Sequence record: PP496438.1
DNA length: 64,000 nt
Strand: one strand, 5' to 3'
Part shown: positions 1-64,000 of the stretch, piece by piece
How positions within the stretch are numbered: the stretch's first letter is position 1
How the letters are laid out: each line of letters opens with the position of its first letter
The notes under the pieces: generated by a model
What the model was told of the DNA's origin: nothing
Database searches by the model: none
Seen by the model: the letters and a program-made list of their open reading frames with translations, nothing else
Made by a program: the position numbers and the translations under genes

Positions 1-502
1 GCGCGCCGTAGAAGTACACACGAATGCGGAACGGGTTGTACGAAGCAGTCTGCTTGGTGATACGGTCAATGATCACCGAGATGTTCGACGACCATACACC
101 TGGGCTCGATGCGTAGATCAAACCAGCATCATCCGCAGTGAACGGATACGACTCTGGGTCGTCCAGGTCTTGGCTCGGAACGCGAACGTCCTGATCCGAA
201 GTGGAGACCGGGATGATCAAGCCGCCAGCCAGCGTCTGTGAACCGGCGCGGATTACCCACAGCTTGTTGGAAGCCTGAAGGAATGTCGCGGCGGAATACA
301 TGGCCAGGTCGGCACCAATACGGATACTGGAGTTCTCCGTATAACTTTGAATCAGATCCTGCTCGGAAGTCGTCAACTTCGCTTCTTCCTGCGACCCTCG
401 CGGGGCACCTGGAAGTACGATTGCGCCGTAAACGCCCGGCGAACTCGCAACCGAAGTCGCGAGATTGATTTCCGAGAGGGTTACCTTTGCTGCACCACTC
501 AT
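1..502 (-). CDS. Contractile tail sheath protein, N-terminal 167 aa (runs off the left edge; absent from ORF track)
   Basis: Manual translation from ATG at 502 (RBS GAGGG): MSGAAKVTLSEINLATSVASSPGVYGAIVLPGAPRGSQEEAKLTTSEQDLIQSY...YSAATFLQASNKLWVIRAG. This matches the T4 gp18-type N-terminal pattern (V.l.E....T.v ... A..fl.....l.vvR). Confidence 0.8.
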   Translation of the reverse strand, partial: MSGAAKVTLSEINLATSVASSPGVYGAIVLPGAPRGSQEEAKLTTSEQDLIQSYTENSSIRIGADLAMYSAATFLQASNKLWVIRAGSQTLAGGLIIPVSTSDQDVRVPSQDLDDPESYPFTADDAGLIYASSPGVWSSNISVIIDRITKQTASYNPFRIRVYFYGA

Positions 503-523
503 AGTGATTCCCTCGATGGAGTG

Positions 524-712
524 TTAAGCCTGAACTTGTTCAGTAACCTTGCCCGGCAACGGGTAGGTCAACTGATCACGATCCAGACGTTTCAGGACGC
601 CGAGCGGCGGCAGGGTAACGGAATCTTTTCCCTCTGGACCATAGGCCAGCTGGATGGGGTGCTTCGCCGTCGAATACAGATTGACGTAAACTTTTTCTTG
701 ATCAGACATCAC
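524..712 (-). CDS. Small hypothetical protein (62 aa) in virion operon
   Basis: Tightly packed between the sheath gene and the 228-aa gene, same strand, RBS GGAG. Confidence 0.6.
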   Translation of the reverse strand: MMSDQEKVYVNLYSTAKHPIQLAYGPEGKDSVTLPPLGVLKRLDRDQLTYPLPGKVTEQVQA

Positions 713-727
713 ATCGTCTCCTAACCG

Positions 728-1414
728 TTATGGCGTCGGGGTCAGATCTATTTCCTTGCGGAACAGTACCTCGCCCTTACCGTTTTCACCTTCATCAAGC
801 TGGGCAACGAAGATAATCTTCGAGCTGTTCTTGAGCTTCGTGTCGTACTTGCCCCCATCACTGGAGACATAACCGTGGACAGTGATGTCTACGTTGAACA
901 CGAACGCCGATACGTCCTGACCCGCCTTCGACTTGGGAGGCAATGTCAGGTCACCGCCGACTTGAGACTCAATCGTGAACGGGATACCTCGGTACTCCAG
1001 CGTGAAATCCAGCAGGCTTAAATGCTGCATGAACTTCGCGTCACTGATGAACTTTAGCGCCTTCAGGTAATCGTCGGTAGCGAACTCCAGAACCATACCC
1101 ATTGTAACCGGGATGATACTGATTGCGTACTCTCGATCCCCCTCGTTGATGGCAAAGCGATTAACAATCCCTCGCGCTGTCACATTGGGGCGGTGTCGAT
1201 TGGAATCACCTACGGTGCCGTAAGTCAGATAAGCGAAAGGGAACGTGGGTGCCTTTTCCTTTTTCTGAACGAACACATCGTAAGCTTCTTCCCGCGTTCG
1301 AATCATGACGCTGCCTTTAGCTAGGTCCAGCCCTTCTTCGACACGACGGCATACACCCGCCAAGACGAACACCTCGATGGGCTTGATCCTTGTACTTGCT
1401 GAAGACTTAGCCAT
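728..1414 (-). CDS. Putative tail terminator/completion or neck protein
   Basis: 228 aa with a beta-rich pattern (PFAYLTY ... FTIESQV ... FNVDITVHGYV), located between capsid and sheath. Function inferred from position. Confidence 0.45.
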   Translation of the reverse strand: MAKSSASTRIKPIEVFVLAGVCRRVEEGLDLAKGSVMIRTREEAYDVFVQKKEKAPTFPFAYLTYGTVGDSNRHRPNVTARGIVNRFAINEGDREYAISIIPVTMGMVLEFATDDYLKALKFISDAKFMQHLSLLDFTLEYRGIPFTIESQVGGDLTLPPKSKAGQDVSAFVFNVDITVHGYVSSDGGKYDTKLKNSSKIIFVAQLDEGENGKGEVLFRKEIDLTPTP

Positions 1415-1425
1415 TTTCTACCTCG

Positions 1426-1462
1426 AAAAAAGGGTGGGTGGGCGGTAACACCCACCCACCCT
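1426..1462 (-). terminator. Intrinsic terminator after major capsid gene
   Basis: 12-bp perfect stem AGGGTGGGTGGG/CCCACCCACCCT with an A6 tract on + (U tract on -). Confidence 0.8.
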
Positions 1463-1483
1463 ATATCACCTGACGTGCTGTGG

Positions 1484-2572
1484 TTACTGGCGGATAGCCT
1501 TAGTCACAGTGCGAGAGTTGATGATGGACATCGCGGTCAGCTGGCTCATGGTCCAACCACGACCTGGGAAGCGCTCGGTGGTCTCGTCGATAGGGCGAGC
1601 CTCGATGCCATCACGGTCGGAGTACACACCATGGTTCTCTGGCGAGGAAACCACGTACATCTCGCCACGGCCCAGCACCTTGTGCTGCGAATGACGGAAC
1701 TGGTCAGTGATCACTTCCAGGCCGTACACGTTGCCGATGTTGCCGGTTTGAATCAGCTCTTCGGCGTACGAGGTGGCGTTGAAAGTGTTGACCCAGCTTT
1801 CTTCGCTGATGATGTCGGTCAGGATGTCCGACGAGATCAACCAGAATGCCGCTGGCAGGCCCCACTGGGTGATGTTACTCACCATGTTGGCCAGAGCGCG
1901 GGTGGTCACTTGACCGGCGAGGATGGTCTGCTCGTTGGCTACGCCGACCGACGCATCGGCCAGACGTTTCCACAGGCGGTCTTCCGCAACCATGAACGCT
2001 TCCAGCGTGGAGATGTACGTACGGTCGAGCAGAGTGGCCGGGCCGCGAGCCAGGTCTTTCTGTTCGATGTACGGACGCGCTTGGAGGTAAAACTCTTGCG
2101 GGTAGTACACGTTGTCGCGAACCAGGTGGGTCGCAACTTGGGCAGGACCAGTCGAGAGGACCGCGACGGACTGCTTCATGTCCACGGTGACTTTCGGCTC
2201 TTGGCCTTGTTCCAGTTCCATGCGTTGCAGCAGACGACGTGCGAAGCCGTCACGGTTGCCGGTCACTTGCATCTCGGCGGCGAACACTTCGCCCAGTGCA
2301 ACCAGCTCTTCCTTGCTGGCGAATGCGGCTTCAACCATCTCACGCTTGCGAGCGGCAGCAGCCGAAGCAGTTTCAACCTGCTTCTCGGTGGTCAGCTGGT
2401 GGCCGCTCTTGGCCGCAGCTGCGAGGGTCTGGAGCATGCCGAACAGTTCTTTGTTCGAACTGGCGTTGAACTCGCCGTTCTGGCCAACCAGCTTACCGCC
2501 GCCTGCCATGGACAGTTCGGTGATGATGCTCGGACGGCTGACGGACAGCCCTTTAAGTTGCAATGCTTTCAT
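1484..2572 (-). CDS. Major capsid protein (putative HK97 fold)
   Basis: 362 aa with strongly biased high-expression codons. Follows the decoration and scaffold genes, is followed by a strong terminator, and lies upstream of the sheath. Confidence 0.7.
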   Translation of the reverse strand: MKALQLKGLSVSRPSIITELSMAGGGKLVGQNGEFNASSNKELFGMLQTLAAAAKSGHQLTTEKQVETASAAAARKREMVEAAFASKEELVALGEVFAAEMQVTGNRDGFARRLLQRMELEQGQEPKVTVDMKQSVAVLSTGPAQVATHLVRDNVYYPQEFYLQARPYIEQKDLARGPATLLDRTYISTLEAFMVAEDRLWKRLADASVGVANEQTILAGQVTTRALANMVSNITQWGLPAAFWLISSDILTDIISEESWVNTFNATSYAEELIQTGNIGNVYGLEVITDQFRHSQHKVLGRGEMYVVSSPENHGVYSDRDGIEARPIDETTERFPGRGWTMSQLTAMSIINSRTVTKAIRQ

Positions 2573-2635
2573 GAGGTTTTAATCCTGTGCAGGAAAATCA
2601 GAAGACCTTGTCTGTATTGATAAGGCTAACTAGCC

Positions 2636-3343
2636 TTACAGCAGGACCAGTTTCAGGAACGGATAGCCTTCATCCGGGCCTTTCAGAACAGCGACGCCTT
2701 GCAGCACGGTGCCGTTGCCACCGCTGGTGAACAGGCCGTTCGCGCCGAGGGTGACCACGGTCTCAGGGGACCAGTCAACGTTGGTGTCGAATTCGGAAGT
2801 CGCCAGCTCGCCTTTGGTGATGGCGGTGGTAATACCGAGGAAAGCAGCGGCGGTACGACCGGCAGACTGTTCGCCTTGCAGCGAGGCAGCTTCTACGACG
2901 GTCGGGGTGTAGCGATAGCCAGCCTGAATCGCTTGGTCTTTCTGTGCAGCGTTCAGCGTGACGGTCTTGCCGTCCGACGCGAGGCTGAACTTGCCAGCGG
3001 TGGCAGCATCACCAGCGGCCAGCGTGGTCTTCTGACCGTTGGCGGCGGTAGCTACCAGACGCAGCGAACCGGCGTCGGCGACAGCCTTGTCCAGCACAAG
3101 AGTAGTGCTGTTACGGTTGGCTTCGAAACCTTGCAGCTTCGGCAGGAAGTCCGGGAACTGGGTCTGGTTGATGTTGATGCCGAAGAAGCGCTCACCGGCA
3201 ACACCAGTGGAGGGCTTGACTGCCAACTCACCGTCAGCGCCGGTAGTGATAACCAGAGCGCAACCTTCGTTGGTCAATTCGATCCCTTCCGCCACTTGGA
3301 CAGGTTGGGATTCGCGCAGATGAACGACGTCGAAACTGAGCAT
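2636..3343 (-). CDS. Putative head decoration/capsid-associated protein
   Basis: 235 aa, Ala/Gly/Thr-rich and beta-rich, directly upstream of the capsid gene, high-expression codons. Confidence 0.45.
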   Translation of the reverse strand: MLSFDVVHLRESQPVQVAEGIELTNEGCALVITTGADGELAVKPSTGVAGERFFGININQTQFPDFLPKLQGFEANRNSTTLVLDKAVADAGSLRLVATAANGQKTTLAAGDAATAGKFSLASDGKTVTLNAAQKDQAIQAGYRYTPTVVEAASLQGEQSAGRTAAAFLGITTAITKGELATSEFDTNVDWSPETVVTLGANGLFTSGGNGTVLQGVAVLKGPDEGYPFLKLVLL

Positions 3344-3404
3344 GGTACGTTCCTCAAAGGAAGGATAGATAAAAACGGATGACTGTCTCGGGTTTAATCA
3401 ACCC

Positions 3405-4937
3405 TTAACTGATGCGGAACAGTCCGCCTTGAGCGAGTTCACGCACACGCGAGTTGCCCTTCTGAACAGGTTCATTCAGGAAGGATGCGGTGCTTACCTG
3501 GCGCAACGGGGTCTCGAGTTGGGTTTCCAGCTGCGCAGTAGAAGCCTGACGGCCAGTGCTGCGAGTCGAGGAACCTACCGGAGTAGTGGACGCGATGGTT
3601 TCCGCCAGATCATTCAGGCTGCTCGGATCACGGGCTGCCAGTGTCTGAGCCAGCGCGAGGACGTTTTGGTTATGTTCGTCTTCGGTTTCGGCCAAAGCGC
3701 TCTCAACCATGGCTTGCGCGTTCTGTACACCGGCGGTGGTCAGATCGGCAATCAGGCGTTCCTTCACTTTGTGTGGGGTGTTACGGAAGAACCCACGGGT
3801 CATACCAGCTGTCGCCAGCTGAAGGCCATGCAGCAGTCGTTCGGTCTGATCGCCAACGGTGTCGGCGACTTCGGCGGCAGCGACAGCCTTAGCCTTTTCT
3901 TGCACGAATGCCATCGCCATCGCGGCAGGGGCCTTGAAGCTGTTACGCTGGAAGCCGTAGCTAGCCAGAGTTGCGTCCAAGCCGTCCTTGTTGAACGTCT
4001 GGGCGATTGCTTCCATGTAAGCTGGCTCGCCGAAGATATCGGCGTTGGCGGTTTCTGCGGTCTTGTGCAGGACAGCCACGGTCTGATCGTTGACGTTAGC
4101 CAAGATCTTGCCGTTCAGCGGGATGAATTCAGCAGTCGCGTTTTCACTCAGGCCAACCGAGGACAGCGCTTCGAGAACGTCGATGTTCATATCTTCGGGC
4201 TCGTCACATTGGTCGGGGTTCTGCGTGGACTGGATGACTTCGGCTTCTTCAACCGGTTCGTCGTCCGACTCCTCTTCTTCTTCCTCGTCGTCAGCTTCGG
4301 CGGACGCAACCACCGGCTTCTGCTTCGGCATGATGATCATCGGATTGTCCTCGGCGGAAGCTTCTTCCTCCAAGTCCTCGTCAGACTCATTCGATTCGTC
4401 GTCTTCCAGTTCTTCGTCGTCGGCGCTGGTGTCGTCATCGCTTAGATCCGAATCGTCTTCCGACTCTTCTTCATCATCAGCGCTGGCTTCTTCGGCGGGT
4501 TGATCGCCGTCCCATGCCCAATCGGCGTTCGCGTCTTCTTCGTCGGTAGCAGTGGTATCATCCTCTGCACCAGCGAGAGTTACGCTGGGGTTCAGTACCA
4601 TCCCCGTACCGCATTCAACACAGCAGATCTCTACGTGGCCTTCTTTGTTCACTGGCATTTGCGCCAGCTCTTCATCGAACATCACGTTAGCCACGGTGCA
4701 CTGACGGCACTGCGCGCTGGTAAGGCTATCTTCTTCCGACTGGTTAAAGACGGAAGCAGTGATTGCCTCAGCACGCTGTTTCATGGCTGGACTGCCGCAG
4801 TGACCGCAGAACGGATCGCACCCCGCCAACGCTACCGTTTCCTCTTTGCAGTGACTGCACTGGTATGAAGCCAGTACAGCTTGCTTGAGGCTACGCATGG
4901 TTGGGGCGTGAGAAGCGATCATGGTGAGCTTCGGCAT
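3405..4937 (-). CDS. Putative prohead scaffold/core protein with N-terminal Zn ribbons and a long acidic linker
   Basis: Start moved to 4937 (MPKLT, RBS AGGAG). Four CxxC pairs (CSHC, CGHC, CRQC, CVEC), ~100 aa Asp/Glu-rich tract, helical C-terminus, upstream of the capsid genes. Confidence 0.5.
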   Translation of the reverse strand: MPKLTMIASHAPTMRSLKQAVLASYQCSHCKEETVALAGCDPFCGHCGSPAMKQRAEAITASVFNQSEEDSLTSAQCRQCTVANVMFDEELAQMPVNKEGHVEICCVECGTGMVLNPSVTLAGAEDDTTATDEEDANADWAWDGDQPAEEASADDEEESEDDSDLSDDDTSADDEELEDDESNESDEDLEEEASAEDNPMIIMPKQKPVVASAEADDEEEEEESDDEPVEEAEVIQSTQNPDQCDEPEDMNIDVLEALSSVGLSENATAEFIPLNGKILANVNDQTVAVLHKTAETANADIFGEPAYMEAIAQTFNKDGLDATLASYGFQRNSFKAPAAMAMAFVQEKAKAVAAAEVADTVGDQTERLLHGLQLATAGMTRGFFRNTPHKVKERLIADLTTAGVQNAQAMVESALAETEDEHNQNVLALAQTLAARDPSSLNDLAETIASTTPVGSSTRSTGRQASTAQLETQLETPLRQVSTASFLNEPVQKGNSRVRELAQGGLFRIS

Positions 4938-5264
4938 GCGAAGTGCTCCTCTTGCTGTCAATGGGCTGCTACATACTATAAGCATGAGCAGATCTTCGAG
5001 CAGGCCACCTCGACGGTCCCTGCTACGGTAAACTCGGATTCACCCCTCCACGCGTATATAACGTTTTGGGAACAATTCAAATTACATACGACCAGAGTGC
5101 CATGGTGTCCATACCTGCGTCAAAACGCCCGTTTGCCATCATGTCGGGATATGCCCAGCCATATGAGTGCTAAGTCATTGATTACCTTGACAATTTATTA
5201 GGGGGTATGTGGCCCCCTAATTCATGGAAATTAAGGTATTTTGGCTATATCTGCGTCAAAGTGC

Positions 5265-5293
5265 TTGACAAACGCTGCCGGGCACCGTATACT
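5265..5293 (+). promoter_or_regulatory. sigma70-type (early) promoter
   Basis: TTGACA (5265-5270), 17-nt spacer, TATACT (5288-5293). Confidence 0.8.
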
Positions 5294-5356
5294 TCACGGG
5301 CGGGCTACTATTCCAGCCCGCTACGTCCATGCCCACCGGGGCACCAAGGAACCAAC

Positions 5357-5833
5357 ATGAAGAGTATGATTCGCCGCAAAGATGGGTTTTACACGGAGTT
5401 GTTAGCCGGTGCAAAAGACCCTGTTGCCCTGTCCAAGACTGCATTCAACCGTGGACTGACCCGGATCGTTGCATCTATTACGAGCAGTGTGAAGCTGCGG
5501 TACGTAGTAGATTCCGAAACCGGTGATGCGGAATACCGGGTACGAGTGAAGTTCCAGAAAAGCCAATTGACCCGCAAGGGTACTCCGGCTATCAAGGTAG
5601 GAAGGGTACTGGTTCCCGTTGATCTCGACAGCATTGCAGTACATTGCACGTGTCAGGACTTTCGATTCACCTGGTACACCTATTTGAAGAACGCTGGGCA
5701 CGCTGCCGGTTGGTTCAAGCAGGTGGAGTTGAAAGGTTCTGGCCGTACTCGGGAAGCTGACCACGCAGGTTGCTGCAAGCACATCGCCGGTGTACTGGCA
5801 ATGGTTGAGCAGAACGTTATCGTCAAGCTGTGA
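5357..5833 (+). CDS. SWIM-type zinc-finger protein
   Basis: Start at 5357 (MKSMIRRK, RBS AAGGA, downstream of the promoter). Motif VHCTCQDF...GCCKHIAGVL fits CxC-xn-CxH. Confidence 0.7.
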   Translation: MKSMIRRKDGFYTELLAGAKDPVALSKTAFNRGLTRIVASITSSVKLRYVVDSETGDAEYRVRVKFQKSQLTRKGTPAIKVGRVLVPVDLDSIAVHCTCQDFRFTWYTYLKNAGHAAGWFKQVELKGSGRTREADHAGCCKHIAGVLAMVEQNVIVKL

Positions 5834-5868
5834 CCCAGATGCAGTGAGTAGTACATGATAGAGAAAAT

Positions 5869-5903
5869 AAAACCCCACCGGTTTGCGCCGTGTGGGGTTT
5901 TTT
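5869..5903. terminator. Bidirectional terminator between convergent genes
   Basis: AAAACCCCAC-13 nt-GTGGGGTTTTTT. Confidence 0.8.
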
Positions 5904-5920
5904 GTGTCTGCGATTCAATC

Positions 5921-8707
5921 TTAGGCAAAGTCTTTCTGTGCCAGCACCAGTGGGACGCCGACAGTATCCAGTGATATCTGGGTGAACTCCTTCAATTCTG
6001 ATCTGGTCAGCTTCCGGCTCAGCATCACCCCATCGTGCTCTTGTGCCACCACGATGTCTTTGTGTCGCATGTTGAACTCTATCATCACCGCTTGCTCCAT
6101 ACCGCAGGTGATGAAGTGCAGCAGCTTCGACTTCTCCTTTTGTGTCGTCCACCCATTTAGCATCTTGTCCGTATAGAAGAAGGCCACTGACCCCAGCGCA
6201 TTGCGAACGCTCACTGCGCTGGCGGTAGCATTGTCTGGATCAAGTCCAGCATCTTTGATTGATCTGGACAGCGACTTGTACAGGAAGTAGTTCTGCTTGG
6301 CGATCAGATCTCGATTGACCGGCAGCTTGACGTGTTCAGTTACCTTGTAGTCAGGGTGCGCAAGGATCATGCTGGGCAATGCCTGCATCGTCCTAATCAC
6401 GGGGAAGATCAACCGGTTGGTGGTGTAGATCAAAGCGATTGCCAGTTCCATCATCTTAATCTTGAGGGCTTGCACGTGGCTCTCATTCAACTCCAGTTCA
6501 ATCGGTGCAACCAGACCCCGGATCAGCTTGTCGATGGTGTCGGGCACCACGGAAGATTTCAGGATGGACTCATACGATGTCTTGAGGCTGGACCCGTACA
6601 TGACGGACAGGAACATCAGCTTGCAGACTCCGTCGATAACCCGGATGAACTCCTTCTCCTTGCGCCACGTTTGACCAGGCGTTTCCCCTGCGCTTTTCCA
6701 TACCTGATGCAGCGCCAGCCGATCATTCCGCCTTGACTCACTTCCAGACCACTTGGGTGATCCGTATACACCAGCTCTCCATGGGTTCCGTACCATGACC
6801 AGCGCCGACTCCAGCAAGCCCTTGAACCCAGAATCCTCCATCTCAGTCAGCACGTGCTCCGTCCACGTCTTGGATTCGTACATGCCGAAGATGGTCAACG
6901 CGCTATCCACATCCCGGTCCGTGAGGAACACCTTGCCGTATTCGTCTATCGTCTCGACCAGTTCCTTGCGATACTTCTTGATCAGTCCGCCGATCAGCAT
7001 AGGGTGGCAAGACTTGACGTCGTAGTTGACGTACCCACTCTTGGTGAGGATCACCTGCTTGAGTTGGTTGGGCAATGAGCCAAAACCCACCGGAGAGTTT
7101 ATCCGGGGCGAGCGCAAGGTGGTGAAGTGATGTGCACGGTGCATGACTACCTGGTTGTGGCGGTCGCTGCTCCCTTGCTGGCACCCCAAGTTCTCCGGGT
7201 TGATCATGCGGGCCAGCGTACGGAAGGCACCGGAGGATATAGCGTCACCCGAGGTGTGGTGCATCCAGCTCAGCTCCGCAAGCAGGTCGTTGACGGGTAA
7301 GCGCACGCTCTTGGTGGACAGCATGCGGATATAGGCCTTAACGTTGACCGGGACAACGGGCCGGGTCGAAAGGTTTATGTTGTCGCTGATCTCCTTGTAC
7401 GTCGGGTTGTTCACCACACAAGACTGAACCATTGAGACGCGACGTAACATCGTGCATGCCTTGATCGGCACCTTCTTGTCATGGAACATGTACAGCTTGC
7501 CCGGCTGGCCGGACAGATTGTCGTTCGCCACCAGCGACTCACCGTAGGGCAGCTGAGAACTGAATACCATGACCGCCTGCCCACGTTCGGCGAACGCGTA
7601 GATGGCATTAGGTAGTACTCGGTTGCTACCCTTCAGATTGGTCAGCCAGCGGCCCAGCGGTTTCACGTCACGAGGCCGGCCCATCAAACGCCCATGCAAG
7701 TAGGCGTCAACCTTATCCATGTACGAGTCAACGAACTGTGTGACCACGGGACCAGGTTCAAAGGTGAACGTCTTGTGCTTCCAGTAGTCTGCTTCCGTGG
7801 TCACAGCCATCAGCCCCATGCTCTCCAGCACAGCGCGCACGGTATCCCAGTGATACGTCATCTGACCTTTCTTCGATCCTTCGATGTTCCGCCAGTTGAT
7901 CAGGTTGTTGAACCGCTTTTCACCTTGATGCGAACCAAGACCATAACCTTCGCGCACCTGATCCTTCTTGATCGCGAACTGGGTATCGTGGCTGTGATCC
8001 AGGTCAATGTGTAGGAACCGGGACACAGACCGAGCGTGGTTCAGGTCCATGGGGAATGCCAGCTTGTTGGTCAGGTCCTTGGGGTTGAACGCAGGGTTCC
8101 ATTGAAAGCCGTCCTTCGAGGTTCCCTTGTGCACGGCGGACACCAGATGTCGGGCCATCGAGTCGCGGGAGTCGAAGTGGCCTTTGTCATTCACCTTGTC
8201 CAGCAGCATGGGATATGCCACGACAAGTCGGGCAATCAGGAAGGCGAAGCAGTAGGCGGCAGACGGGCCGGGCGCACAGTTGCGTTCCGCCATCTTCTGG
8301 AGGAACGTCTCATACTGATCAAGGATGAAATAGCCCAGACCGGGCGTGACCGCTACCGGCAGGCCAACGACGCGGCTGTCCAGCCAGCTCTTACCACTGG
8401 GGTACAGGTTGTGCTTGGGGTTCAACGAAGGTTCAACCACCATCATCCGCACATAGGGGATGTGGGCCTGCACCCATTCAACATTGGCTTGGTCTTTAGC
8501 TTCGGGGAAGTCACGGGTAGCTTCGCCCACCTTGGCAATGAGATCAGTATTGAAGCGCCCTACATCCTTGACCTCGGGGGCCAGTGCTGGGTTTAGTCGA
8601 GCAGTAGCCTTGATGATGGGTACTTGGTCATACACGGGATACAAGTCTAGGGGCTTGGACAGTATGCCTGCATACTCCTTTTCCGAGAGTGGGGTGTAAT
8701 CAGCCAT
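5921..8707 (-). CDS. 928-aa protein with C-terminal family-A/T7-like polymerase palm (TV-Pol-like); no proofreading exonuclease motifs seen
   Basis: Motif A-like RINSPVGFGSLPNQLKQVIL..GYVNYDVKSCHP; motif B-like CKLMFLSVMYG (K-x7-YG); motif C-like MEQAVM...VAQEHDGVML at the C-terminus. Confidence 0.55.
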   Translation of the reverse strand: MADYTPLSEKEYAGILSKPLDLYPVYDQVPIIKATARLNPALAPEVKDVGRFNTDLIAKVGEATRDFPEAKDQANVEWVQAHIPYVRMMVVEPSLNPKHNLYPSGKSWLDSRVVGLPVAVTPGLGYFILDQYETFLQKMAERNCAPGPSAAYCFAFLIARLVVAYPMLLDKVNDKGHFDSRDSMARHLVSAVHKGTSKDGFQWNPAFNPKDLTNKLAFPMDLNHARSVSRFLHIDLDHSHDTQFAIKKDQVREGYGLGSHQGEKRFNNLINWRNIEGSKKGQMTYHWDTVRAVLESMGLMAVTTEADYWKHKTFTFEPGPVVTQFVDSYMDKVDAYLHGRLMGRPRDVKPLGRWLTNLKGSNRVLPNAIYAFAERGQAVMVFSSQLPYGESLVANDNLSGQPGKLYMFHDKKVPIKACTMLRRVSMVQSCVVNNPTYKEISDNINLSTRPVVPVNVKAYIRMLSTKSVRLPVNDLLAELSWMHHTSGDAISSGAFRTLARMINPENLGCQQGSSDRHNQVVMHRAHHFTTLRSPRINSPVGFGSLPNQLKQVILTKSGYVNYDVKSCHPMLIGGLIKKYRKELVETIDEYGKVFLTDRDVDSALTIFGMYESKTWTEHVLTEMEDSGFKGLLESALVMVRNPWRAGVYGSPKWSGSESRRNDRLALHQVWKSAGETPGQTWRKEKEFIRVIDGVCKLMFLSVMYGSSLKTSYESILKSSVVPDTIDKLIRGLVAPIELELNESHVQALKIKMMELAIALIYTTNRLIFPVIRTMQALPSMILAHPDYKVTEHVKLPVNRDLIAKQNYFLYKSLSRSIKDAGLDPDNATASAVSVRNALGSVAFFYTDKMLNGWTTQKEKSKLLHFITCGMEQAVMIEFNMRHKDIVVAQEHDGVMLSRKLTRSELKEFTQISLDTVGVPLVLAQKDFA

Positions 8708-8757
8708 TGGATAGCTCGCGTATTACCGGAGTGAATGGAATTGGACGTTATCAGCCC

Positions 8758-8763
8758 ATTTAC
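8758..8763 (-). promoter_or_regulatory. GTAAAT putative phage-specific promoter element
   Basis: ATTTAC on +, 51 nt upstream of the 928-aa gene start. Confidence 0.55.
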
Positions 8764-9485
8764 CAGACTATATACAGAGTATCTTATGGGGGTTAAAAAG
8801 GACCATCTTGCAATTATTTGGGTCATTAATTCCCTTTCATACCCTAAACCTCTATCTGTGAATACGGGGGTAGTTATCCCTAGATACATCCCTATTACCT
8901 GTGTCTATTGACCATGTAGACTCTATTCCCCTATCGGGGACTATAACCTCGAAAAAGGTTCCTAGCTTGCATGGGCTGGCCCACCCACCCCCGTGGCCCC
9001 ACCCGACCGCCCGGTTAAGGCCATACCTAGGGATTCCTTTCTCCCAGAGGGACCCCCAGCCGCCCATCCTTCCCCTGCTCCTCCCTTTCCTTCATCATCT
9101 ACACCCACCCAGCTATTGACTTACCATCTAGTGATCCTCCTTCCTCCAGCTTCTACATAGGCAGTTAGTTTCCCCATGCCTCTAAGTCCCTACGCTTCAT
9201 CATGCACTTATGCTCTGTAGTACTGATTCCCCCACATGCCCGTGACTTATGCTCTGGTGTCAGTATTCCCAGCCTCCCAGGTGAAAAGGGTGTCCATGTG
9301 CCGTGTGGGTTGTCCGGGGAATAGCGCCCGTGGATAGGGCTTCCAGGCGTGCGATATGGGGAGTTTTTCGGGGATGGGTAAGTCAGTATGGCTGGGAATG
9401 GGGAATGAAGCGCCTGCGAGCTTGTAGGAGCCCGTGGTTATTGGCGGGATATGCAGGACTGGGACGGGGGTTTCCTGCGGAGGTG
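8764..9485. other. Long non-coding, strand-skewed region; candidate replication origin
   Basis: Largest gene-free gap in the window. AT-rich segment ~8760-8960. + strand is C/T-rich to ~9290, then G-rich. 12-bp direct repeat ACTTATGCTCTG at 9206 and 9245. Only low-complexity ORFs. Confidence 0.4.
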
Positions 9486-9519
9486 AAAAAGCCCGCACGG
9501 CTTGGGACCGATACGGGCT
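9486..9519 (-). terminator. Intrinsic terminator ending the minus-strand accessory block
   Basis: AAAAAGCCCG-18 nt-CGGGCT. Confidence 0.6.
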
Positions 9520-9525
9520 CTGGTA

Positions 9526-9816
9526 TTACTTGACGTACTCGGGATGTCTCACTTGCGGGTGACACACGAAGTCAATGGACTGCACGGGTAAGATGAGTGG
9601 CACCGTGCCCTTATACTTGCGGATCAGCTGGGCGTATATCTCACCGTCCCACTTGCCCAGCTCATTCGCTTGACTAACTCTCTCATCTAGGGAGAGCCGG
9701 GTTGCCGCTGACCAGCAGTCTGACTTGGCTGTGGGTCCGTCGAACGTCTGGATCGGCGTGTAGCCGTTGTGCAACGCGGTGAAGACCGCGAGCATCAGGA
9801 AGTAACCCGTGTTCAT
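9526..9816 (-). CDS. Hypothetical exported/membrane-anchored protein
   Basis: Hydrophobic N-terminus (YFLMLAVFTAL), two Cys, ATGA overlap with the upstream gene. Confidence 0.55.
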   Translation of the reverse strand: MNTGYFLMLAVFTALHNGYTPIQTFDGPTAKSDCWSAATRLSLDERVSQANELGKWDGEIYAQLIRKYKGTVPLILPVQSIDFVCHPQVRHPEYVK

Positions 9817-10652
9817 TTTAGTATCTCGATAGGTGGCTTCTTGGCGTTGGGGTTCGGACGGGGTTTACTGTCAGGGTTCAGGGTCGCCGGTTCCCTCCAT
9901 TCGTACCTCGCCGGTCTTTCCTCTGTGCCCACGGTGTCGTCACCCGGCAATTCATCTATCAGCTTGTAGTAGCCAGTGGCCTGATCAATCGTGGGTTCCA
10001 CATAGATCTTGGTGTGGATGGCCCCTTGCCTACTGACACATAACCTGCGAATGACCGGGTGTTCCTTAGTGCCGAACCTCGGCCCTCCAACCAGACTGGC
10101 TGTGTAATACGTCGGCCCCTCCGGTGGAATCTCTACGTATGTGCCGGGTACGTTCCCGTGATATAGCGGGGGATTAGTCTGCGTGCTGCCCGGCGTCACC
10201 GCATCTGGTCCGTCCGGCGTGCCTTTCATCTTCATGCGATACACGCGGATCATCTCATGCAGTTCGCCGCCCGGCTTTAACGCGTCTGGGTCATCCGCGT
10301 GAATGAAGGCCAGCATGTCGATAGCGTCTACTTCAAAGCCTATCGCCTCAAACGGGATCAGCTGGAACTCCTGATACACGCCGGGGATCGGATCTTGCGG
10401 TCGGTACAACGCGACCACTCTTCCTTTGCCCGGCTCGACGCCGAGTACGCTTTCGTCTCGACCCACCCACATCTCACGTGATCCCGGCACACTAGCTGGC
10501 ACGTGTTCGATAGTACCTTTCGGGTAGTGCGCGTTGAACGTGGCAGTGAAGCACCGCAGGTTGCCCTTGTAGCAGCGGAACGGTTTGGTCTCTCTGGCGT
10601 GACGGGTCAGTGGGTTGTTCATCGGTGTAGAGTGTTCGACGATCAAGCTCAT
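9813..10652 (-). CDS. Hypothetical protein (279 aa)
   Basis: Long ORF, RBS GAGGA, co-oriented with neighbours. Confidence 0.7.
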   Translation of the reverse strand: MSLIVEHSTPMNNPLTRHARETKPFRCYKGNLRCFTATFNAHYPKGTIEHVPASVPGSREMWVGRDESVLGVEPGKGRVVALYRPQDPIPGVYQEFQLIPFEAIGFEVDAIDMLAFIHADDPDALKPGGELHEMIRVYRMKMKGTPDGPDAVTPGSTQTNPPLYHGNVPGTYVEIPPEGPTYYTASLVGGPRFGTKEHPVIRRLCVSRQGAIHTKIYVEPTIDQATGYYKLIDELPGDDTVGTEERPARYEWREPATLNPDSKPRPNPNAKKPPIEILK

Positions 10653-10687
10653 GTTGCATTCCTCTTAGGGGTAGTGGGGTGTTGCGG

Positions 10688-11020
10688 TTAGTCGTTGAAC
10701 TCTGCTGGATCGAAGCCGTGCTGCTCGCACCAGTCCCGGCGGCGCTCTACAATTTCACGTGCCTGCTCTTTGGAGTAGATGGCACAGCGGATCAGATCAC
10801 GGATATCCCCCATGCGCTTCCACATGTGGAACCCTTGATAGAAATCATCAAGTGCCTGTGTGTGTTCCTTGATCAGCGACGTGATGTGGAAAGACGGTTG
10901 GGTCAGCTTCATCAGCTCGGCGTGGTCTTTCGCGAACTGGGCCAGCTTGTTGCTCACCCAGATGTCGGCTTTGACTTGCAGCAGGGCGTAGTTGGTGTCA
11001 GTGTTCATGGTGTACCTCAT
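10688..11020 (-). CDS. Hypothetical protein (110 aa)
   Basis: Fits the gene array; helical amphipathic sequence. Confidence 0.6.
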   Translation of the reverse strand: MRYTMNTDTNYALLQVKADIWVSNKLAQFAKDHAELMKLTQPSFHITSLIKEHTQALDDFYQGFHMWKRMGDIRDLIRCAIYSKEQAREIVERRRDWCEQHGFDPAEFND

Positions 11021-11032
11021 TGGGGTAGTGGA

Positions 11033-11566
11033 TTATTTCTTCATGCCTTGGCGCACGAACGTGAGTGGTTCGAAGGGTGGTCTCTCAAACCACGATACGG
11101 GGTTTGCTCTCTCCAATCCGGCACGCCACCCCAGATAAAAACTGGCGGTGACGATGGACTGACGACGGTTAGTTATCTCGATCCTTCCAGTTGCCATCAG
11201 CGTCTTGATGTCCACGAAACCCGTACGCTCGACCTCGATGTCAACTTTGCTCCAGTGCTCCTTCGTCTTAGCGAAGTCGGATACAGCTTTCGGTTTGAAC
11301 AATTTCTTGTCGGTGAAATACACGACGGGGTTGGTGATCTTACCCAGTGCACGATCTGAGCGGCTGGTGTGATACCAAGCCTCATGAACTACGCTGGCAA
11401 TGTCTCCCACCCCGATACGCGCAGCCAGGCATTGCCATACGGTCGGGGCAAAGCACACACGCAGCGTCTCAGCGCATTCGTCGCGGTTCCTGCCGATTGG
11501 CACCTTGGCCTTCAGGATGACGTGCTTGCCTAGATCTTTCACGGACACGTGATAAAAGCGGGGCAT
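11033..11566 (-). CDS. Hypothetical protein, possibly ADP-ribosyltransferase-like fold
   Basis: FYHVS strand, RVCFAPT strand and a late EHW motif resemble the H-x-S/T ... F-S/A ... E arrangement of ART folds; RBS AGGAAG. Confidence 0.4.
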   Translation of the reverse strand: MPRFYHVSVKDLGKHVILKAKVPIGRNRDECAETLRVCFAPTVWQCLAARIGVGDIASVVHEAWYHTSRSDRALGKITNPVVYFTDKKLFKPKAVSDFAKTKEHWSKVDIEVERTGFVDIKTLMATGRIEITNRRQSIVTASFYLGWRAGLERANPVSWFERPPFEPLTFVRQGMKK

Positions 11567-11613
11567 GGTGTGGCTTCCTATTGGACAGTGGGGCGGCAGT
11601 GTGCCGCACGTGC

Positions 11614-11643
11614 ATGATATCAGATGGGAACCATGGGTGTCAA
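11614..11643 (-). promoter_or_regulatory. sigma70-type (early) promoter
   Basis: On -: TTGACA (11643-11638), 18-nt spacer, TATCAT (11619-11614), immediately downstream of a terminator. Confidence 0.65.
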
Positions 11644-11662
11644 CACCCGACCGACGCAGGTG

Positions 11663-11696
11663 AAAAAGCCCACGCAGCGGCTAGGCAGGTGGGCTT
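11663..11696 (-). terminator. Intrinsic terminator
   Basis: AAAAAGCCCAC-15 nt-GTGGGCTT. Confidence 0.7.
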
Positions 11697-11700
11697 GAGG

Positions 11701-11991
11701 TCAAACGAGCTTCAATACTGGCCTTGGTTTTTCACCTACGTCAACGGACGCATGTAGTTCCAGATCAAGTGCGAGCCGTATTAAGTCCGAGTAGGGCTCT
11801 CGTGAGTGTGCCCAAACGTCTGGCAGTGTCGTGCGGTAGACGTGGACAACCGTGTGCAGCTCTTCCTTGGCGTAAACACCTGCCCGCATCAACTGAGTAA
11901 CCCGTGCACGCACCTTGGGTGTGATCCACGTGATCAGATCCTCATACGTTCCGGTCCAGATCATCACCTGATGATTAACGCGCTTCGCCAC
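11701..11991 (-). CDS. Hypothetical protein, paralogue of 13771-14103
   Basis: Shared W-G--E-L---T, PDV and LKLV motifs; GTG start with RBS GAGG. Confidence 0.6.
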   Translation of the reverse strand: MAKRVNHQVMIWTGTYEDLITWITPKVRARVTQLMRAGVYAKEELHTVVHVYRTTLPDVWAHSREPYSDLIRLALDLELHASVDVGEKPRPVLKLV

Positions 11992-12316
11992 TGGACACCT
12001 CTTTGTTGGTCAGTATCCAGCCGATGCTCAGGACCAGACGTGGCCCATGGCACATAACCCTGTGTCGGTTGATGTCAGGACGGAACAGGTTGAAGCGACC
12101 CTTGATCTTGGCGTCCGGGCACTGGAACGCTGTAGTCGAACCTCGAAGCACGATGTTAAACCGCCAGTGTCTCTTGCCGGGAACTGGATCGGTATGCCAT
12201 GAGATTCCTTGTTTGTCCATGAACCGGATCAGGTACAGGTCACCATATCGGCACTGGAACAGCAGCATCTTGAGGTACTCCCCGCCACGACCTTGAACCC
12301 ACGTGAACCATTTCAC
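11975..12316 (-). CDS. Minimal 2OG-Fe(II) dioxygenase-like protein
   Basis: WHTDP (HxD) ... LFRPDINRHRV (distal His) ... PRLVLSIGW (Arg on last strand), the DSBH facial-triad pattern. Confidence 0.55.
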   Translation of the reverse strand: MKWFTWVQGRGGEYLKMLLFQCRYGDLYLIRFMDKQGISWHTDPVPGKRHWRFNIVLRGSTTAFQCPDAKIKGRFNLFRPDINRHRVMCHGPRLVLSIGWILTNKEVSSGEAR

Positions 12317-12612
12317 GCTTCACGCTCGAACGACTGGGCCGGGCGAGTCTTAGGCAAGGATGTCCGCTTGCCCTTGGACACACGGTTGATGAAGGTGGAG
12401 TAACGCACAGTACCCCTTGGGTCCCACCCCGCGTCCTTGGCCTTCTTGGTCACGGCACGGAACTCTTCCATTTCCTTTTCCGTAACCTCGACGTAGCCGT
12501 CGCGCTTGGCGTCACGAATGTTCTTCATATGGTCCTCACCGTCTTCAGGGCCGGACAACATTTGAACCATGCGGGTCTTGTGGTTGACGAAGTAACGTAT
12601 CTTGGCGGGCAT
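12313..12612 (-). CDS. Hypothetical basic protein (99 aa)
   Basis: Start moved to 12612 (MPAKIRYF, RBS GGAG); overlaps both neighbours. Confidence 0.6.
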   Translation of the reverse strand: MPAKIRYFVNHKTRMVQMLSGPEDGEDHMKNIRDAKRDGYVEVTEKEMEEFRAVTKKAKDAGWDPRGTVRYSTFINRVSKGKRTSLPKTRPAQSFEREA

Positions 12613-12941
12613 TATTTGGTTTCTCCTGCTACTGACTCGATGGCAATGATCTCTGCACCGATGAGCAGGCTCTTCAGCCATTCCTCACCACGTTCTTCTT
12701 CGTCCTCGATTCGGACGTCTCCCATCATAATGAATGGGCAGTCATTGTGCGTCTCGAGCTTGTCAAAGACTGTGTTTACGGCGGCGTCGATAACATCCCA
12801 GCCGGTGCAGTTGCCCCCGATCTTTACTTGCATCTCGGCGCGAAGCAATCCCGATGCGAAGGTCAATATAACGGTTTGGGTAACCTTGCCGCCGAACATT
12901 GCGAGAAAAGATCCGAGCTGTTCGTGATCATAGTTCAACAT
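12612..12941 (-). CDS. Hypothetical protein (109 aa)
   Basis: 1-nt overlaps on both sides. Confidence 0.6.
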   Translation of the reverse strand: MLNYDHEQLGSFLAMFGGKVTQTVILTFASGLLRAEMQVKIGGNCTGWDVIDAAVNTVFDKLETHNDCPFIMMGDVRIEDEEERGEEWLKSLLIGAEIIAIESVAGETK

Positions 12942-13765
12942 TAGTCTGTCCTCTTGATATTACCGGGTAGGGTGTAGGACCACGGCTTGACATAATCTGC
13001 CGGGCGGGTGTAGCCTATCAGGTCTTCACCTTCGTAGGGGCCGTGCTTCCACGGGTCAGTAATCTCTGCGCGTTCAAACCCGATGGACTCGTATAGCTTG
13101 ATCGCACCTTCGTTGTCCGGGTCCACGTTGAGATGGTGGGGCAAACCTTGGGTCAGTTCCCAAGACAGCAGGAATTCCAGCATGCCTGTGGCAACCCCGC
13201 GACGGCGGTAGTCTGGATCAACACTGATCTCCTTGACGAAGCACGCGTCCACCTTCTCGCTGTCTTCGTCTTCTTTGAACATCACAACGTCCATCAGCCC
13301 AACGACCTTGTTGTGCGCGGTCACGGTCACCCGTATCTCCTCCTGATCCGGTATATCTCCGCTCCAGCCATTCCATCTGGCCATGGTCACGGTGTACAGA
13401 TTGTGTTGCCCGTCGTGCTTGGGACTGTGCACCTGATGCAGTGCCCGTGCATTCTTCAACTCCATCTTGGCGCCGGGCTTGATGACCGGGAATTCCAGAT
13501 GCTTGATTTCCTTTTCAAGCATGATACCAATCTCGGAGTCTTTCGCTTTCTTGTCTTTGATGGTGGCTCGGTACACTGTGTCTGTGTCCGTGTTGTAAAC
13601 ACCCACCTTATCCGTCATCACCGTAATAGACGGCACAGCGGACCAGATGTACTCTTTGCAATGAGCTTTATCCGGGAATGCGAAGCCAACGGACTTGCCG
13701 TCTACAATGACCAGCCACGGGCAATGGCCGGGATGCGGAAACCGAAGGATCTTTTGTGTGGGCAT
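12941..13765 (-). CDS. GNAT (RimI-like) acetyltransferase with extra N-terminal domain
   Basis: VKEISVDPDYRRRGVATGML (acetyl-CoA motif A, R-x-x-G-x-A) and NVDPDNEGAIKLYESIGF (motif B). Confidence 0.85.
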   Translation of the reverse strand: MPTQKILRFPHPGHCPWLVIVDGKSVGFAFPDKAHCKEYIWSAVPSITVMTDKVGVYNTDTDTVYRATIKDKKAKDSEIGIMLEKEIKHLEFPVIKPGAKMELKNARALHQVHSPKHDGQHNLYTVTMARWNGWSGDIPDQEEIRVTVTAHNKVVGLMDVVMFKEDEDSEKVDACFVKEISVDPDYRRRGVATGMLEFLLSWELTQGLPHHLNVDPDNEGAIKLYESIGFERAEITDPWKHGPYEGEDLIGYTRPADYVKPWSYTLPGNIKRTD

Positions 13766-13770
13766 GACAC

Positions 13771-14103
13771 TTACCTCGAAGGGGCAGGGGATTTGATTGG
13801 TGTCACCAGCTTAAGACCGGTCGAACTGGCATTAAGACGTGGGACCGGGTTGATGGTCATCTTGGTCAACGGTGTCAATCCCAGCACACGGACTACTTCT
13901 TCCGGTAGCTCGGCACGCGTCCACACAACTACGTCTGGAGACACAGTGGACATCACGTAGATGGGCAAGTCATTGATCGCCCGTGCTTCCACTCGGTGCA
14001 CGGTCTTCAGCCGGTCCAGTGCTTCTTTGGTCAGAAAGGTGGTGAGTGACTCGACGCTACCCATCCAGGTCATGATGGGGATGTTGCGACTAGTAGAATT
14101 CAT
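13771..14103 (-). CDS. Hypothetical protein, paralogue of 11701-11991
   Basis: See paralogue motifs. Confidence 0.6.
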   Translation of the reverse strand: MNSTSRNIPIMTWMGSVESLTTFLTKEALDRLKTVHRVEARAINDLPIYVMSTVSPDVVVWTRAELPEEVVRVLGLTPLTKMTINPVPRLNASSTGLKLVTPIKSPAPSR

Positions 14104-14309
14104 TGTTCAATCCCTTGATCGAGTGGAGTTTCAAGTCTGGCGATAACCGAGTTCAACCAGATGATGCGGTTGTTGTAGCGCTGTTTCAGACGGCCTACCG
14201 GTGGATTATTCCCTTGCAGCACCCCGCACATTCTTTGCAGCTCAAGGCGAAGGGAAGCAATAGCCTGCTCGACGTGATTGCGGTCAGGATTAGAGTTCTC
14301 AGTGCTCAT
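14100..14309 (-). CDS. Hypothetical coiled-coil protein (69 aa)
   Basis: ATGA overlap, RBS AGGA. Confidence 0.55.
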   Translation of the reverse strand: MSTENSNPDRNHVEQAIASLRLELQRMCGVLQGNNPPVGRLKQRYNNRIIWLNSVIARLETPLDQGIEQ

Positions 14310-14323
14310 GTATCTTTCCTTTA

Positions 14324-14650
14324 TTACGGTTGGGTCAATGCAGATTCAAGTTTCTTGTAGCATGCTGCGACGATGCCTCTGGACATGCGGTCAGCCGCCC
14401 AAGAGTTTTGTAGCAGCAAGTGACTGTAGTGGAACAGATCACCTTGGAGCAACAAGTCGGACAGCTCCATCCGGTTGGCCAGATGAATAGAATAGTCCTC
14501 GTCTGCCAGATCCGCCACCTTCGGACCCCACGTGGCAATCACAGCATCGAGATTGGTTGGAACGACGGCCAGTGTCAGCACCGTCTCTCCCTTCACAACA
14601 CGCAGTCCCGCCAGCGTCTTGCTCACATACCGTTCAATGGTGATGCTCAT
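14324..14650 (-). CDS. Hypothetical protein
   Basis: Start moved to 14650 (MSITIERY), right after the upstream stop. Confidence 0.55.
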   Translation of the reverse strand: MSITIERYVSKTLAGLRVVKGETVLTLAVVPTNLDAVIATWGPKVADLADEDYSIHLANRMELSDLLLQGDLFHYSHLLLQNSWAADRMSRGIVAACYKKLESALTQP

Positions 14651-14651
14651 A

Positions 14652-15281
14652 TCAGATGTCCGCAATGATCTTCAGGATGAACGAACGTGCTGCTTCGTTC
14701 AGTGTCTCGATACCCTCCAGTGCTTTCTTCTTGGCTGGCTTATACGGTGACAGACGTTGCTCGTCTACGTGTTCTATTGCACCGTCATAGTCGAAGTCGA
14801 TGAACTCTGCTGACAGCAACCAATAGGCACACGCACGAGACGCAGCGAAGTGGAACTCCAAGAGTCCAGCAGGGTATTCTCTCATAACACCCTGACCCTC
14901 ATCATCGTGAAGACAGTACAGAGTATTGTAATCTTTGGGGCCGCCGGTGGTGAACTGGAAGGTGCGTTCCCCGATGTCCATCTTTTCGAACTCGGCAAAA
15001 TCTGCTTCGTTGAACGGCCAGTCAACGGCCTCGATGGATTGAACGACGCCACCTATAGTCCAAGTATAGGTTATTATTGGCGAGTCACCCATCTTATTTA
15101 TGCTGCCCTTGGAAACGGTCAGGACAGATACGTCTGGGTGCTGCATGGTCAGGAACAGGTTGCCGGTTTGCACATGAGACGGAACAAGTCCGATCTGCAT
15201 GGCACGCTGATATTCGTGGCGGCAGTCCAACCTGATGTGCAGTTTCGGTTTGGGTTTGCGTACCGGGGCCTTAGGTGGCAT
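14652..15281 (-). CDS. Hypothetical protein (209 aa)
   Basis: RBS GAGGA; GTAAAT motif upstream. Confidence 0.7.
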   Translation of the reverse strand: MPPKAPVRKPKPKLHIRLDCRHEYQRAMQIGLVPSHVQTGNLFLTMQHPDVSVLTVSKGSINKMGDSPIITYTWTIGGVVQSIEAVDWPFNEADFAEFEKMDIGERTFQFTTGGPKDYNTLYCLHDDEGQGVMREYPAGLLEFHFAASRACAYWLLSAEFIDFDYDGAIEHVDEQRLSPYKPAKKKALEGIETLNEAARSFILKIIADI

Positions 15282-15344
15282 GGTGTCTTCCTCGTTGGGT
15301 CAGTGGGCGGCGGCTTAGTGGCGCCGTGCTACCAGTATGGACTC

Positions 15345-15350
15345 ATTTAC
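15345..15350 (-). promoter_or_regulatory. GTAAAT putative phage promoter element
   Basis: ATTTAC on +, intergenic, just downstream of a terminator, 64 nt before the next start. Confidence 0.55.
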
Positions 15351-15369
15351 CCAGTCTGTCAAGTCCAAC

Positions 15370-15402
15370 AAAAAGCCCACCGCCGGTTAGGGTCAGTGGG
15401 CT
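15370..15402 (-). terminator. Intrinsic terminator after RNase H gene
   Basis: AAAAAGCCCAC-15 nt-GTGGGCT. Confidence 0.7.
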
Positions 15403-15406
15403 CAGG

Positions 15407-16069
15407 TCAAAACAAACTGTTCTTCGGTACACGTTGCGTCAATGCCTGCAATTCATCAAACGTAAATTGGAACCACTCATGATCTCCGGATACCAGACTA
15501 TCCGTGGGCTTGGCCTTCTTAGCCTGCTTCAAGATCAGCTTTCGCTGTTCCCCGGCCAGCACATCTGCCCGTTCATTCCCTACGTTGCCTTTGTGACCAC
15601 GCACCCATGACACCTTGGCATTGGTCTTCTCTTTCAACGCTTTGGCACATAACCATAGGTCGAAGTTGGCGACTGCCTCTCCATTAGCTTTGAGCCCACC
15701 TCGACGCATCCAGCCATCCAGATGATCAGTGAATCCCTTCTGCACGTATTGGCTGTCGGTTATCACCTGAACGGGTCGTGGCACTTGCCCGAAGATCTGT
15801 CGGTGCAGCATGTTGTAGCGGAAGGCGTCAGCCATGGCTGCAATAACACCTGACAGTTCCATGCGTGAGATCGTGGTGTCGTTGTATCCGGCGGCACGGT
15901 GACTGACCTCCAATACGTTAGTCAGGTCATTGAACTGTGCACGCAGTGGAGATAACACGGGGGCATTCAGGTCCACCATGCGGACAGCAGCCCAACCGCC
16001 AATACGGTCTTTCGATCCACAAGACCCATCGGTGTAGTACGTCAACGGTATGTTCTTCTTGCCACGCAT
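15407..16069 (-). CDS. rnhA: Ribonuclease HI
   Basis: YTDGSC...GGWAAV, TTISRMEL, VITDSQYV, NFDLW, WVRGHKGNVGNERADVLA. Confidence 0.92.
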   Translation of the reverse strand: MRGKKNIPLTYYTDGSCGSKDRIGGWAAVRMVDLNAPVLSPLRAQFNDLTNVLEVSHRAAGYNDTTISRMELSGVIAAMADAFRYNMLHRQIFGQVPRPVQVITDSQYVQKGFTDHLDGWMRRGGLKANGEAVANFDLWLCAKALKEKTNAKVSWVRGHKGNVGNERADVLAGEQRKLILKQAKKAKPTDSLVSGDHEWFQFTFDELQALTQRVPKNSLF

Positions 16070-16078
16070 GGTAGGACC

Positions 16079-16813
16079 TTACTTGGTGATTATCTTGTAG
16101 GTGAACAGTGCATCGGACAAGATGCGATGAACCCCGTCGGCTTTGTTTACGAACAGGTCAGCGATAGCTTCCGCATTGAGTGCCGGGTCGATCTGCCGAA
16201 CGGCGCCATCACCCATCACGTAGCCTTGATCCTGATCGCGGGTGCGTTCCTTGTCTTTCAGGATAGACAGGTGGATCACGCTACCGTAACGGAACATGAT
16301 CTGTGCACGTCCGTGCGCGGTGCTCTGGATACGATCAACGCTGTCCACTACCACCTGACCGTACGTCTGTGCGGCTTCCATAACGTGAGCAATCATCGGA
16401 GACGCATAACCGGGAGTGCACGCGTAACTAGAGCACTTCTGACCCAAGGTATGTTTCAGTGGATTGAACAACTGGAAGGCGGGCAAAGTCTTACCCATCG
16501 AATGTAGGCCGTTGTGAACATCAGTCTTGTCCGCCATCACGTGCCAGTTGCGCAGGAAGATCTGGCTACTGGAATGGACAAGATACGGGAGTCGCATCAG
16601 ATCCTCCATCCGGTCCACGAACAAGTGAACGTCGATGATGAACTTGTTCTCCACCTTAGTCCACCGACCGGGATTGGTACGCTCGATCTCGAGGAACCCG
16701 GTTAGGGTCAGGGCCTCTAGAATTACACCCTTGGCAAGCAGTGCGTCCCGGTCGGTCAGGTTGAACAGGGATTCGGAATGATCCCGGTCGGTGATTAAGG
16801 TAATGTAATTCAT
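16079..16813 (-). CDS. Hypothetical protein (244 aa)
   Basis: Long co-oriented ORF. Confidence 0.7.
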   Translation of the reverse strand: MNYITLITDRDHSESLFNLTDRDALLAKGVILEALTLTGFLEIERTNPGRWTKVENKFIIDVHLFVDRMEDLMRLPYLVHSSSQIFLRNWHVMADKTDVHNGLHSMGKTLPAFQLFNPLKHTLGQKCSSYACTPGYASPMIAHVMEAAQTYGQVVVDSVDRIQSTAHGRAQIMFRYGSVIHLSILKDKERTRDQDQGYVMGDGAVRQIDPALNAEAIADLFVNKADGVHRILSDALFTYKIITK

Positions 16814-16831
16814 GGTAGGGTACCTGGGTGC

Positions 16832-17140
16832 TTACAACTTCTGAGGACTGACGGTGACAACGCGGATGTCGGCGACGCCCGCACTGATCTGTAGTTCGAC
16901 TTTGATGAACAGGCTCTTGTCCTCGTTGGTGTAGTAATACACCGCGTTGGTACGCTTGAGGAAGAACTTTCCTTTGTTCTCACTGCGGTACACAGTGAAG
17001 TCTTCCATGTTGTCTTTCTTGAACGTGGTGAAGATCAGTTCACTGGTGATCTTGGCGACGGCTTTGGTGCCGAGGTCATCCAAGTCCCACTTTATCCCTA
17101 CACCGGTGGACTGTTGCACGAAGCTCGCGAGGGTAGTCAT
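16832..17140 (-). CDS. Hypothetical protein (102 aa)
   Basis: RBS GGAG, ATGA overlap. Confidence 0.6.
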   Translation of the reverse strand: MTTLASFVQQSTGVGIKWDLDDLGTKAVAKITSELIFTTFKKDNMEDFTVYRSENKGKFFLKRTNAVYYYTNEDKSLFIKVELQISAGVADIRVVTVSPQKL

Positions 17141-17613
17141 TTGGTCTCCAACACCCGAATGAAGTCGAGTGGATCTTTAATGATGGGGAAGAAGCAGTGT
17201 ATTACCTTTTCTAATCCGGTCTGTGACGGGTGAGGATCATGGATAATCTTGCCGTCGTACATCACGACCATGTGCTGGCATCCACGCTTCGACGGCCCAC
17301 CGGCTAGGTACAACGTAGGGAGTGCCAGATGAGTATCCCGCTGGGACAGGTGCATGCCACGGGATTCAAATGCCTCCTCCAAGTTGCACCAGAACGAATA
17401 GGAGCGTTCATCCTCGGCCACCGTTGTATCATCTACACTCGGGTAGAACTTACCTATCTGTTCCAGTGACAGACCGAACAAAGTAGCCACACAGGCCTCT
17501 GTGCAGTTACCCGAACCGGGACTACTGGAATCGAAGAGGGTAGTCTGATTGACCCGGCGGGCCATGGGCAGCAAAGCCACCGCGTCTTCCTTGCAATAGA
17601 AATCTACGCTCAT
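17137..17613 (-). CDS. Papain-like (C39-type) fold protein, putative
   Basis: Start moved to 17613. NQTT...GNCTEAC ... HMVV..DGKIIHDPHP gives a Q/C/H/D arrangement. Confidence 0.45.
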   Translation of the reverse strand: MSVDFYCKEDAVALLPMARRVNQTTLFDSSSPGSGNCTEACVATLFGLSLEQIGKFYPSVDDTTVAEDERSYSFWCNLEEAFESRGMHLSQRDTHLALPTLYLAGGPSKRGCQHMVVMYDGKIIHDPHPSQTGLEKVIHCFFPIIKDPLDFIRVLETK

Positions 17614-17762
17614 CGCACCAACATCCATAGGCAGGTTGAAAAGCTGAATGTATCCCGGCAGTCAGACCACGTGAAGTATTCCCAGGTGAAAGCTGCAATG
17701 ATGATTGCGGCGATTGCGAGTAACCCCAGATTAGTAGTTAGCGCTGTATCCTTCTTACTCAT
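17610..17762 (-). CDS. Small membrane protein (50 aa; not in ORF track)
   Basis: MSKKDTALTTNLGLLAIAAIIIAAFTWEYFTWSDCRDTFSFSTCLWMLVR; RBS GGAGG; overlaps both neighbours. Confidence 0.6.
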   Translation of the reverse strand: MSKKDTALTTNLGLLAIAAIIIAAFTWEYFTWSDCRDTFSFSTCLWMLVR

Positions 17763-17949
17763 GGTTGCCTCCCGCGTTGGCCGCGTCCAGAATGCGGCGG
17801 GCGAAACCTTTGCGCTCTGCCATGCGCTTCATAGCTTTGCCGATGGCACGACCGAACAGGGTTAATCCAATACGGCTACGCATCTCTGCCCGTAGCCGGG
17901 GTGTGGCACGCTGTGGAATCTTCAAACCCCACCGATCTACCTTAGTCAT
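17755..17949 (-). CDS. Small basic protein (64 aa)
   Basis: ATGA overlap, RBS GGAG. Confidence 0.55.
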   Translation of the reverse strand: MTKVDRWGLKIPQRATPRLRAEMRSRIGLTLFGRAIGKAMKRMAERKGFARRILDAANAGGNHE

Positions 17950-18164
17950 GACTTATCTCCAGTCAGGGGTGTGACTCCCAGGTAATTGCCGATGCGCGGA
18001 ATGAACAATGGGCAGGCAGTTACACAGACCCAAGCAACGGACATGGGGAACACTACCCCTTGCAACATCGACCAGCCACATGCAAACAGGATGATCAGAC
18101 TAAGTACTGCGTAGTACGCGGACCAGATGATCAACCACCAAGCCTTACGGGACACGTTCTTCAT
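17946..18164 (-). CDS. Small two-TM membrane protein (72 aa)
   Basis: Start moved to 18164 (MKNVSRKAWW, RBS AAGGAG); two hydrophobic segments. Confidence 0.6.
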   Translation of the reverse strand: MKNVSRKAWWLIIWSAYYAVLSLIILFACGWSMLQGVVFPMSVAWVCVTACPLFIPRIGNYLGVTPLTGDKS

Positions 18165-19768
18165 TTGTTCCACTCCTTGCGAGCCTTTAGCTGGGCTTCG
18201 GTAGGGGCCACCCGGAATCGTGTGTTCTGGGGCGACAAGTTCTTGAGCAGTGTGGTGGTCACACATTCGTGCGGCGTGATATGCAGCAGCAGGTCACTGG
18301 CTCGGGTATACGACACGTATTGAACGTGGGGCAGCTGGCCGTCTTCACAGTCGAACCAGTCGTCGATCACCGCGACTCGTTCACTCTCCATCCCCTTCGC
18401 ACCCCATGAGGTGTTAAGTTCCACACCTTTGCCGTGGTCATTGGCAATGATCTTGGTGATGAACGTCTTCACTTCGGCAGCGCTACCAAGGTCCCAGTTG
18501 GTGACGATGTACAACGCAGCGTCTGCGGCATCCTTGATCAGTGGTTCCTTTGCCTCCTTACGCAAATCATCCAACGCCTTAACGAAGTCAAGAGTGGACT
18601 TGCGACCACAACGCATGGCGACACCAATCACCTGCTCAAGCACTTTGGCTTTCTTGAAGGTAACCTCCAGTCCGCGATCCATGTACTCCAGCGCGATGCG
18701 GATCAGATGCTTGTTGCGGGCGCTGACCACACGCTGCACGTCGAACTTGATCATGCTCTTGATGCGGTACGGGTCCTTCTTGGTGTGCGCCGTCAGCATC
18801 TTGACTTGCCCACCCTCGGCGAAGGCTTCAAGCGGCACATCGGGGAATCGACCCTTGACGAACTCGACGATCTTCGATTTGGACCGGTACGTGGTGGTAG
18901 ACGGCAATCTCTTAGCGTTGAACTCCTTGAACATGTCAGCCATGCCCGCGCTCAACCCACCTCGGAACGCATAGATGGCCTGCCATGGATCACCGACGAA
19001 GACGAACAACATGCCCGGCTTCAACCGGCGGAACAGGCGAAGCGTGTCGTGCTGCACAAGGTTGAAGTCTTGGAACTCATCGACGAACAACACGTCCGGC
19101 AGGATCTTCGCCAGCGTGGCGTACTGCGTGCGGATAAAGCTGTTGGCCAGAACCATGCGGCTCATGTCGTTGAAGTCTACCGACGACGTGGTCTCATCAC
19201 TGGCTTCCAGCGCCTCACATATTTCAGGAAGCAGTGGCACCACCTTCTCATGGGGAATCAAGAAGCGGTACTTGCCGGTGATCAGTTCCTTGATCTGCTT
19301 GGGGTCGCTGTAGGGAATGCCCAATTCACGGATACGCTCTCCGTGCCAGCGGATGTCCTTGTTCACACGAGGCCCGTCTTGGGGGAACAGTGCGTCCACC
19401 ACCTGGAACCACTTGTCGAACATGATCGGTACGGCCTTGGCACCCGTCAACGTCTTGAACAACTCCAGCCCGTAGCTGTGCATGGTGGAACTGGAGACCG
19501 CCCGATCCTTAATACGCCGATCGAACACCTTGGCGTTGTCCGTGTTGAACACGATGGCGCGCATGGTCAGCTTCGGGCACTCTTTACGAATGCGGCGGAT
19601 AGTCTCGATGATCAGGGTGGTCTTACCCGATCCGGCACCGGCGTCGATGCCCACTGCGTCTTGTGGCTTGCCGGTGTACAAGTCTTTAGGCATCGACTTG
19701 GCTTTCTTCAAGATCTCGTTGAAGATGTCATTCTGTTGCTTGGACCAAACTCTTTCAGTAGTGGACAT
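18161..19768 (-). CDS. Superfamily 1 (UvrD/Rep-like) helicase
   Basis: DAGAGSGKTT (Walker A), LFVDEFQD, VGDPWQAIYAFRG, TTYRS, GAKGMES, YVSYTRA. Confidence 0.9.
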   Translation of the reverse strand: MSTTERVWSKQQNDIFNEILKKAKSMPKDLYTGKPQDAVGIDAGAGSGKTTLIIETIRRIRKECPKLTMRAIVFNTDNAKVFDRRIKDRAVSSSTMHSYGLELFKTLTGAKAVPIMFDKWFQVVDALFPQDGPRVNKDIRWHGERIRELGIPYSDPKQIKELITGKYRFLIPHEKVVPLLPEICEALEASDETTSSVDFNDMSRMVLANSFIRTQYATLAKILPDVLFVDEFQDFNLVQHDTLRLFRRLKPGMLFVFVGDPWQAIYAFRGGLSAGMADMFKEFNAKRLPSTTTYRSKSKIVEFVKGRFPDVPLEAFAEGGQVKMLTAHTKKDPYRIKSMIKFDVQRVVSARNKHLIRIALEYMDRGLEVTFKKAKVLEQVIGVAMRCGRKSTLDFVKALDDLRKEAKEPLIKDAADAALYIVTNWDLGSAAEVKTFITKIIANDHGKGVELNTSWGAKGMESERVAVIDDWFDCEDGQLPHVQYVSYTRASDLLLHITPHECVTTTLLKNLSPQNTRFRVAPTEAQLKARKEWNK

Positions 19769-19799
19769 GGGTTTACCTTAACGCTTCACGGTTTCCATC

Positions 19800-19833
19800 C
19801 ATTTACACGAGGCCTATGCGCGTGGGGTAAATG
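19800..19833. promoter_or_regulatory. Back-to-back GTAAAT elements (divergent promoter)
   Basis: CATTTAC (19800-19806) and GTAAATG (19827-19833) form an inverted pair at the strand switch, one serving each divergent gene. Confidence 0.65.
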
Positions 19834-19895
19834 AGCGTATAGCAATCGAATACGTGGAATTAGCCCTTAACGGCGTCCCCACTAGCGGAGAACAC

Positions 19896-21374
19896 ATGAA
19901 ATCTGTAGCCGTTGACTACCAAAAGATAGCCAAGGAATGCCAGTGTACCGAGCTGCCTTCTAAGGTAAGAGTTACGCGTGCACGGGTCTATCCAAACTTG
20001 AGGACGTGCCTACTCTTCCTCAAGTACGATGCCAAAGGCGATCTGGTGCAAGCCGAGATCACTGCGCCGTACGACACTTCCACCGAGCCAAAGGTGCGTG
20101 TGCTCAAGCACCCGGACAAGAAGTCCGACTTCCTTTCATTATATAGAGCGCTGATCCGCCATCAGATCATACCCGAGTCTATTCCGAAGAAAGGTAACGG
20201 GATTGCACCGACGCTGGAGGTAATCGGCACACTGGTGAGCCTGCTGCCGGAACGGGATGTCGAAACCTTCCGAACCCTGACCCCGGCCATCCAGACTGGC
20301 AGCGTCATGTACGTCCCTCTGGTTACGTCCCGGCCAATGCCCATGGTGCAACACTGGATACCCGTTGACCAGCATTCAGAGCTGGGCATGATCGAGCTGG
20401 TCGATACGGATAGCAAGCCTTTCCTTAATCAGTGGGTCAACAGGTTGAGCAACACCGCCACCGGTTATGTGATCTACACCCCGGAAGGCTCACACGGTCA
20501 GGAACTCGCCTGCTTCCGTGTGCCCAATGTGCAAGGAGAGGAACTGTGCGTGGTCAAGAAGGTGGACTTCACCCTTACCGTTGCTCGCACCCTCAAGCCG
20601 GTACTGACCGTCTCCACCAAGAGTACGCGTGCCGTATCCCGCATTCCCCTACCCCACTATCTGATGCTGCGCAATCACCACATCAAGGTGGGCACGGTTA
20701 TTTCCCTGCGGCGTAACGACCGAGGTGGGTTGGTGTACCATGAGACGGTGGCAGAGGAAGGGATGACACCTCTGCCACTGTGCCCACATTGCCATAGTGG
20801 ATCTGTGCTGCGAAGTAGTAGCAATGACGTGTACTGCAATAACGATTCATGCCGAGGCCTAGCCATCGTGCGACTTCGCTACATCTTGAACAACAAGCTG
20901 GACGTCAAGTACCTGAGTCAGAACAAGGTGACGGCGTTGGTCAACGACAAGCAGGACCTGTTCAGCTTGCTCAAGACACCGACTCACCTATTGCGGCACA
21001 GAGCGGGCTTCGGTGCACGTACGGTGGATGCGCTGGAAGAGAAGCTGAACACTATCGCCGGTCTTCCACTGCACACGCTGGCCGAGATGTCCTGCGCTTT
21101 CTACAACGTGGGTGTGCCCCCGCTGGATGAGATGGTGTTCAAGAAGATCTTTTCCGTGATGTCGCTTGACCACCTGAAAGCACTGCCCTCCACCGGTAAG
21201 ATGTACAGCCAGTTGCTCGACATCGAAGGTATCCGCAACAACCGCGCAGTGGCTTTCCTCGCTGGTTGGCCTGCATTTCAACAGTGGATGATAGATCTTA
21301 ACGCTGCCCTACAGTCTCGTAGCGCAATCTCCTCCACGGTAAATAACCCGAAACAAATTCGAGGTGTTAAATGA
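19896..21374 (+). CDS. Degenerate NAD+-dependent DNA ligase homologue (OB, C4 Zn finger and HhH retained; KxDG lost)
   Basis: Start moved to 19896 (RBS GGAG). By-eye colinearity with LigA: LEVIGTL, ACFRVP, VKKVDFTLTVARTLKPVL, IKVGTVISLRR, CPHC..YCNNDSC, GFGARTV, DIEGI. The KLDG position reads NLRT. Confidence 0.7.
   Translation: MKSVAVDYQKIAKECQCTELPSKVRVTRARVYPNLRTCLLFLKYDAKGDLVQAEITAPYDTSTEPKVRVLKHPDKKSDFLSLYRALIRHQIIPESIPKKGNGIAPTLEVIGTLVSLLPERDVETFRTLTPAIQTGSVMYVPLVTSRPMPMVQHWIPVDQHSELGMIELVDTDSKPFLNQWVNRLSNTATGYVIYTPEGSHGQELACFRVPNVQGEELCVVKKVDFTLTVARTLKPVLTVSTKSTRAVSRIPLPHYLMLRNHHIKVGTVISLRRNDRGGLVYHETVAEEGMTPLPLCPHCHSGSVLRSSSNDVYCNNDSCRGLAIVRLRYILNNKLDVKYLSQNKVTALVNDKQDLFSLLKTPTHLLRHRAGFGARTVDALEEKLNTIAGLPLHTLAEMSCAFYNVGVPPLDEMVFKKIFSVMSLDHLKALPSTGKMYSQLLDIEGIRNNRAVAFLAGWPAFQQWMIDLNAALQSRSAISSTVNNPKQIRGVK
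21339..21344 (+). promoter_or_regulatory. GTAAAT element before first QueC-like gene
   Basis: 32 nt upstream of the 21371 start. Confidence 0.45.
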
Positions 21375-22135
21375 ACAATCAAAACAGAACTCGTATCGCT
21401 GTGCTTGTCGGCGGCGGTCTGGACTCACATGCGTACATGGTGTTGAAAGCCGACCAGCCTCAGACAGACTTCATTCATGTGGACTACGGCCAGCGGGTTG
21501 CAGTAGCCGAGAGAAACGCCGTGTTGCAAATGGCTGAGAAGCTGGGCATTGCCCGCAGCCGGGTGTACACGCTGATCTGCAACAAGAAGAATCACATGCG
21601 CAAGGTCAATGACGGTGTGGGTGTGTTGTTTGGCACCGGCCCGGTCGAGATGGACAATGCGTTTGTTAAGGGGCGTAACCTGTTCCTGATTCAGAAGGCC
21701 ATCGAGCTGGGCTACGGTCACGTGCACCTGACGCTGACCCAAGAGCGTGGCCGGATGTTCCCCGATGCCGATCTGGCATTCGTCCAGCTGGTGGACAACC
21801 TGATGCACCGCAGTTATGACGTGAGGGTGTCCGCACCCTACATCATGGAAGACAAACACCGGGTGATGTTCAAGGCGTATCGGCACTGTCCCGAGTTCAT
21901 CGATATGTCTTTCACGTGCTGGGTAGGTCCTTATGTGGAATGCGGAACGTGCCCGCACTGCTACAAGAAGGAAAAGATTCGAGCCGAGATGATCGTTGAG
22001 AAGATTGAATACGATCTCAGCAAGGATGAACGTGAGGCGCAGTGGGAGCAAGTCAAGGCAGGCTACGGCGACGCGTTGAAGCCCGCTGAGACCATCAACA
22101 TGAACATTCAGGTTGTTGACGGGGAAATGAAATGA
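21371..22135 (+). CDS. queC: QueC-like PP-loop ATP pyrophosphatase 1 (divergent)
   Basis: VLVGGGLDS (SGGxDS variant), VDYGQR, KGRNLF, FPDAD, FTCW..ECGTCPHC (Zn site). Confidence 0.8.
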   Translation: MNNQNRTRIAVLVGGGLDSHAYMVLKADQPQTDFIHVDYGQRVAVAERNAVLQMAEKLGIARSRVYTLICNKKNHMRKVNDGVGVLFGTGPVEMDNAFVKGRNLFLIQKAIELGYGHVHLTLTQERGRMFPDADLAFVQLVDNLMHRSYDVRVSAPYIMEDKHRVMFKAYRHCPEFIDMSFTCWVGPYVECGTCPHCYKKEKIRAEMIVEKIEYDLSKDEREAQWEQVKAGYGDALKPAETINMNIQVVDGEMK

Positions 22136-22893
22136 ACAAGTTCTTAGGTTGGTTCAAGCGTCTGCTGGGTAAGGAGCAAAAGGCGGTAACGATGACAATG
22201 ACCGACGCCAGTGGCAAGTTGGTCACCATTCATATACCTAAAGGTGCTGGGGTTGAGTACACCTTGTCGAAGTCGGGTGCCCACTTGAACGTCTCGGTCA
22301 AGGACGACATCTTCGTATTGAGCACGAACGGTGCTGGAGGCGGTGGGGGTGGCCGCGGTAGATCCAAACCTGGTGGCCCCGTCCATCCGCCCGTGCATCC
22401 GCGCCAAACCGTCCCAGTGGGTCCAGGCGCCCCGAACATGGGTTGCGCTGGGGACGCACCGAGTGGAGCAGGTGTAACGTCGCCAGTGGGCGCTCAAGCT
22501 TCGTTCCCTATCGGTGCCCGAGCCACTGTTTCTGGTGGTGGCCGCGTTGGTGGTCTGGCGGGTGACGGACGGGAACACAGAGAACTCGGAGGTGCACCCG
22601 GTCCCGGCGGAGATAGCTTCGTGCCCTCTCCAATCCGTAGTAGTGACCGAGCCTATCGCATCCGCGGTCTGTACTACGTCATTACGACTCGAAAGCTTAC
22701 AGGTGAGGAGTACCCGACCCACGAACTTCTGCACTGGGGCCTTCGAGACATAGAACTCATGGGCAAGTTCTCAACGGTCCGTGAAGCTATCGACGAACTC
22801 AAGAGTAAGCTGGGTATCGTGTTAGACGATATTACGGACTATCAGGTTGACTCCATTCCCAAACGAATGTGCAAACCACCGCACAAATCTTGA
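22132..22893 (+). CDS. Hypothetical protein with Gly/Pro-rich disordered middle
   Basis: ATGA overlap with queC-like 1; amphipathic N-terminus, ~100 aa Gly/Pro/Ala-rich linker, globular C-terminus. Confidence 0.6.
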   Translation: MNKFLGWFKRLLGKEQKAVTMTMTDASGKLVTIHIPKGAGVEYTLSKSGAHLNVSVKDDIFVLSTNGAGGGGGGRGRSKPGGPVHPPVHPRQTVPVGPGAPNMGCAGDAPSGAGVTSPVGAQASFPIGARATVSGGGRVGGLAGDGREHRELGGAPGPGGDSFVPSPIRSSDRAYRIRGLYYVITTRKLTGEEYPTHELLHWGLRDIELMGKFSTVREAIDELKSKLGIVLDDITDYQVDSIPKRMCKPPHKS

Positions 22894-22897
22894 GCGG

Positions 22898-22903
22898 GTA
22901 AAT
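22898..22903 (+). promoter_or_regulatory. GTAAAT element
   Basis: Intergenic, 34 nt upstream of 22932. Confidence 0.55.
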
Positions 22904-22931
22904 GGCTCGCAACTAATCCGGAGACACTAGC

Positions 22932-23750
22932 ATGACCACTACACCCCCTAAGATTATCGTCGCATTCAGCGCTGGCACAGATTCAACCACAGCGGCCTAT
23001 TACTATCGCAAGCTCGGGTATCAGGTTACGCTGGCTGTCTTCGATGATGGCCCCTGCAACGATCCAAAGGATCCTCTGTACGATCCTAACAAGCCGGAAG
23101 ATCTTACCAATTTCTCCGACGAGTTCTACGATTACGTACGAATCCATCAAGAACACACTGAGGGTCACCTGCAGTTCGACTTTGTGGAGATCCGTTACCC
23201 ACAGCTCCCGTTGTTGGAAGCCAACAAGACGGCTAAACCTGGTCGGGACAACGCGGCGGCAGCCGAAGCTGACGGCTTGGGGTTCTGGGTAGGCTTCAAA
23301 GGCCTGATGGCGATGATGCTGATGAGCCACGGCGCGGCCAACGGTTACGAGGCTGTAGTCTTCGGCCACATGCCGTACAACAACCATTACGAAGATGAGC
23401 TGCCGCAGAACTTCGAGCTGCTGCGCCAGTACATGGTTACGGCCTATGGTAGCCGGGTGACTATTCCTCAGGTCTATCACCCGTTCTACCGACCCAACTT
23501 TGATACCAAAGAAAAGGTTATCCAGCTGGCGTTGAACATCGGTGTGCCACTGGGAGATACTTATTCGTGCCGCCGAGGTGAAGCGGAAACCCGAGGCGTC
23601 CTCCTGCCACTTCTGCGCGGCGGTAAATCCAACTACGTGATGCCCACCTACCGCTGGAAGCATTGCGGAACGTGTGAGAACTGTGTAGAACGCAAGCGAG
23701 CTTTCGCCGCGCTGGGCATGAAAGACCCAGCCCCTTATATGGAACATTGA
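22932..23750 (+). CDS. queC: QueC-like PP-loop ATP pyrophosphatase 2 (divergent)
   Basis: IVAFSAGTDSTT, YEDELPQNF (cf. YPDCRPEF), TKEKVIQLALNIGVPLGDTYSC ... HCGTCENCVERKRAF. Confidence 0.8.
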   Translation: MTTTPPKIIVAFSAGTDSTTAAYYYRKLGYQVTLAVFDDGPCNDPKDPLYDPNKPEDLTNFSDEFYDYVRIHQEHTEGHLQFDFVEIRYPQLPLLEANKTAKPGRDNAAAAEADGLGFWVGFKGLMAMMLMSHGAANGYEAVVFGHMPYNNHYEDELPQNFELLRQYMVTAYGSRVTIPQVYHPFYRPNFDTKEKVIQLALNIGVPLGDTYSCRRGEAETRGVLLPLLRGGKSNYVMPTYRWKHCGTCENCVERKRAFAALGMKDPAPYMEH

Positions 23751-23751
23751 T

Positions 23752-24741
23752 ATGGCCCTTTCAATCTGGCCGCTGACCGAAGGTGAACTCGGTCAGGGCC
23801 TCGTCAACGAACTGAATCGTACCAGCAAGGCGCTGGTGAACCGGAGTATGTGGTCTTTGCCATTGCTCCGGCGTTTGTTTTATCGGCGCACCGAGATTGG
23901 TGTCCCGGAGCTACTCCACGTCTGTACCAGCATTCATCGGGGCAAGACTTACTTCTGCCTGTTGGTGAACTTCCGAGACGTGGTGATGGGCAATCCCGAC
24001 CAGTATGGCTGGGATCTGGCGGGCCGCTGGTTGTTCTACGACGTTGATCTGCTGGACACCCCGCCGTTCAAAGCGGTGAAGAAGTCCGTTGAGTCCCGTG
24101 CTACCAAGACCGAAGTGTCGTACGGTCAGGCTTTCCTCCCTTACGAGAAGAGCGATGAGGAATACGTCAAGTCCCTCAAGGGCAACTACAAGCCCCACAT
24201 CTTCGGCGAGAAGTCCAAGCAGTATCGCATCTCATCGTACTTCGGACTGGCAGCGGTAGCCCCCTTCGCTCAAGCTCTGATGTGCTTCGGCATTCAGCGC
24301 GCCGAAAGGTTTATGGCCGAAGGGCAGAACGATGTCCTCCCCGAATTGTACGACCTGCCACTGCAACTGGCTGGTCTTGGTAACATCTCGAACACCCGCA
24401 TCGGCTGTGTGACCATTGAAGTAGAAGGTACGATGGTAGGTGCTATCAGCATGTATGCTCAAGGTGCACTTGGTGATGCTGACATGCTGTATCTGCATGA
24501 AATCCTCATCGACCCGGACCCCAAGTGGAAGAGCTTGTCACTGGCTACTCTGCTGCACATTCATGCCGTCCTGTACTATCGCCGATCCCTCCAGAAAGAC
24601 GTAGTGTTCAATCTGGGCTACAACTTCGCCGACGGATATCAAGGTTACAAGGATGTCTTCCGGCCCAACGCCAATAGCTTCAACGTGTACACCGAGATGG
24701 ACACCGAGCCCGGCGTACCACTGTCCTGTTTCAAGGGGTAA
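23752..24741 (+). CDS. Fem/BioF2-type GNAT-fold protein 1
   Basis: C-terminal GNAT strands (IEVEGTMVGAISM, YLHEILIDP) ending FNLGYNFADGYQGYKDVF, like the D/N-x-G...YK terminal motif of this clan. Confidence 0.5.
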   Translation: MALSIWPLTEGELGQGLVNELNRTSKALVNRSMWSLPLLRRLFYRRTEIGVPELLHVCTSIHRGKTYFCLLVNFRDVVMGNPDQYGWDLAGRWLFYDVDLLDTPPFKAVKKSVESRATKTEVSYGQAFLPYEKSDEEYVKSLKGNYKPHIFGEKSKQYRISSYFGLAAVAPFAQALMCFGIQRAERFMAEGQNDVLPELYDLPLQLAGLGNISNTRIGCVTIEVEGTMVGAISMYAQGALGDADMLYLHEILIDPDPKWKSLSLATLLHIHAVLYYRRSLQKDVVFNLGYNFADGYQGYKDVFRPNANSFNVYTEMDTEPGVPLSCFKG

Positions 24742-24744
24742 GAC

Positions 24745-25746
24745 ATGTACACTCCGTATTCCCAAAACAGCCTTATGCAGTCGATCCCTCTGGATGACCA
24801 AGGTACATTCGCCCATCCACCGTACACGATGGAAGGAGAGTTCACCGACGTGTGGACGAATCCCAGCCTGTACGGGTTTGTTAGCTTGTTGAACGGTCAG
24901 AGCAATAGCCGGGCATATCGAGACTGGATGACCACCCACAATCTTCCAGCCCTGTTCCTCGGTCCGCACCATGAAGACAACTTCTGGTTTGAATTCAGCA
25001 CTGGTCTCGATTCCAACTGCACGCTGGATTACAACGAGATCAACGTCCAAGGCAACCTGCAGGACTTCCTTGGGAGATTGACGTCATCTCGCCGTCGCTC
25101 CGTGCTCAAGGCAAAGGAAACGGATACAATGATCCACAAGGCAGGCTCGGTAGCCAACTTCAACCTGTATCATCCGGTAGAGGGTAGGCTGTATAGTCTG
25201 ACCGTGATTCACGAACGCCGGGTGATGAAAGATATTTCCGAGTTTATCGAATCGAAACTCTGGAGTATGAAGCATACGCCTACTGACCTCACGTACGGTG
25301 CATTCACCACTCTGATGGACTACATCCGGTTGAAGCAGCGAGATGACACGCCGCTGGGCCACCGGTTGCGCAACGTACAGCTCTTGGTTATCCGAGATGA
25401 ACGCTCCGGGTTTATCGTGTCGGTACACCTGGTGGCGATCACCACGTTGAAAGATGAGTCCATGAACCCCATCAAGACGTACATGCACTCCTTCGCACGC
25501 ATCACTGTTCTCCCTGCACGCATCGCCTTACTTGCGTTGATCAAGGCGGTTCAAGAGTTAAACGTCACCAGTCAGTATGCGTCCCGTGCACTGGCGAAGA
25601 TCGACTATCTTGATGTGAGCAACGTGGTGCTGTCCGAGCGAGAGCAGTACAAGTCGGACTTCTTCACCGGCAAATGCCAAGTGCGTGCGTGGGCATCCCC
25701 GGCGCTGCTGGAACGGCAGTTACCTTTCGTCACGCCGATCCCGTAA
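24745..25746 (+). CDS. Fem/BioF2-type GNAT-fold protein 2
   Basis: LQDFLGRLTSSRRRSVLKA helix and terminal YLDVSN...EQYKSDF. Confidence 0.5.
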   Translation: MYTPYSQNSLMQSIPLDDQGTFAHPPYTMEGEFTDVWTNPSLYGFVSLLNGQSNSRAYRDWMTTHNLPALFLGPHHEDNFWFEFSTGLDSNCTLDYNEINVQGNLQDFLGRLTSSRRRSVLKAKETDTMIHKAGSVANFNLYHPVEGRLYSLTVIHERRVMKDISEFIESKLWSMKHTPTDLTYGAFTTLMDYIRLKQRDDTPLGHRLRNVQLLVIRDERSGFIVSVHLVAITTLKDESMNPIKTYMHSFARITVLPARIALLALIKAVQELNVTSQYASRALAKIDYLDVSNVVLSEREQYKSDFFTGKCQVRAWASPALLERQLPFVTPIP

Positions 25747-25750
25747 CTCT

Positions 25751-25756
25751 GTAAAT
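25751..25756 (+). promoter_or_regulatory. GTAAAT element
   Basis: Intergenic, 50 nt upstream of 25801. Confidence 0.55.
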
Positions 25757-25800
25757 GATGGGAACAGCCCCACCATCACTTCATCTCTAGGGTAGTTCCC

Positions 25801-26853
25801 ATGCAAGACTTCGATAAGATAATGATCGATAGTAGTTTGACATCCAATCTGGTGTACGCAGGGTTGGGTAACTTGATCACGCCCCGCGCACTTGACCTGC
25901 TGATCGAACATCAGGCTGCACTGGAAAACGTATACGCCAATCTGGAAACGGCCTATCAGATTACCCCACCCTTCCCCTGTGAAGCTGCATTCAATTCCCC
26001 TGACAAAGATCCTGTGCTGGTCGCCGACTATCTGAATGCTACTCCCGCCATCCGTTGCGGAGAGCTGTCTGGATTCGAGGCAAAGCCCGGCAGTTACTAC
26101 CATGCGCCCGCCGCTGGTATCTCCCCGGAACATCGCATTGACGTACGTGGTATGTCTTTGCGTGAGTTCGACCACTATCTGGTTGAGCGTAAGGAAGTAT
26201 CCCGTATCACTACCAATCTGGTGGCCGACAAGTTCCGCTGTGAGACGCATGTGTACAAAGTGGATGAAGATCATATCCTGATCCATGACGCCGAACGAGT
26301 TGGGATCAGCCAGACGGACTTCCGCCGCATGTGGGCGCAGACCCGCCGCCGGGAAATCGCTGAAAACTATCTGCAGTACATGCCCATCGAAGATTCCGCC
26401 AAGGATGATCAGGTGGTGCGACTGATCAACGAAGACGTAGCACGGGTGTTCGCCCAGAACGTCGACTACGACCGCATGATTCCGCCCGAGCTGATCTTCG
26501 ATGGTCAGGGCAAGCCGGTGCTGACCGTGCTGAAAGATTGCAACGCCAAGGTATTGGGCATTGGTGTGTACGTCATCTACAAGTCAGCTGACCCAGAGCA
26601 TGACAGCGAACTGCACTGGCGTGGCGCTTTCTACGATCACGAAGATCCTCGCGTAGCATCCATGGGCATTGAACACGCTCTGGTTGCCAGCGCACTGCAC
26701 ACAGCGTACGCCTGCAACGCGGTCCTCTATCTGACCAAGGCACCTAAGTCCGTGTGCGACGCATGGAAGACGGAAGTGCACCAAGGTTACGGTCTGGTCC
26801 GTAATGCGATGCCGGAACTGTCTGACACCCCTTACATTCTGGCTATCCAGTAA
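25801..26853 (+). CDS. GNAT-fold protein 3 (weakest member of the set)
   Basis: FDHYL helix, VLGIGVYV strand, HWRGAFYD...GIEHALV, terminal LYLT...AWKT; similar size and layout to neighbours. Confidence 0.4.
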   Translation: MQDFDKIMIDSSLTSNLVYAGLGNLITPRALDLLIEHQAALENVYANLETAYQITPPFPCEAAFNSPDKDPVLVADYLNATPAIRCGELSGFEAKPGSYYHAPAAGISPEHRIDVRGMSLREFDHYLVERKEVSRITTNLVADKFRCETHVYKVDEDHILIHDAERVGISQTDFRRMWAQTRRREIAENYLQYMPIEDSAKDDQVVRLINEDVARVFAQNVDYDRMIPPELIFDGQGKPVLTVLKDCNAKVLGIGVYVIYKSADPEHDSELHWRGAFYDHEDPRVASMGIEHALVASALHTAYACNAVLYLTKAPKSVCDAWKTEVHQGYGLVRNAMPELSDTPYILAIQ

Positions 26854-26862
26854 ATAGCCGGT
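26850..26862 (+). promoter_or_regulatory. GTAAATAGCCGGT element
   Basis: 37 nt upstream of 26887; identical 13-mer before queE at 55765. Confidence 0.55.
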
Positions 26863-26886
26863 AACTCCATCCATTGAGGTACTTCC

Positions 26887-28971
26887 ATGAAATCCGTGAA
26901 CCCCATCTTCAAACACGTTCCCCAGTTCGACTGGCCTGTCATTCCCCGTGCGCAGTGGGAAGAGATCATCAAGGGAAAAGAGCATGTGATGTTCGACTCC
27001 TTCTCGCAGCTCGCTCAGGTGCTGGCTATCCCGGTGAGCAGTTACCAGTTCTACTTCGAAGATGGGTCCACGTTGTTCGCCGGTCCCGAAGCAACCTTCA
27101 CCGCCGCCCCCTATCCGTTGTATCAGGATCTGGAATTCGTCCTGACCCCGGATGAGACGTTGGTGCCGGGTCTTGCACTGGATACCAAACCGTGGGGCCT
27201 GTACACCGACGAATGGGTGGACAACTACGAAGGTGCGGACAAGGAAGACATCGGCAACAAGACCGGGTTCGAATTCATTCCGCTGTCGGACGCTTTGAAA
27301 CTGGTGGTCCTCAACACGGAGACCATGCAGCTCCAGTACACTGCAATCGAGAGCTTCACGTACGACGGCGTGACTTACGTATACCTGCTGGCCGATGGCG
27401 TGTGCTGGGTACTGGCGGGCAAGTCCGGTGGTCTGGTTGCCAGCGAGCATGACAAAGGCGCGGCGTTCATCATGGTGTCCCATCCCGAGTTCGCCGGGTG
27501 CAGCGTAGACAACATGTACCCAAGTGAGTTCGGTGAAGCGGAAGCGACGTTCTACGTTCAAGACGAGGAACACAATTACCTGGACGCGGCTAACCGCATC
27601 TTCGAGGAAGCCAAGGACGTAGGCGCTGGCACGTTCCTGACCATTGAGACCGGTGATGGATTGCCGACCGCGCTGGCGTACAACCTGCGGTACAGTGATG
27701 TGGCCCACGTTAATCTGCCGATGCACAACATCCACCAGTTCACTTCTCTTCACGTACGACTGGGTGAGACGCCTAACTTCTCCGAGGCCCCGGAAGCGTG
27801 CCGCATGAAAGAGGTGATGGAGTATCTGGCGGACCCTGAGTCCCCGGTAGATCATTACTGGTCGGCCATCATGGTACTGGAGAAGAACTTCCCCGGTTTC
27901 GCCGACGCCCTGAAAGACTCCAGTGTCCCGACCCGTGACATCGTGCACTCCAAACAGGCGTTCAGCTTGGAGATCGATCGCCAGTTCGGCAAGGAAGTGG
28001 CAAGCAAGATCGGGCTGAACACTGGCGTATTCGCTCAAGTGAAAGACCGTGATGAATGGCTGGTACGCAAACACGAGTTCCCTACCGATAAGGTGGCCGT
28101 CAAGTACAACACCAAACACTTCATCGGCATCTTCGACAAGGACGAGGTATCGAAGTCCATCAACATGTGGCTGGCTGGTCAACCCGGAGAGTCGCTGATG
28201 ATCGAAGAGTACTTCGGTGAGGGCAATCAGGAATTCAACCTGTGCTACGTGATCAACGAAGATTTCGTGCAGCCGACGCTGTTCCTGTGCGAAGTCAACA
28301 AGATCCTCAGCAATGACACCGGCGGCAAAGGTGGCAACACGCTGGCCTGCCATGATGCTCGTATTAACAAGTACCCTGAGTTCTTCGAGCCGGTCAATAA
28401 TGCGCTTGCTAACCTGCATGAGCACGTGGAAGGTGTGAAGGGCTGGGTTGACCTGAGCTTCATGGTTCGCGACGGTATCCCATACTTCACAGAGTGGTGC
28501 ATTCGCATCGGCTGCTCCAACAACGCCACCATCGTGCGCCAGATGGAGACCCCGCTCGACGTCCTGTTGACTAACGTGGTCAACAAGGTGCATACCGAGC
28601 TGTCTTGGAAACACTCCATGTCTGTCAGCGTGGACATCTACAGCATGCCGCTATCCGCAGGCAACGACGCCAACATGCAGTTCACCGACTCGCTGACCAC
28701 TCCGGTAGAGATGGTGTCCCCGCTCAATCTGGAACTGGCGGCGGAGAGTTTCTTCGACCCGATTGATTCGGCCTGGAACGCGGTGTACGACGGCTACATC
28801 GTCGAGGCGTATAATCGCTATGGCACCGTCTCGGGGTACTCCACCAACTGGAACTTCGCCTGCAATGCGGCGTATAATCACTTGAAAGATCAGTCGGTGT
28901 TGTACGGAGCGTACCGCGAAGCGCCTGCCCACCATGACCCACTGACTCTGTTCCCTTTCCTCAAGGCGTAA
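26887..28971 (+). CDS. PurD/GARS-like ATP-grasp ligase with ~245-aa N-terminal extension
   Basis: SLEIDRQFGKEVASKIGL (cf. LEGSKAFTKDFL), MIEEYF, EVNKILSNDTGGKGGNT (cf. DHKR..DGDTGPNTGGMG), FTEWCIRIG (cf. IEFNCRFG). Confidence 0.7.
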   Translation: MKSVNPIFKHVPQFDWPVIPRAQWEEIIKGKEHVMFDSFSQLAQVLAIPVSSYQFYFEDGSTLFAGPEATFTAAPYPLYQDLEFVLTPDETLVPGLALDTKPWGLYTDEWVDNYEGADKEDIGNKTGFEFIPLSDALKLVVLNTETMQLQYTAIESFTYDGVTYVYLLADGVCWVLAGKSGGLVASEHDKGAAFIMVSHPEFAGCSVDNMYPSEFGEAEATFYVQDEEHNYLDAANRIFEEAKDVGAGTFLTIETGDGLPTALAYNLRYSDVAHVNLPMHNIHQFTSLHVRLGETPNFSEAPEACRMKEVMEYLADPESPVDHYWSAIMVLEKNFPGFADALKDSSVPTRDIVHSKQAFSLEIDRQFGKEVASKIGLNTGVFAQVKDRDEWLVRKHEFPTDKVAVKYNTKHFIGIFDKDEVSKSINMWLAGQPGESLMIEEYFGEGNQEFNLCYVINEDFVQPTLFLCEVNKILSNDTGGKGGNTLACHDARINKYPEFFEPVNNALANLHEHVEGVKGWVDLSFMVRDGIPYFTEWCIRIGCSNNATIVRQMETPLDVLLTNVVNKVHTELSWKHSMSVSVDIYSMPLSAGNDANMQFTDSLTTPVEMVSPLNLELAAESFFDPIDSAWNAVYDGYIVEAYNRYGTVSGYSTNWNFACNAAYNHLKDQSVLYGAYREAPAHHDPLTLFPFLKA

Positions 28972-28974
28972 TCC

Positions 28975-30135
28975 ATGAGCACTCCATTCCAAGAGTTCAC
29001 CCTAGAGGGGTGGATTCAACATATGAATCAGGATCAAATCTGGAAGCGGTACGCCAACGATCATCCTAACAGGGTTGAGTTCAGCCCTGTTTGGCGTGAC
29101 GAGATGTATCGGTTGATGGTACAGTTCAAAGAGCTGCTGCCGATGTCGTTCTCCAATCCGGTGTACGGCTTCACCGAAGGCTATCTGGAAGGGTTCGGAC
29201 TCCAGCCTTTCTACGGCGATGATCCTTTCAATCCGATGGTTCAGCCTCTTAGCCATCCTCTGGTTCACGTGGGCTTCCCACTCACACTGGACGAGATCGT
29301 AGCGAGCGTGCGGGACTGGCAGTCCCTGAGCGATCACCTGGGGCGTCCGCAACTGGTCGATACATTCGAGCCGGTTTCACTGCTAGCGCGCAACCTGTAC
29401 GAGCCTAACGCGCTGCTGGCCGTACGGAACAAGGAAGAGATCGTGATGAACGGGGGCACGCCCGCGAACTACTTCCTCTGGCTGAATAGCCCGGTCACCG
29501 AACTCAAAGACGACTTCGACGTTTATCTGGCCAGCCTGACCAAGAAGCGCCGCTACAAAGTGAAGCAGGCGTTGGCGACGGTAGGCACCGAAGAGAATCC
29601 CCGGATCAGCGTCAGCACCGGGTCTCGTTTCGGCGAAGGGCTGTTGTCCGATCAGGTGGACAGCATCCTTGCTACGTTCGAAGATCCAGTGGACATCGAG
29701 TGCATGCTTCTTCAGTTGCTATTCGGGGTTGCAACCTGCAATACCCATCCGCATCTTGTCGATCTGGTGTGTGCAGACCAGCAGTTGGGGATCTTCATCA
29801 AGCGTAACGGCCACACGATGAACTTCCTCTACAACCGCGACCCGGACAACCGCGCTGATTCAGGCATAAACCTGCTTACCCAGTACGTGCGCCATCTGCA
29901 CATGAACCGACCGGAAGGTGTTATGTACGTGGACCCGACATGCCGATATCGGCCTGACGAGGACAGTATGAACACCTACAAGCGGGTGATCACCAACGAG
30001 AACCGGTATCACCCAATGCCGTTCGTCTCGGCTGACCCTGCGCACATCGAAGGTGTGCTTACCCCGGCGTTCATTGCAGGCCATTGGCAGATGTCGGCGT
30101 CCAACGGACCGGCCAACCCCGAGATGATGGAGTAA
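28975..30135 (+). CDS. Fem/BioF2-type GNAT-fold protein 4
   Basis: FDVYLASLTKKRRYKVKQAL (characteristic helix) and terminal YVDP...NTYKRVI. Confidence 0.55.
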   Translation: MSTPFQEFTLEGWIQHMNQDQIWKRYANDHPNRVEFSPVWRDEMYRLMVQFKELLPMSFSNPVYGFTEGYLEGFGLQPFYGDDPFNPMVQPLSHPLVHVGFPLTLDEIVASVRDWQSLSDHLGRPQLVDTFEPVSLLARNLYEPNALLAVRNKEEIVMNGGTPANYFLWLNSPVTELKDDFDVYLASLTKKRRYKVKQALATVGTEENPRISVSTGSRFGEGLLSDQVDSILATFEDPVDIECMLLQLLFGVATCNTHPHLVDLVCADQQLGIFIKRNGHTMNFLYNRDPDNRADSGINLLTQYVRHLHMNRPEGVMYVDPTCRYRPDEDSMNTYKRVITNENRYHPMPFVSADPAHIEGVLTPAFIAGHWQMSASNGPANPEMME

Positions 30136-30137
30136 CC

Positions 30138-31085
30138 ATGGCAAAGTCCAAAATGAGACGGTTGGCGATCAACCACATCTATGACTTCTACCCGTTGTAT
30201 CAGGTGATGTACGGGCGTGGCATGGAGACCAAAGCGTTCGAGGTATCCAAGTTCGCCAAGATGGTTATGGACTTCGAAGCCTCGACCAGTACTCGCCGGA
30301 AGTGGGACGTGCTGGAGCCCTTCAGCGGTATCAGTGAACACGAACACTTCTTCGCTGCGACCGGCCTGAACATCGAGCACTACACCGGCATGGACATTGT
30401 GGTTCCAGATGGGGCCACGAACGTCATTCAAGGGGACATCATCACCGACACCCTTCCGTTTCACGTCAACGCAGTGTTCGCCTTCTACTACAGCTTGCAG
30501 AATGTACGGGACGCGGCGACCGGCATGCACACGCGGGCCAAGCTGGTGGAGTTCTTCGACAACATCATTGGTCATCTGCAAGTAAATGCGAACAAGAGCC
30601 GTATGCCCGCAGTGTTCGCGTTCCACCTTGACCAGCCTGAAGATCCTAATTACTATCTGACGTCCCGTGCCGACGTTGGAGGTGAACAGTCATGGACTGC
30701 ACCCGCGTGTGGTCTGCTCGGGCAGTGGGTCAAGTGCAAGCCGACTGACACTCTGGAAGTCAAGTGCAATCTGGATACCTGGTACAACCGCGTGCAGTGC
30801 ACAGCGTATGATCAGGCAGAGGACATTCAGATTCTGGTAAATGGGAAAGTAACCGCTGTCGTAGACATCGAGCAGCCGTTCACCCATCGGGTCTGGACCG
30901 AGCATGAGGTCATCGATATCCTGCGGGGTCTGGACTACAATCTGCACTTCCACATGTACAACGGCACCCTCTCCAATTACGACTTCTTGATGACCCGGCT
31001 GGACGACAAGCCCGTTCCCGGCGATGAAGAGTCTAATACTAATCAGATGACAACTGATATGTTGGTTGTCGTTAATCCGAGGTAA
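30138..31085 (+). CDS. Class I SAM-dependent methyltransferase 1
   Basis: Start moved to 30138 (RBS GGAG). VLEPFSG (motif I variant), YTGMDI, VIQGDI, VNAVFAFYYSL. Confidence 0.7.
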   Translation: MAKSKMRRLAINHIYDFYPLYQVMYGRGMETKAFEVSKFAKMVMDFEASTSTRRKWDVLEPFSGISEHEHFFAATGLNIEHYTGMDIVVPDGATNVIQGDIITDTLPFHVNAVFAFYYSLQNVRDAATGMHTRAKLVEFFDNIIGHLQVNANKSRMPAVFAFHLDQPEDPNYYLTSRADVGGEQSWTAPACGLLGQWVKCKPTDTLEVKCNLDTWYNRVQCTAYDQAEDIQILVNGKVTAVVDIEQPFTHRVWTEHEVIDILRGLDYNLHFHMYNGTLSNYDFLMTRLDDKPVPGDEESNTNQMTTDMLVVVNPR

Positions 31086-31087
31086 GC

Positions 31088-32005
31088 ATGGCTAAGCCCA
31101 AGGTTCCAACCAAGACGATCCCCACGTTGTACCAAGACTGGGGATTGTACAGCGCCATCTGCGAACTGCCGCAGGAGACGATGCTGATGATGTCGCGCTT
31201 CGTGGCAGACCGAACCATTGAGCACGCTGAGCGTATCGATCAGGTAATGGTCGAGATCATGGAACCCTTCAGCGGCCCAATCCCGTATTACGAGCCAGAC
31301 ATCCGCAGCTTCCTGACCCGCGCTAAGCTTGATCTGTACACGTACGATCACGTCGAATACCTGGATCACGGCAAACTGTCGGAAGACAACGGCATCATCA
31401 TCGGTGACATTACCACCATCGATCTGAAGCAGAAGTACGACGTCATCTACGGCAGTTACGGCAGCTTGGCCTGCCTGCTGCTGGATCAGACGCACAACAA
31501 AGCGTACGAAAAGTCGCACGCGGCGCTGGTCAACATCCGCAACCACCTGAAACCCAACGGCATCTTCATCCTGAACGCCAACGGGTCCAGTGAGAGCCTA
31601 CTGAACAACCTGCTGAACTCCGATGAGCCGGATCAGGAGATTCGCGTTCGTCCGGGATCGCAGCTTGGCAAGAAGTTCGGCATCAAGCCGGACAGCAACG
31701 CGCTGCTTCGCTTCACCTATCACGTGGAGTACGACCGACGCACCACCTGCACCATGTGCCACTACAGCGATATGGTGCTGTCTGTAAATGGGGTTGACAT
31801 CCAGCGCTGGGAGGTGGAATCCCCGACGTATCTTGCTCCGCTGGACGAACCCGAACTAATTCGAATGGCAGGTATGGCTGGTTTCAATCTGGACAACACT
31901 GAGTTCTACGGATTGGACACCACCGGTTATCCTGCCTTCTTCAAAATGGATACGGTCTGCGACGGGTCATGGTCACCCGCCGAGTTCGTAGTCTTTCGCA
32001 CCTAA
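31088..32005 (+). CDS. Class I SAM-dependent methyltransferase 2 (small-molecule N-methyltransferase-like)
   Basis: IMEPFSG, IIGDITTIDLKQKYDVIYGSYGSL, ALVNIRNHLKPNGIFIL, beta-sheet lid insert, ELIRMAGMAGF. Confidence 0.8.
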   Translation: MAKPKVPTKTIPTLYQDWGLYSAICELPQETMLMMSRFVADRTIEHAERIDQVMVEIMEPFSGPIPYYEPDIRSFLTRAKLDLYTYDHVEYLDHGKLSEDNGIIIGDITTIDLKQKYDVIYGSYGSLACLLLDQTHNKAYEKSHAALVNIRNHLKPNGIFILNANGSSESLLNNLLNSDEPDQEIRVRPGSQLGKKFGIKPDSNALLRFTYHVEYDRRTTCTMCHYSDMVLSVNGVDIQRWEVESPTYLAPLDEPELIRMAGMAGFNLDNTEFYGLDTTGYPAFFKMDTVCDGSWSPAEFVVFRT

Positions 32006-32015
32006 CGAGGTTCCT

Positions 32016-33251
32016 ATGAGCGTTATCATCCCCACCGTAGCGATGGAGAGTGGTCAGCCAGACATGATCATTCAAGGCTGTTCCACTGGTCGCGTCTCTA
32101 TGGCCGAGCCTAACGAGAGCGCCAAACCCAAGTCTTCCAAGAAGCTGTACGAACGTGAAGACCTGATGGCGTACGACAGCGAGTCGGAGCACTGGCAGAA
32201 GCAGTTGGCCCGCCGCTACGCTCACCATGGTGAGATGGTCGGTGTGTTGAACAACGTCGAGGTGGTGCCGGAAGCCACCTACCAGAACTTCGACATGAAG
32301 ATCACTCCGTACACCGCGCAGTTGATGGATCAGAACGACCCCAACTGCCCGATTCGTCTGCAGTACATGCCGACCAACAAAGAGCTGGAGTCGATTCAGC
32401 GTGAAGAGACCATGCACAACGAGCTGGGCGAGGAAGAGGACACCGTCCCCGGTACCTCGGTCGTGCACCGCTACCCGCGCCGCGTCTTGTTCCTGACCAC
32501 CACCCAGTGCGCTAGCTTCTGCCGTTACTGCACCCGTGCACGCATCGTCTCTCACGGCGGTGAAGCGGCTATCACCAAGAAGCACCTGGACGCCAGCATC
32601 GACTACATCGCCTCGAACAAGGACATAGAAGACGTGTTGCTGTCCGGCGGTGACCCGTTCATCCTGCCAGACAACAAGCTCGACGAGATCCTCGGTCGTA
32701 TCCGCGCCGAAGCACCTCACGTTCGCTTCCTGCGTATTGGTAGCCGACTGCCGGTACAGATGCCGACTCGTATCACTCCAGAGCTGTGCGAGATTCTGGA
32801 ACGCCACAACGTCAACATGGTCAACATCCATGTGAACCACCCGAAAGAGGTCACCCCACTGCTGGCCTCCCGGATGAAGATGTTGCGCAAAGCTGGCGTG
32901 ATGATCGGTAATCAGGCGGTCCTCCTGAAAGGCGTGAACGACTCCATCGAGGTGATGACCGAGCTGTGCTTGCGCATGGTCGAGATGGGTGTGCGTCCGT
33001 ACTACGTCTACTCCAACGATCCGGTTGCGCAGGCCGCACACTTCACCGTCTCGCTCCGTGATATGCTGGACATCAACGAAGGCATGCGTGGCTTCCTGTC
33101 CGGCCCGGCAATGCCCACCTTCGTGGTGGACGGCGTGGGTGGCTTGGGCAAGATGCCCGTGCAGAAAGAGTATGTGACAGTACTGGGGAGTGGTAAGATC
33201 TGGGCCACCAACTTCGAAGGAATGACCACTCGCATGCCCCATCTGGAGTAA
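32016..33251 (+). CDS. kamA: Lysine 2,3-aminomutase family radical SAM/PLP enzyme
   Basis: CPIRLQYMP, HRYPRRVLF, CASFCRYC (CxxxCxxC), LLSGGDP, RIGSRLPV, HVNHPKE, NQAVLLKGVND, RPYY, GGLGKMPV (PLP Lys). Confidence 0.92.
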   Translation: MSVIIPTVAMESGQPDMIIQGCSTGRVSMAEPNESAKPKSSKKLYEREDLMAYDSESEHWQKQLARRYAHHGEMVGVLNNVEVVPEATYQNFDMKITPYTAQLMDQNDPNCPIRLQYMPTNKELESIQREETMHNELGEEEDTVPGTSVVHRYPRRVLFLTTTQCASFCRYCTRARIVSHGGEAAITKKHLDASIDYIASNKDIEDVLLSGGDPFILPDNKLDEILGRIRAEAPHVRFLRIGSRLPVQMPTRITPELCEILERHNVNMVNIHVNHPKEVTPLLASRMKMLRKAGVMIGNQAVLLKGVNDSIEVMTELCLRMVEMGVRPYYVYSNDPVAQAAHFTVSLRDMLDINEGMRGFLSGPAMPTFVVDGVGGLGKMPVQKEYVTVLGSGKIWATNFEGMTTRMPHLE

Positions 33252-33314
33252 GCGGCACAGACACTCCCTAGTTCCAGTGTACAAGCTTCAAACGCCCCAT
33301 TTGCGCTAGGTCCT

Positions 33315-33320
33315 GTAAAT
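33315..33320 (+). promoter_or_regulatory. GTAAAT element embedded in a hairpin arm
   Basis: CCCCATTT (33295-33302) pairs with AAATGGGG (33317-33324); 87 nt upstream of 33402. Confidence 0.5.
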
Positions 33321-33401
33321 GGGGTTGCTTATCAGCGTTGCAATGTGTTACGCTGGATTGGACCCATATTATTCCGATAACCGAACCACCGAGGTATCAC
33401 C

Positions 33402-33833
33402 ATGAGCTTCTCCGTAACCGTAGCTGCACAGACCATCGCTGCCCCCGAGTCGCTGGGTAGCCCGAAAGGCATCAGCGTCCTCGAAGCCAACGAAGGCTTT
33501 GCTGTCATCGAATTCCAACGTCCTCGCGCCTCGAAGCGTGACCAGATCGCCGTCCCTCGCGTCCAGATCCTTTCCCTGAGCCACGGCAGCGCCGACGGCG
33601 ACAGCGGTTACCTGATCGCTCAAGGCATGGCCGGTGTGGCCGACGAATTCGAAGCCGCAAGCTTCACCATCGAAGGCAACGTTGCCACTTTCGTGACCGC
33701 TGAAGGCGCCACCATCGAAACCGACGCACGTCTGACCCGTATCCTCGCTTACGGCGTGGAAGAGGGAGAAAACAGCCTGCTGGGTAAGCCGGAAAAGAAA
33801 GTAAAACCGAAAGCAAGCACCAAGAAGAAGTAA
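33402..33833 (+). CDS. Hypothetical, probably highly expressed protein with Lys-rich tail
   Basis: RBS GAGG, strong C-ending codon bias, own promoter motif and terminator. Confidence 0.7.
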   Translation: MSFSVTVAAQTIAAPESLGSPKGISVLEANEGFAVIEFQRPRASKRDQIAVPRVQILSLSHGSADGDSGYLIAQGMAGVADEFEAASFTIEGNVATFVTAEGATIETDARLTRILAYGVEEGENSLLGKPEKKVKPKASTKKK

Positions 33834-33862
33834 TCAACACGGCCCGCGCCGGTTGAACTAAG

Positions 33863-33894
33863 AAAAAGCCCCTTCCGTTTGGTTGGGGCTTTTT
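33863..33894. terminator. Intrinsic terminator (bidirectional form)
   Basis: AAAAAGCCCC-12 nt-GGGGCTTTTT. Confidence 0.8.
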
Positions 33895-33913
33895 CGTTAT
33901 ACCGAGGTGTCCC

Positions 33914-34234
33914 ATGGCTAAAGACAGATTCCTGATCTACTCCAAAAACTGCTTAGGGTGTAAACACCTCGTTGATGGAGCCAAGAAGACCTACACTGCG
34001 TGTCACTACAGTGAAGGCAACGAACGCTGCCCCGCGCAGTACGTCCAGATTATTACGGGTGTGGATATCCATGCCTTGGCTACTGAGTTGGCAGACGCCA
34101 TCAGGGCTAACAATTCCAAGAAGTACGATCGGGTGAATGCCAAGATCGGTAAATTGGACACTGTGATTGCCAGTAGTGTGAAGCTGGCCGCAGATAACCT
34201 AATAGTAGGGGCCGGTGATGGCGAAGGTAAATAG
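33914..34234 (+). CDS. Hypothetical Cys/His-containing protein
   Basis: CLGCKH...CHY..C; RBS GAGG. Confidence 0.6.
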   Translation: MAKDRFLIYSKNCLGCKHLVDGAKKTYTACHYSEGNERCPAQYVQIITGVDIHALATELADAIRANNSKKYDRVNAKIGKLDTVIASSVKLAADNLIVGAGDGEGK

Positions 34235-36188
34235 TAAGCAGGAAGGTTACAGCGCCGACAGCGTTCGGGCATTGACCGGTCTGGAAGTAATCCGCAACAA
34301 CATCTCTATGTACATCGGGTCTACTGACTCTGACGCACTGTTCACTCTGGCTCGCGAACCGTTGGATAACGCGGTGGATGAGGCGCTGGCTGGTCGTAAC
34401 GATGAAGTGTTCTTCCGTGCACACGGCACATGGAAAGGTTCAGCGTTCACGCCGACCGTCATGCTGATCGCAGACAACGGCACCGGCATCCCGATTGAGA
34501 AGCCGAAGGGTGAGACGCGTTCCGCACTGGAGATCGTGACCAGTCACGTGCACGGTGGCGGCAAGTTCAAAGATGCGGGCGCCTACGCTGCATCGATTGG
34601 TACGCACGGGGTGGGTATCAAGGCAACCAACGCCCTGTCCTCCTCGTTCTCCGCGTACACGTTCCGTAATAAGAAGTGGCACGTGATCCACTACAAAGAT
34701 TCCAAGCTGGTTAAGCCTCCAGCGGAAGCCAGCGCAGTAGAGTTGAAATCCCTGTGGGGTGAACTGGGGGAGACCCGGAAGCGCGGCACCGTCATTCGCT
34801 TCTGCCCGGACTACAGCTTCCTCGACAAAGGTTCGGCACTTTCCATCGCTGACCTGACCCACTGGTTCGAGCTGCGCGCCTACTTCAACTCAGGCATCAG
34901 GTTCCGCATGGAGTACGCCCAAGCCAAGAAGGAAGACTTCAAGGCGTTGGAATTCTACCACGATGATGGTCTGAACGACTACATGAAAATGCGCTTGAAA
35001 GAACTCAAGTGCGAGCTGATGACTGACAGTCACTTCTCTATCCACACGCCACATCTGGACGTGATCCTCGCATTCAGTGATACCGACGGCTGCAAGGTGG
35101 ACAGCTACACCAACACCATGTACAACTCTGTTGGCGGCAACCATCAGCGTTCCACGTTCACCCTGATCTCCGACGCGCTGGCCCCGTACGCAGGCAAGCT
35201 AGAATTCCACAAGGACGACATTCGTGAAGGCGTGGTCGGCCTGATCAACTTCAAGATCGATACGCCGAAGTTCGCCAGCCAGACCAAAGAACGCTTGGCT
35301 GACCCCCGCTTTGAGATCCTGTGCACTGAGGAACTGGAAGAGGCGCTCTCCAAGTTCTTCAAGAAGAACAAGGATCTGGCAAAGCAGCTTTGCGAGCGGG
35401 CAGCTCGACTGCGTGACCTAAAGGACAAGTTCAGCCTGACCAAGAAGGCGGCAACTGCCCTCAAGAAGTTGCGTTCAGGCGGATCTCTGCTGCCGGGCAA
35501 GCTGACCGAGGTTAAGGACTGCTCCGTAGAAGAGCGTGAGCTGTTCACGGTGGAAGGTGACTCGGCGGGCGGTACGGCCAAAGGCGCTCGTATGCAGGAA
35601 CCGTACCGCTATCAGGAAACGCTGGCCCTCAAGGGTAAGATCCTGAACGTGATCAAGGAAGTGGAAAAGGGCAAAGGCGACGCCATCTGGGACTCCCACG
35701 AAGTGCAATGCATCTTGACTTCCCTCGGCTACAAGCCCGAAGCCAAAGACCCACTCAAGGAACTGCGCGTGGGAAAGATGATCCTTATGGCCGATGCCGA
35801 CGATGACGGTGCCCACATCGCCATGCTGCAGATCGCGTTGATCGCCAAGTTCCTCCCAGGCATGTTCGACATGGGCATGGTGTATATCGCCGACCTGCCC
35901 AAGCGTATGTGCACGGTCAAGGAGAAGGGCCGGAACAAGATGTACTTCGGCAACACGGTCGATGAGATCAAAGCCCAGATCCCACACGTCAAGGAACCGC
36001 CGATTGTTTATCTGAAAGGGCTGGGTGAGATGAACGCTGACGCATTGCGTTACACCGCCTTCGATCCGACCACCCGCAAGTTGATCAAGATCATGCCGCC
36101 GTCCGCCGCTGACTTGCTGGACATCGACCGGCTTATGGGTGTGTCCACGGCTGAGCGTAAGCGCTTGCTGGGCATCGAGACCGAGTAA
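34215..36188 (+). CDS. gyrB: Type IIA DNA topoisomerase, ATPase/TOPRIM (GyrB/ParE-type) subunit
   Basis: MYIGST, EPLDNAVDE, DNGTGIP, HGGGKF, GTHGVG, EGDSAGG, LKGKILNV, DADDDGAHI, YLKGLGEMN. Confidence 0.95.
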   Translation: MMAKVNSKQEGYSADSVRALTGLEVIRNNISMYIGSTDSDALFTLAREPLDNAVDEALAGRNDEVFFRAHGTWKGSAFTPTVMLIADNGTGIPIEKPKGETRSALEIVTSHVHGGGKFKDAGAYAASIGTHGVGIKATNALSSSFSAYTFRNKKWHVIHYKDSKLVKPPAEASAVELKSLWGELGETRKRGTVIRFCPDYSFLDKGSALSIADLTHWFELRAYFNSGIRFRMEYAQAKKEDFKALEFYHDDGLNDYMKMRLKELKCELMTDSHFSIHTPHLDVILAFSDTDGCKVDSYTNTMYNSVGGNHQRSTFTLISDALAPYAGKLEFHKDDIREGVVGLINFKIDTPKFASQTKERLADPRFEILCTEELEEALSKFFKKNKDLAKQLCERAARLRDLKDKFSLTKKAATALKKLRSGGSLLPGKLTEVKDCSVEERELFTVEGDSAGGTAKGARMQEPYRYQETLALKGKILNVIKEVEKGKGDAIWDSHEVQCILTSLGYKPEAKDPLKELRVGKMILMADADDDGAHIAMLQIALIAKFLPGMFDMGMVYIADLPKRMCTVKEKGRNKMYFGNTVDEIKAQIPHVKEPPIVYLKGLGEMNADALRYTAFDPTTRKLIKIMPPSAADLLDIDRLMGVSTAERKRLLGIETE

Positions 36189-36247
36189 TCCACCCCATTG
36201 CATACCCCGATCCGTTGCGCACCGCCTGGAGCGTTATACGCGGTCGG

Positions 36248-36253
36248 GTAAAT
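36248..36253 (+). promoter_or_regulatory. GTAAAT element
   Basis: Intergenic, 26 nt upstream of 36274. Confidence 0.5.
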
Positions 36254-36273
36254 GCTGGGTAGTGAGGTGATTC

Positions 36274-36489
36274 ATGCGCAACACAACGATGAAGGCGGTC
36301 AAGTGCACGACATGCCGAGGTCAGGGATTCACTGTGGATACGTCTAGGTCCAAAGGATCGATGGACGAACAGATAGACCGATGCTATATGTGCAAAGGAA
36401 CGCAGACAGTAATCGTCAAGATAGCTGATCCTTCCCCGGAAGACCAAGCTGATCCGTACGCTGCCCTATACGAACAGGATAAGAAGTAA
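36274..36489 (+). CDS. Small DnaJ-type cysteine-rich zinc-finger protein
   Basis: CTTCRGQG and CYMCKGTQ (CxxCxGxG repeats); RBS GAGG. Confidence 0.6.
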   Translation: MRNTTMKAVKCTTCRGQGFTVDTSRSKGSMDEQIDRCYMCKGTQTVIVKIADPSPEDQADPYAALYEQDKK

Positions 36490-37997
36490 TGGCGAAGCCA
36501 ACGAGCAAGACCCGAGCTGCCAAAGTTAAAGCGGGAATCGCAGCAGACGTAAACATCCGGGAAGTTCCCATCCTGGAATGGTCTATCGAGGCGTACATCG
36601 ATACATACGCTAAGATGACTCTGGAAGACCGGGCCATCCCCGACGTGATCGACGGACTGATGCCTTCTGAGCGCCGTACTATCTGGGCAGCTCACGTCCT
36701 GAATGCCCACCACGAAGGCAAGTTCTACAAAGCCGCCCGTATCGTCGGTGACGTGATCGGCAAGTTCCACCCTCATGGTGACACGTCGGCGTATGGTACG
36801 CTGGTTAAGAGCGTGATGCATCTGTGCCACCCATATTTCCTCGGGCAAGGTAACTGGGGTACGGTCGAGGAGCCCAAGAAGTTCGCGGCCATGCGGTACA
36901 CTGAGACGAAGCTGTCCAAATACAGCGGACTGGTCTTGCTGGACAAGGACTACTTGGCCGTGACCGAGATGGTGCCCACGTACGACGGATCGTTGCGAGA
37001 GCCCTTCGTGCTTCCGGCGCTGCTCCCCAACCTGCTGATCAACGGCACGTATGGAGTGGCGACCGGCGCGACCACGTATTGCCCGTCGTTCAAGATCGAA
37101 GGGGTTATTGCGCTGGTACAGAAGGCCCTGAAAGGTTCGAAGCTCCGTGCACGTGACTGCCATAACCTGCTGGAGTTCAACACCCCGTACGGCGGCTATG
37201 CTGTCGTAGACGAGGACGATGAAGAAGAGGTGGCGGAACTCACCAGCATCTTCGAGACGGGGGTGGGTCGAGTCTACTATGCCTGCGACTACGAGCTACT
37301 GGAAGACAAGCATGCGGCATTAGTGACGGGGTTTGTACCTTATCAGTCGGTGACCGCAGCTGTACTCAAGATCGGTGAAGACGAGCGCGTCGCCGAAGTA
37401 AAAGACGTGTCGGGTATCAATGACGCAGGTGATGTTGAAATCGCCTACCAGATCACGTTCAAGCGCAGCGTCAGCAAGATGATGTTGCAGGAAGTGGCCG
37501 ACGAAGTACTGTCTGCGTTCGACCGGGTTCAGAACTTCAAGATGAACGTCAACCAGCGCCGCTGGAACGAGATGGACGGTAAAGCTAACTCGACGTTTGG
37601 TAGCACCGGCGTGCTCGGCGTAGTCGAGACGTGGGTGGCATGGCGGCTGGCGCTGGAACAACGGTACCTGGAGTACAAGAACTCGAAGCTGGAGCAACGC
37701 AACTGGGCCATCAATACCCTGCTGCTTGCGGCCAACGCGCTGGATGTCATCATGGCAGGCTTGAAGCGGGATGACACTGAGTCCTACATAAAGTCCAAGC
37801 TCAAGATCACTGATGAGCAGGTCGAGTATATCCTTGACCGTCAAGTGCGGTCCCTGAAGAAGCTGAATCAGGATCGGCTCAAGTCTGAGCTGAAAGAAAA
37901 CCTGGCGACCATCAAACACCACAAGGAAATGATCAAGACTCCAGAGGTTCCTGTGGCGGCACAACTAAAAGACTTCGCCAAGACACTGGCTGAGTAA
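36489..37997 (+). CDS. gyrA: Type IIA DNA topoisomerase, breakage-reunion (GyrA/ParC-type) subunit lacking C-terminal pinwheel
   Basis: RAIPDVIDGL, KAARIVGDVIGKFHPHGD, QGNWG, AAMRYTE (catalytic Tyr), LPNLLINGTYGVATG; only 502 aa. Confidence 0.95.
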   Translation: MAKPTSKTRAAKVKAGIAADVNIREVPILEWSIEAYIDTYAKMTLEDRAIPDVIDGLMPSERRTIWAAHVLNAHHEGKFYKAARIVGDVIGKFHPHGDTSAYGTLVKSVMHLCHPYFLGQGNWGTVEEPKKFAAMRYTETKLSKYSGLVLLDKDYLAVTEMVPTYDGSLREPFVLPALLPNLLINGTYGVATGATTYCPSFKIEGVIALVQKALKGSKLRARDCHNLLEFNTPYGGYAVVDEDDEEEVAELTSIFETGVGRVYYACDYELLEDKHAALVTGFVPYQSVTAAVLKIGEDERVAEVKDVSGINDAGDVEIAYQITFKRSVSKMMLQEVADEVLSAFDRVQNFKMNVNQRRWNEMDGKANSTFGSTGVLGVVETWVAWRLALEQRYLEYKNSKLEQRNWAINTLLLAANALDVIMAGLKRDDTESYIKSKLKITDEQVEYILDRQVRSLKKLNQDRLKSELKENLATIKHHKEMIKTPEVPVAAQLKDFAKTLAE

Positions 37998-38024
37998 CCC
38001 AATCCGAAACATGAGGCACATCCC

Positions 38025-38717
38025 ATGGCGAGCACGCTGGGCATTAAAGAAGCACAAGACATACTGGGGCTGGAACCGGGCGCTGACCTTGCCGATGTCA
38101 AAAAGGCCGTACGCAAGCTGTGCCAGAAGTTCCACCCGGACAAGGAAGGCGGTGACCCTGAGATGTTCCGGCGTGTGCGGGAAGCCGGGGAAATGCTGGA
38201 GGAAATTCTGGCGGATCACGACATCATCCCGAACGAGGAATATCTGGACGCGCTCAACTACGTCATCACCATGCTCGGCCAGAAGTACGTGGAGGCTGAG
38301 ATGAACGGGATGAACGCCCGACGCCGGGTCGCGATCAAGATGACCAACGACGTTTTCAGCTTCCACAATCTGCAGCAAGCGGCATTCGCAGCGGCAGCAC
38401 CGCCTAGCGCAGAGTCCTACGTGCTGAACGAACTTGAACAGGAGATCAACGTCAACATCGATGAGTTCAAGTCATCTATCGACCGTCACTCCGTTCAAGG
38501 TAAAGGGCTGCGCATGTTGATGCAGAACATGAAGGCGCCGAAGATGGCCTACTCCGTGTGGCAAGACGCTCGGGATTCCTTGGCGCAGGCTATTCGCCAG
38601 CAACGCAACAACATCCGCATGGCTAAGATACGGATGCAAGCACTGGAAGAGTTCGAAGCCATCCAGCACAAGCGCAAGCAGGAAGCCATTCGTCTGGCCC
38701 ATGGGGTGCGCTCATGA
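38025..38717 (+). CDS. J-domain protein
   Basis: ILGLEPGA..VKKAVRKLCQKFHPDKEGG (HPD motif), helical C-terminus. Confidence 0.85.
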   Translation: MASTLGIKEAQDILGLEPGADLADVKKAVRKLCQKFHPDKEGGDPEMFRRVREAGEMLEEILADHDIIPNEEYLDALNYVITMLGQKYVEAEMNGMNARRRVAIKMTNDVFSFHNLQQAAFAAAAPPSAESYVLNELEQEINVNIDEFKSSIDRHSVQGKGLRMLMQNMKAPKMAYSVWQDARDSLAQAIRQQRNNIRMAKIRMQALEEFEAIQHKRKQEAIRLAHGVRS

Positions 38718-39325
38718 TCTCGGAGCAAATGTTGCACTGGTTGAAGACCGCAGCTCCGTGGAAGCCCGTGCTGATCGTGGATATCGACGGTGTGATCTTG
38801 AACAACGAACATCGCCTGCATCACATCGTGCACACGGTGGACGGCGTTCAGGTGAACCGTACGGATGCGGACTGGGAGGCCTTCCATGCCAAAGGGTCCA
38901 TGGATACGCCGGGCGCGGCAGCAGCGTTCATTGAGGCAGCTTACAACACGTTCACTCCGATCTTCGTTACGGCCCGTGTCGCCTTTGGTGAGCAGCGCAA
39001 GCACGTGCACGATATGCTGGTTAAGACGTTGCCCAAGATCAAGGACATCAACTGGCGTACAGGTTGCCCGTCCAAGGATGAGATATTTCCATTGTTCATG
39101 CGCGCGCCCAACGAGAACTGGGACACACAGAAGGTGGGCGGTGGGGACGCCATCGTGCACCACTCTGATTACAAGCGGGTGGCGATCCAGTGGCTTCGGG
39201 CTCAAGGGATCAAACCCATGGCCGGTCTGGATGACTCCCTGACCATTTGCAAGATGTTTGCGGAGGAAGGCCTCCTGAGCTTGCGAGTGCACAATCACGT
39301 AGCAGATGCGGCGCTGATGCGCTGA
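38714..39325 (+). CDS. HAD-superfamily phosphatase (polynucleotide 3'-phosphatase/nucleotidase-like)
   Basis: IVDIDGVI (motif I), FVTAR (II), DYKR (III), GLDDS (IV). Confidence 0.8.
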   Translation: MISEQMLHWLKTAAPWKPVLIVDIDGVILNNEHRLHHIVHTVDGVQVNRTDADWEAFHAKGSMDTPGAAAAFIEAAYNTFTPIFVTARVAFGEQRKHVHDMLVKTLPKIKDINWRTGCPSKDEIFPLFMRAPNENWDTQKVGGGDAIVHHSDYKRVAIQWLRAQGIKPMAGLDDSLTICKMFAEEGLLSLRVHNHVADAALMR

Positions 39326-39335
39326 GGATAAGAAC

Positions 39336-39716
39336 ATGAAGACTGAACAAGAAATGCAGCGCGCCAAGGTTTCCCAATCGATGGCCGCGCTTCTTAACGA
39401 TGCCGTCGGTGGATCGATAGGACCTTCGTTGCGTGACCTGGGCAATGCGGTCATGGGTAAACCTGAAGCAGCTCACGAAGGTGGTATGTCCGCCACCATG
39501 CGACAGGAGAAAGAGTCGCTGGAAAAGTTCGGTGATAACTACCTCACCATGATGAGCAGACCTAAACACAAGCGCAAGGTGGTGAACCGAGCGATCAAGC
39601 GGGTCAATGCCATCGTCTCCAAACACGGCGTGTGCCCAAAGGTTCTGGCGCCGGTCCGCTTCGTGTCGTCCAAGAAGGACGTGTTCAAACTGGCTAAGAT
39701 CAAATCGATCTGCTAA
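39336..39716 (+). CDS. Hypothetical protein (126 aa)
   Basis: Co-oriented, RBS GAGG. Confidence 0.6.
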   Translation: MKTEQEMQRAKVSQSMAALLNDAVGGSIGPSLRDLGNAVMGKPEAAHEGGMSATMRQEKESLEKFGDNYLTMMSRPKHKRKVVNRAIKRVNAIVSKHGVCPKVLAPVRFVSSKKDVFKLAKIKSIC

Positions 39717-39730
39717 TCGAGGGCAAGACC

Positions 39731-39871
39731 ATGAATGACTATCCCGTGTATCCGTACCACTCTGCACAGGCAAAAGATTTTCGTAAGAACTTCGCAGAGG
39801 CACGTGCCGCTGGACTCCCTGAGTTCACGTGGGAAGGTCGACGTTACACCACCAAACGAGCAGACGATTAA
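39731..39871 (+). CDS. Small protein (46 aa; not in ORF track)
   Basis: MNDYPVYPYHSAQAKDFRKNFAEARAAGLPEFTWEGRRYTTKRADD; RBS GAGGG. Confidence 0.6.
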   Translation: MNDYPVYPYHSAQAKDFRKNFAEARAAGLPEFTWEGRRYTTKRADD

Positions 39872-40007
39872 ACCAATGCCCGGCCTAACCGTCGGGCATT
39901 GTCGCCTGTTGACATCCCGCTTCGACGTGTGGCATACTGGCACCATGGGGCTACCATGGCCCCGGAAATGCTGGACCGACCAGCCACTGTCCTAAGAGGA
40001 ATGCACC

Positions 40008-40430
40008 ATGTCCAAGCCCGTACCGACCCTGTTCATGAAGGCCCCGTTCGAACTCGTCTGGGGTAAACCGGAGGATGGCAACGAACTGCCGGGATCTCCG
40101 TTTGACGGCATCAACGTCAAAGGCAATGACTACGCTGCCAGCGCACAAGATCTGATGCTGCTGCACACGATGGTCGATGACTGGGCCTTCGTTCGCTTCA
40201 CCGTGTTCGGCTTCGAGTTGACTCTGGATCAGATGCTGATGCTTTGCTGGTGGGAAGACAAGTGCCCGGCACACTGGTCAATGGCAGAGCATGTGGACAA
40301 TCCCCAGGTTAATACTGCCAGTCATAATGAGGCAACTCTCGCCCAGCGCTGTGCCCAGATTCTTTCAGTGGCATTGGGTAGCGCGGGAAATTGCATTCTT
40401 GATATCGAGTCAAATCCCAGCAAGGTCTAA
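40008..40430 (+). CDS. Hypothetical protein (140 aa)
   Basis: RBS GAGG. Confidence 0.6.
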   Translation: MSKPVPTLFMKAPFELVWGKPEDGNELPGSPFDGINVKGNDYAASAQDLMLLHTMVDDWAFVRFTVFGFELTLDQMLMLCWWEDKCPAHWSMAEHVDNPQVNTASHNEATLAQRCAQILSVALGSAGNCILDIESNPSKV

Positions 40431-40486
40431 TTCACACACGGACCTTTCGGGGTCCGTTCACTTTCTGTCCCAAAGAGGAATGTAAC

Positions 40487-40840
40487 ATGAGCCGTGCACC
40501 CGTCCGCAACCAGGTCTACACCTATGGCGAAATCATCGACGATCTGTTCCTGCGTGACACCCCGTGTCTGATGGTGTACGTCGGTGATGGGGGTAGCCCG
40601 ATCAAGAGCTACTATCCCGTCAACTCTGATCTCACTTACGAGGAACTGCGTAAGCTGCCGGGCTGGGAAGACAGCCGCTGGACGTTCGTTCGTGAGACCA
40701 GTGAATGGATTCCAGTCTTCCACTGGGACAATGATCAAGGTAGCCCGACGCAACTGGTGCAGGTGAACCGTAGTGAGTACTACGATCTGGAGCACACGTC
40801 CATGGATCGTCTTATCGTAACACCGAAAGAGGTAGTCTGA
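40487..40840 (+). CDS. Hypothetical protein (117 aa)
   Basis: RBS GAGG. Confidence 0.65.
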   Translation: MSRAPVRNQVYTYGEIIDDLFLRDTPCLMVYVGDGGSPIKSYYPVNSDLTYEELRKLPGWEDSRWTFVRETSEWIPVFHWDNDQGSPTQLVQVNRSEYYDLEHTSMDRLIVTPKEVV

Positions 40841-40841
40841 A

Positions 40842-41306
40842 ATGATCCAGATGGCACGTGACATTGACTTTTCCCTTCCGCACTCCAGCTCCAACTCGGT
40901 CAATTTTATCTTGCGTGTGGGCAAGATAAAGAACGGTGAGCGTGTGGATTCCTTCGCGTCAGACGAGTTGAAGCTTACACTCGAATCCACCAATCTAGAA
41001 GGGGTGCTTATCAGCCTGTTGGCTAAAGCGTCCAACTTAGAGCTACCTACCGTTGCGTGGGCCGGACTTGAGTATCTTATCGAGCGTGTCCAGCGGCAGT
41101 ACGATTATGCTGTTATCGAGAACAGCTTCTACCGAACCATTCAAGGCTCTGATAGTAAGGGTACGGGTATTCGCCGTAATAAGCAGGTGACCGGCAACCG
41201 GGAGTACACGTTGAAAGAGTGGGCAGCGTGCTTCCTCCGGGGCCAAGGTGCCTACCCTGAGTACGAGCGTGAGTTCTTGTCGAGCCCTTGCCCACCCCAA
41301 TTCTGA
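40842..41306 (+). CDS. Hypothetical protein (154 aa)
   Basis: Abuts upstream stop. Confidence 0.6.
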   Translation: MIQMARDIDFSLPHSSSNSVNFILRVGKIKNGERVDSFASDELKLTLESTNLEGVLISLLAKASNLELPTVAWAGLEYLIERVQRQYDYAVIENSFYRTIQGSDSKGTGIRRNKQVTGNREYTLKEWAACFLRGQGAYPEYEREFLSSPCPPQF

Positions 41307-41315
41307 GTAACCGAT

Positions 41316-41810
41316 ATGAAGATCCAACGGATTGAAAAGACCACGATAACTGATCTGATGCTTCGGGCATTGAGTCAGGGCTTCTTAGTCAACGCGTACC
41401 ACGACAATAAGAAAAGACCAGTGGTCATGGTGGTGCGTATCCATGAAGACAAGGTGAAGCTGGTCAGCCATACGACCGGTAAGAAGTACGTCCACATGCT
41501 GGCTCAATCTCTTGCCGATGCCCACGCATTGTTCCCCGGAGTTCGTGCCGTAGACGAACCAGTGGCAAAGAAAGACCTTACTCCCTTGCTAGTGCAGGCA
41601 ATGGAACGCGGGTTCCGTATCCATGGAAGCGGGCCAAGAGAGAAGGGAGAGACTACTCACTCGGTGATGATCTCAAAGGACACCGACACTGAAATACTGG
41701 TGCTGGGCGCAGCCACCGAAGAAGATCACTGTGATGCACTGGAGAAGGTGTTGAAACTGGCGCTGGAGCGCTTCGGCCAGGTAGTCCCGATCACCAAAAA
41801 TAAAGTTTGA
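41316..41810 (+). CDS. Hypothetical protein with an internal duplicated module
   Basis: ITDLMLRALSQGFLV resembles LTPLLVQAMERGFRI. Confidence 0.6.
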   Translation: MKIQRIEKTTITDLMLRALSQGFLVNAYHDNKKRPVVMVVRIHEDKVKLVSHTTGKKYVHMLAQSLADAHALFPGVRAVDEPVAKKDLTPLLVQAMERGFRIHGSGPREKGETTHSVMISKDTDTEILVLGAATEEDHCDALEKVLKLALERFGQVVPITKNKV

Positions 41811-41835
41811 CAGCCAAAACTGGCTCTGATACAAT
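41807..41835 (+). promoter_or_regulatory. sigma70-type promoter
   Basis: TTGACA (41807-41812), 17 nt, extended TG, TACAAT (41830-41835). Confidence 0.75.
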
Positions 41836-41886
41836 GTATGTGCCGCGCCGTAAAGCGGCACACTACCCGAAGTGAAAGGAACCGAG

Positions 41887-42789
41887 ATGACCAAAACATT
41901 AGCGCTGGCTCCTATGGAGAAAGCAAACCTGATACAGGACGCTGAGTTCGCCGCGACCGCCATCAAAGAGTTGCTCACCCTGCTGATCGAGACCACTACC
42001 GAGTTGAAGAAAGAGCACGAAGACCCAATGTCTGCGGCCAAAGCTCGGTGTGATGAGTTGAATAAGACGGTGACCAAGATTGTGTCGTCGCACAACGCCA
42101 AGAACCCTGAATTCATGTTGGCTATCGAGTCTGTGACCCGAGTGATCAACCATACCGTCTCAATCATGGACTTGACCAAACGTCGAGGATTGAGAGTCGG
42201 TAAACCCTATCTCCTAAGCTACAAGAAAGAGCTGGCTGACAAGCTGGTTCAACTCGTAGACTTTCATCAGTTCTCAAAAGGACTGCCTGTAAAAGGGACG
42301 AAAGACGCCTTGTCTGATACCGTGGTAGCACTCGCCGCCGATGCCGACAGCATCGATGCAAAGGTGAAAGCTAGCTCGGACAACTCCAAGAACCCTGTGT
42401 TCATGATGGAGATGAATATCGTCCCGCCGTTCAACTACTTCTACGTACAACCCCGCAAGTTCCTGCTCCACAAGCTCGCCTTCGACCGCATCGGCAAAGG
42501 TGACAACAGCGACTTCATCGTGCTGAAGAAGCAAAAGGTTCTGGTGGTGGACAACGTTGCCGCCGAGAACTACAAGATGGAACCGCTGGAGCTGGCCGCT
42601 ACGCTGATCGAAGCCATCAATCTGAAACGCCCCGCTGGCACATCAGAGCTGGCGATGGTGATGGAAGAGCATGCGTCACTCAAAGGCAGTTCAGGCTACA
42701 CGTTCTACTGGGTGGTTCCTCTGCCCACGCTTCACGTGCTGCAACCCATAATCGGCCAAGGTACCCTCGCTTGGGGCTTGGCAGTCTAA
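41887..42789 (+). CDS. Hypothetical protein (300 aa)
   Basis: Start moved to 41887 (RBS AAGGA). Confidence 0.75.
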   Translation: MTKTLALAPMEKANLIQDAEFAATAIKELLTLLIETTTELKKEHEDPMSAAKARCDELNKTVTKIVSSHNAKNPEFMLAIESVTRVINHTVSIMDLTKRRGLRVGKPYLLSYKKELADKLVQLVDFHQFSKGLPVKGTKDALSDTVVALAADADSIDAKVKASSDNSKNPVFMMEMNIVPPFNYFYVQPRKFLLHKLAFDRIGKGDNSDFIVLKKQKVLVVDNVAAENYKMEPLELAATLIEAINLKRPAGTSELAMVMEEHASLKGSSGYTFYWVVPLPTLHVLQPIIGQGTLAWGLAV

Positions 42790-42819
42790 TCCGTTCACCC
42801 ACCATAAAGAGTAATTGAA

Positions 42820-43245
42820 ATGGCAAAAGGTAAAACCCCGCTGTATCTGAGCTACATTGACACCATCAATGGTCTGCTCAACTCCATCAAGTTCTCCGCT
42901 GAACTGCCGGTGCACAAGAAGTCCATCGACCGCTCGGGCCGTAACGTCGAGTGGTTGCGCAAGGGGATCAAGCGTGGTAAGCTGACCATTCCCGGCGTCG
43001 ATATCGGCAACGAGTTCTGGAAGCTGGCCCAATTGCTGGAGGTGGAAGCACCAAGCGTTGAATTGTCTAGTAAGGTAGAGATGATTAATGTCAAGCCCGG
43101 CGAGACGGTTACCCTGAACGTTCAAGGTAGTACTCCTGCGCATAAGCGTCAGATCAGCAAGAACCGTCACTTCGCCGAGAACTACGGCACCAACGCAGAC
43201 GTGACGGCCAGCACCAAGACGCTCGACAAGTATGAAACCCGCTAA
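42820..43245 (+). CDS. Hypothetical basic protein (141 aa)
   Basis: Co-oriented, phage codon usage. Confidence 0.65.
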   Translation: MAKGKTPLYLSYIDTINGLLNSIKFSAELPVHKKSIDRSGRNVEWLRKGIKRGKLTIPGVDIGNEFWKLAQLLEVEAPSVELSSKVEMINVKPGETVTLNVQGSTPAHKRQISKNRHFAENYGTNADVTASTKTLDKYETR

Positions 43246-43723
43246 TCTCAAAGCTCTCGGGATCGACACCAAACCCGGAGCGATGAACATTCCAGATGGA
43301 AGGTGCTGGGTGTGCCCGGCGGTAGCGGGGCTGGAAGACCATCACATCATCCCGCGACACTGTGGGGGTGAAGGTGGGCCACAAGTCAGACTGTGCGGCG
43401 TGTGCCATACGTCGATCCACAATCTGGCCAACAACAAGAAAGTGCTGGCGCAAGAGATTGAACCGCTGGAGATCCATGAGTACAACAAGGCTTGGTCCGA
43501 CGCACTGATGCTGCGCAAAGGTCATGCACTGGCGTATGTCATCGCGAAGTCCAACAAGGTGACGAAGGGGGACGCCAACAGGAAGGTTAAGTTCGCCACC
43601 ACGTTTGACGGACTCACCAGCAGGCAGTTGAAGCAACTCAAGAAGAGCATGGGCTGCACAAGCCTTGACCAAACAATAGTGACGTTGATAAAACAGGCCC
43701 ACGGGCGACTGTTTAGGGGATAG
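43232..43723 (+). CDS. HNH endonuclease-family protein
   Basis: CWVC..LEDHHIIPRHCGG....VRLCGVCHTSIH. Confidence 0.8.
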   Translation: MKPANLKALGIDTKPGAMNIPDGRCWVCPAVAGLEDHHIIPRHCGGEGGPQVRLCGVCHTSIHNLANNKKVLAQEIEPLEIHEYNKAWSDALMLRKGHALAYVIAKSNKVTKGDANRKVKFATTFDGLTSRQLKQLKKSMGCTSLDQTIVTLIKQAHGRLFRG

Positions 43724-43725
43724 AG

Positions 43726-44649
43726 ATGACCAAAAGTACTTCAGCTAACCAGAAGCAATTGAAAGACGTAGTTAGCTCACCGAAGCCATTCAATACAAAG
43801 CTAGAGCTGTATGTAGAAGATCATTTGTATTTCGATACGAAGAAGCCGTCGATCAAGGCGTCTTTCTCCGAGCTGGGGTTACAGCCGTTCGCCAAGGCAC
43901 CGTCCAAAGGGTTCATCCCTAATCTGTCCAAGCTGGCCCGCTCCACCAACGGACCCGAACTGTTCCAGCATCTGGGCTCCCTCACCCAGAACCTAGATGC
44001 CAGCCAACTACGGCTGCTGTCCGTGGTGTTCAACAACATGGCGAAGATGGAAGCCCATGGCTTGAATTTCGGCCAGAAGGTTTACGTCAACGTCTCAAGC
44101 CCGCGCATCGAGTTCGTCGAGTGCTACGTCGAGGCCATCGTGATCGGCGTCGAGTCGGAACATCCAGAGTCCCCGGTGTTCCTGAGCGTAGCCTTCGAGA
44201 AGATGGCGGCAGATGCTCCGATGTGTTGGTCAATGCCCACCAGTTCTTTCCTGACCGAACGCCAGTTCCGGCTGCTGCGTAAGAGGCTGCGTGCGGAAGG
44301 CAAGACCAGTGTACCGGACAAGATTCGCAAGGAACACTTGTGCTGGGAACGCGAGAACTTCGGTAAGCCGTCGAACCGGTTGTCCGTTGACGAGACTGTT
44401 CAAACCATCGACACCGTCTCGGAGGACTGGCTCAACAGCAACGTCCTCTCCCTGCTTGATCCGTATGTGGATCCGACAGCACTGGAAGAGACCGAAGTGG
44501 CCGATGTCGAAGTGGTTGAAGAGAAGAAGACGCGAACCCGTGGTCCACGGAATCGTCGTGCAGAAGATAAGCAGACGCTTAGCCAAACTAAGGTCAAGTC
44601 GTCTGGTTCAGTGAAGATGAGCAACAACAGCATCTCCATCGTTCACTGA
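43726..44649 (+). CDS. Hypothetical protein (307 aa)
   Basis: Long co-oriented ORF. Confidence 0.7.
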   Translation: MTKSTSANQKQLKDVVSSPKPFNTKLELYVEDHLYFDTKKPSIKASFSELGLQPFAKAPSKGFIPNLSKLARSTNGPELFQHLGSLTQNLDASQLRLLSVVFNNMAKMEAHGLNFGQKVYVNVSSPRIEFVECYVEAIVIGVESEHPESPVFLSVAFEKMAADAPMCWSMPTSSFLTERQFRLLRKRLRAEGKTSVPDKIRKEHLCWERENFGKPSNRLSVDETVQTIDTVSEDWLNSNVLSLLDPYVDPTALEETEVADVEVVEEKKTRTRGPRNRRAEDKQTLSQTKVKSSGSVKMSNNSISIVH

Positions 44650-44713
44650 TACCGATCCGCTGTATACCTTAAGTTGCTTATACCTTCAATACAACGAACC
44701 GAGATTCTGATAC

Positions 44714-45793
44714 ATGAAGATTACAAATGTGCATTCCACCCTACTCAATCTTGGAGTTAACCGATCACTGCTGGAGCAAGCAGTTCAGGTTACATTGAGT
44801 GCGTTGATGCGACTGATCTCAGTTGACGCATACTGTAAGAAGATGAAGAAAGACTTCGGCATCGTGATGAACACTCAAGTGTTCAACGACACCTTCGACA
44901 ACGGCTACTATCTGAAACATGTCAAGCTTTATCTGGCGTGGTGTGTCGGCAAGAAGCTGACGGACAGCATCGACATCCGCCGGGCAGGTCGCCAGTTCGA
45001 ACTAGATGCCAAAGATCGTCAGCTGGTCAACCTGATGAAACCCGCCGACCGCAAGATGGTACTGAGCAAGATCAATCCGGAAGTCGAACTGTACGCGTCA
45101 CCCAAGGTGATGGACATCAAGATTGGTGCCGCCATCGACTCGCTGACAGACCACATCGGCAAGTTCACCAACAAGAAGTTGACCTTCACCACGAAGGGCA
45201 CTGGCCGGGACAAGGATGACGTGCACAGTGATCTTCGTATCGCCGCGTTGCGTGCCGCCTACAAGACCTACCCGTTCCAGCTGTGTGACTTGCATCTCAT
45301 CAACTCGATGAAGTCTGCCATCCACAACGTCGGCATCAACCTGATCCAGTCCGCCACGACCAAGAGTCGTCAAGTGATGGTCAAGGAAGATGATGAGTTC
45401 ATCATGCTGCGCGAGAACTTCGACTTCTACGGCAGCCATAACGACGTGGCGTCGGTCGTGAGCAGTTGCGGGCTGGACGGGGGCGCCGCTATGGGCTCAG
45501 GCGGGTGTTCCACCACTGACAGCATTACGTATCAGCAGTTGGTGTCCCAAGTCAAAGGCCGGGCAGCACAGTTCCTCGTAATGCTGGCCGGTCACTACTC
45601 GGAAAGGTTCTCCGCGTACTTGCGACAGATCGGCATCAACAAAGACAATGATGAATGGTCCCAAGCAGTTCTCACCGGTCGGCGCACGTCCATCCAGCGC
45701 TACTGTGAGATCATCGCAGACTATTGCAAAGTCCCCCACGAGATTGCCAACAAACTGCTAGCAGGTTATCGCCAGCAGATGGCTGTAATGTAA
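44714..45793 (+). CDS. Putative phage sigma-factor-like protein (region 2-like)
   Basis: DKDDVHSDLRIAALRAAY...HLINSMKSAIHNVGINLIQSATTKSR resembles sigma70 region 2 (DL.QE..l.l..a ... i.n...d.iR). Confidence 0.4.
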   Translation: MKITNVHSTLLNLGVNRSLLEQAVQVTLSALMRLISVDAYCKKMKKDFGIVMNTQVFNDTFDNGYYLKHVKLYLAWCVGKKLTDSIDIRRAGRQFELDAKDRQLVNLMKPADRKMVLSKINPEVELYASPKVMDIKIGAAIDSLTDHIGKFTNKKLTFTTKGTGRDKDDVHSDLRIAALRAAYKTYPFQLCDLHLINSMKSAIHNVGINLIQSATTKSRQVMVKEDDEFIMLRENFDFYGSHNDVASVVSSCGLDGGAAMGSGGCSTTDSITYQQLVSQVKGRAAQFLVMLAGHYSERFSAYLRQIGINKDNDEWSQAVLTGRRTSIQRYCEIIADYCKVPHEIANKLLAGYRQQMAVM

Positions 45794-45804
45794 GGAGAGC
45801 TGTC

Positions 45805-46020
45805 ATGCCCCGTATCGTATTGCACCCCTCTGCAAGTAGTTGGTTCAACGGTCTGAAGTTCGCTGAGCGTCTGTATATCAGCGATGGATATACGCTCGAT
45901 CAGATCGAGCACCACCTTGCCACAGAGAGAAATATCATCCTGCGGGATGCAGAGTACCTACGGGGCGTTGATGACTATCTGGGATACGCCCGTGAAAATC
46001 TCCGGGCTGTCCATCACTAA
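45805..46020 (+). CDS. Small hypothetical protein (71 aa)
   Basis: Start moved to 45805 (RBS AAGGAG). Confidence 0.6.
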   Translation: MPRIVLHPSASSWFNGLKFAERLYISDGYTLDQIEHHLATERNIILRDAEYLRGVDDYLGYARENLRAVHH

Positions 46021-46037
46021 TCAAAGAGGAAACGACC

Positions 46038-46175
46038 ATGCGTCGAGCCCAACGTACATCTCAAGGCTTCAAGAACGGTTCCCACAATCGCAAGATGAAG
46101 GACCACCGCAAACAACTCAACCAACCTCAAACCGAAGTACCGAAGGTTTGGGAAGCACTGGCGGAACTGGCATGA
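46038..46175 (+). CDS. Small basic protein (45 aa; not in ORF track)
   Basis: MRRAQRTSQGFKNGSHNRKMKDHRKQLNQPQTEVPKVWEALAELA; RBS GAGG; ATGA overlap with kinase. Confidence 0.55.
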   Translation: MRRAQRTSQGFKNGSHNRKMKDHRKQLNQPQTEVPKVWEALAELA

Positions 46176-46861
46176 AAGACTACACACTGATCGTAATCTC
46201 CGGCACGCATCGCACCGGCAAGACCACCATGATGCAGGAGTTCGTCAAACAGAACCCTGAGTTCCAGATACTGCCGTTCACTGTGACCAAAGTCTGGCAC
46301 GACGTGTTTGGCGACCGCCCGTACACCATGGATCTTCACCCAGCAGACCGAGTGTTGTTCCAGTACGGGGTGCTCAATGCGTGGCATAAGTGTGTAGCAG
46401 AACATGTCTTACGCAATGGCAAGTGGGTTGTTGACCGAGGCCCCCTCGACTTCGCCACGTATATGCGCCTTGGACTGATCGACTGCATGGATCACGAAGT
46501 AAACCTGCAAGCAGAGCATTTCGTGCTCAACTGCATCCAGGCCACGGCGGGGCTTGTCAGTTACGAAATCTTGGTCAGTCCTGTGCTGCACCGGATCAAC
46601 GGGGATATGGTAGAGGATGACGTCACGAAGCTCACCGGCAAGGTGGGGTTGATGAACCAGACGGTGTTCCATTCCATCCTGCGCGACGTGGCCCAAGACA
46701 CCATCCGGTCCAGCATCTGCAGCGGGTACTCGGTCGGGCAACTGATCAATCTGCAGGAGTTGCCTACCGAGATCATTCATCTTGGGGATCGTGTCAATTG
46801 GCTGCGGGAGGTGATCGATGCCAAACAAAAAGGAAAGGCCCGCCTACAGCCAACCCGCTAA
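46172..46861 (+). CDS. P-loop nucleoside monophosphate kinase-like protein (AAA_28/dNMP kinase type)
   Basis: Start moved to 46172; ISGTHRTGKTT, VVDRGPLDFATY. Confidence 0.75.
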   Translation: MKDYTLIVISGTHRTGKTTMMQEFVKQNPEFQILPFTVTKVWHDVFGDRPYTMDLHPADRVLFQYGVLNAWHKCVAEHVLRNGKWVVDRGPLDFATYMRLGLIDCMDHEVNLQAEHFVLNCIQATAGLVSYEILVSPVLHRINGDMVEDDVTKLTGKVGLMNQTVFHSILRDVAQDTIRSSICSGYSVGQLINLQELPTEIIHLGDRVNWLREVIDAKQKGKARLQPTR

Positions 46862-48350
46862 GGCGTTCTCCGTCGGCGTACGGTTACTGGGGCGCCTGTG
46901 GTGGGAGCCTGCCAGCGGCAAGCATCGGCGGTTCGCCACAGTCAATCTGCCCCACGCCGCGCTCACGCTGTACATGGCAGATAGTGCGGGTGGTACGCAA
47001 CTGAGTGTGACCACTCGTCTGAGCCGCCGCACATCCAAGAAAGATAAGAAGCCCAAGTCCGCATACATAAATCTTGGCCATTATCTAGACTACCAACATG
47101 CCAGCAAGGCAGCGCTCGGGAAGCTCAAAGAGTTTCTCGACAATAATCCGGAGCACTGTGTCATGCCTGAAGTCAACACCGCAACAAAGCTGGACATCAC
47201 GCTGGATCAGATGAAGTCGTTACTCGACGCTGCCGGGGTTAAAGAACATACTGCTGACACCTTGTGCCGCGTGTTCATGCCGGTCCCAATCAAAGGTGAT
47301 CCTACCGATGGTCAGTCCAAACTCTCCATTGCGCTGGCAAAGCTGACCGACGACATCGACGCGATCTCCGGGATGTTCGACGCGGCAGAAGGTTTTACCG
47401 CCATGGACTTCTGTCAGGCGGACGTGGCCTTCCAGAAGTTAATGCGACTGATCAACATCAAACCCCATGACCTGGACTCGGGTGGCGAAGAGATCAGCAA
47501 GTCGATCAATCGTTTGGTCACCAGCATGTGGCGGTTCAAGATTGATCCGGCACCCTATCTGCTGGAACTGGGTTTGGACCCAGATCAGTCCACTGTGCTT
47601 GCCATGGAGAAGAAGCTGGTGGAAGTGTACGATGTTGAACCTGAGTTCATGCAGATGATGGAGTCCCAGTTGTCTAAGGCAGACATAGTTCGGGCTAACC
47701 AGCTTCGGTGGGGTTCAACAGACCTGAAACGTTACTTGCGAGACAACGGGTTACATATCCGTATGATCTTTAGCGACCCCGACAAAACCCCCTACGTAAA
47801 ACGGTCCGTGTTCGTGTGCGATCTTGATGTCGTCAGCGTGGACGCGTTGGTAGATTCAGGTATTCTTTCGGCTAGTACCACTGAGCCTGATCTCATGTAC
47901 CGAGCTTTCAACAGTCAGACGTGGAACCGTAAGCAAGCTCGTTACCTAGTAATCCAGAAAGAGACGTGGGATTTCCTTGATGCCAAAGGGTTAGAGTCCT
48001 TGGAAATTGAGGTAGCAGGATTACAACCGCATGTACTGGAAGGGTATGTTACACCGGAAAATGGAGAGTGGCCGGAAGATGTTGCCAACTATTTGGTAGA
48101 CCTGGGATTCCGGAAACACGGGCATGCAGGTAGTGAATGTTACGTCATGCGACAACCATCTGGGATTAGCAAGAACGATTTCATTCGTAATCTGATCGAC
48201 GCCCGTATACTTCGGGTCGACGGTACAGGGCACTATGCCAAAGTACGAGCCTTCACCGACGGTTTCAAGTCGAAGATTTACAAGTCCGACATCGATGAGT
48301 ATCTGATCCTCCACGTTGACAACTGGCAGACGTCGTCCACGGCGCGCTGA
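46818..48350 (+). CDS. Hypothetical protein (510 aa)
   Basis: Long ORF ending at a terminator; no motif recognised. Confidence 0.75.
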   Translation: MPNKKERPAYSQPAKAFSVGVRLLGRLWWEPASGKHRRFATVNLPHAALTLYMADSAGGTQLSVTTRLSRRTSKKDKKPKSAYINLGHYLDYQHASKAALGKLKEFLDNNPEHCVMPEVNTATKLDITLDQMKSLLDAAGVKEHTADTLCRVFMPVPIKGDPTDGQSKLSIALAKLTDDIDAISGMFDAAEGFTAMDFCQADVAFQKLMRLINIKPHDLDSGGEEISKSINRLVTSMWRFKIDPAPYLLELGLDPDQSTVLAMEKKLVEVYDVEPEFMQMMESQLSKADIVRANQLRWGSTDLKRYLRDNGLHIRMIFSDPDKTPYVKRSVFVCDLDVVSVDALVDSGILSASTTEPDLMYRAFNSQTWNRKQARYLVIQKETWDFLDAKGLESLEIEVAGLQPHVLEGYVTPENGEWPEDVANYLVDLGFRKHGHAGSECYVMRQPSGISKNDFIRNLIDARILRVDGTGHYAKVRAFTDGFKSKIYKSDIDEYLILHVDNWQTSSTAR

Positions 48351-48363
48351 CCGAGTGACCAAG

Positions 48364-48394
48364 AGCCCTGTGCCAGTACGGACGGGGCTTTTTT
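48364..48394 (+). terminator. Intrinsic terminator
   Basis: AGCCCTGT-10 nt-ACGGGGCTTTTTT. Confidence 0.75.
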
Positions 48395-48411
48395 GCATCT
48401 GAAAATAAATG

Positions 48412-48441
48412 TTGCACGCCGTAATGCCCATGTGCTATACT
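48412..48441 (+). promoter_or_regulatory. sigma70-type promoter
   Basis: TTGCAC, 18 nt, extended TG, TATACT (48436-48441), right after a terminator. Confidence 0.65.
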
Positions 48442-48486
48442 GGAATCACGGGAACTCCCCGCTACTATCCCACTGAGGAAAACGCC

Positions 48487-48750
48487 ATGACTACTACCCA
48501 GATGAAAGCCCCAGCCCGCCCGGTCCAGTATCAGGTCGCTGTCGCCATTTTCATTACGTGCACCGCAATCTCCGTCGTGATCGGTTTGCACCACTTGTTC
48601 TGGATGATGGTGTTCGGCTTCACCCCGGCAGGTGTGGTTGACTTTTCTTCACCGATCATCTTCGGCCATGCCAACGTCACCGCCCCACTCCTGATCGTCA
48701 CGGCTCTGGTTGCCGTGTTCACTTGGCAGCTCGTTGACGTGGAGGCTTGA
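48487..48750 (+). CDS. Two-TM membrane protein
   Basis: Start moved to 48487 (RBS GAGG); two long hydrophobic segments. Confidence 0.65.
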   Translation: MTTTQMKAPARPVQYQVAVAIFITCTAISVVIGLHHLFWMMVFGFTPAGVVDFSSPIIFGHANVTAPLLIVTALVAVFTWQLVDVEA

Positions 48751-48752
48751 TC

Positions 48753-49094
48753 ATGGGCCATCGTAGCAAGTTCCCATCGCTGGACAAGCAGGCACGTGAA
48801 CTGGAAGCCATGCGCAAGTATCTGGGCTTGGGTACATCGGTCGTCACCCCGCTGGTAGAACAGAATCTGGTTCCGGTCACCACCGTCAAGCGGGCAGGTT
48901 GGAACGTGAGCATGTGGATCATGCCGAAAGATGGATACGTCCCCGAGTTTCTGGAAGTGTTCATTACCCTCATGGACAGACAGCTCGCTTGGGACTCGGC
49001 GATTCAGTCGATCCCTAAGACCCACAAGCTACACTTCGTCGTTGACTGCATCTACGTTTACGAAGTCAGAGAATGGCACCCGGAGAACAACTGA
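48753..49094 (+). CDS. Hypothetical protein
   Basis: RBS GGAGG. Confidence 0.6.
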   Translation: MGHRSKFPSLDKQARELEAMRKYLGLGTSVVTPLVEQNLVPVTTVKRAGWNVSMWIMPKDGYVPEFLEVFITLMDRQLAWDSAIQSIPKTHKLHFVVDCIYVYEVREWHPENN

Positions 49095-49351
49095 TGAATG
49101 CCCAAGAAAGAGCTGCACCTAAGTTCGTGATCAAGAAAGACGGCAAGTATCACGCCGGTTCTTCTTACGCCACGGGGTACGGGTATCGCAACAGCTGGAG
49201 CAAGACGATCGAGGGTGCACGAATCTTCGTCCCGGCGAACTCCCGTGTTAACAGTGACGCAGGTGCGCTTGAGAACATCGCCGCCCGGCTGAAAGGCAAG
49301 ATCATTCAAGTTACCCTCAATGCAGCTAACCGATACGTAGAGGTCCTCTAA
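49094..49351 (+). CDS. Hypothetical protein (85 aa)
   Basis: Start moved to 49094; 1-nt overlap. Confidence 0.6.
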   Translation: MNAQERAAPKFVIKKDGKYHAGSSYATGYGYRNSWSKTIEGARIFVPANSRVNSDAGALENIAARLKGKIIQVTLNAANRYVEVL

Positions 49352-49352
49352 C

Positions 49353-49781
49353 ATGCAACTGACCAATCAGCAACTGACTGCCCGTGAAAAAGATTACTGT
49401 GTGAACCGCTTGAAAGGTTACCGTAACGAGATCAAGACGCTGCGCAACTGGGAGCATCGGGATAAGGTGAAGCGGCCGCATCGTGTCCCTAGTCTTCGTG
49501 CACAGCGCGTCAATGACATCCGCCGGGCGGTGTTCTACCGAGGCATCCTGCGCGGCACCGTTGAACTGCCGCTTGCCAATCTGGGCCACAACCGATTCAT
49601 CACGCCCGCCGTGCCACTCGGCTACACCATCACCCAGACCAGAGACGGAGTGTGGGGTTGGGAGTCAGCCACCGCCCCCGAGTCGCATCGCAAGTCAGGC
49701 TTCGACATGTATCTAGTGGCGCTGATGGATTGCGTCCGGGCACAAGGCCCGACGTACGCTGCTGCCGCTGTATCGTACTAA
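49353..49781 (+). CDS. Hypothetical basic protein (142 aa)
   Basis: Ends at a terminator. Confidence 0.65.
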   Translation: MQLTNQQLTAREKDYCVNRLKGYRNEIKTLRNWEHRDKVKRPHRVPSLRAQRVNDIRRAVFYRGILRGTVELPLANLGHNRFITPAVPLGYTITQTRDGVWGWESATAPESHRKSGFDMYLVALMDCVRAQGPTYAAAAVSY

Positions 49782-49786
49782 CAGAC

Positions 49787-49817
49787 AGCCCATGTGGTTT
49801 CGGCCCATGGGCTTTTT
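49787..49817 (+). terminator. Intrinsic terminator
   Basis: AGCCCATG-10 nt-CATGGGCTTTTT. Confidence 0.8.
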
Positions 49818-49824
49818 CCTCTTT

Positions 49825-49830
49825 GTAAAT
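49825..49830 (+). promoter_or_regulatory. GTAAAT element
   Basis: Directly after a terminator, 35 nt upstream of 49860. Confidence 0.6.
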
Positions 49831-49859
49831 AGTCCGCACAACTCAACGAGGTACCTGCT

Positions 49860-50351
49860 ATGAAATTTCCAACGACTAACGATGTAGTCGAGATGATGAC
49901 CAACTCTGAATGGTATGTGATGACTATCGGATGGGTACTCGTATTCTGGATGTTTTGGATGGTCTCGTGGATCCTCTGGAACGTTATGCTCCGTTTCATC
50001 AAGTGTTATGCCAGAGGGTTCAGCTTTGGACTGATGACTACCTACGTGGCCCTACGCTCTGGGGCACCCGTCCAGTACGTCCTGTTCTACCTCTTAGTTG
50101 AGACGATCTTCCTTTCACCCTTCCATTTTATCCGAGAGGAAATGTTCGCCAGCACCCATTACTCCAGTATGACTCTGGCCAACGGCGGCACATGGTCCGG
50201 TACCTTCCAGTGGTACATCCGTAAGGGGATCACCCGCAACAGCTGGAATGAGTGGGAAGCAGAGCGGCTGGTTAAGAAAGCCAAGCAAGCAGAAATAGAT
50301 CGCCGCAACCGCGAAGACTATCTGCGTGACCCTGACAACTTCGACGTGTGA
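49860..50351 (+). CDS. Membrane protein (163 aa)
   Basis: RBS GAGG; 2-3 hydrophobic segments. Confidence 0.65.
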   Translation: MKFPTTNDVVEMMTNSEWYVMTIGWVLVFWMFWMVSWILWNVMLRFIKCYARGFSFGLMTTYVALRSGAPVQYVLFYLLVETIFLSPFHFIREEMFASTHYSSMTLANGGTWSGTFQWYIRKGITRNSWNEWEAERLVKKAKQAEIDRRNREDYLRDPDNFDV

Positions 50352-50360
50352 GACTGATCC

Positions 50361-50711
50361 ATGGATATCTCTTACCGCACTATCAGCTTCTCCACCCGCT
50401 TCCCCGACAGCGGCGGACCGATCAAGTTCTACTTCCTTGTGGTCGGCAAGGTGACCCGTGCCGACTTCACCGTGAGGTTCACGTACGAGTGCAAGCGTAA
50501 TCGTGTGCGCCCAACTCTGAAGTTCCATGACAGCGTGTTCCTCGACATTCAAGGGCAAGGATTCCCTACGGGAGTCGGACTAGACGATACTGAGGAACGG
50601 CGACTCCAGAACATGTTCACGGAGCTGGCGCGTGAGATCAAGCTGCAAGTCACCCAGCGACTCAAGCAAGAGCTGCTGGAACACGTCAACGCTATCGAGA
50701 TCCCTATGTGA
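50361..50711 (+). CDS. Hypothetical protein (116 aa)
   Basis: Co-oriented. Confidence 0.6.
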   Translation: MDISYRTISFSTRFPDSGGPIKFYFLVVGKVTRADFTVRFTYECKRNRVRPTLKFHDSVFLDIQGQGFPTGVGLDDTEERRLQNMFTELAREIKLQVTQRLKQELLEHVNAIEIPM

Positions 50712-51370
50712 ATATATTCTTCGTCCACGCTGATCCTGTTATTGCCGCAAGCATGCTCTGCGACCAGCATGTGACCAAGATGATCACCGAGTCAATCCAG
50801 ATGCTGTGTACGGCGCACCGATGGTTCGGTAACGAAGATATGCCGTATGCCTCGATGAACCCGAACCATCGGTGCAACATCTGGGTCCGGGAGTCCACTG
50901 AGAACTATCGGTGGTTATGGCGGCACGCCCATGCGCTGGCGCTGGTGGCAGCGTCCCGATACGGGGCTGTACGCTCGCAGGCGGTGACTTTGTTGTCCCG
51001 ACTGATCGATGCCCCGGCTGGCGTCGATCGCGGCGCCTTGACGATCCCAGCGGCTGCTATAAGTGAGCCGCCCGGTTCCCCAATCCCACCGGAGTACTTG
51101 CAAGCATGGCGGGAGAGTGTGGTGTGCTTCGAGTCTGCCGTCGTTGCTTATCGCCAATTCTATATTCAACAGAAGTCGACATTCGCACGCTGGTCTGGAT
51201 CGGCACCCGCATGGTATATCCAAGGTTTGCGGCAGTACAGGCTTATACATCGACTTCGTGAACGAGACCCTAAGCGACCGTGGCCGCGAGGTATGACTAA
51301 ACCCGATACCCGCCTGCAGTTCCGGTCGCACCCTACCCTAAGTGATTGGAGGCACTTCCCTAATGAATAA
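50708..51370 (+). CDS. denV: Pyrimidine-dimer DNA glycosylase/endonuclease V-like protein
   Basis: MNIFFVHADPVIAASMLCDQHVTKMITESIQML, HRCNIWVRES..NYRWL, AYRQFY. Confidence 0.75.
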   Translation: MNIFFVHADPVIAASMLCDQHVTKMITESIQMLCTAHRWFGNEDMPYASMNPNHRCNIWVRESTENYRWLWRHAHALALVAASRYGAVRSQAVTLLSRLIDAPAGVDRGALTIPAAAISEPPGSPIPPEYLQAWRESVVCFESAVVAYRQFYIQQKSTFARWSGSAPAWYIQGLRQYRLIHRLRERDPKRPWPRGMTKPDTRLQFRSHPTLSDWRHFPNE

Positions 51371-51381
51371 GAGGATCTTGT

Positions 51382-51657
51382 ATGACGACCCCATTGACTG
51401 ACTCTGAACTTCAGATGCTGGTTACGGCTGCACGTGATCAGATGGCTGACGTGATTACCCGACACTTGCGCACCGTACTGCTGCCCCAGCATACCGGAAC
51501 AGAGGCGGAACAAGCTCGTATCGTGGCAGAGGACTCCGGGATCGATCTGATCCAACTGGTGTTCCTGCTGAATGGAGATTCGGCCAAGCTGTCCACACAC
51601 AAGCTGCTTGAGATCGCCATCCGCTTGCGGCTGCGTCCCGTGTTCACCCTGACCTGA
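51382..51657 (+). CDS. Possible XRE-like HTH protein
   Basis: EQARIVAEDSGIDLIQLVFLLNG...LSTHKLLEIAIRL pattern. Confidence 0.4.
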   Translation: MTTPLTDSELQMLVTAARDQMADVITRHLRTVLLPQHTGTEAEQARIVAEDSGIDLIQLVFLLNGDSAKLSTHKLLEIAIRLRLRPVFTLT

Positions 51658-51671
51658 TCTAGCGTCACCCT

Positions 51672-51707
51672 AACCCCGCCCGGCCATTGTGCTGCGCGGG
51701 GTTTTTT
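51672..51707 (+). terminator. Intrinsic terminator
   Basis: AACCCCGC...GCGGGGTTTTTT. Confidence 0.75.
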
Positions 51708-51733
51708 CGTCTCCACCATTCACTTTCGCTCTG

Positions 51734-51739
51734 GTAAAT
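51734..51739 (+). promoter_or_regulatory. GTAAAT element before DNA polymerase
   Basis: After a terminator, 47 nt upstream of the GTG start. Confidence 0.6.
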
Positions 51740-51780
51740 AGCACGCATGAAAGTCCCCGTTTTTGAAGAGGGTAACCTGT

Positions 51781-54700
51781 GTGTTAATATCCAGAGCGTC
51801 ATTAGAGAAGTTTGATTTCGGAAGTCTGTTTGATGATCACGTCAACAACGTTGGCAAACCGTACAAGGTACAGTCAGTAAGATCAACGGATTGGTTCCAG
51901 TCCAAGGAACGTCTGCTGGTGATCATGGGTCGCCCCAACTACCGGGATGCCAAAGACGAAGTGCGCTGCATGATGGGCGCAGATGAAACCCGCATGGTGT
52001 TCGATAACCTGCTGGACTTGGCTGCGTCCAACGCTGAGGTTTATGCGAAGAAGGCGGGAATCAAGCTACGGTCCCGTAACAAGCACGCGATCATGGTCAC
52101 CAACTTCCAGATTGCTGACCTGAGTTCAGCGTCGGAGGAAACAGAGTCCATCGCCAACCACGCAGCGGCGAATCGCGTCTCCATGCTGATCCACGTGACC
52201 CGGCCCACCAAGGTATTGATCGTCGGGCTGTACGCCGAGTCGTACCTGATGGAACGCTCGGGCATCGAGTACCCGGCCAAGAAGCGCGGCAACCCGCATC
52301 AGGTTGAGTTCAAGGTTGAGTTCAAGCCCAACGAGAAAGAACTCAAGCGTATGCAGTCACTGGAAAAGATGCGATCCAAGGCGTTGGTACGGGAACTGGA
52401 GAGCAACGAGTACCACCCATGGGTCAACTTCTTTCTTGAGGAAGTGGCGCACGAAGGTGCCAAGCTGGCTGACTTCGCCAAGAAGGGTGGAACCTACTCG
52501 CTGAGCAACACGGTCCAGACGTTCTCCACCATCGACTATGACCGGGCGTTCACCAGTGGTTCCGGCGAGAGCGACCTCGATGATGACGCGGTGGTAGAAG
52601 CCAACCTGCTCGGGTACGTGAGCCGGAACATCGCTAACTGCCTGCTGGGCTGCAATCCATTCAGCCTGCGTCATCTGTTCAGTGAGAAGCAACCGTCCGG
52701 GCCAAAGGGTAAGCCTACGATTCAGTGCCACTATGTCGATACGCTGAAGAAGTTCGACACCCTGTGGGATAAAGTGATGGAAGCGGACCTGGTGTCCCTC
52801 GACGTTGAGACGACCGGCTTCTACCCGCACACTAACCGGTTGCTGTCACTTCAGGTAGCCACTCGTAAGGAGGAAGGTTTCTTCGTCCCGCTCTATCACA
52901 AGGACACCCCGTTCACCAAGAAGGAACTGGAGCACATCCGTCTGCGCGTCAAAGCGTTGCTGGAACTCAAGGTTACCTATCACAAGAACCAGCGCCGCAA
53001 GCGCATGATGCTCGGCCAGAACTTCGGCTTCGACAAGAAGTGGCTGATGCACTGGTGCGACGTACGCTATCTGTACTGGCCGGTGTGGGACACTATCGCC
53101 GGTGAGTTCTGCCTCGACGACAACCTCAAGGGTCTGGTGGGTAAAGCCCTCGGCTACAAGTACACCCCGTTCTCGTTGGACTCCATTGTGGCGTCGTACG
53201 AGAACTACCACTATTTGGAATCGGAGTTCGGTAAGGAAGATCGGACGACCATTGAACATGTCAAGTTTGGTCCAGGTGAACCAGTGGTAACCTATGGTTG
53301 CATGGACGTTGTCTTCCCCATCGCCGCCATGGAACAGCAACTGAACCGTGCAGAGTGTGAGCACTGGCCGACCGGTAACTACCGAGACACAATGTTCAAC
53401 TTCATGCTGGCCCAGATGTCAAACATGATCAAGGTGCAGTCGGGTATGTCGCACCGAGGCATCATGATGGACCAAGGTTACATGGAGTTCCAGCTGAGCG
53501 AAGAAGGTGTGTTTGCCAAGGACGTGGAACGCCTGACCCGCGAGTTGTACGCGTCCAAGAACGTGAAGAAAGCATCCGAGATGCTCAGGGGAAAGAAAGG
53601 TATTCCTCAAGGTTCCCTGTTCGGTAATGCGGGTGGTGACGCTGCGGGCTTCAACCACGCCAAGCAGGAACACTTGGAGATCCTCTTCTTCGACGTGCTC
53701 AAGCTGGCACCGGTCAACGTCAAGAAGGAGACCGATAAGCGCTCGCTGGACGATGACTTCAAGAAGGCGTACAAAGCCGTACCAGAGGTTGCGTGCTGGG
53801 CGCAGATGGGTAAGATGCAGCGGTTGCTCGATACGTTCATTCGCGCCATCTATAACCACATGAACAACGACCCAGACTATTCGGTGCACAACAGGCTCCA
53901 TCCCGGCTACGGGTTCAAGGAGGTTGTGACCGGTCGATCCAACAGTAGCAAGCCGTCGCTCCAGCAGATCCCGGTGCACAGTGCCGAGGCCAAGTACGTC
54001 AAGCGGCAGTTCGTGGCCCCGATGTGGACCTTGTTCGATGACGCTGACTATAGCTCTCACGAGGTTCGCTGCGCGGGTATCACGGCGTTCGACGAAGCTT
54101 CATGCTCGGGCTTCCGCAAGATTCACAACATCGTACTGGATCACAGGCTGTATCCATCGAAGGACAACAAGATCGTCCTGCTCACGGCGGGCGACAGCCA
54201 CAAGCAGAACTACTCCCGCTTCACCGGTCTGGATATCAAGGAATGGATCACCTTCGACTTGACCGAGGAAGGCAAGAAGAAGGCAAAGGCACTGCGACAA
54301 ATCGCCAAGACCATCGTGTTCGGTGCGATCTATGGTAAGTCGGCACCCTCGCTGGCCGCAGAGCTGGGTATCAGCGTCGAGGAAGCAGAAGAGCTGCTGT
54401 TCAACTTCTTCAAGGAGTTCGCGGACCTCAAGGACTGGCTGGAATGGACCAAAGACTATTCCAACAAGCACTTGTACACCTTCGGCCCCCACGGTCGCAA
54501 GCGCCGTCTGTTCGGCTACATCACCGGCATCAAGCGTACCCAGTCTGCGATGGAACGTCGTGCGCAGAACTCGCCAATTCAAGGCTTCGCATCGGACGTT
54601 ATGTTCGACGCCGCTGAGATGTATGCGCAAAAGCAGCATGAGGTGTACGCACTGATCGAAGCCAACCGTAGCCTGCGCAAGATGCTGAGCAAGGAGCTGG

Positions 54701-55182
54701 AGATTGTCAATCAGTTCCCGACCGGCGCCAACGTTCTGGTGCACGACTCCAGCAAGTCAGAGTCGCCGTTCAACTTCCTGCTGATGAACATGCACATCAA
54801 AGAGTGGTGTATGACCACCGGCGTCCAGACCTATCTTGAGTCCAACTTTGACATGCAGTTCTTGACCCCGTTCGGTATCGACTTCGACATCGGCGCATCG
54901 TGGGCAGACATGGAAGGATGGGACTTCAACCCGACCACCCTGATCGGACCTCAGCCCAAGGACAAAGACGGCAAGCCGGGGATGGGCATCATCGAGACGG
55001 CACTGGAGAACAGCCAGAAGATTCACAACTACTCGTTCAACACCGACAAGGTGGCGCAGGGTATGTTCAACTCTTACCACATGCTGCGAGACGAGCTGAA
55101 GCTGGATGAACTCTTCCCGTTGAACATGAAGTATTGCGTGGACAAGGACTGGCAGGTGCCTACTCCGAAACTTCCAAAGTGA
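51781..55182 (+). CDS. polA: Family A DNA polymerase with 3'-5' exonuclease and N-terminal UDG-like domain
   Basis: Probable GTG start at 51781 (RBS GAGGG). Exo DVETTG/NFGFD/YGCMDV; TGRSNSSKPSLQQIP; DADYSSHEVR (A); KTIVFGAIYG (B); LVHDS (C). N-terminal RPTKVLIVG..A..L resembles UDG family 4. Confidence 0.93.
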   Translation: MLISRASLEKFDFGSLFDDHVNNVGKPYKVQSVRSTDWFQSKERLLVIMGRPNYRDAKDEVRCMMGADETRMVFDNLLDLAASNAEVYAKKAGIKLRSRNKHAIMVTNFQIADLSSASEETESIANHAAANRVSMLIHVTRPTKVLIVGLYAESYLMERSGIEYPAKKRGNPHQVEFKVEFKPNEKELKRMQSLEKMRSKALVRELESNEYHPWVNFFLEEVAHEGAKLADFAKKGGTYSLSNTVQTFSTIDYDRAFTSGSGESDLDDDAVVEANLLGYVSRNIANCLLGCNPFSLRHLFSEKQPSGPKGKPTIQCHYVDTLKKFDTLWDKVMEADLVSLDVETTGFYPHTNRLLSLQVATRKEEGFFVPLYHKDTPFTKKELEHIRLRVKALLELKVTYHKNQRRKRMMLGQNFGFDKKWLMHWCDVRYLYWPVWDTIAGEFCLDDNLKGLVGKALGYKYTPFSLDSIVASYENYHYLESEFGKEDRTTIEHVKFGPGEPVVTYGCMDVVFPIAAMEQQLNRAECEHWPTGNYRDTMFNFMLAQMSNMIKVQSGMSHRGIMMDQGYMEFQLSEEGVFAKDVERLTRELYASKNVKKASEMLRGKKGIPQGSLFGNAGGDAAGFNHAKQEHLEILFFDVLKLAPVNVKKETDKRSLDDDFKKAYKAVPEVACWAQMGKMQRLLDTFIRAIYNHMNNDPDYSVHNRLHPGYGFKEVVTGRSNSSKPSLQQIPVHSAEAKYVKRQFVAPMWTLFDDADYSSHEVRCAGITAFDEASCSGFRKIHNIVLDHRLYPSKDNKIVLLTAGDSHKQNYSRFTGLDIKEWITFDLTEEGKKKAKALRQIAKTIVFGAIYGKSAPSLAAELGISVEEAEELLFNFFKEFADLKDWLEWTKDYSNKHLYTFGPHGRKRRLFGYITGIKRTQSAMERRAQNSPIQGFASDVMFDAAEMYAQKQHEVYALIEANRSLRKMLSKELEIVNQFPTGANVLVHDSSKSESPFNFLLMNMHIKEWCMTTGVQTYLESNFDMQFLTPFGIDFDIGASWADMEGWDFNPTTLIGPQPKDKDGKPGMGIIETALENSQKIHNYSFNTDKVAQGMFNSYHMLRDELKLDELFPLNMKYCVDKDWQVPTPKLPK

Positions 55183-55189
55183 GACAACC

Positions 55190-55441
55190 ATGACTCAGAT
55201 TACCAAGATGGACTTCGAGCAGGACCTGCTGCTGTTCTACGATTTCGTCAAGACAACACAGGACAGCGAAAGCGCGTCTTCCGTATGGGACAGTTTCCGT
55301 TACGCCTACCTTCGTCTACTCATCCTGAAGGGTATGACACTGCCACCGGCCACGAACTGGACCGAGCAAGGTATCGACAGCGCAGTTGACCTGCAGCTGG
55401 AACGAATACTCGGCGTGTACCGACCCGCGAAGGAGGCGTGA
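55190..55441 (+). CDS. Hypothetical protein (83 aa)
   Basis: Co-oriented after polA. Confidence 0.6.
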   Translation: MTQITKMDFEQDLLLFYDFVKTTQDSESASSVWDSFRYAYLRLLILKGMTLPPATNWTEQGIDSAVDLQLERILGVYRPAKEA

Positions 55442-55445
55442 CGCC

Positions 55446-55772
55446 ATGATAGGTAACGGTCAAGCCTTTAACGTAAGTCAGGAACTGAAAGACGCTACCG
55501 CTGAATATAAAGAGTACCAGCAGCTAGAGACTACAGAGTGGGTACGAAGCAAGTGGATAGAGATGCGTTACGAGTTCCTCAAGGCACAATCCAAGTGCGA
55601 AGGGGAGGCATTAATTACAGAGGTAACTCCGAATACTCGAATGCATCGGGGTTCCAATTTCTGGTACGACTTGAAGATGCGAGTCCCCGCCGCAACTGTT
55701 TCCGAAAGCTTCGATGATGCTGTAGACTTGTGGCTGGAAACGCTGCTAGACGTCAAGCGACCGGGTAAATAG
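55446..55772 (+). CDS. Hypothetical protein (108 aa)
   Basis: Start moved to 55446 (RBS GGAGG); shares W...R..F/Y and F/IDSAVDL motifs with 55190-55441. Confidence 0.6.
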   Translation: MIGNGQAFNVSQELKDATAEYKEYQQLETTEWVRSKWIEMRYEFLKAQSKCEGEALITEVTPNTRMHRGSNFWYDLKMRVPAATVSESFDDAVDLWLETLLDVKRPGK

Positions 55773-55777
55773 CCGGT
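55765..55777 (+). promoter_or_regulatory. GTAAATAGCCGGT element before queE
   Basis: 46 nt upstream of 55811; identical to 26850-26862. Confidence 0.55.
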
Positions 55778-55810
55778 GACTAACTACGTATCTATAGGGA
55801 TACCGCAAAC

Positions 55811-56782
55811 ATGAAAGATATGCGCTATACCGAACTGTTCTATTCCCTCCAAGGTGAGGGGTTGCGCGTTGGAGTGCCGTCGGTATTCTTCCGCATGTTC
55901 GGTTGCAACTTCGAGTGCAAGGGGTTCTCCAATCCTGAAATGAAAGATCCCAACGTGATCCCAGCACTTAATCTGCTGTCGATCAACGAAGCTGACCTGG
56001 AGCTGGGTTGTGACTCTCGTTACAGCTGGCACAAGGACTATCGCAACCTGGCCGTCAAAGCCCCGCCTCACGAGGTAGCCAACACCCTGCTCGACTTCAC
56101 GAAAGAGAAGCACTTGGCGGCGGTGGCTCGCTGGCCCAAGCGCAACCATGCAGGCAATGTCATCCGCTTGATCGCCGGTCAGCCCACAGGTGAAATACTC
56201 CAGATTGCTACGCTGGCGCACGTGCCTGACTGGGTCTTCACCGGTGGTGAACCGTTCATGCAGCAAGAGCAACTTGAAGCCCTGCTGCGGCACACCATGT
56301 ACGTGGTGGAGGAAGAACAGGTTGACTTCGGCGGCGTCGGGCTTCCTATGTTGACCTTCGAAACTAACGCCAGCATCAAGATGCGTGACTCTATGGTTAG
56401 CTGCCTGAGTGAGTACAATGACAGCTTCGGTGACCTGCACTTCTCCAACAGCCCCAAGCTGTCGTTCACCGGAGAGCATCGCAGTGCGGCGCTCAAGCCC
56501 GAAGTTATCGGCCAGCAAGAGCAAACGGGTGGATCCAGTTCTTTCAAGTTCGTGGTACGCCCCGCACGTGAAGACTTCGATGAGCTGATGGAGTTCATGC
56601 AAGAGTACATGTCGTACACCGGATCGGGCAATCTGGAAGGCATTTACGTCATGCCGGTCGGTGCCAGCCTACATCAACAGCAGGCCATCGCCACACAGGT
56701 TGCCGAGCTGGCACTGGAATACGGCCTGTCCTACAGCCCCCGACTCCAGTGTGACCTGTGGGCCAACAAGATAGGGACGTGA
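55811..56782 (+). CDS. queE: 7-carboxy-7-deazaguanine synthase (radical SAM)
   Basis: ELFYSLQGEG..GVPSVFFRMFGCNFEC...CDS..SW, FTGGEP, FETN, SNSPKL, KFVV, YVMPVG, SPRLQ. Confidence 0.88.
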   Translation: MKDMRYTELFYSLQGEGLRVGVPSVFFRMFGCNFECKGFSNPEMKDPNVIPALNLLSINEADLELGCDSRYSWHKDYRNLAVKAPPHEVANTLLDFTKEKHLAAVARWPKRNHAGNVIRLIAGQPTGEILQIATLAHVPDWVFTGGEPFMQQEQLEALLRHTMYVVEEEQVDFGGVGLPMLTFETNASIKMRDSMVSCLSEYNDSFGDLHFSNSPKLSFTGEHRSAALKPEVIGQQEQTGGSSSFKFVVRPAREDFDELMEFMQEYMSYTGSGNLEGIYVMPVGASLHQQQAIATQVAELALEYGLSYSPRLQCDLWANKIGT

Positions 56783-56784
56783 TC

Positions 56785-57126
56785 ATGGATTCCTTTCAAG
56801 AGTGGTTCATTTACGACGTGATGTTTTGGGTGACGACAGGTGCCATGTTACTCGTTGCCTTGATGAGCTTACTGGTGACACTGGTACTGGTCAAGATGGA
56901 CCAGCGCATGGTAAATAAAGGTTACTGGAGTGCACCCCAAAATCGGGGTGATCCGGCCTTCCTGTGGTTCCACATAACCATGACCGTGATCTTCTTTCTC
57001 CTTGTCATCACGGACCTCATAAACGCCAGACTGTTCACTATCATCGGAACCCTTGGGTACTGCGCTATCTCTATATACGCGCTGATCCTCAGGTTCCCCA
57101 CAACTACCAACAAGGACACCCCGTAA
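56785..57126 (+). CDS. Three-TM membrane protein
   Basis: Start moved to 56785; three hydrophobic segments. Confidence 0.65.
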   Translation: MDSFQEWFIYDVMFWVTTGAMLLVALMSLLVTLVLVKMDQRMVNKGYWSAPQNRGDPAFLWFHITMTVIFFLLVITDLINARLFTIIGTLGYCAISIYALILRFPTTTNKDTP

Positions 57127-58349
57127 TGACGATCAAAGACCGTAACCGCCGAGAGAAACGTAGCAAGCGCGACAGCCGACTGGTCAAGTCTGTCAAGTCC
57201 CGTACCTCCAGCTGGAAGTTGCACATCAACCCCGGAACACTGGTCAAGAGCATGCAGAACGCCCTGACCATGACCAAGAGCGAGCACGTGCTGCTGACTG
57301 TCGAGACGTCGCCGGAGGGTAACGCCCAGATAGTAATCGTCGCCACGGGTAACGACGTGCAGTTCAAGCAGGTAGTGGTCGGCACCATCGATCAACTGGG
57401 TCCAGAGCCGGGGCTGGGGCTGGACGTCAATGTTCTTACCGGTATCGCCCGTGGCCGGAAAGAGATGTGCCTGTTTACCGAGCCAGATGACACCCGCATC
57501 CACTTCTCGTCGAAGGGCGCCAATGGCCGTGCCTACTCCGGAGATGTGTGTTCGGTCCCTGATATAGCCTTCGCCGTGGACAGCATCGCCCCGAGTAAAG
57601 ACGATGTGATCCTCGATCAGAGCATCCGTACCGCGCTACAGACGGCCGTCAACCGTGTGGGACTGACCGACGTGGTGGAAGGCAAGGAACTCGACCTGTG
57701 GGTACAAGCCAACATGAAGGGCTTGACCGTGGCGTGCTTCGACACTCTGCACGTAGCAACCCTGCATTTCTCCGAACTCAAGGTGAAGCGCGACTTCAAC
57801 CTGAACTTGCCGCTGTCCACGTTCACCACCATTCAAGGCCTGACCGAGAGCGGTGAGTTCACCATCGGCATTGCAGACAACACCATCACGGCGTACAGTG
57901 ATGAGTTTTTCGTGAGCATGCCGTTGCTGCAAGAGACAGCACGTACCCAATCGCTGGCCGACGTACTAGGTCTGCTGCAAACCATCGCTAGCAATGGCAG
58001 CCCGGAGGCCAGCTTCACGTGTTCGGTAGAAGATCTGAACACTGCGCTCGGTTCAACCAATGCGGTCTTCGAAACGGGCGCCAAAACTCGACTGACTATC
58101 GAGAAGAAGACCGGGGTAACGATCAACATCAAGACCAGCTACGGTCAAGTAAATGATCAAGTGGCGAACGACAACTTCACAGGCAGCGGCGAGTTCGTAA
58201 TCTCGCAACCGTTGCTGGAAGATATTCTGCGGGTGTACAGCGACGACAAGATCACCATCAAGTTGTACAACAAGCCGGCCTCGCTGCTGTCGGCCACCGG
58301 TAAGGTAAAGGACTATACCTATACCTACATCGCGCTGTTGATGGATTGA
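57126..58349 (+). CDS. dnaN: DNA polymerase III beta-type sliding clamp
   Basis: Start moved to 57126. Three repeated ~120-aa modules; IVIVATGNDVQF and LTVACFDTLHVA correspond to DnaN ATD motifs. Confidence 0.7.
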   Translation: MTIKDRNRREKRSKRDSRLVKSVKSRTSSWKLHINPGTLVKSMQNALTMTKSEHVLLTVETSPEGNAQIVIVATGNDVQFKQVVVGTIDQLGPEPGLGLDVNVLTGIARGRKEMCLFTEPDDTRIHFSSKGANGRAYSGDVCSVPDIAFAVDSIAPSKDDVILDQSIRTALQTAVNRVGLTDVVEGKELDLWVQANMKGLTVACFDTLHVATLHFSELKVKRDFNLNLPLSTFTTIQGLTESGEFTIGIADNTITAYSDEFFVSMPLLQETARTQSLADVLGLLQTIASNGSPEASFTCSVEDLNTALGSTNAVFETGAKTRLTIEKKTGVTINIKTSYGQVNDQVANDNFTGSGEFVISQPLLEDILRVYSDDKITIKLYNKPASLLSATGKVKDYTYTYIALLMD

Positions 58350-58738
58350 TGAAACCCTCGGACATCAAGCACATACCGTTGCACACGTTCGTCAAGGTGG
58401 GAGTGGCCGAATATCTGTTCCTGAACCGCAGCGCAGTTTCAGGTATCAAGCTGACCACCACCAAGATGGCGTTGGATGAGATTCCGAGCATCCATGTCCA
58501 CGAGATCACCATGGGTAAAGACGGCATCCACGTGGGGTATCTGTTCAAGACACCCAAGCGGGTTGCTCACTCGGCGAAGTCGCTGATCTTTGCCCCGGCT
58601 ATTTCCATAGATGCAGCCAAGCGATGTGAGGCTGTGTTCCAAGAATTCTTTGTCGGCTTAGACTGCTGGGTGACCTCCGAAGGGGGTACGTTGTTCAACG
58701 CCCAGAAGTACGACGCTTCATTACTCAAACCATTATAA
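58349..58738 (+). CDS. Hypothetical protein (129 aa)
   Basis: 1-nt overlap with dnaN stop. Confidence 0.6.
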   Translation: MKPSDIKHIPLHTFVKVGVAEYLFLNRSAVSGIKLTTTKMALDEIPSIHVHEITMGKDGIHVGYLFKTPKRVAHSAKSLIFAPAISIDAAKRCEAVFQEFFVGLDCWVTSEGGTLFNAQKYDASLLKPL

Positions 58739-58747
58739 GGGCCTACC

Positions 58748-59470
58748 ATGGCTATTGATGCAGAGAAGTACCCACTGCTGGCGGCAGTGCAGAAAGATAT
58801 AACCGAGAGTGGCAAGCGTTGTTTTGCCAATGATAACATCTCGGAGTTCCTTCATTTTCAAGGTGAAAGGAATGATGCCACCTTCGCAGAGATGAAAGCG
58901 GCAGTTGAAGAAAAGTACGGTGAACTGCTGGAACTTCTTCTGATCAACTGGGGTGCTGACCATAACTCCGAAGATACCCCGCGGCGTGTTGCCAAGATGC
59001 TGGTCGAGGAGACCTACATGGGTCGGTACGAGCCTACGCCGACGATTACGTCGTTCCCCAACGACAGCGGGCGTACTCAGATGAACGTGATCGGTCCGCT
59101 GCGTGTTGAGAGCCAGTGCAGTCACCACCACCAGAACATCCGGGGTTGGGCATGGGTCGGTGTGATGCCCTCCGAAGAAGGAAAGCTGATTGGTCTGAGC
59201 AAGTTCAGCCGACTGCTGGATCACATCTGCCGTCGTCCTCAAATCCAAGAGGAAATGGTTGCTCAGGTTACGCATGCGCTAAACGAACTGGTAGAGGGTA
59301 ACCTTGGTGTTGCTGTGGTGATCAATGCAGAACACCAGTGCATGGCCGTTCGTGGTGTGAAAGAGCCGTGTGCTCAGACCGTCACGTCGGAGATGATCGG
59401 TGCGTTCCTCGAACCTGGTGTTCGTCAGGAGTTCCTGACCTACGTGCAAATGAACCCAGCTCCATGCTAA
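58748..59470 (+). CDS. folE: GTP cyclohydrolase I
   Basis: DTPRRVAKM, SQCSHHH, IGLSKFSR, RRPQIQE, AEHQCMAVRGV. Confidence 0.95.
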   Translation: MAIDAEKYPLLAAVQKDITESGKRCFANDNISEFLHFQGERNDATFAEMKAAVEEKYGELLELLLINWGADHNSEDTPRRVAKMLVEETYMGRYEPTPTITSFPNDSGRTQMNVIGPLRVESQCSHHHQNIRGWAWVGVMPSEEGKLIGLSKFSRLLDHICRRPQIQEEMVAQVTHALNELVEGNLGVAVVINAEHQCMAVRGVKEPCAQTVTSEMIGAFLEPGVRQEFLTYVQMNPAPC

Positions 59471-59479
59471 GGTGACATC

Positions 59480-60061
59480 ATGGCAGTCAAGTCCACACCA
59501 AAGAAACCGGAGAGGCCACCCAAGACGGATCGGGTAGCTCGGGGCTTCTCCTCCAAGACTGAAGATCCGTACAAGGATATCAACTACGTATCCCTTGGCA
59601 AGATCATGAAGTCAGTGCGTATCGACCCTGATAAGATGAAGGTGGAAATCCGTCGCATCCACAAGGATCGAAGCTCTCGCAAGCTGACCAGTATCAACGT
59701 GACAGGTGATGAACTGTCCACAACGGGACGCCGGGATAACTCTCGCCGGTCCCGGCTGGTGGAGATTGCCAGTGACTGCCGTGAAGCGCGCAACGAAGTG
59801 GCTAAGGCTTACGACGCCGTGCACATGCACATCGCAGTAACCTACGGCAAGACATACTTCACGGAGTTCAAGGCCATTGCATCGCTCAACTCTGCGGTGT
59901 ACAACATGGAGAACTTCGTGAAGGCAGCGGATCTGCTGGGAACGCTGGACTCGGTTATCCAGATGGCTACGTATGCCATCGAGGACATCGACAAGTCCGG
60001 CATGAACCTGACCATGGCATTGAAAGCGCTCGAACTGAAAGCGCGAGGGAAGGACTTCTAA
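59480..60061 (+). CDS. Hypothetical helical protein (position recalls T4 uvsY next to uvsW)
   Basis: Coiled-coil-like, immediately upstream of SF2 helicase; function inferred only from position. Confidence 0.55.
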   Translation: MAVKSTPKKPERPPKTDRVARGFSSKTEDPYKDINYVSLGKIMKSVRIDPDKMKVEIRRIHKDRSSRKLTSINVTGDELSTTGRRDNSRRSRLVEIASDCREARNEVAKAYDAVHMHIAVTYGKTYFTEFKAIASLNSAVYNMENFVKAADLLGTLDSVIQMATYAIEDIDKSGMNLTMALKALELKARGKDF

Positions 60062-61650
60062 TGAGGCGTACTCGGCGGCGGGTGTTCAAGCCGTTCATTG
60101 AGTGCAATGCCATCTGGCTGCCGAAAAGCCAGGTGTACATGAGCACCGTGAAGCGGCTCTTCACGTTGGAGCTGGAGGACAAGCAAGTCAAGTCCAAGAA
60201 GCGTGAAGACCGGATGTACGAAGTGCAGGTGTTCCGTACGAGGAACTGGCACGGGGAGGAGATCGTCGGCCTGCCACTGGGTGACAAGAAGCGTGTGCGT
60301 CAATGTCTGATGGACAAGCACGCGGTCAACGACGCGATAGACATGCGTCCGAAGTTCGACGATGTAAGAATCAAGGCGTGCTCAACCAGTATCGTGCTGC
60401 GGGACTACCAAGATCCCGCCGTTCGCACCTTCACGACAAAGGAAATGGTCAGCGGCGTACTACGTGCACGCCCTCGTTCCGGCAAAACGGTGATGGGTGT
60501 AGAGATCGCCATCCGTAACCGGGTGAAGACTCTGGTGCTGGTTCACCAGTCCGATCTGCTCAAGCAATTCAAGCGTGACACCTTCGACGCGTTGACTGCT
60601 GCGGGCATGCGCTCCAAGATCTGCAAAACGTGGAAAGACTTTCGGGAAACCGATTTCTGTCTGGCCACGTATCAGTCGTTCCTGAGTCCCGGCGGCAAGA
60701 AGCTACTGCGCCGGATCGCGAACATGTTCGGCCTCGTCCTGACCGATGAGATTCACCGAGCGGCGTCCAAGGAATACAACAACGTTCTCTGCCAGCTGAA
60801 CGCACTCCAGTACATCGGTCTGACCGGTACACCGGATCGTAAAGACGGCAAGTACGACATGATCAACGTGTGCGTAGGTCCTATTCGGATCACGTGCAAG
60901 GCTCCGGCGCTCAAGCCGAAAGTCCAGATGGTGTACACCGATCTTCCGCAGCGGCACTTCGGCGGTAACGGCTGGACCTACATGGTCAAGTACATCGCCA
61001 CCAACAAGGCTCGCAACGAACTGATCGCAGACCATGCGGTCCGGGATATGCTGGCAGGTCATCACGTGGTTATTCCGATCACCATGATCGAACACGGCAA
61101 CCTGTTGGAAGCGCTGATCAGCAAGAAATGGGAGGCCCTTGGCAAGCAATTGCCTGTGGCTGCGCGCTTCGATGGACGACTGCAAGGTAACAAGCGTGAC
61201 GCCGTGCTGGACGACATCCGAGACGGTAAATATGGTTGCACCATTGCCATGCGTTCGATGCTCACAGGCGTCAACGTTCCACGCTGGTCTATGATCTATA
61301 CGGTCATCCCTATTGCCAACGCTCCGACGTACACTCAGGAGGTAACCCGAGTCGGTACTCCAATGGAAGGTAAGAACCGTCCAGTGGTCAAGTGCTTCCT
61401 CGATACTGAGATGACTGCGTGCGTGGCGTGCTTCCGCAAGATGTTCTTCGCGGTCCTCAACATTCGGTCTGACTTCACCGTGTCGTACGGTGTTCTCAAG
61501 TACTTTCACATGTCCGGTCGCACGATTGAGCAGGTGGCGTCAACCCCGGCGTCCAGTGCCCGTGCCCCAAGCTATACCAGAAGCTCGCAGGCCATTACCC
61601 GGACAGCCACTGCTCGGGGTGGGAAGATGCGGGGCTTCGGTGGGAGATAG
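60061..61650 (+). CDS. Superfamily 2 DExH helicase (UvsW/XPB-like)
   Basis: LRDYQ, ARPRSGKT, LTDEIH, GLTGTPDRKDG, GVNVPRW, QEVTRV. Confidence 0.88.
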   Translation: MRRTRRRVFKPFIECNAIWLPKSQVYMSTVKRLFTLELEDKQVKSKKREDRMYEVQVFRTRNWHGEEIVGLPLGDKKRVRQCLMDKHAVNDAIDMRPKFDDVRIKACSTSIVLRDYQDPAVRTFTTKEMVSGVLRARPRSGKTVMGVEIAIRNRVKTLVLVHQSDLLKQFKRDTFDALTAAGMRSKICKTWKDFRETDFCLATYQSFLSPGGKKLLRRIANMFGLVLTDEIHRAASKEYNNVLCQLNALQYIGLTGTPDRKDGKYDMINVCVGPIRITCKAPALKPKVQMVYTDLPQRHFGGNGWTYMVKYIATNKARNELIADHAVRDMLAGHHVVIPITMIEHGNLLEALISKKWEALGKQLPVAARFDGRLQGNKRDAVLDDIRDGKYGCTIAMRSMLTGVNVPRWSMIYTVIPIANAPTYTQEVTRVGTPMEGKNRPVVKCFLDTEMTACVACFRKMFFAVLNIRSDFTVSYGVLKYFHMSGRTIEQVASTPASSARAPSYTRSSQAITRTATARGGKMRGFGGR

Positions 61651-61652
61651 TT

Positions 61653-61916
61653 ATGCGTATGCTCGTTGTCAAAGGTTACAAGGTCGAGCGTGATCTGGAG
61701 GAACTACCCGCGAAGGATGGAGAGTTCGGGGCTAACGATGTCTTCGTATACTCCAAAGGTAAACGAGGTGACAGTAACATTGAGGAGACTATCAAGGCAG
61801 CGATTGAGTCCCAAGGCTTTACCGAAGCCGACATCATCTCGATCACCATGGTGCCATGGCAGGTTAACGGACGTGATCGCGGCAGCAACGACTATCACAT
61901 CTTCCTTCGGGGATAA
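61653..61916 (+). CDS. Hypothetical protein (87 aa)
   Basis: RBS GGAG. Confidence 0.6.
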   Translation: MRMLVVKGYKVERDLEELPAKDGEFGANDVFVYSKGKRGDSNIEETIKAAIESQGFTEADIISITMVPWQVNGRDRGSNDYHIFLRG

Positions 61917-61928
61917 GGAAAGCAGGCC

Positions 61929-62576
61929 ATGGCCGTCAATAGCAGTATGATCAAACTCCCCAAGATGGGGAGTGTCACGTTCAAGAAGATGCAAGCGGTC
62001 AACGTGCCGATCCATCGTCTTGCCCAGTCCAACATTCAGTTCAACCTGCGAGAGAACTTACAGGAAGATGTGTTCGTTGAGCGCAATAAGTCCAAGGAAG
62101 TAAAAGACATCGTTCGACACACTGCTGCGTCTCAACTCCGGGCGTGGCAGTTGCTGATGCAAGAACCCTTTGGTGAGCCGTACAGCATGTGCGTGTCCAC
62201 CTACGAGTCCGATTTCCTGCCCAAGATGGTAGCCGCCACACTGGTTGCTGCTGCCTTCGATCAGGGCGCCACCGTCAATCAGGTGGCTTGGCACACGATC
62301 ACCGGGGACGCGGTTGACTACATGCTGGTAGATCATCACGCACGGAAGAAAGACCTGAAGCTGATCGTGCTTGCCAACCTGCCAACGTCCTACGACCACA
62401 CGACCCGGATGGACAGCTCTTTGCTGAAGTATGAGAAGGTGCGGGACATCATCGAGGTGTTCCCCAATGCGGCGGTGTGCGTGGTGTCAACAGGCACCAG
62501 CCCGTCGGACCTGTTCCATAAACTTCAACTTCCTCTGGACATCGCCATCCGCCTGATGGATAAGAGACAACTATGA
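61929..62576 (+). CDS. Hypothetical protein, possible degenerate helicase-loader-like alpha/beta domain
   Basis: Directly upstream of and overlapping dnaB; LKLIVLANL strand but no Walker A. Confidence 0.5.
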   Translation: MAVNSSMIKLPKMGSVTFKKMQAVNVPIHRLAQSNIQFNLRENLQEDVFVERNKSKEVKDIVRHTAASQLRAWQLLMQEPFGEPYSMCVSTYESDFLPKMVAATLVAAAFDQGATVNQVAWHTITGDAVDYMLVDHHARKKDLKLIVLANLPTSYDHTTRMDSSLLKYEKVRDIIEVFPNAAVCVVSTGTSPSDLFHKLQLPLDIAIRLMDKRQL

Positions 62577-64000
62577 AACTGGTTAACCAACCCGCAGAAG
62601 TACGTGCAGTTGTGTCCATCTGTAAGAGCCCAACAAAGCTTCGCTACAAGCTGTTGGCTAACCTCAATGAAACTCACTTCGACTCAGACATCGCCAGCCG
62701 GGCATTCAGTCGTATCTCCACACTGGCCCGGAAGCGCGCCACACTGGTGAGCTGGGAAGACCTGTGTGAAGACCCTACGCTGCCGGACGCTACCAAGGCT
62801 GCGCTGCGGAATGCCAAAGTCAGGCCGATCAAGACCGACAAGGATATGTCCTCGCTGGTAGAGAACCTGACTTACTATCGCAAGTGCCGACTGACCTTCG
62901 AAGCAGCACAAGCGGCCATCACCTCTTTTCAGACTGATGCGCCGAACGTAGACAACATCGTGGTAAGTCTAGCTAACGCTGTGACTGCTGCTAACACCTC
63001 TATGGCCGTGGACAGCGAGCTGCTCGTCTTCGGTAAGGGCTCCAACTCCAAGGAGATGATCGACGAACTGCTGGACGGTGAAGCACCCGAGGTTATTCCG
63101 TTGGGCTTTTCCGGGTTCGATGACCGCAACGGTGGCCTGTTCCCCGGCTCGCTGGTAATCGTGGCAGGTCCATCTGGTGGGGGTAAGTCGCTGACGGCTG
63201 GTCAGATGGCGATAAACTTCACGGAAGGTGGGTATTCAACCGCTATCGTGCCGTTGGAGATGACCAAGCGTGAGCAGACTGCGCGTATCGTCGCCAACCT
63301 TGCGGACATCCCGGTCAACAAGATTCTCACGGGCAAGCTGACGCTCAACGAGAAGAAAAAGATTCGCAAGGCGATGAAGGACTACGAGCGCCGCTGCAAG
63401 AAGCTCGGTTCCTCGTACGCCATCTACGAGCCGGAAGAAGACGTCACCATCGAAAACGTGCTGGGCAACCTTCGCCCGTTCGGCCATCGCGTTGTGATCA
63501 TCGACTACGTGGGTCTGCTGGACGGTGTTGACGGGGATGACTCTTGGAGGCAGCTGGGTAAAGCGGCTCGCTACGCCAAGATCTGGGCCAAGCAGAACAA
63601 CGTGCTGGTCATCCTGCTGGCGCAAGCGGCGGAAGATGGTACGCTGCGTTATTCCAAGGTAATGACCGACCATGCCAACAACGCCTTCGTGTGGGTGACC
63701 ACGGAAGAGATGAAGGATCACGGCATCATTCGCGTCATGCAGCCTAAGGCACGTAACCATGATCCGGCGCCATTCTACATCAAGATGCATTGGGGCAGTA
63801 TGAAGTGCGTCGGCCTCACGGATCAGGAAGCCGAGGAACAGATGTCGGCCAGCGGGCATCGCAACGTGGTCAATACGGAACGGCGAGGTGCACGACAAGG
63901 CGGGGATAATTCCGGGAAAGCTGGACGGACCAATAACTTGCGCCGTGAACTGCAAAACCGCAGGCAGCAAATGGGCGGCGGACAGAGACGCGCCGCGTAA
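62573..64000 (+). CDS. dnaB: DnaB-like replicative helicase
   Basis: VAGPSGGGKS, PLEMTKRE, VIIDYVGLL, ILLAQ, KARN. Confidence 0.92.
   Translation: MKLVNQPAEVRAVVSICKSPTKLRYKLLANLNETHFDSDIASRAFSRISTLARKRATLVSWEDLCEDPTLPDATKAALRNAKVRPIKTDKDMSSLVENLTYYRKCRLTFEAAQAAITSFQTDAPNVDNIVVSLANAVTAANTSMAVDSELLVFGKGSNSKEMIDELLDGEAPEVIPLGFSGFDDRNGGLFPGSLVIVAGPSGGGKSLTAGQMAINFTEGGYSTAIVPLEMTKREQTARIVANLADIPVNKILTGKLTLNEKKKIRKAMKDYERRCKKLGSSYAIYEPEEDVTIENVLGNLRPFGHRVVIIDYVGLLDGVDGDDSWRQLGKAARYAKIWAKQNNVLVILLAQAAEDGTLRYSKVMTDHANNAFVWVTTEEMKDHGIIRVMQPKARNHDPAPFYIKMHWGSMKCVGLTDQEAEEQMSASGHRNVVNTERRGARQGGDNSGKAGRTNNLRRELQNRRQQMGGGQRRAA

Follow-up and report, generated by a model that had tools for sequence, protein, structure and literature searches.

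A probable diverged family-A polymerase beside a regular replicase

Several large phages carry diverged PolA variants, divPolA1 and divPolA2, beside a regular DNA polymerase (Yutin et al. 2024, Virol J 21:200, PMC11348598), and the function of divPolA2 has been left open between a repair DNA polymerase and an RNA polymerase (PMC11348598). TV-Pol, for which a prim-pol function has been predicted, is a minimal family-A-like core without a nuclease (Iyer, Abhiman and Aravind 2008, PMC2579912). In the systems of the CcPol-MP primase of SCCmec and the Pol-SSB pairs, CcPol makes primers and has a small partner protein from the adjacent gene (PMC7581432; Rice 2023, PMC10061031).

We analysed a window of 64,000 nucleotides from PP496438.1, the genome of Pseudomonas phage vB_PpuM-SKa-4, a 202-kb jumbo phage of Pseudomonas putida. 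Within this window, the CDS SKa4_00167 is annotated as a 'hypothetical protein'. A first-pass annotation had read it as a second, highly divergent family-A-like polymerase in a genome that also holds a complete PolA. The open reading frame is real and was correctly delimited, we add that it lies on the minus strand, and the complete PolA is present in the same window (Table 1). From its sequence, SKa4_00167 most likely encodes a strongly diverged PolA/T7-type polymerase that lacks proofreading, within an unannotated family that related jumbo phages have in addition to their normal DNA polymerase.

Table 1. Features of the window, with positions counted from its first nucleotide
Feature	Position	Strand	Evidence and remarks
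SKa4_00167	5921..8707	minus (8707 down to 5921)	ATG start; 928 aa + stop; open reading frame and translation
N-terminal region, residues 1-400, lineage-specific	7508..8707	minus	no Pfam, PHROG or NCBIfam match
Counterpart of PolA 'TGRLSS..PNLQNIP..R': TLRSPR...GFGSLP...KQ, residues 530-551	7055..7120	minus	R535, K550 invariant; hhalign
Motif A, N-Y-D563-V-K-S-C-H-P-M, residues 559-570	6998..7033	minus	N561, D563 invariant
Motif B / O-helix, residues 692-707 (K696-x7-Y704-G705)	6587..6634	minus	K696 invariant; only block with PDB matches
Counterpart of PolA 'QGTAAD': H-x-x-x-C/Q-G-M-E, residues 864-879	6071..6118	minus	G869, E871 invariant
Motif C, Q-E-H891-D892-G893, residues 886-895	6023..6052	minus	E890, D892, G893 invariant in 12 sequences
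C-terminal K-D-F-A-COOH	5924..5935	minus	K925, F927 invariant
Exchanged cassette, about 3 kb	6121..9145	minus	blastn of SKa-4 against Peetri; no DNA similarity
Upstream non-coding region, 818 nt	8708..9525	minus	annotation gap
Canonical family-A DNA polymerase	51763..55182	+	Pfam DNA_pol_A 3.1e-38, weak DNA_pol_A_exo1 1.2e-4; homologues named 'DNA polymerase'

Each of the described systems shares part of this arrangement. Like divPolA1 and divPolA2, SKa4_00167 is a second PolA-like gene beside a regular DNA polymerase and has no active 3'-5' exonuclease; like divPolA2, it has an N-terminal domain of unknown origin, which in divPolA2 is globular, and the divPolA2 block GGRMY..IQNLP resembles GGRLFE..FQNLP of the family described below. 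However, the other divPolA2 motifs differ, with a Glu in YDFKAFE and FDE where the family has EHDG, and the divPolA2 representative AUR84708 ranked only 210 and 47 among 2000 of its own shuffles when scored with family HMMs. The hosts of the genes differ as well: the divPolA phages are Flavobacterium 'immuto' and barbaviruses / Vibrio 1.063.O, whereas the family occurs in jumbo myophages of Pseudomonas, Vibrio coralliilyticus, Erwinia, Dickeya and Yersinia.

TV-Pol also has an absolutely conserved Arg, in a hairpin ahead of the palm, and a pair of catalytic Asp residues (R535, D563 and D892 are invariant in the family), is found in viruses with their own replicase and, in a subset, carries an uncharacterised N-terminal domain. 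The core is small in the family as well, with about 235 aa from the Arg block to the C-terminal end in the members of 525 aa. In a protein Atlas, the clusters nearest to SKa4_00167 by language-model features are unnamed phage proteins, and the models of two of them resemble PolA and D5_N-fused (TV-Pol-type) domains, the latter being the likeness seen among neighbours of its C-terminal part; we treat this as a lead only. The likeness to TV-Pol is one of described features; its RxxxK of the fingers HTH is not kept in SKa-4, and its described context, a fusion or operon with a D5-like helicase, resolvase, integrase or transposase, is absent at the loci of SKa-4, GR7B and SNUABM_3, in whose neighbourhoods no D5-like helicase or recombinase was found. 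CcPol (Bebel et al. 2020) is likewise an A-family polymerase domain that has no exonuclease and is encoded by a mobile or viral genome, and its small partner invites comparison with the small downstream genes that Erwinia phages exchange along with their polymerase-like gene. This likeness is again taken from descriptions; no OB-fold or SSB partner was recognised, and the gene downstream of SKa4_00167 in SKa-4 is convergent.

Conserved motifs and distant relatives

When 1.8 billion proteins were searched exhaustively with an HMM, only nine copies of SKa4_00167 came up, all in P. putida phages; those in seven sister phages are 97-98% identical and that in phage Peetri is 32% identical. More distant relatives were reached by synteny. 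Vibrio phages have GR7B_00126, whose own relatives form phrog_30690 and occur in about 50 jumbo phages, with Erwinia, Dickeya and Yersinia as hosts. Over all five host genera, Pseudomonas and Vibrio included, the group counts about 60 cultured jumbo phages. The published phrog_30690 HMM matches GR7B (3e-10) and SNUABM_32 (6e-90) and gives no match to SKa-4, while GR7B_00126 matches the SKa-4 C-terminus end to end (QGME, EHDG, K-x-F-A-COOH). We built a family HMM from 11 distant members, with SKa-4 excluded, and compared its scores with a null of 4000 shuffles. SKa-4 scored 15.2 bits (P = 4e-7) and Peetri 12.9 bits (P = 2e-6) against 7.8 bits for the best shuffle, and each real sequence gave two domain matches in the correct order (541-580 and 851-900 in SKa-4). 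The corresponding hhalign comparison of the SKa-4 side with the phrog_30690/GR7B family gave P = 0.001-0.002. SKa4_00167 is the P. putida phage branch of this unannotated family.

The three motifs of the first-pass annotation are in place, in the order A, B, C, within the C-terminal 370 residues. Motif A was given there as YDVKSCHP, which spans residues 562-569 and contains the presumed catalytic D563. The same annotation named conservation of the two Asp residues in homologues as a check on the polymerase reading, and D563 and D892 are both invariant in 12 sequences, each 17-38% identical to SKa-4, as are the other residues marked invariant in Table 1. Two further blocks, absent from the earlier list, lie at residues 530-551, similar to TGRLSS..PNLQNIP..(I)R, and at residues 868-873, similar to QGTAAD.

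We aligned these blocks with PolA. The family sequence GGRLFE..GFQNLP aligns with TGRLSS..PNLQNIP of bacterial Pol I by hhalign, and the family consensus of motif A, N-x-D-M-x-S-S-Q, aligns with DYSQIE. M570 sits opposite the N of the family's SSQLN, which itself aligns with the steric-gate Glu of PolA; in the family alignment this position is Asn, or Met/Leu in SKa-4 and Peetri, so that the Glu is absent. At motif B, the Arg of RxxxK, four residues before the Lys, is replaced by Asp in SKa-4 (D-G-V-C-K) and by Gln in Peetri (Q-S-A-C-K). This position is basic in most Erwinia and Dickeya members; the SNU52 group has [KR]xxxK, and so do several further members from Erwinia, Dickeya and Yersinia phages; the residue at K+8 is Y or F across the family, and some members have the canonical R-x-x-A-K-x-x-N-Y-G-x-x-Y. 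The block C-G-M-E-Q-A (868-873) aligns with QG..SD of the PolA profile and with QGMEAA of GR7B. Motif C reads E-H-D-G throughout the family, in contrast to HDE in family-A DNA polymerases. The C-terminal end is K-P-F-A in GR7B and is extended in other family members. Owing to a recombination breakpoint within the gene, the last ~66 residues of SKa-4 and Peetri, with GMEQ, EHDG and KDFA, have 91% DNA identity, so that their conservation between these two phages is not independent evidence. Judged from the sequences, the occurrence of the motifs is beyond chance, because 12 homologues agree at every catalytic position and the family HMM scores exceed those of shuffles.

General searches recognised little. 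The SKa-4 protein had no recognised match in Pfam, PHROGs, NCBIfam, PADLOC or the PDB, and Pfam DNA_pol_A matched neither SKa-4 nor any of 12 family members at E <= 1. An absence of exonuclease motifs had been noted before; accordingly, Pfam finds no exonuclease or other domain in SKa4_00167. With HMMs for PolA and T7 RNAP that we built ourselves, family members scored no higher than shuffles. A search of 177,635 PDB sequences with the family profile was more specific: all 14 matches were Pol gamma chains, at motif B, with a best E of 0.011, and in a second such search 13 of 13 matches were Pol gamma. By hhalign, the family aligned in register with one PolA profile from motif B to the QG block (P = 0.005) and with a second over the TGRLSS/PNLQNIP block, motif A and motif B (P = 0.047); the motif B block was the best local match. 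Motif 2, motifs A and B and the QG block run collinearly in the family and in Pol gamma and bacterial Pol I (PF00476), and Pol gamma supplies its only matches of solved structure. Unlike these enzymes, however, the family falls below every curated threshold, lacks both an exonuclease and the steric-gate Glu, and reads HDG rather than HDE. Each single link to family A (E = 0.011; P = 0.005 and 0.047) is marginal on its own.

Two AlphaFold2 models were of poor confidence (pLDDT 41 and 51), and fold searches with them returned helical noise only. The N-terminus, which had been described as without known relatives, has no detectable relative even within the jumbo-phage family: residues 1-400 gave hhalign P = 0.41 against it, and their best language-model feature score in the Atlas was only 0.83.

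The polymerase likeness might also be convergent or vestigial, in a protein that is inactive as a polymerase and has a structural or regulatory role. The lack of any significant match of SKa-4 itself to a polymerase model, the low confidence of both structure models, the missing Arg of RxxxK and the HDG form of motif C would all fit such a protein. Yet the residues invariant across such distant sequences are exactly those of family-A chemistry, the PDB matches are exclusively family-A polymerases at the homologous motif, and the motifs are collinear. We consider a vestigial protein improbable. The collinear motifs, the invariant catalytic residues and the Pol gamma matches uphold, at the level of sequence and profile, the first-pass view of a second, highly divergent family-A-like polymerase.

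An exchanged cassette in a replication neighbourhood

The position of the gene among replication genes is kept in three lineages. In SKa-4 the order is UvrD helicase ... RNase HI ... gene, in GR7B it is Rep helicase - gene - RNase HI, and in SNUABM_3 it is DnaG primase ... gene ... clamp loader. In SKa-4 and GR7B, this helicase / RNase HI block lies beside head and ATPase genes. The first-pass annotation placed the gene next to a candidate origin; what lies directly upstream of SKa4_00167 is an unusually long non-coding region of 818 nt, the largest intergenic gap among the annotated stretches inspected. It contains a terminator-like hairpin after SKa4_00168, a purine/G-rich block ~445 nt before the ATG, G4 motifs and a 13-nt repeat, whose two copies at 9206 and 9245 are its only occurrences. 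The region has no match in Rfam, and the Vibrio and Erwinia loci do not share the purine/G-rich block.

Related phages swap the SKa4_00167-type gene as a block with upstream non-coding DNA. Between SKa-4 and Peetri, the exchanged cassette consists of 438 nt of upstream DNA and codons 1 to about 862, and its flanks are 90-91% identical DNA; the proteins encoded here are 32% identical, while those of the neighbours are 70-98% identical. Erwinia phages exchange a 3-kb island with the polymerase-like gene and small downstream genes, the genus Alexandravirus has two allele types that are about 21% identical, and two records under the species Sasquatchvirus Y3 hold different allele types. Within the SKa-4 clade, the gene evolves at the rate of its neighbours (97-98% identity), so its divergence comes from exchange and not from fast drift.

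Such replacements between phages that are 80-98% identical elsewhere, the two Alexandravirus types, the differing Sasquatchvirus Y3 records and the small genes that travel with the Erwinia island are also what one would expect of a protein for counter-defence or conflict with a nucleotidyltransferase scaffold like that of a polymerase, or of a target sensed by host defences, under arms-race evolution. P. putida prophages strongly restrict G3 phages (PMC7616413). Against this, SKa4_00167 matches no PADLOC or anti-defence family, its replication-gene position is conserved, and within its clade it evolves no faster than its neighbours. On balance, we regard a conflict protein as quite unlikely.

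Priming, transcription or repair

Our leading explanation, though a tentative one, is that SKa4_00167 has a diverged family-A-type core and serves as an accessory replication enzyme, most likely a low-fidelity initiating or primer-making polymerase. The core would be of the PolA / T7-RNAP / TV-Pol type, extremely diverged and catalytically competent, and would retain the template-contacting Arg, the metal-binding D563 and D892, and K696 and Y704 of the O-helix. It has no proofreading domain, carries a lineage-specific N-terminal region of ~400-530 aa, and would have insertions in the fingers. The family is carried in the replication region of jumbo myophages that have a T7-like replicative PolA. 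Since a complete PolA is present, SKa4_00167 is presumably not the bulk replicase; the canonical PolA would replicate the bulk of the genome, and SKa4_00167 would act in a prim-pol-like manner, as proposed for TV-Pol and shown for CcPol. Its action may be tied to a given site or partner, which would explain why Pseudomonas phages swap it as a unit with upstream non-coding DNA and Erwinia phages with the small genes that follow it. The gene, its family, the invariant residues, the genomic context and the cassette exchange are observed; we infer the fold, the catalytic activity, the use of dNTP or rNTP and the priming role. Priming or initiation appears to fit the replication module, the long upstream DNA and the cassette exchange better than a general transcriptase does.

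Several points weigh against this explanation, besides the marginal links to family A and the poor structure models. SKa-4 has neither the Arg of RxxxK nor the second carboxylate of motif C, which could indicate impairment or a different chemistry; because the phage already has a DnaG-type primase, a second one is not obviously needed; no D5-like helicase or SSB-like partner adjoins the gene in SKa-4; the upstream purine/G-rich block is peculiar to its locus among those of SKa-4, Vibrio and Erwinia phages; and an arms-race gene would account equally well for the cassette exchange.

Alternatively, SKa4_00167 might be a DNA-dependent RNA polymerase of the single-subunit kind known from T7, N4 and mitochondria, which would transcribe a few genes or make a replication-priming transcript at the adjacent non-coding region. 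In the latter version, RNase HI of the phage would process an R-loop transcript, from which the canonical PolA would then extend. SKa-4 shares with T7-like and mitochondrial RNA polymerases (PF00940) the Asp of motif A, K-x7-YG, HD followed by a small residue, and a long N-terminus, as in RNA polymerases that recognise promoters. HDG is closer to HDS of T7 RNAP than to HDE of DNA polymerases, and the Asn, Met or Leu at the steric-gate position also suits an RNA polymerase. Motifs A and B of SKa-4 are 133 residues apart and B and C 196; these spacings are 94 and 181 in T7 RNAP and 53 and 124 in Klenow. By eye, the K-D-F-A end recalls the ...DFAFA end of T7 RNAP, a purely visual likeness, and F-A-COOH ends SKa-4, Peetri and GR7B as it does T7-like RNA polymerases. 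The G/purine-rich block and G4 motifs upstream and the RNase HI gene in the module would suit a priming transcript. An RNA polymerase has likewise been considered for divPolA2 by Yutin et al. (PMC11348598), and group 3 jumbo phages are said to have no RNA polymerase subunits or sigma factors (Iyer et al., PMC7824862).

Other results speak against transcription by SKa4_00167. The T7 RNAP profile, which is shallow (74-98% identical sequences), aligned with the family at an unrelated place (hhalign P = 0.33), the RNA polymerase HMM scored family members no higher than shuffles, and PF00940 matched neither SKa-4 nor 12 family members. Across the 202-kb genome we found no promoter family: no 14-mer occurs more than four times, the most frequent 9- to 12-mers are coding-biased words, and the 13-nt repeat upstream is present only twice. 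In the core family members of 525 aa, the motifs are spaced as in PolA rather than as in an RNA polymerase, and the KDFA end is missing. The SKa-4 genome has an annotated phage sigma factor, which implies use of the host RNA polymerase, and a transcriptase that serves many promoters could hardly be replaced by a 32%-identical allele. The first-pass suggestion of a single-subunit RNA polymerase consequently fares poorly where a general T7-type transcriptase is meant, a role that the absence of promoter repeats and of a T7 RNAP signal disfavours. Taken as a whole, with the priming version included, an RNA polymerase seems unlikely.

A proofreading-less specialised DNA polymerase is unlikely too. 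Comparable to divPolA1/divPolA2 and to Pol theta/nu, it would act in repair, lesion bypass, recombination-dependent synthesis or gap filling. The closest profiles are those of Pol gamma and Pol I and not of an RNA polymerase, some members have the canonical DNA-polymerase motif B, a regular DNA polymerase is present alongside, as with divPolA1 and divPolA2, and UvsX, SbcCD, ligases and a Holliday junction resolvase are annotated in the genome. However, the family lacks the steric-gate Glu and the motif C Glu, which nearly all family-A DNA polymerases have, and wholesale allele replacement with flanking non-coding DNA is not known for repair polymerases.

A more specific proposal, which we rate as rather doubtful, sees in the gene and the non-coding DNA upstream of it a portable 'initiator plus site' cassette with a PolA-derived single-subunit polymerase. 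In mitochondria, R-loop primers from a single-subunit RNA polymerase are processed by the family-A replicase and RNase H. In the phage, the enzyme would start RNA or DNA de novo in the neighbouring G/purine-rich region, and its product, once processed by RNase HI, would be extended by the canonical PolA, much as with POLRMT, RNase H1 and Pol gamma. Specificity of enzyme for site would explain why whole alleles are exchanged together with upstream DNA between sister phages.

Cryptic second PolA-like enzymes of large phages have been recognised only recently, with divPolA1 and divPolA2. The family described here would be a third such group, named in no database and carried by about 60 cultured jumbo phages. 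It adds an evolutionary behaviour, in which an allele is swapped in place for one of 20-30% identity and flanking non-coding DNA or small partner genes move with it. A role of the enzyme in priming or initiating replication would reveal how DNA synthesis starts in such jumbo phages, and how much a family-A scaffold can do without (HDG, no steric gate, no RxxxK). An RNA polymerase would instead fill a gap in jumbo phages that are said to have none of their own. Either way, the family offers compact and diverse natural polymerase variants that are worth biochemistry.

The polymerase-like gene and its motifs

The window is the final 64,000 nt of the 202,022-bp genome of vB_PpuM-SKa-4 (SKa-4; PP496438.1), a jumbo myophage of Pseudomonas putida isolated in Estonia (PMC7616413). 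Subtracting 138,022 from a record position gives the window position. Profile comparisons and residue conservation support reading its gene SKa4_00167, annotated as a hypothetical protein, as a putative second, highly divergent family-A-like polymerase; the structural side of this first-pass proposal gained nothing, the AlphaFold2 models being too poor. The complete PolA that the first-pass annotation had reported is indeed present elsewhere in the window (see table). By annotation, the genome also encodes a DnaG-type primase, clamp loader, UvsX, SSB, helicases, ligases and a sigma factor, with no RNA polymerase among the encoded genes. No public sequencing runs are listed for SKa4_00167.

Features of the SKa-4 window discussed in the text
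Feature	Window position	Strand	Details
SKa4_00165, "ATPase"	3405-4985	minus	510 aa
SKa4_00166	5357-5833	plus	158 aa
SKa4_00167, annotated CDS "hypothetical protein"	8707 to 5921	minus	928 aa
DNA block unalignable to Peetri	6121-9145		codons 1 to ~862 with 438 nt of non-coding DNA upstream; DNA comparison
Non-coding region	8708-9525	read in minus-strand (gene) sense	818 nt; longest gap in the inspected annotation
Two copies of ACAGAGCATAAGT	9206 and 9245		39 nt apart
SKa4_00168 to 00173	9526-12300		
UvrD-type helicase	18161-19768	minus	
Plus-strand side of the orientation switch	19854-21374	plus	
Alternative candidate place for origin or divergent promoter region	~18-20 kb		
Canonical PolA	51763-55182		Pfam DNA_pol_A 3e-38

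Translation of the gene places motif A (N-Y-D563-V-K-S-C-H-P), motif B (K696-x7-Y704-G705) and motif C (H891-D892-G893) where the first-pass annotation had put them, in the same order, and the ~530 N-terminal residues, which it had called unknown, have no match in Pfam, PHROGs, NCBIfam or PADLOC. Two further segments resemble PolA blocks: residues 530-551 (T-L-R-S-P-R ... G-F-G-S-L-P ... K-Q) are similar to TGRLSS..PNLQNIP..R, and residues 868-873 (C-G-M-E-Q-A) to QGTAAD. One ad hoc regular expression covering the five motifs together matches SKa-4 and none of 200,000 shuffles; we give it no weight, because it misses most family members, T7 DNAP and 89 of 120 PolAs.

Direct searches covered a word-indexed set of 5.8 billion proteins, 1.84 billion representatives (exhaustive HMM search with a two-lineage profile), IMG/VR and, by tblastn, 50,697 phage records (E <= 10). 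They returned nine P. putida phage copies, among them seven in sister phages at 97-98% identity and one at 32% in phage Peetri (P0002, 1010 aa). Beyond P. putida phages they gave only P0010, a surface repeat protein rejected as a spurious match. Sequence searches of Pfam, PHROGs, NCBIfam, PADLOC and PDB found nothing, whether the query was the whole protein, one of its halves or the two-lineage profile. AlphaFold2 was run on shallow alignments of the full-length protein and of residues 396-928, and fold searches with the resulting models (Foldseek against PDB; VIA-align wide) gave helical noise.

The canonical PolA ORF runs for 1139 aa from a TTG, longer than the 1087 aa of its annotated homologue, and so the true start is probably further downstream. 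Many of its relatives (P0147, P0153-P0164, P0173-P0174, P0199 and P0212) contain intein/homing-endonuclease domains (PF14528, PF14890, PF07591), and those that do are 1100-1590 aa in length.

A distant family in jumbo phages

The canonical PolA and the neighbouring ATPase have their nearest relatives in the Vibrio coralliilyticus phages GR7B and GR11A. GR7B contains the same helicase / RNase HI / head-gene block as SKa-4, and within it, between a Rep helicase and RNase HI, lies GR7B_00126, a 618-aa hypothetical protein. It aligns with the C-terminus of SKa4_00167 to the last residue, through I-L-Q-G-M-E-A-A and I-E-H-D-G-F to a final ...K-P-F-A, opposite ...K-D-F-A in SKa4_00167. Its relatives form phrog_30690 ("unknown function"), found in ~50 records of Erwinia, Dickeya and Yersinia jumbo phages (Alexandravirus, Sasquatchvirus, Salmondvirus, Yoloswag); an IMG/VR search adds only more of the same phages.

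We built a family HMM from 11 Vibrio, Erwinia, Dickeya and Yersinia sequences, leaving SKa-4 and Peetri out. With this HMM, SKa-4 reaches 15.2 bits (P = 4e-7) and Peetri 12.9 bits (P = 2e-6), against a best score of 7.8 bits among 4000 shuffled copies. Each protein has two hits in the right order, first G-F-x-x-L-P..K-Q..N-x-D and then Q/C-G-x-E...E-H-D-G, and hhalign with the jumbo-phage family gives P = 0.001-0.002. For a candidate chosen by synteny, this sequence evidence argues convincingly that SKa-4 belongs to the family, as a very distant member at 17-20% identity.

Twelve residues (SKa-4 numbering) are invariant in a 12-sequence alignment: R535, K550, N561, D563, K696, G869, E871, E890, D892, G893, K925 and F927. 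Among them are exactly the residues by which family-A enzymes contact the template, bind metal and bind triphosphate. The first-pass annotation had made its reading depend in part on conservation of the two Asp residues in homologues, and D563 and D892 are both in the invariant set. That SKa4_00167 is a non-enzyme is accordingly improbable in our estimate.

PHROGs assigns the family no function, and in GenBank all members are hypothetical except one "putative helicase" of Erwinia phage pEa_SNUABM_5 (MW366843.1 / NC_061450.1, 180527-182191). That label is probably a mis-annotation, since nothing in the family supports a helicase. SKa4_00165, which served as a synteny anchor, lies beside head genes, has no Pfam match and is related to proteins from jumbo phages of Vibrio, Xanthomonas and Erwinia.

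Relation to DNA and RNA polymerases

Searched against 177,635 distinct PDB sequences, the family profile hits only DNA polymerase gamma chains (14 of 14 hits, best E = 0.011), as it does when SKa-4 is removed (13 of 13); all of these alignments fall at motif B. Against a phage PolA profile, hhalign aligns the stretch from motif B to the QG block (P = 0.005 over 132 columns). With a bacterial Pol I profile (P = 0.047, 93 columns), Y..GGRLFE..GFQNLP aligns with TGRLSS..PNLQNIP, followed by S-S-Q of the family opposite Y-S-Q of motif A and then by motif B. The two-lineage profile matches PolA in hhalign at motif B only (P = 0.087). The SNUABM_52/16/35 subgroup has the motif B sequence R-x-T-A-K-T-L-N-Y-G-G-I-Y-S, close to the Pol I consensus, RRSAKAINFGLIYG. 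The PDB hits and the phage PolA and Pol I alignments point the same way, and we consider a family-A fold likely. No curated HMM reaches any family member, and PolA and T7 HMMs do not score the members above shuffles. In the ESM Atlas, the neighbours by language-model features are phage proteins without names. Two of these have models that resemble PolA and the small PolA-like domains found in fusion with D5_N helicases (TV-Pol type), which we treat as a lead only.

The family differs from DNA polymerases at three places: the steric-gate Glu aligns with Asn, or with Met/Leu in SKa-4/Peetri; motif C is HDG, not HDE; and the Arg of RxxxK is retained in some members only. A repair-type DNA polymerase is in our judgment doubtful. 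Marginally less doubtful is a single-subunit RNA polymerase, though we still hold it to be unlikely. SKa-4 and Peetri have long fingers insertions (motif spacing of 133 residues from A to B and 196 from B to C), which together with the K-D-F-A-COOH end recall T7 RNAP. A general transcriptase is argued against by the 525-aa core members, which have PolA-like motif spacings and other C-termini, by the lack of signal with a T7 RNAP profile (hhalign P = 0.33; the profile is shallow because the T7 RNAP protein search returned close relatives only), and by a k-mer search of the 202,022-bp genome, which found no repeated promoter-like element and no 14-mer more than four times. A simple promoter/terminator scan stayed at chance level.

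Upstream region, gene replacement and possible role

The non-coding region upstream of SKa4_00167 opens with a terminator-like hairpin directly after SKa4_00168. Its first ~390 nt are 90% conserved in Peetri and contain two copies of ACAGAGCATAAGT, which occurs nowhere else in the SKa-4 genome; the remainder is replaced. The variable part includes a purine/G-rich block ~445 nt before the ATG (77% purine, G-skew 0.73, G4-type runs). Of the genome windows, 0.09% reach this composition, and the other loci examined do not share the block. Gaps of 330-1000 nt precede the family gene in most of the other loci examined (GR7B, GR11A, SNUABM_3 and the SNUABM_52/16/35 group), and one of only 136 nt in SNUABM_32. 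An Rfam search of the upstream region found nothing. Elsewhere in the window, gene orientation switches after the UvrD-type helicase and AT skew changes sign around 18-20 kb, marking an alternative candidate place for an origin or divergent promoter region.

Between SKa-4 and Peetri, the target protein is 32% identical and its neighbours 70-98%. The unalignable block is flanked by 90-91% identical DNA. One breakpoint lies inside the gene, which leaves the last 66 residues nearly identical in the two phages. Such C-terminal identity does not count as independent support for motif C; its invariance across the family does. Inside the SKa-4 clade, conservation of the protein matches that of adjacent proteins (97-98%), and hence the divergence comes from replacement, not fast drift. 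Erwinia phages show the same behaviour: in the two Alexandravirus members SNUABM_32 and SNUABM_35, DNA that is 75-79% identical lies on either side of a 3-kb unalignable island. Inside the island are a small upstream gene, the polymerase-like gene (alleles 21% identical) and one or more small downstream genes. Two records under the species Sasquatchvirus Y3 have different allele types.

The genes directly downstream in Erwinia phages also differ by allele type (locus L008, 6834-7840; locus L035, 7604-8635), with two ~165-aa genes in one type and a single 343-aa gene in the second; the first downstream gene of the SNUABM_32 type overlaps the stop codon of its polymerase-like neighbour. They are possible candidates for partner proteins, and neither they nor the other neighbouring small genes have informative domains. 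In SKa-4, the convergent gene SKa4_00166 separates the polymerase-like gene from the ATPase; its Peetri copy is 97% identical, and it has a weak, below-threshold match to a SWIM zinc finger (E = 0.009); GR7B_00128, similar in size and orientation, adjoins the ATPase homologue in GR7B. Upstream, small genes 00168, 00170 and 00173 lack a Peetri counterpart, and acetyltransferase 00175 and 00169 match Peetri in their N-terminal parts only. The whole upstream stretch is a variable zone, extending beyond the polymerase-like gene alone.

In each of the three lineages the gene has a replication context: UvrD helicase ... RNase HI (PF00075) ... SKa4_00167 in SKa-4, Rep helicase - family gene - RNase HI in GR7B, and DnaG primase ... 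family gene ... clamp loader in Erwinia phage SNUABM_3. Among published concepts, the nearest is the divPolA1 and divPolA2 pair of large phages (Yutin et al. 2024), the divPolA2 representative having no detectable sequence relation to the family; for mechanism, the closest models are TV-Pol and CcPol. Modular replacement of the kind seen between SKa-4 and Peetri and among the Erwinia phages is to be expected if the gene belongs to a specificity module, in which an enzyme goes with its site or partner, or if it is an arms-race gene. A conflict protein would fit the latter, and we give it as little credence as the non-enzyme. Over these readings, and over an RNA polymerase or a repair polymerase, we tentatively favor the view that SKa4_00167 may be a polymerase of the prim-pol type, with an accessory part in replication or in priming.

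Follow-up and report, generated by a model that had tools for sequence, protein, structure and literature searches.

QueC adenylates 7-carboxy-7-deazaguanine (CDG) and then adds ammonia; Cap9, the protein deazaguanylase of type IV CBASS (PDB 9NTO), ligates CDG to a protein amine and stops at the amide. In Cap9, residues Y115, D117 and R86 hold the base, whereas S18, D22 and S23 bind pyrophosphate; the S18A/S23A double mutant is inactive. QatC, from the QatABCD defence system, requires a partner protein, with which it forms an obligate complex. In Queuovirinae and jumbo Xanthomonas phages, the Gat-QueC of the dG+ pathway is a 7-deazaguanine DNA-modification enzyme encoded with FolE, QueD, QueE and DpdA; the commonest 7-deazaguanine precursor in phages is preQ0. 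The family PF06508, whose cluster 1 (TIGR00364) is canonical QueC, is functionally diverse and includes LarE, GMP synthase-like and WbpG-like members; the four-Cys zinc site typical of QueC is missing from LarE and GMPS. A preliminary description of the locus analysed here had summarised QueC, Cap9 and QatC in agreement with the literature, where the modification by QatC is inferred rather than shown. In the ArcS/RaSEA archaeosine route, lysine is transferred to preQ0, which is followed by a radical-SAM cleavage.

Two QueC-family lineages in a jumbo phage

We analysed a window of 64,000 nucleotides from Pseudomonas phage vB_PpuM-SKa-4 (SKa-4), a 202-kb jumbo phage of Pseudomonas putida. Translation and PF06508 matches confirmed the two QueC-like genes reported in the interval 21371-23750, which holds three ORFs, the middle one being additional:

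21371..22135, plus strand: Q1, 254 aa, QueC-family PP-loop protein of the Q1 lineage
22132..22893, plus strand: Gly/Pro-rich ORF, 253 aa, genus-specific, between Q1 and Q2
22932..23750, plus strand: Q2, 272 aa, QueC-family PP-loop protein of the Q2 lineage

The PF06508 match spans the full Q1 (E 5.6e-19, 68.9 bits) and is restricted to the C-terminal half of Q2 (E 5.5e-12, 46.1 bits). The motifs previously reported, GGGLDS and FPDAD in Q1 and SAGTDS and YEDEL in Q2, were all found in the translations, as was the zinc site in both proteins and the RN motif in Q1 only. Q1 reads VLVGGGLDSH, DYGQRVAVAE, VKGRNLF, MFPDADL and C183(x)7C191xxC194xxC197; Q2 reads FSAGTDST, HYEDELP, C213(x)31C245xxC248xxC251 and, at the place of RN, WVGFKG. 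In the family alignment and motif table, the Q1 set is GGGLDS, YxQ(x)5E, GRN, FxDA and C(x)7CxxCxxC, and the Q2 set is SxGxDS, an aromatic residue replacing the RN arginine, YxDE and a long-spaced zinc site, RN and YxQ both being absent from Q2. GGGLDS occurs in 9 of the 10 tabulated Q1-type proteins with a visible N-terminus, and additionally in L029 and L030, and is a family-level trait of Q1. Among Q2-type proteins, gathered as HMMER family P0004-P0014, SxGxDS is invariant; SAGTDS is a within-family variant, and other members have SGGIDS.

In the sequence alignment, Q1 residues F130, D132, R102, G14, D18 and S19 correspond to Cap9 Y115, D117, R86, S18, D22 and S23, so the first PP-loop Ser is missing; given the inactivity of Cap9 S18A/S23A, Q1 could be only weakly active or a non-catalytic subunit. 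When Q2 is aligned to the QueC-family motifs, its counterparts are Y153, D155, S13, D17 and S18, with an aromatic residue where the Arg would be. Across sequences that are 20-50% identical, the GGG.DS, RN and aromatic-x-Asp of Q1 and the PP-loop S, G, D and S of Q2 are invariant or nearly so, which suggests that both sites are functionally constrained. Across the genus, both genes are under purifying selection (dN/dS 0.06-0.27). The best Foldseek matches of the AlphaFold (AF2) model of Q2 (pLDDT 90.2) are QueC 2pg3 and 3bl5 (TM by target 0.69-0.75), then Cap9, and the model has the QueC fold.

The closest described systems each share part of these traits. With canonical QueC, the pair has in common the superfamily, the PP-loop, the four-Cys zinc site, the aromatic-x-Asp, the modelled fold of Q2 and a genomic context with FolE, QueD-like, QueE-like and transglycosylase genes. 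Unlike canonical QueC, there are two proteins instead of one, and both score far below the cut-off of the NCBIfam QueC equivalog (62.4 for Q1 and 22.9 for Q2, cut-off 150.3). Q1 further differs by GGGLDS, the lack of the His of YxQxHxxE, FPDA in place of YPDC, and C(x)7C; Q2 by the lack of YxQ and RN, by YEDE, by a 31-residue zinc spacer and by an additional insert after strand 2. Cap9 is the best PDB match of Q1 (9nto_B, E 1e-8), with which it shares YxQ(x)5E without His, RN, aromatic-x-Asp and C(x)7CxxCxxC. Unlike Cap9, Q1 lacks the first PP-loop Ser, carries a C-terminal extension of 50 residues, has a Q2 partner in all loci examined and belongs to a phage operon that has no CD-NTase, Cap10 or Cap11. 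Q2 resembles QatC in its remodelled active site and long-spaced zinc motif, and we consider it comparable in working with a partner; unlike Q2, QatC has about 400 aa, is extended at both termini and shows a motif set of its own. On Q2, the QatC model of PADLOC matches 29 residues only (E 0.058), qatA, qatB and qatD are absent, and there is no QatC chain among the 50 fold matches listed for the Q2 model. By tblastn, the phage homologues closest to the pair are the Gat-QueC proteins (22-27% identity), but Q1 and Q2 lack the glutamine amidotransferase domain and Gat-QueC forms a separate clade (support 97). The pair belongs to none of Cap9, QatC and Gat-QueC.

Q1 and Q2 form a conserved gene pair

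A Q1-type gene lies directly upstream of a Q2-type gene in 13 of 13 independent loci examined, representing at least 13 phage lineages. In most of them, the stop codon of the first gene overlaps or adjoins the start codon of the second (stop-to-start distances of -38, -17, -4, -4, -4, -1, 0, 3, 3, 8 and 15 nt). The pairs were recovered by searches begun from Q2 and, separately, from Q1. One gene sits between the two in SKa-4 and in L012; the Gly/Pro-rich ORF of SKa-4 is not found between the pair in 11 other loci. Its N- and C-terminal parts are conserved in the alignment, its linker varies by in-frame indels, its dN/dS is about 0.22, and it has no match in Pfam, PHROG or PADLOC.

The two genes had been called paralogues, and both indeed belong to the QueC family, but the term is loose: the BLASTP similarity of Q1 and Q2 is not significant outside the zinc motif, and in the tree they fall in two separate, well-supported clades (Q1 clade support 99), a shared origin not being rejected (AU p 0.63). 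Q1 is sister to Cap9 and Cap9-like proteins with a support of 83, which is not decisive. Two QueC-family lineages forming a conserved gene pair are new here. The earlier suggestion of an obligate heterodimer gains strong indirect support from the adjacency in every locus, and the two may act together. The two families show only modest co-divergence (Mantel r 0.36, p about 0.02); this, and the missing first PP-loop Ser of Q1, we count against the reading favoured below.

Operon and 7-deazaguanine pathway genes

The pair lies within a tightly packed operon of 12 genes, from a LigA-derived gene to w_411. Besides the three ORFs above, it comprises:

19854..21374, plus strand: LigA-derived DNA-binding protein with OB fold, 4-Cys zinc finger, HhH and a novel N-terminal domain
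23752..24741, plus strand: w_329, conserved protein travelling with the pair, motif N(F/Y)xPHxFGxKS
24745..25746, plus strand: w_333, conserved protein, motif DxxNV...YKxxFF
25801..26853, plus strand: w_350, operon protein
26887..28971, plus strand: w_694, PurD-like ATP-grasp domain at residues about 356-550
28975..30135, plus strand: w_386, conserved protein travelling with the pair
30138..32005, plus strand: w_315 and w_305, tandem paralogues of one conserved family
32016..33251, plus strand: w_411, radical-SAM enzyme of the lysine 2,3-aminomutase (KamA) family

The LigA-derived gene has its annotated start at 19896 and overlaps the start of Q1 with its stop; in L011 and the related Vibrio phage GR7B, it occupies the syntenic position upstream of the QueC genes. 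NCBIfam LigA matches its product at positions 394-497 only, residues 240-365 match a PDB ligase (E 0.013), the GR7B homologue carries Pfam DNA_ligase_OB and HHH, and no Lys is conserved in the N-terminal region among four homologues. For w_329, which has no match in Pfam or PDB, a homologue adjoins the pair in L010, L011 and L030, and two do so in L017. Of all neighbours, w_333 has the tightest linkage to Q2: it follows Q2 immediately in L014/L015 and L016, is separated from it by one gene in SKa-4 and L011, and stands between the two QueC-family genes in L012; its AF2 model is unusable (pLDDT 45.7), with weak GNAT leads only. For w_350, neither a family match nor a homologue outside the genus was found. 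The ATP-grasp assignment of w_694 (Pfam GARS_A, E 0.031; PDB PurD 1vkz, E 0.02) extends to homologues in GR7B, L012, L017, L027 and L029, three of which have GARS_A on record. An ATP-grasp gene stands beside the pair in SKa-4, L012, L017, L027 and L029, and is replaced by Amidoligase_2 in L030. Homologues of w_386 occur in GR7B, L011 (two copies), L012, L027 and L029, and w_305 has a weak methyltransferase-like match. The w_411 protein has the Pfam domains Radical_SAM and LAM_C, matches PDB 2A5H (E 4.7e-80), keeps CxxxCxxC as well as the residues that align with D293, D330 and K337, and is 51% identical to its GR7B counterpart.

Two pathway genes lie further along the window:

55811..56782, plus strand: QueE-like radical-SAM enzyme, candidate CDG synthase with an insert
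58748..59470, plus strand: FolE, GTP cyclohydrolase I (PF01227, E 1.7e-37)

The QueE-like protein matches phrog_2076 (E 1e-41), NCBIfam QueE models in its N-terminal part, a small QueE HMM (E 3e-11) and its GR7B homologue (E 4e-68); FolE matches NCBIfam FolE models to E 9e-41, every one under the curated cut-offs. Elsewhere in the genome, outside the window, are a QueD-like protein (PF01242, 34.2 bits) and a TGT/DpdA-type transglycosylase (PF01702, 32.4 bits), which aligns with ArcTGT 1iq8 at DSGGFQ and CxCxxC and is conserved at 97.5-100% in 9 of 9 phages. QueE genes are near the pair in L017 and L029; with SKa-4, QueE is linked in three lineages.

A possible route to a modified DNA base

Taken together, the pair, the amino-acid-handling enzymes and the 7-deazaguanine genes point to a pathway, not described before, that yields a modified DNA base. 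We tentatively favour, with slightly less than even confidence, that Q1 and Q2 jointly carry out the CDG-processing step of a phage 7-deazaguanine DNA modification. The FolE, QueD-like and QueE-like proteins would make CDG, on which Q1 and Q2 would cooperate, most likely as a heteromer formed by coupled translation. Q1, which keeps the deazaguanine-holding residues of Cap9 and QueC, would adenylate the carboxylate and form an amide; Q2, with its intact PP-loop, Tyr-x-Asp, zinc site and remodelled pocket, would perform a second ATP-dependent step on the product. The KamA-type aminomutase, the ATP-grasp ligase and other operon genes may supply or extend an amino-acid-derived side chain, so that the end product would probably be an amide-type derivative and not plain preQ0. 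The TGT/DpdA-type enzyme would then swap the modified base for guanine in DNA, the target indicated by its presence with FolE, QueD-like and QueE-like proteins. Alternatively, the base may already be in DNA when the pair acts on it, with the ligase-derived protein as the tether. The earlier proposal of a non-ammonia amine such as beta-lysine finds circumstantial support in the KamA gene and in the PurD-like ATP-grasp or Amidoligase_2 genes alongside the pair. We count the YxQ(x)5E without His and the C(x)7C common to Q1 and the amide-stopping Cap9 for the amide theme. Counted against the favoured reading are the canonical QueC of GR7B in the same syntenic slot, the finding of KamA only in SKa-4 and GR7B, and L011, where no ATP-grasp was recognised within the 16 kb seen.

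The main rival, less probable and still serious since no canonical QueC is annotated in the SKa-4 genome, is a split or heteromeric preQ0 synthase that converts CDG to ADG to preQ0, perhaps with one half-reaction each; the DpdA-type enzyme would insert preQ0, and the neighbours would act separately or later. Parsimony allows this, which we count against the amide route. In favour of this rival, FolE, QueD-like, QueE-like and TGT-like proteins are present, zinc site and aromatic-x-Asp are kept in both proteins, preQ0 is the most frequent such precursor in phages, and GR7B has a canonical QueC (204 bits) at the same position. However, the scores of Q1 and Q2 against the QueC equivalog argue otherwise, neither protein has the full signature of residues shown essential, the host already has QueC, and the steady linkage to ATP-grasp or amidoligase genes and conserved neighbours would be left unexplained. 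It is unlikely that only one member catalyses and the other is a scaffold or specificity subunit: the defects are complementary (the first PP-loop Ser in Q1, RN and YxQ in Q2) and the Cap9 double mutant is dead, but the motifs of both proteins are near-invariant despite the low identities.

A protein deazaguanylation after the manner of Cap9 or QatC, in which the pair would ligate CDG to the N-terminus of some protein of the phage or the host, for instance in counter-defence or regulation, is rather improbable. The best PDB match of Q1 by sequence (Cap9), its best plasmid matches (Cap9-like proteins in TIR/OGG-type islands), the sister position and the variants in common, YxQ(x)5E and C(x)7C, would fit such an activity, but CD-NTase, Cap10 and QatA/B/D were not found, the neighbours are enzymes and no obvious substrate, and the conserved DpdA-type transglycosylase and the CDG pathway point to DNA. 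The intervening ORF begins Met-Asn, unlike the exposed small N-terminus, left by Met removal, of known substrates. A protein N-terminus as acceptor, as once proposed, is thus not favoured. Very improbable is a role outside deazaguanine chemistry, in which the pair would adenylate another carboxylate or carbonyl: the diversity of PF06508 and the remodelled pocket of Q2 would allow it, but both proteins have the zinc site that LarE and GMPS lack, the aromatic residue and the Asp that contact deazaguanine are conserved, the best fold matches of Q2 are QueC and Cap9, and QueE is linked in three lineages.

The ArcS/RaSEA route resembles SKa-4 in linking 7-deazaguanine, lysine and a radical-SAM enzyme. 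In SKa-4, however, this enzyme is closely homologous to KamA and is not RaSEA, and neither DUF5591 nor an ArcS-like protein was found there. In GR7B, a protein with DUF5591, a domain of ArcS, lies beside the QueC genes and the KamA homologue.

Two QueC-like genes in a jumbo-phage operon

The window is 100% identical to part of Pseudomonas phage vB_PpuM-SKa-4 (hereafter SKa-4; PP496438.1, record position = window position + 138,022). The Estonian CEPEST collection includes this jumbo myovirus of 202,022 bp, whose host is P. putida; the phages are available in culture and infect a laboratory strain of that species. Eight sister phages carry the region analysed here at 86-97% DNA identity. The paper describing the collection does not mention QueC, queuosine or deazaguanine. 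Two proteins of the QueC family are encoded in this region, separated by a third open reading frame:

21371-22135, + strand: Q1, 254 aa; QueC family
22132-22893, + strand: Gly/Pro-rich ORF between Q1 and Q2, 253 aa, no annotated function
22932-23750, + strand: Q2, 272 aa; QueC family

Within the genus, Q1 and Q2 are 92-100% conserved while dS reaches 0.7, and in genus-wide comparison dN/dS lies at 0.10-0.27 for Q1 and near 0.06 for Q2. The Gly/Pro-rich ORF, which is confined to the SKa-4 genus, is a real gene, since its ends are conserved, its linker varies only by in-frame indels and its dN/dS is about 0.22. The motif SPIRS(S/P)D occurs both in this protein and in an extra C-terminal tail of the Q1 of phage Peetri (L006:2985-3809), which may reflect a docking peptide that the two proteins have in common, or else a local rearrangement. 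According to the CEPEST preprint, the DNA of G3 jumbo phages showed very poor binding to a standard kit for phage DNA and host prophages protect more than 1000-fold against these phages; neither trait has so far been tied to DNA modification.

Q1 and Q2 differ from the described QueC types

Q1 matches the Pfam family PF06508 over its full length (68.9 bits, E 5.6e-19), and Q2 matches it over residues 129-260, in its C-terminal half (46.1 bits, E 5.5e-12; the gathering cut-off is 22 bits). The best named clusters in the ESM Atlas are PF06508 in 10 of 10 cases for each protein, and PHROGs, PADLOC and the Atlas concur on the QueC family. Among phage proteins, the closest relatives are of the QueC and Gat-QueC types, with 22-27% identity. 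Scores against the NCBIfam QueC equivalog TIGR00364 (62.4 bits for Q1, 22.9 bits for Q2) are both below its cut-off of 150.3. The preliminary description had presented the two as divergent QueC paralogues with altered PP-loops. The motifs that it quoted are all present: Q1 has GGGLDS, FPDAD, GRN and the zinc motif C(x)7CxxCxxC, and Q2 has SAGTDS, YEDEL and the zinc motif C(x)31CxxCxxC and lacks RN. The common family assignment also stands. The two proteins are not close paralogues, as BLASTP aligns them over CGxCxxC only (E 0.023).

QueC has a signature defined by experiment: SGGxDS, YxQxHxxE, VPxRN, YPDC and C(x)8CxxCxxC. Its essential residues are Y35, R99, Y131 and Y189. Neither protein has SGGxDS: GGGLDS is a family trait of Q1, and SAGTDS in Q2 fits only the looser SxGxDS. 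Neither has YxQxHxxE: Q1 (YGQRVAVAE) keeps the Tyr, Gln and Glu, with no His and with one additional residue of spacing, and Q2 has only FDDG. At the VPxRN position, Q1 reads VKGRN, its RN being invariant in 12 of 12 Q1-type proteins, and Q2 reads VGFKG. At the YPDC position (FPDA in Q1, YEDE in Q2) the aromatic residue and the Asp are retained and the Cys is gone in both. The four zinc cysteines are present in both proteins, with a first spacing of C(x)7C (Q1) or C(x)31C (Q2) where QueC has C(x)8C.

These departures are shared by relatives. All visible N-termini of Q1-type proteins but one (SGGLDC in the retrieved locus L027) carry GGG(L/F)DS (alignment A5), and the type is further characterised by Yx(Q/H)(x)5E, the invariant RN, aromatic-x-D-(A/G) and a short-spaced TCW...CGxCxHC. 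In Q2-type proteins (alignment A4), SxGxDS is invariant, F/I-D-x-G replaces YxQ and G-(aromatic)-K/V replaces RN; they also share (Y/F)xD(E/S), SC, and HCGxCxxCxxR with a long spacer of variable length, and the longer members have an extra insert of 50-80 residues.

An AlphaFold2 model of Q2 built from an 80-sequence alignment (mean pLDDT 90.2, pTM 0.89; disorder only in the zinc-spacer loop, 217-226) predicts a QueC-type Rossmann-like fold with a zinc subdomain. Foldseek matches of this model in the PDB are led by Erwinia QueC (2pg3, E 1e-8) and B. subtilis QueC (3bl5), followed by TtuA and Cap9 (9nto_B, TM by target 0.72). At the sequence level, Q1 can be aligned over its entire length with 9nto_B and 3bl5, and its best match of solved structure is Cap9 (E 1e-8), with B. 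subtilis QueC second (E 4e-5). In the Cap9-CdnD crystal structure, Y115, D117 and R86 hold the deazaguanine, S18, D22 and S23 bind pyrophosphate, and S18A/S23A is inactive. The HMMER alignment places F130, D132 and R102 of Q1 at the base-contact positions and G14, D18 and S19 at the pyrophosphate positions. For Q2, the family-motif alignment gives Y153 and D155, with an aromatic side chain where Cap9 has the Arg, and S13, D17 and S18 in the PP-loop. Both proteins thus retain most of a pyrophosphate loop and a pocket that could plausibly take the base, and the defects of the two lie at different places.

Three variants of the family were considered. Cap9 of type IV CBASS is a protein of about 185 aa with LxSGGxDS, Y/FxQ(x)5E, RN, YxDC and CE(x)6CxxCxxCxD. 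Q1 resembles it in having YxQ(x)5E with no His, RN and the C(x)7C spacing, but has neither SGG nor the Cys of YxDC and is longer, at 254 aa; the PADLOC model of Cap9-type QueC scores 64.2 bits on Q1, not above the Pfam QueC model. Pfam and PADLOC searches gave no match to CD-NTase, Cap10 (TGT-like) or Cap11 (OGG-like) in 12 of 12 operon genes, and Cap9 membership was rejected for this lack of neighbours. QatC of the QatABCD system has about 400 aa, N- and C-terminal extensions, motifs of its own and qatA, qatB and qatD as neighbours. Membership was also rejected here given the lengths of 254 and 272 aa, a weak match to the PADLOC QatC model (Q2, E 0.058 over 29 residues; nothing for Q1) and the lack of QatA or QatD families at SKa-4 in Pfam and PADLOC; the 50 Foldseek matches listed for the Q2 model include no QatC chain. 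Gat-QueC is a QueC with a fused N-terminal class-II glutamine amidotransferase domain, and was rejected because neither Q1 nor Q2 has this N-terminal extension: the match to phrog_10428 (Gat-QueC) is restricted to the QueC part, at profile positions 251-471. As canonical QueC, Cap9, QatC and Gat-QueC each have tested defining features that Q1 and Q2 lack, the two are best classed within PF06508 as a new variant that comes as a pair.

The two genes are inherited together

An exhaustive HMMER search with Q2 of 1.84 billion representatives retrieved a small family (P0004-P0014) at 29-54% identity, which the phylogeny later placed in a wider clade. On every contig with visible upstream DNA, the gene directly upstream of the Q2-type gene is of Q1 type. 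This arrangement was found in L010, L011, L012, L013, L015, L016 and L017 and in the more distant L026, L027 and L028. A profile search with the Q1 family gave further members on long contigs, and both of the two examined (L029 and L030/L031) have a Q2-type gene immediately downstream. In total, the pair is present at 13 independent loci, whose neighbourhoods are mostly short metagenomic contigs. The stop-to-start distances within the pair are -38, -17, -4, -4, -4, -1, 0, 3, 3, 8 and 15 nt, and a gene is inserted between the two only in SKa-4 (the Gly/Pro-rich ORF) and in L012 (a gene of the w_333 type, one of the operon families described below). Word-index protein searches with Q1 and with the w_333 family gave matches inside the SKa-4 genus only, and scans of IMG/VR with Q1 and Q2 gave none. 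Pairwise distances in the two families are modestly correlated (Mantel r 0.36, p about 0.02). Co-inheritance of the two families is therefore clear; strict co-divergence is not.

In a quick IQ-TREE phylogeny of 69 rows, the Q1-type proteins form a clade (SH-aLRT 99), and the Q2-type proteins fall within a clade of 24 rows (support 99) that has kept the PP-loop and lost the other QueC motifs. Gat-QueC is separate (support 97); support is good for Gat-QueC and for the Cap9-like group, and the deep order is poorly defined. A single clade uniting Q1 and Q2 was not rejected by the AU test (p 0.63). Given this result and the poor deep branching, we make no claim as to whether the two arose by duplication or by separate recruitment. 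The sister group of the Q1-type clade consists of short QueC-like proteins from PfkB/TIR/OGG-like islands of Rhizobiaceae plasmids, with a support of 83 that is not decisive. These 196-aa proteins are the nearest cellular homologues of Q1. Their islands (L023:1661-7478, L024 and L025) have a conserved set of genes (PfkB kinase, TIR, OGG-like DNA lyase, QueC-like, TIR, DUF4231 and TIR) and are defence-like, with no CD-NTase annotated.

SKa-4 encodes other predicted components of a 7-deazaguanine pathway

Four further genes of SKa-4 are related to this pathway, two of them outside the window:

58748-59470, + strand: FolE (E 1.7e-37)
55811-56782, + strand: QueE-like radical-SAM protein (phrog E 1e-41)
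record 81641-83311 (L003:31641-33311, another part of SKa-4), outside the window, - strand: TGT/DpdA-type transglycosylase, 557-codon ORF
L002:17747-18949 (another part of SKa-4), outside the window: QueD-like SKa4_00018, 400 aa, annotated as hypothetical, with a C-terminal PTPS/QueD domain

The QueE-like protein has 323 aa and an internal insert, versus 234-254 aa in the phage QueE compared. Its gene, a small membrane protein, a clamp-like gene, a 129-aa ORF and FolE adjoin the DNA polymerase (55811-59470), a layout reminiscent of the Queuovirinae, where DpdA and QueD fill the corresponding neighbourhood. Genes encoding QueE are also found near the Q1-Q2 pair in L017 and L029.

When HMMs made of three sequences each (DpdA, QueD and the DUF5591 protein of Vibrio phage vB_VcorM_GR7B, hereafter GR7B) were run on all SKa-4 ORFs, DpdA was missed, a false negative, and QueD was matched only at E 0.21; the TGT and QueD-like genes were recovered through the annotated TGT-domain and PTPS-like proteins of GR7B. 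The TGT-like ORF matches the GR7B protein at E 3e-180 and PF01702 at 32.4 bits (cut-off 26.3), and aligns to the archaeal enzyme ArcTGT (1iq8) through DSGGFQ and the zinc motif CxCxxC. It is annotated only as the hypothetical protein SKa4_00105, of 456 aa, and this start is probably wrong because homology to GR7B begins about 75 codons upstream of it. The protein is 97.5-100% identical across all nine phages and also occurs in Vibrio, Xanthomonas and Erwinia jumbo phages with QueC or Gat-QueC clusters; its jumbo-phage clade comprises Vibrio GR7B/GR11A, Xanthomonas PhiXhv, Erwinia Ep032, Phage NCTB, Burkholderia BCSR5 and Achromobacter Motura. SKa4_00018, unusually long for a QueD-like protein, matches PF01242 (PTPS) at 34.2 bits (cut-off 22.4); its homologue in GR7B is the PTPS-like protein of 324 aa.

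In the phage 7-deazaguanine DNA-modification system, the signature protein is a phage-encoded transglycosylase of the DpdA/TGT family, accompanied by FolE, QueD and QueE for CDG/preQ0 biosynthesis (Hutinet et al.). Since FolE, QueD-like, QueE-like and DpdA-type genes were all found, SKa-4 carries the gene signature of this modification. No canonical QueC is annotated or was detected in SKa-4.

The pair is associated with ligases and a lysine 2,3-aminomutase

Q1 and Q2 are part of an operon of 12 + strand genes (19854-33251), with gaps of -4 to 54 nt and divergent from a helicase gene. A promoter and terminator scan of the region gave signals at chance level and no terminator above it. The other genes include:

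19854-21374, + strand: LigA-derived protein with OB fold, four-Cys zinc finger and HhH only; its stop overlaps the start of Q1
after Q2, + strand: w_329, w_333 and w_350 (named by length in aa), no assignment
+ strand: w_694, PurD-like ATP-grasp domain
+ strand: w_386, no assignment
+ strand: w_315 and w_305, tandem paralogues, no assignment
32016-33251, + strand: w_411, close homologue of lysine 2,3-aminomutase (KamA)

The LigA-derived protein has a novel N-terminal region with no conserved lysine; in L011 and GR7B it likewise precedes the QueC genes, and SKa-4 has a separate full-length NAD-dependent ligase. The product of w_411 matches the structure 2A5H at E 4.7e-80, has CxxxCxxC and conserves the residues aligned to D293, D330 and K337, which are the ligands of the lysine epsilon-amine and the PLP lysine. 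It is a bona fide, phage-encoded aminomutase of the KamA family and is 51% identical to the GR7B gene.

Clustering of the neighbouring genes shows that the w_333, w_329, w_386, w_315 and ATP-grasp families recur beside the pair in rearranged contexts. On a 140-kb metagenomic phage contig, an Amidoligase_2 gene (PF12224; L030:11310-12197) follows the pair where other lineages have the ATP-grasp, which looks like the swap of one carboxylate-amine ligase for another. A GNAT gene lies five genes beyond it. Except for the KamA homologue, no operon neighbour has a Pfam match at gathering level, and no aGPT-Pplase-type model is among the weak matches. We considered thymidine hypermodification as a role of the downstream genes, and even with these negative results they may act in it. 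Thin-profile hhalign comparisons of w_329, w_333, w_350, w_386, w_315, w_694 and the LigA-like protein with DpdA, DUF5591, QueD, GNAT and L/F-transferase gave nothing, as did PDB profile searches with the w_333 and w_329 families. The AlphaFold model of w_333 (pLDDT 45.7) is too poor for use and the Atlas leads to GNAT are weak; the order of its secondary-structure elements hints at a GNAT-like fold.

Possible products of the Q1-Q2 pair

So far, phage DNA is known to contain eight 7-deazaguanine bases. All described pathways either use one enzyme, QueC or Gat-QueC, for the step that follows CDG (7-carboxy-7-deazaguanine) or omit this step. The most economical reading of our results is that Q1 and Q2 would act jointly at the QueC step of a DNA-modification pathway, a conserved two-protein version taking it over in a group of jumbo phages. 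A heteromer of the two is likely, because their genes are translationally coupled in most lineages and the homodimeric core of Cap9 provides a precedent. The gene context of the pair comprises a beta-lysine-forming enzyme, carboxylate-amine ligases and five families of proteins with no assigned function. As SKa-4 otherwise lacks a QueC, the two proteins could together form a split preQ0 synthase, and this is a strong rival to any reading with a new product. An amide-type, amino-acid-bearing product is nonetheless plausible, because Q1 is similar to Cap9, which forms an amide, precisely where Cap9 differs from the nitrile-forming QueC, and because carboxylate-amine ligases persistently accompany the pair, joined in two lineages by the beta-lysine-forming enzyme. 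The known acceptors of the family, mapped only in 2025-2026, are ammonia or a protein N-terminus; deazaguanylation of a protein by the pair is less likely, being disfavoured by the gene context.

The full version of the amide reading is one we hold tentatively and regard as less likely than not. The heteromer would be a new 7-deazaguanine amide synthetase, using the carboxylate of CDG, either free or already in DNA, and joining it to the beta-lysine made by KamA or to another amine derived from an amino acid. The ATP-grasp or amidoligase enzymes and the conserved proteins with no assignment would then lengthen the side chain. If so, a ninth 7-deazaguanine, one that bears an amino acid, would occur in the DNA of jumbo phages of a widespread group. 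Any new product would mean an additional DNA hypermodification, a new reaction of the QueC family and functions for several families of phage "dark matter".

Related loci in other jumbo phages

The Vibrio phages GR7B and GR11A have the same syntenic module (LigA-like, w_386, w_694, KamA and topoisomerase). In them it includes a GNAT, a DUF5591 protein (DUF5591 is a domain of ArcS) and two QueC-like genes, one for a canonical QueC (204 bits) and one that is divergent. In GR7B, the DUF5591 gene and both QueC-like genes occupy L018:6503-9112, and the divergent protein (63 bits) has a very long branch that is assignable to neither Q1 nor Q2. In the Xanthomonas jumbo phage PhiXhv-12 (L020:2005-10410), a cluster centred on Gat-QueC also includes DUF5591-like, L/F-tRNA-protein-transferase-like and LmbE-like deacetylase genes and a glycosyltransferase, which suggests more undescribed elaborations of 7-deazaguanine.

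Follow-up and report, generated by a model that had tools for sequence, protein, structure and literature searches.

A KamA-family aminomutase in a conserved phage gene module that may supply beta-lysine for a modified DNA base

The Pseudomonas putida phage vB_PpuM-SKa-4 carries an intact gene for a KamA-family aminomutase, SKa4_00199, within a conserved module that also encodes QueC-like PP-loop proteins and a PurD-like ATP-grasp ligase. The constant linkage of this gene to ATP-grasp and QueC-like genes, beside genes for 7-deazaguanine synthesis, suggests that the aminomutase probably supplies beta-lysine for a decorated DNA base not so far described. We hold with moderate confidence that the enzyme is active and makes beta-lysine for a tailored 7-deazaguanine placed in phage DNA. 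The observations behind this reading are the family of the protein, its intact active site, the purifying selection acting on its gene, its position in a lysine-type clade, the conserved neighbourhood and the co-occurrence with 7-deazaguanine genes. From these we infer the activity of the enzyme, the enzyme accepting beta-lysine, the linkage formed and DNA as the final target.

Results

The analysed stretch of DNA (the window, 64,000 nucleotides) is 100% identical to PP496438.1, the record of Pseudomonas phage vB_PpuM-SKa-4, a P. putida phage of 202 kb, in agreement with the phage origin claimed in an earlier note on this DNA. An ATG-to-stop open reading frame of 411 aa occupies exactly positions 32016-33251 of the plus strand and corresponds to SKa4_00199, annotated in the record as 'hypothetical protein'. 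The protein matches the Pfam profiles Radical_SAM (PF04055; 45.2 against a cut-off of 29.5), LAM_C (PF12544; 40 against 26.7) and Fer4_12, and exceeds the cut-off of the NCBIfam KamA-family model TIGR00238 (274.9 bits against 199.2). Its residues 89-406 match the lysine 2,3-aminomutase structure 2A5H of Clostridium subterminale over 318 residues (E = 4.7e-80). In this alignment Cys165, Cys169 and Cys172, which form the CxxxCxxC motif of the [4Fe-4S]/SAM site and are invariant across 98 aligned family members, fall on Cys125, Cys129 and Cys132, and Lys379, likewise invariant in the family alignment, falls on the PLP lysine Lys337. Arg174, Asp335 and Asp372 align with Arg134, Asp293 and Asp330 of 2A5H, of which the arginine binds the carboxylate of lysine and the two aspartates bind its epsilon-amino group in the published structure. 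Judged from these matches, SKa4_00199 is a KamA-family radical SAM/PLP aminomutase with intact active-site residues, and the earlier description of a lysine 2,3-aminomutase with its iron-sulfur cysteines and PLP lysine holds; the lysine-binding residues are present as well.

The phage protein and the clostridial enzyme share the family, the fold and all of these residues, but the phage protein lacks the zinc ligands and the C-terminal domain of its clostridial counterpart and is not encoded in a fermentation operon. The clostridial zinc site (Cys268, Cys375, Cys377 and Cys380) is absent from SKa4_00199 in the alignment to 2A5H: Ser310 stands in the column of Cys268, and the PLP lysine is followed by only ~32 residues, none of them a cysteine. 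A cysteine in the Cys268 column is found in only 15 of the 98 family members.

The module shows conserved synteny in nine P. putida phages, the Vibrio phages GR11A and GR7B, the IMG/VR contigs L100, L101 and L102 and the metagenome contig L186. The P. putida and Vibrio phages are isolates that can be grown on laboratory strains. The IMG/VR loci were found with an alignment-based scan for KamA, a single-protein pattern scan having matched nothing; a scan with a three-sequence ATP-grasp alignment recovered only the L100 contig. KamA adjoins a PurD-like ATP-grasp gene in six phage lineages, among them L100, L101, L102 and L186, where the neighbour is of the SKa4_00195 type, and QueC-like genes accompany the pair in five of the six. 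Of 50,697 phage records, 11 contain the ATP-grasp gene, and these are exactly the 11 with this type of KamA. Module partners are found beside KamA neither in 83 bacterial loci nor in the remaining 76 of 80 viral loci with KamA, and the neighbours of the megaphage KamA genes include no informative partner. The earlier proposal that the aminomutase feeds adjacent ligases thus gains comparative backing from the shared records and from the six lineages, though not in its detail: the pair of genes directly upstream of KamA resembles amine N-methyltransferases and not ligases. The ligases near KamA are the QueC-like and PurD-like proteins, whose tie to a 7-deazaguanine/TGT-like system the earlier note had missed.

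Table 1. Module genes and 7-deazaguanine genes located in the window
Feature	Position	Strand	Evidence
SKa4_00188, first gene of the same-strand run, weakly DNA-ligase-like	19896..21374	+	25% identity to GR11A gene annotated ligA
SKa4_00189, QueC-like PP-loop protein 1	21371..22135	+	Pfam QueC 5.6e-19
SKa4_00190, gene between both QueC-like genes	22132..22893	+	No family match
SKa4_00191, QueC-like PP-loop protein 2	22932..23750	+	Pfam QueC 5.5e-12
SKa4_00192 to 00194	23752-24741, 24745-25746, 25801-26853	+	No family assignment
SKa4_00195, PurD-like ATP-grasp ligase (694 aa)	26887..28971	+	NCBIfam purD 1.8e-7
SKa4_00196, conserved partner	28975..30135	+	Orthologues in GR11A (31%), L184 (38%), L186
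SKa4_00197, paralogue of methyltransferase-like SKa4_00198	30138..31085	+	Iterated profile search
SKa4_00198, class I SAM-dependent methyltransferase-like, amine N-methyltransferase type	31088..32005	+	Atlas lead (0.96), AlphaFold/Foldseek
SKa4_00199, KamA-family lysine 2,3-aminomutase (411 aa)	32016..33251	+	Pfam, NCBIfam, 2A5H alignment
SKa4_00200, small conserved protein downstream of KamA	33402..33833	+	Homologues in other module loci
QueE-like protein	55811..56782	+	N-terminal motif alone matches QueE models
GTP cyclohydrolase I (FolE)	58748..59470	+	Clear match, 9.4e-39

The genes of the module are listed in Table 1. Scans for consensus promoters and terminators recovered sites no more numerous than in shuffled sequence, so the borders of the putative operon are set by gene spacing alone. 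SKa4_00188 has one DNA-ligase match in the PDB (E = 0.013) and no match in Pfam. Against the cut-off of 150 bits of the QueC equivalog, SKa4_00189 scores 62 bits and SKa4_00191 23 bits. The best solved relative of SKa4_00189 is Cap9 (9nto_B, 1.1e-8, 38 bits), ahead of QueC (3bl5, 3.7e-5), and SKa4_00191 has a 45% identical orthologue in L101. SKa4_00192 to 00194 gave zero matches in Pfam, NCBIfam and PHROG; the family of SKa4_00192 is represented by three copies in L101 and by one in the contig L184. In a profile search of the PDB with SKa4_00195, the six best matches are PurD chains, down to 2.4e-7. Its N-terminal half has no family assignment, and a word-based protein search with its ATP-grasp domain gave one outside relative only.

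SKa4_00196 was flagged by the Atlas as a Fem/Acetyltransf_6-like GNAT (score 0.94), and the Pfam FemAB model has no match in the phage, SKa4_00196 included. We treat this assignment as a lead because the fold model, built from two sequences, has a pLDDT of only 37. The AlphaFold model of SKa4_00198 (pLDDT 73) has as its top Foldseek matches CcbJ, CgnL, glycine and glycine-sarcosine N-methyltransferases, TylM1, DesVI and CypM; by its modelled fold, the protein resembles amine N-methyltransferases. Its homologues adjoin KamA in L100, L102, L184 and L186, L184 ending just before the expected KamA position, and its paralogue SKa4_00197 has a 36% identical orthologue in L184. Homologues of SKa4_00200 lie downstream of the module in GR11A, L100 and L101.

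Genes for 7-deazaguanine synthesis are present in the same genomes. FolE, which catalyzes the first step to 7-deazaguanines, and a QueE-like protein are both encoded in the window, the latter with orthologues in GR11A and the contigs of L101 and L102. The QueD/PTPS match in SKa-4 is marginal (E = 0.002). A DpdA/TGT-like ORF of 456 aa (record positions 81638-83008) has weak matches to TGT models: 29.3 bits summed in Pfam, 4.7e-10 in NCBIfam, and 0.0015 against an archaeosine TGT in the PDB. In SKa-4 this gene is 82 kb from the module; in L101 it is directly upstream of the module and contiguous with it. The FolE, QueE-like and TGT-like genes occur together in all four searchable module-bearing genomes (SKa-4, GR11A and the contigs of L101 and L102), and all three are absent from the control, a megaphage whose KamA lies outside such a module. 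The TGT-like gene also occurs in related jumbo phages that have no KamA but a Gat-QueC, which the module replaces. Canonical QueC, Gat-QueC, ArcS and QueF were not found in SKa-4.

These observations are consistent with the following pathway. Using [4Fe-4S], SAM and PLP, the aminomutase would move the alpha-amino group of free L-lysine to C3, releasing free beta-lysine, probably the 3S form. The product would be a building block for the module, the phage having no apparent route to its degradation or to its attachment to EF-P. The module would act through two divergent QueC-like PP-loop enzymes and the PurD-like ATP-grasp enzyme, joined in the Pseudomonas phages by the two amine-N-methyltransferase-like proteins and further unassigned enzymes. 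Phage FolE and the QueE-like protein, together with host enzymes, would yield 7-carboxy-7-deazaguanine. A QueC-like enzyme would then adenylate its carboxylate and form an amide with an amino group of beta-lysine rather than with ammonia, the side chain would be extended or methylated by the ATP-grasp and other enzymes, and the DpdA/TGT-like enzyme would insert the base into phage DNA. More tentatively, the DNA of these phages may have its guanine replaced, in part or entirely, by a 7-deazaguanine-7-carboxamide bearing beta-lysine, with the amide made by the QueC-like enzymes. In phages of Pseudomonas, N-methylation and possibly extension of the beta-lysine side chain would follow.

The same module could instead use beta-lysine for a product other than a DNA base, either a soluble 7-deazapurine-peptide compound, akin to the beta-amino-acid nucleoside antibiotics, or a modification of protein or tRNA that would resemble the deazaguanylation of proteins by Cap9/Cap10. 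The closer relation of SKa4_00189 to the protein-modifying Cap9 than to QueC would fit such a product, as would the distance of the TGT-like gene from the SKa-4 module and its weak match to TGT models; ATP-grasp ligases, methyltransferases and aminomutases are moreover typical of small-molecule clusters. However, the module of SKa-4 is located inside the replication block, between the helicase and topoisomerase II, and in two lineages a DNA-ligase-like gene heads it. The contiguity of the TGT-like gene with the module in L101, its presence in every searchable module-bearing genome and the replacement of Gat-QueC in relatives sharing the TGT-like gene likewise argue for DNA, and we consider a non-DNA product unlikely.

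The substrate of the aminomutase was approached through phylogeny, which the earlier note had suggested as a check. In two trees SKa4_00199 groups with short zinc-site-free proteobacterial KamAs (SH-aLRT 98-99; all support values come from quick trees), with the phage rows on long branches and EpmB sequences as the outgroup. Burkholderiales members of this clade (Undibacterium, Aquabacterium-like and Rhodoferax) are about 60% identical to SKa4_00199, and all four that were examined head kamA-kdd-kamD-kamE-thioesterase-kce lysine-degradation operons. Since this clade includes the heads of such operons, the substrate of SKa4_00199 is very likely L-lysine. The bacterial proteins nearest to SKa4_00199 (64-69% identity) come from Lysobacter and from a 41-kb contig; their genes are orphans, and the neighbours are uninformative.

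An enzyme acting on arginine, ornithine, glutamate or an already-attached lysine, whose building block would not be free beta-lysine, is improbable on this evidence. SKa4_00199 does fall below every NCBIfam equivalog cut-off, with similar scores for the lysine (TIGR03820, 320.5 bits against 525.4), glutamate (302.6 against 650) and arginine (292.6 against 600) 2,3-aminomutases and 223.5 against 369.3 for EpmB, and in our own estimation its acidic pair could bind a guanidinium group. Yet the operon-heading Burkholderiales KamAs, whose operons consume beta-lysine, score 320-326 bits on the lysine model and share the same sub-threshold profile, which makes the shortfall a property of the clade and not evidence against function. 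For the arginine and glutamate enzymes, the comparison draws on NCBIfam scores and published residue identities. SKa4_00199 keeps the carboxylate-binding arginine and both aspartates of the lysine enzyme; glutamate 2,3-aminomutase has Lys and Asn at the two aspartate positions. A tethered lysine is disfavoured because such a pocket is filled only by a free alpha-amino group, an alpha-carboxylate and a side-chain amine together. Arginine or ornithine might also be accepted by the acidic pair at the side-chain amine.

Still less probable is a stand-alone auxiliary metabolic gene serving lysine catabolism, synthesis of (N-acetyl-)beta-lysine as an osmolyte or beta-lysylation of EF-P, although all three uses are established for the family in cells and members of catabolic operons stand in the nearest bacterial clade. 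Homologues of kamDE, kdd and kce were not found near KamA in the phage loci examined, and the class II aminoacyl-tRNA-synthetase core (tRNA-synt_2, the EpmA fold) is absent from the whole 202-kb phage, which extends to the full genome the earlier statement that no EpmA-like gene is present. The sole annotated acetyltransferase is 18 kb off on the opposite strand, and EF-P of Pseudomonas is activated by arginine rhamnosylation, not lysylation. We reject the three uses because their partner genes are absent; they would also leave the strict linkage to ATP-grasp and QueC-like genes unexplained.

All nine sister phages retain SKa4_00199 as an intact frame with 92-100% amino-acid identity, which upholds the earlier claim of a complete aminomutase frame. 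The changes among these phages are confined to the N-terminus (the first ~38 residues) and the C-terminal tail, and the catalytic core (roughly residues 45-385) is nearly invariant. With dN/dS of 0.09-0.16 among the sister phages, SKa4_00199 is under purifying selection. The idea that SKa4_00199 was captured recently from a bacterium and is now inactive or dispensable, as its identity to bacterial genes and its annotation as a hypothetical protein might suggest, is hardly credible in view of this conservation and of the retention of the module at 44-60% identity in phages of other hosts.

Discussion

The proposed supply of beta-lysine to a DNA base has partial counterparts in several known systems. 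The short Burkholderiales KamAs have in common with SKa4_00199 the clade, the length class, the absence of the zinc site and the NCBIfam profile; they feed degradation, whereas the phage gene lies among QueC-like, ATP-grasp and methyltransferase-like genes. EpmB (YjeK) is likewise a short form of the family, and its beta-lysine goes onto a macromolecule and not into catabolism, but it is only 30-32% identical to SKa4_00199 and has Glu at the second side-chain site where the phage protein has Asp. In the synthesis of the osmolyte N-epsilon-acetyl-beta-lysine by AblA and AblB, free beta-lysine is similarly derivatised by a neighbouring enzyme; there the partner is an AblB-type acetyltransferase, and none adjoins the phage KamA.

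In phage thymidines decorated with amino acids, and in the beta-amino-acid nucleoside antibiotics streptothricin and blasticidin S, a nucleobase or nucleoside likewise carries an amino acid or beta-amino acid, and in blasticidin S the beta-amino acid is supplied by a KamA-family enzyme. Their decorations are on pyrimidines or free nucleosides, unlike the proposed purine in DNA. We found no description of a beta-lysine-bearing purine in DNA in the literature searched.

The 7-deazaguanine DNA modifications known from phages include dPreQ0, dADG, dG+, dPreQ1, dCDG and others (PMC6884629, PMC10516641). SKa-4, a lytic phage, similarly encodes FolE and proteins of QueE-like, QueC-family and putative TGT-family type; in place of canonical QueC, Gat-QueC, ArcS or QueF, it has two divergent QueC-like proteins, the aminomutase and the PurD-like ligase. 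Neither an aminomutase, nor lysine, nor an ATP-grasp enzyme is mentioned in those two papers (PMC6884629, PMC10516641). The QueC-like chemistry proposed here has a precedent in Cap9, which links a protein amine to 7-carboxy-7-deazaguanine through an amide bond; together with Cap10 it belongs to type IV CBASS, a host defence in which protein N-termini are deazaguanylated with the participation of a TGT-family protein (PMC11996544). The acceptor of Cap9 is thus a protein amine and the one proposed for SKa-4 is beta-lysine, and the similarity of SKa4_00189 to Cap9 is weak.

Hypermodifications of phage DNA defeat restriction enzymes and CRISPR and are a source of new enzymes and tools. To our knowledge, no 7-deazaguanine reported from DNA bears more than a small group (nitrile, amide, amidine, aminomethyl, carboxyl or hydrogen). 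If our proposal is true, a cationic side chain of beta-lysine would bring a new chemical class to purines, the base would be the first purine in DNA decorated with an amino acid, and SKa4_00199 would be the first radical SAM aminomutase recruited to DNA hypermodification. Should the target not be DNA, the module would still be an undescribed phage-encoded pathway consuming beta-lysine. With DNA as the target, lysine 2,3-aminomutase would gain a fifth biological role, and the chemistry of QueC-like enzymes would be widened to the use of an amino acid in place of ammonia.

Results

At 100% identity, the window corresponds to the final 64 kb of the genome of Pseudomonas phage vB_PpuM-SKa-4 (PP496438.1, 202,022 bp), which infects P. 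putida; record positions are window positions plus 138,022. This upholds the earlier note's view of the genome as that of a phage. The frame it had flagged as a lysine 2,3-aminomutase is exactly one ORF from ATG to stop (SKa4_00199, 411 aa, deposited as 'hypothetical protein'), which contains the Pfam domains Radical_SAM, LAM_C and Fer4_12 and exceeds the cut-off of the NCBIfam KamA-family model (274.9 against 199.2 bits). The protein stays below the cut-off of every NCBIfam equivalog: lysine/AblA (320/525 bits), glutamate (303/650), arginine (293/600) and EpmB (223/369). Its sole solved relative by sequence is the lysine 2,3-aminomutase of C. subterminale (2A5H; E = 4.7e-80, residues 89-406).

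Residue correspondences were taken from the pairwise alignment with 2A5H and a family alignment of 98 sequences. Cys165/169/172 form the CxxxCxxC triad, and Arg174, Asp335, Asp372 and Lys379 correspond to Arg134, Asp293, Asp330 and the PLP lysine Lys337 of 2A5H; we take the roles of these residues and of the triad to be those of the published structure. Conservation at all these positions is complete or almost complete across the family, and the Fe-S triad and PLP lysine noticed earlier are intact. At the Asp330 column EpmB carries Glu in place of the Asp372 of the phage protein; in glutamate 2,3-aminomutase both Asp residues are replaced. With its lysine pocket intact, the predicted aminomutase most probably takes free lysine as substrate, ahead of ligation. 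The zinc ligand Cys268 of 2A5H is replaced by Ser, and the phage protein stops 32 residues past the PLP lysine with a tail devoid of cysteine. Since the zinc cysteine is rare in the family (15 of 98 members) and also missing from Bacillaceae KamA, its absence says little on activity. We predict that the product is very likely catalytically active.

The closest proteins in a collection of 5.8 billion are 'KamA family' members of 393-413 aa from Lysobacter, Undibacterium, Rhodoferax, Aquabacterium and other Burkholderiales (59-67% identity). Two quick maximum-likelihood trees rooted on E. coli and Acinetobacter EpmB both unite the phage gene with these short proteobacterial proteins in one clade (SH-aLRT 98-99), separate from the classical KamA/AblA of Bacillota, Chloroflexota, Deinococcus and Verrucomicrobiota. 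Where the gene context of Burkholderiales members was read (two Undibacterium genomes, one uncultured betaproteobacterium and one Burkholderiales MAG), the gene always heads an operon of kamA, kdd, an unknown gene, kamD, kamE, a thioesterase and kce; the kamA-kdd-kamDE-kce operon is the textbook route of beta-lysine degradation. These operon-borne members share the sub-threshold NCBIfam profile of the phage protein (320-326 bits), and classical Tissierellales and Priestia enzymes lie above the cut-off (635-642 bits). As the operon members score equally low, the low score is a property of an unmodelled clade of lysine aminomutases. The nearest bacterial relatives (Lysobacter; a 41-kb contig) are orphan genes with no informative neighbours. 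One protein first taken as bacterial (P0007, 60% identical) lies on a phage-like ENA metagenome contig of 18 kb (L186) that also encodes the module, DnaB, a DEAD helicase and an AAA protein, so that some 'bacterial' tree neighbours (P0007 and perhaps also P0008 and P0009, which are on short contigs) may be viral.

The ORF is kept in all nine P. putida jumbo phages of the genus with 92-100% protein identity. In four of them, pairwise dN/dS is 0.09-0.16 at dS of up to 0.43, with amino-acid changes clustering in residues 10-38 and beyond residue 345. Judged from its sequence, SKa4_00199 encodes an intact lysine 2,3-aminomutase that is under selection and belongs to the short proteobacterial clade. 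Bacterial homologues lack the N-terminal extension (residues 1-38), which varies more than any other part between the sister phages, KoPa-5 having a 10-residue deletion within it; a start codon further downstream may be the true one.

SKa4_00199 is the twelfth and last gene of an unbroken same-strand run in a replication block, flanked upstream by a helicase on the opposite strand and downstream by topoisomerase II. Its other genes encode a weakly DNA-ligase-like protein, two QueC-like PP-loop proteins that score far below the QueC cut-offs, five unassigned proteins, a 694-aa protein with a PurD-like ATP-grasp as its C-terminal half and, directly upstream of KamA, two paralogous methyltransferase-like proteins. 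The model of the nearer one (pLDDT 73) resembles class I methyltransferases, and nearly all of its top matches are amine N-methyltransferases (CcbJ, CgnL, glycine and glycine-sarcosine N-methyltransferases, TylM1, DesVI, CalS10, CypM). Two small proteins without a family match separate KamA from topoisomerase II, as in Vibrio phage GR11A; homologues of the first also lie downstream of the module in the IMG/VR contigs L100 and L101. Just after topoisomerase II comes a gene for a DnaJ (J) domain protein of 230 aa.

Coordinates of the features discussed
Feature	Coordinates	Location
Same-strand gene run	19896-33251	window
QueC-like 1 (00189)	21371-22135	window
SKa4_00199 (KamA)	32016-33251 (+)	window
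N-terminal extension	32016-32130	window
First small protein	33402-33833	window
Second small protein	33914-34234	window
DnaJ (J) domain protein	38025-38717	window
TGT-like gene	81638-83008 (L004:21639-23009, minus strand)	record, outside window
Annotated thymidylate synthase	L009:25970-27124	PP496438.1, outside window
Megaphage KamA	L016:11983-13131	LR756500
Megaphage KamA	L017:11887-12927	LR756501

The module recurs in other lineages. Vibrio coralliilyticus phages GR11A/GR7B (KamA identity 51%) carry a ligase-like gene, two QueC-like genes, two unknowns, the ATP-grasp, KamA, two small genes and topoisomerase II; their records already label the gene lysine 2,3-aminomutase, so its occurrence in phages is on record, though uninterpreted. 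Contig L186 (60%) has two 00196-like genes, the ATP-grasp, a methyltransferase-like gene and KamA, and Logan contig L184 keeps 195-196-197-198 in the same order, stopping before the KamA position. Of the 80 top-ranking viral contigs that carry a KamA relative, only L100, L101 and L102 (44-52%) contain module partners, the ATP-grasp and one or more QueC-like genes lying within 7 kb of KamA; L125 matches topoisomerase genes only. In a collection of 50,697 phage records the ATP-grasp occurs in exactly the 11 with SKa-4-type KamA, and a module partner is absent from all 83 bacterial KamA loci. The numerous remaining viral KamA genes, among them those of the 462-kb and 735-kb megaphages, belong to a different clade and lack the module. 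SKa4_00199 probably supplies this conserved module.

The second, unrelated set of phage KamA genes (the two megaphage genes, L103-L110, L126 and L132) comes from uncultured phages with very large genomes (up to 735 kb) and from many IMG/VR contigs, belongs to a clade near Desulfobacterales and Pirellulaceae sequences and is not accompanied by QueC-like or ATP-grasp genes. A further radical SAM gene is encoded 1.3 kb downstream of the LR756500 KamA, on the opposite strand.

SKa-4 encodes FolE, a QueE-like protein and a weakly matching TGT-family protein, orthologues of which all occur in GR11A and in the L101 and L102 contigs and are absent from the megaphage control. In L101 the first QueC-like gene is immediately preceded, on the same strand, by the TGT-like gene, and FolE comes just ahead of that gene. 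QueC-like 1 has Cap9 as its best solved relative (9nto_B, 1.1e-8), ahead of B. subtilis QueC (3bl5, 3.7e-5); QueC-like 2 has none at E <= 0.1. Relatives of the TGT-like protein (23-35% identity) occur in Xanthomonas phages PhiXhv-12/15/16, Erwinia phage Ep032, phage NCTB, Achromobacter phage Motura and Burkholderia phage BCSR5. The Xanthomonas and Erwinia jumbo phages have Gat-QueC in place of the divergent QueC-like pair, and neither they nor the Achromobacter jumbo phage and other relatives are among the KamA or ATP-grasp matches. As the TGT-like gene is common to phages with Gat-QueC and without KamA or ATP-grasp, the module looks like an alternative tailoring branch. The annotated thymidylate synthase of SKa-4 has 384 aa, longer than usual for ThyA; a hydroxymethylase-type enzyme would point to pyrimidine modification.

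Discussion

A role in EF-P lysylation was rejected: a class II synthetase core was not found in the phage, in agreement with the earlier report of no EpmA, and Pseudomonas EF-P is activated by arginine rhamnosylation, which leaves no target for lysylation in the host. Lysine degradation was rejected as well, since homologues of kamDE, kdd and kce are absent around KamA in the phage loci examined. SKa-4 also has no QueF.

The methods of PMC7616413 report very low yields from the standard columns of a phage DNA kit and a better efficiency of other columns for the G3 jumbo phages (the SKa-4 genus), which is anecdotal, yet compatible with unusual DNA chemistry. Cryptic prophages are reported to shield P. 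putida more than 1000-fold from these phages (PMC7616413). The phage-collection paper does not discuss SKa4_00199, and the searched literature held no relevant paper combining aminomutase, 7-deazaguanine and phage. The two main phage 7-deazaguanine surveys, a jumbo-phage survey and a 2026 QueC-family survey mention no aminomutase or lysine in the phage 7-deazaguanine context.

QueC adenylates the 7-carboxylate of 7-carboxy-7-deazaguanine (CDG) and then adds ammonia. Beta-lysine offers two amines and one carboxylate, and PurD-like ligases activate an amino-acid carboxylate towards an amine. The QueC-like CBASS type IV enzyme Cap9 uses a protein amine instead of ammonia, giving a 7-amido-7-deazaguanine conjugate (PMC11996544). 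We propose that a QueC-like enzyme of the phage could amidate CDG with beta-lysine, that the PurD-like ligase could form a second amide and that the N-methyltransferases could then cap the free amine. Tentatively, the end product could be a beta-lysine-bearing 7-deazaguanine in the phage DNA.
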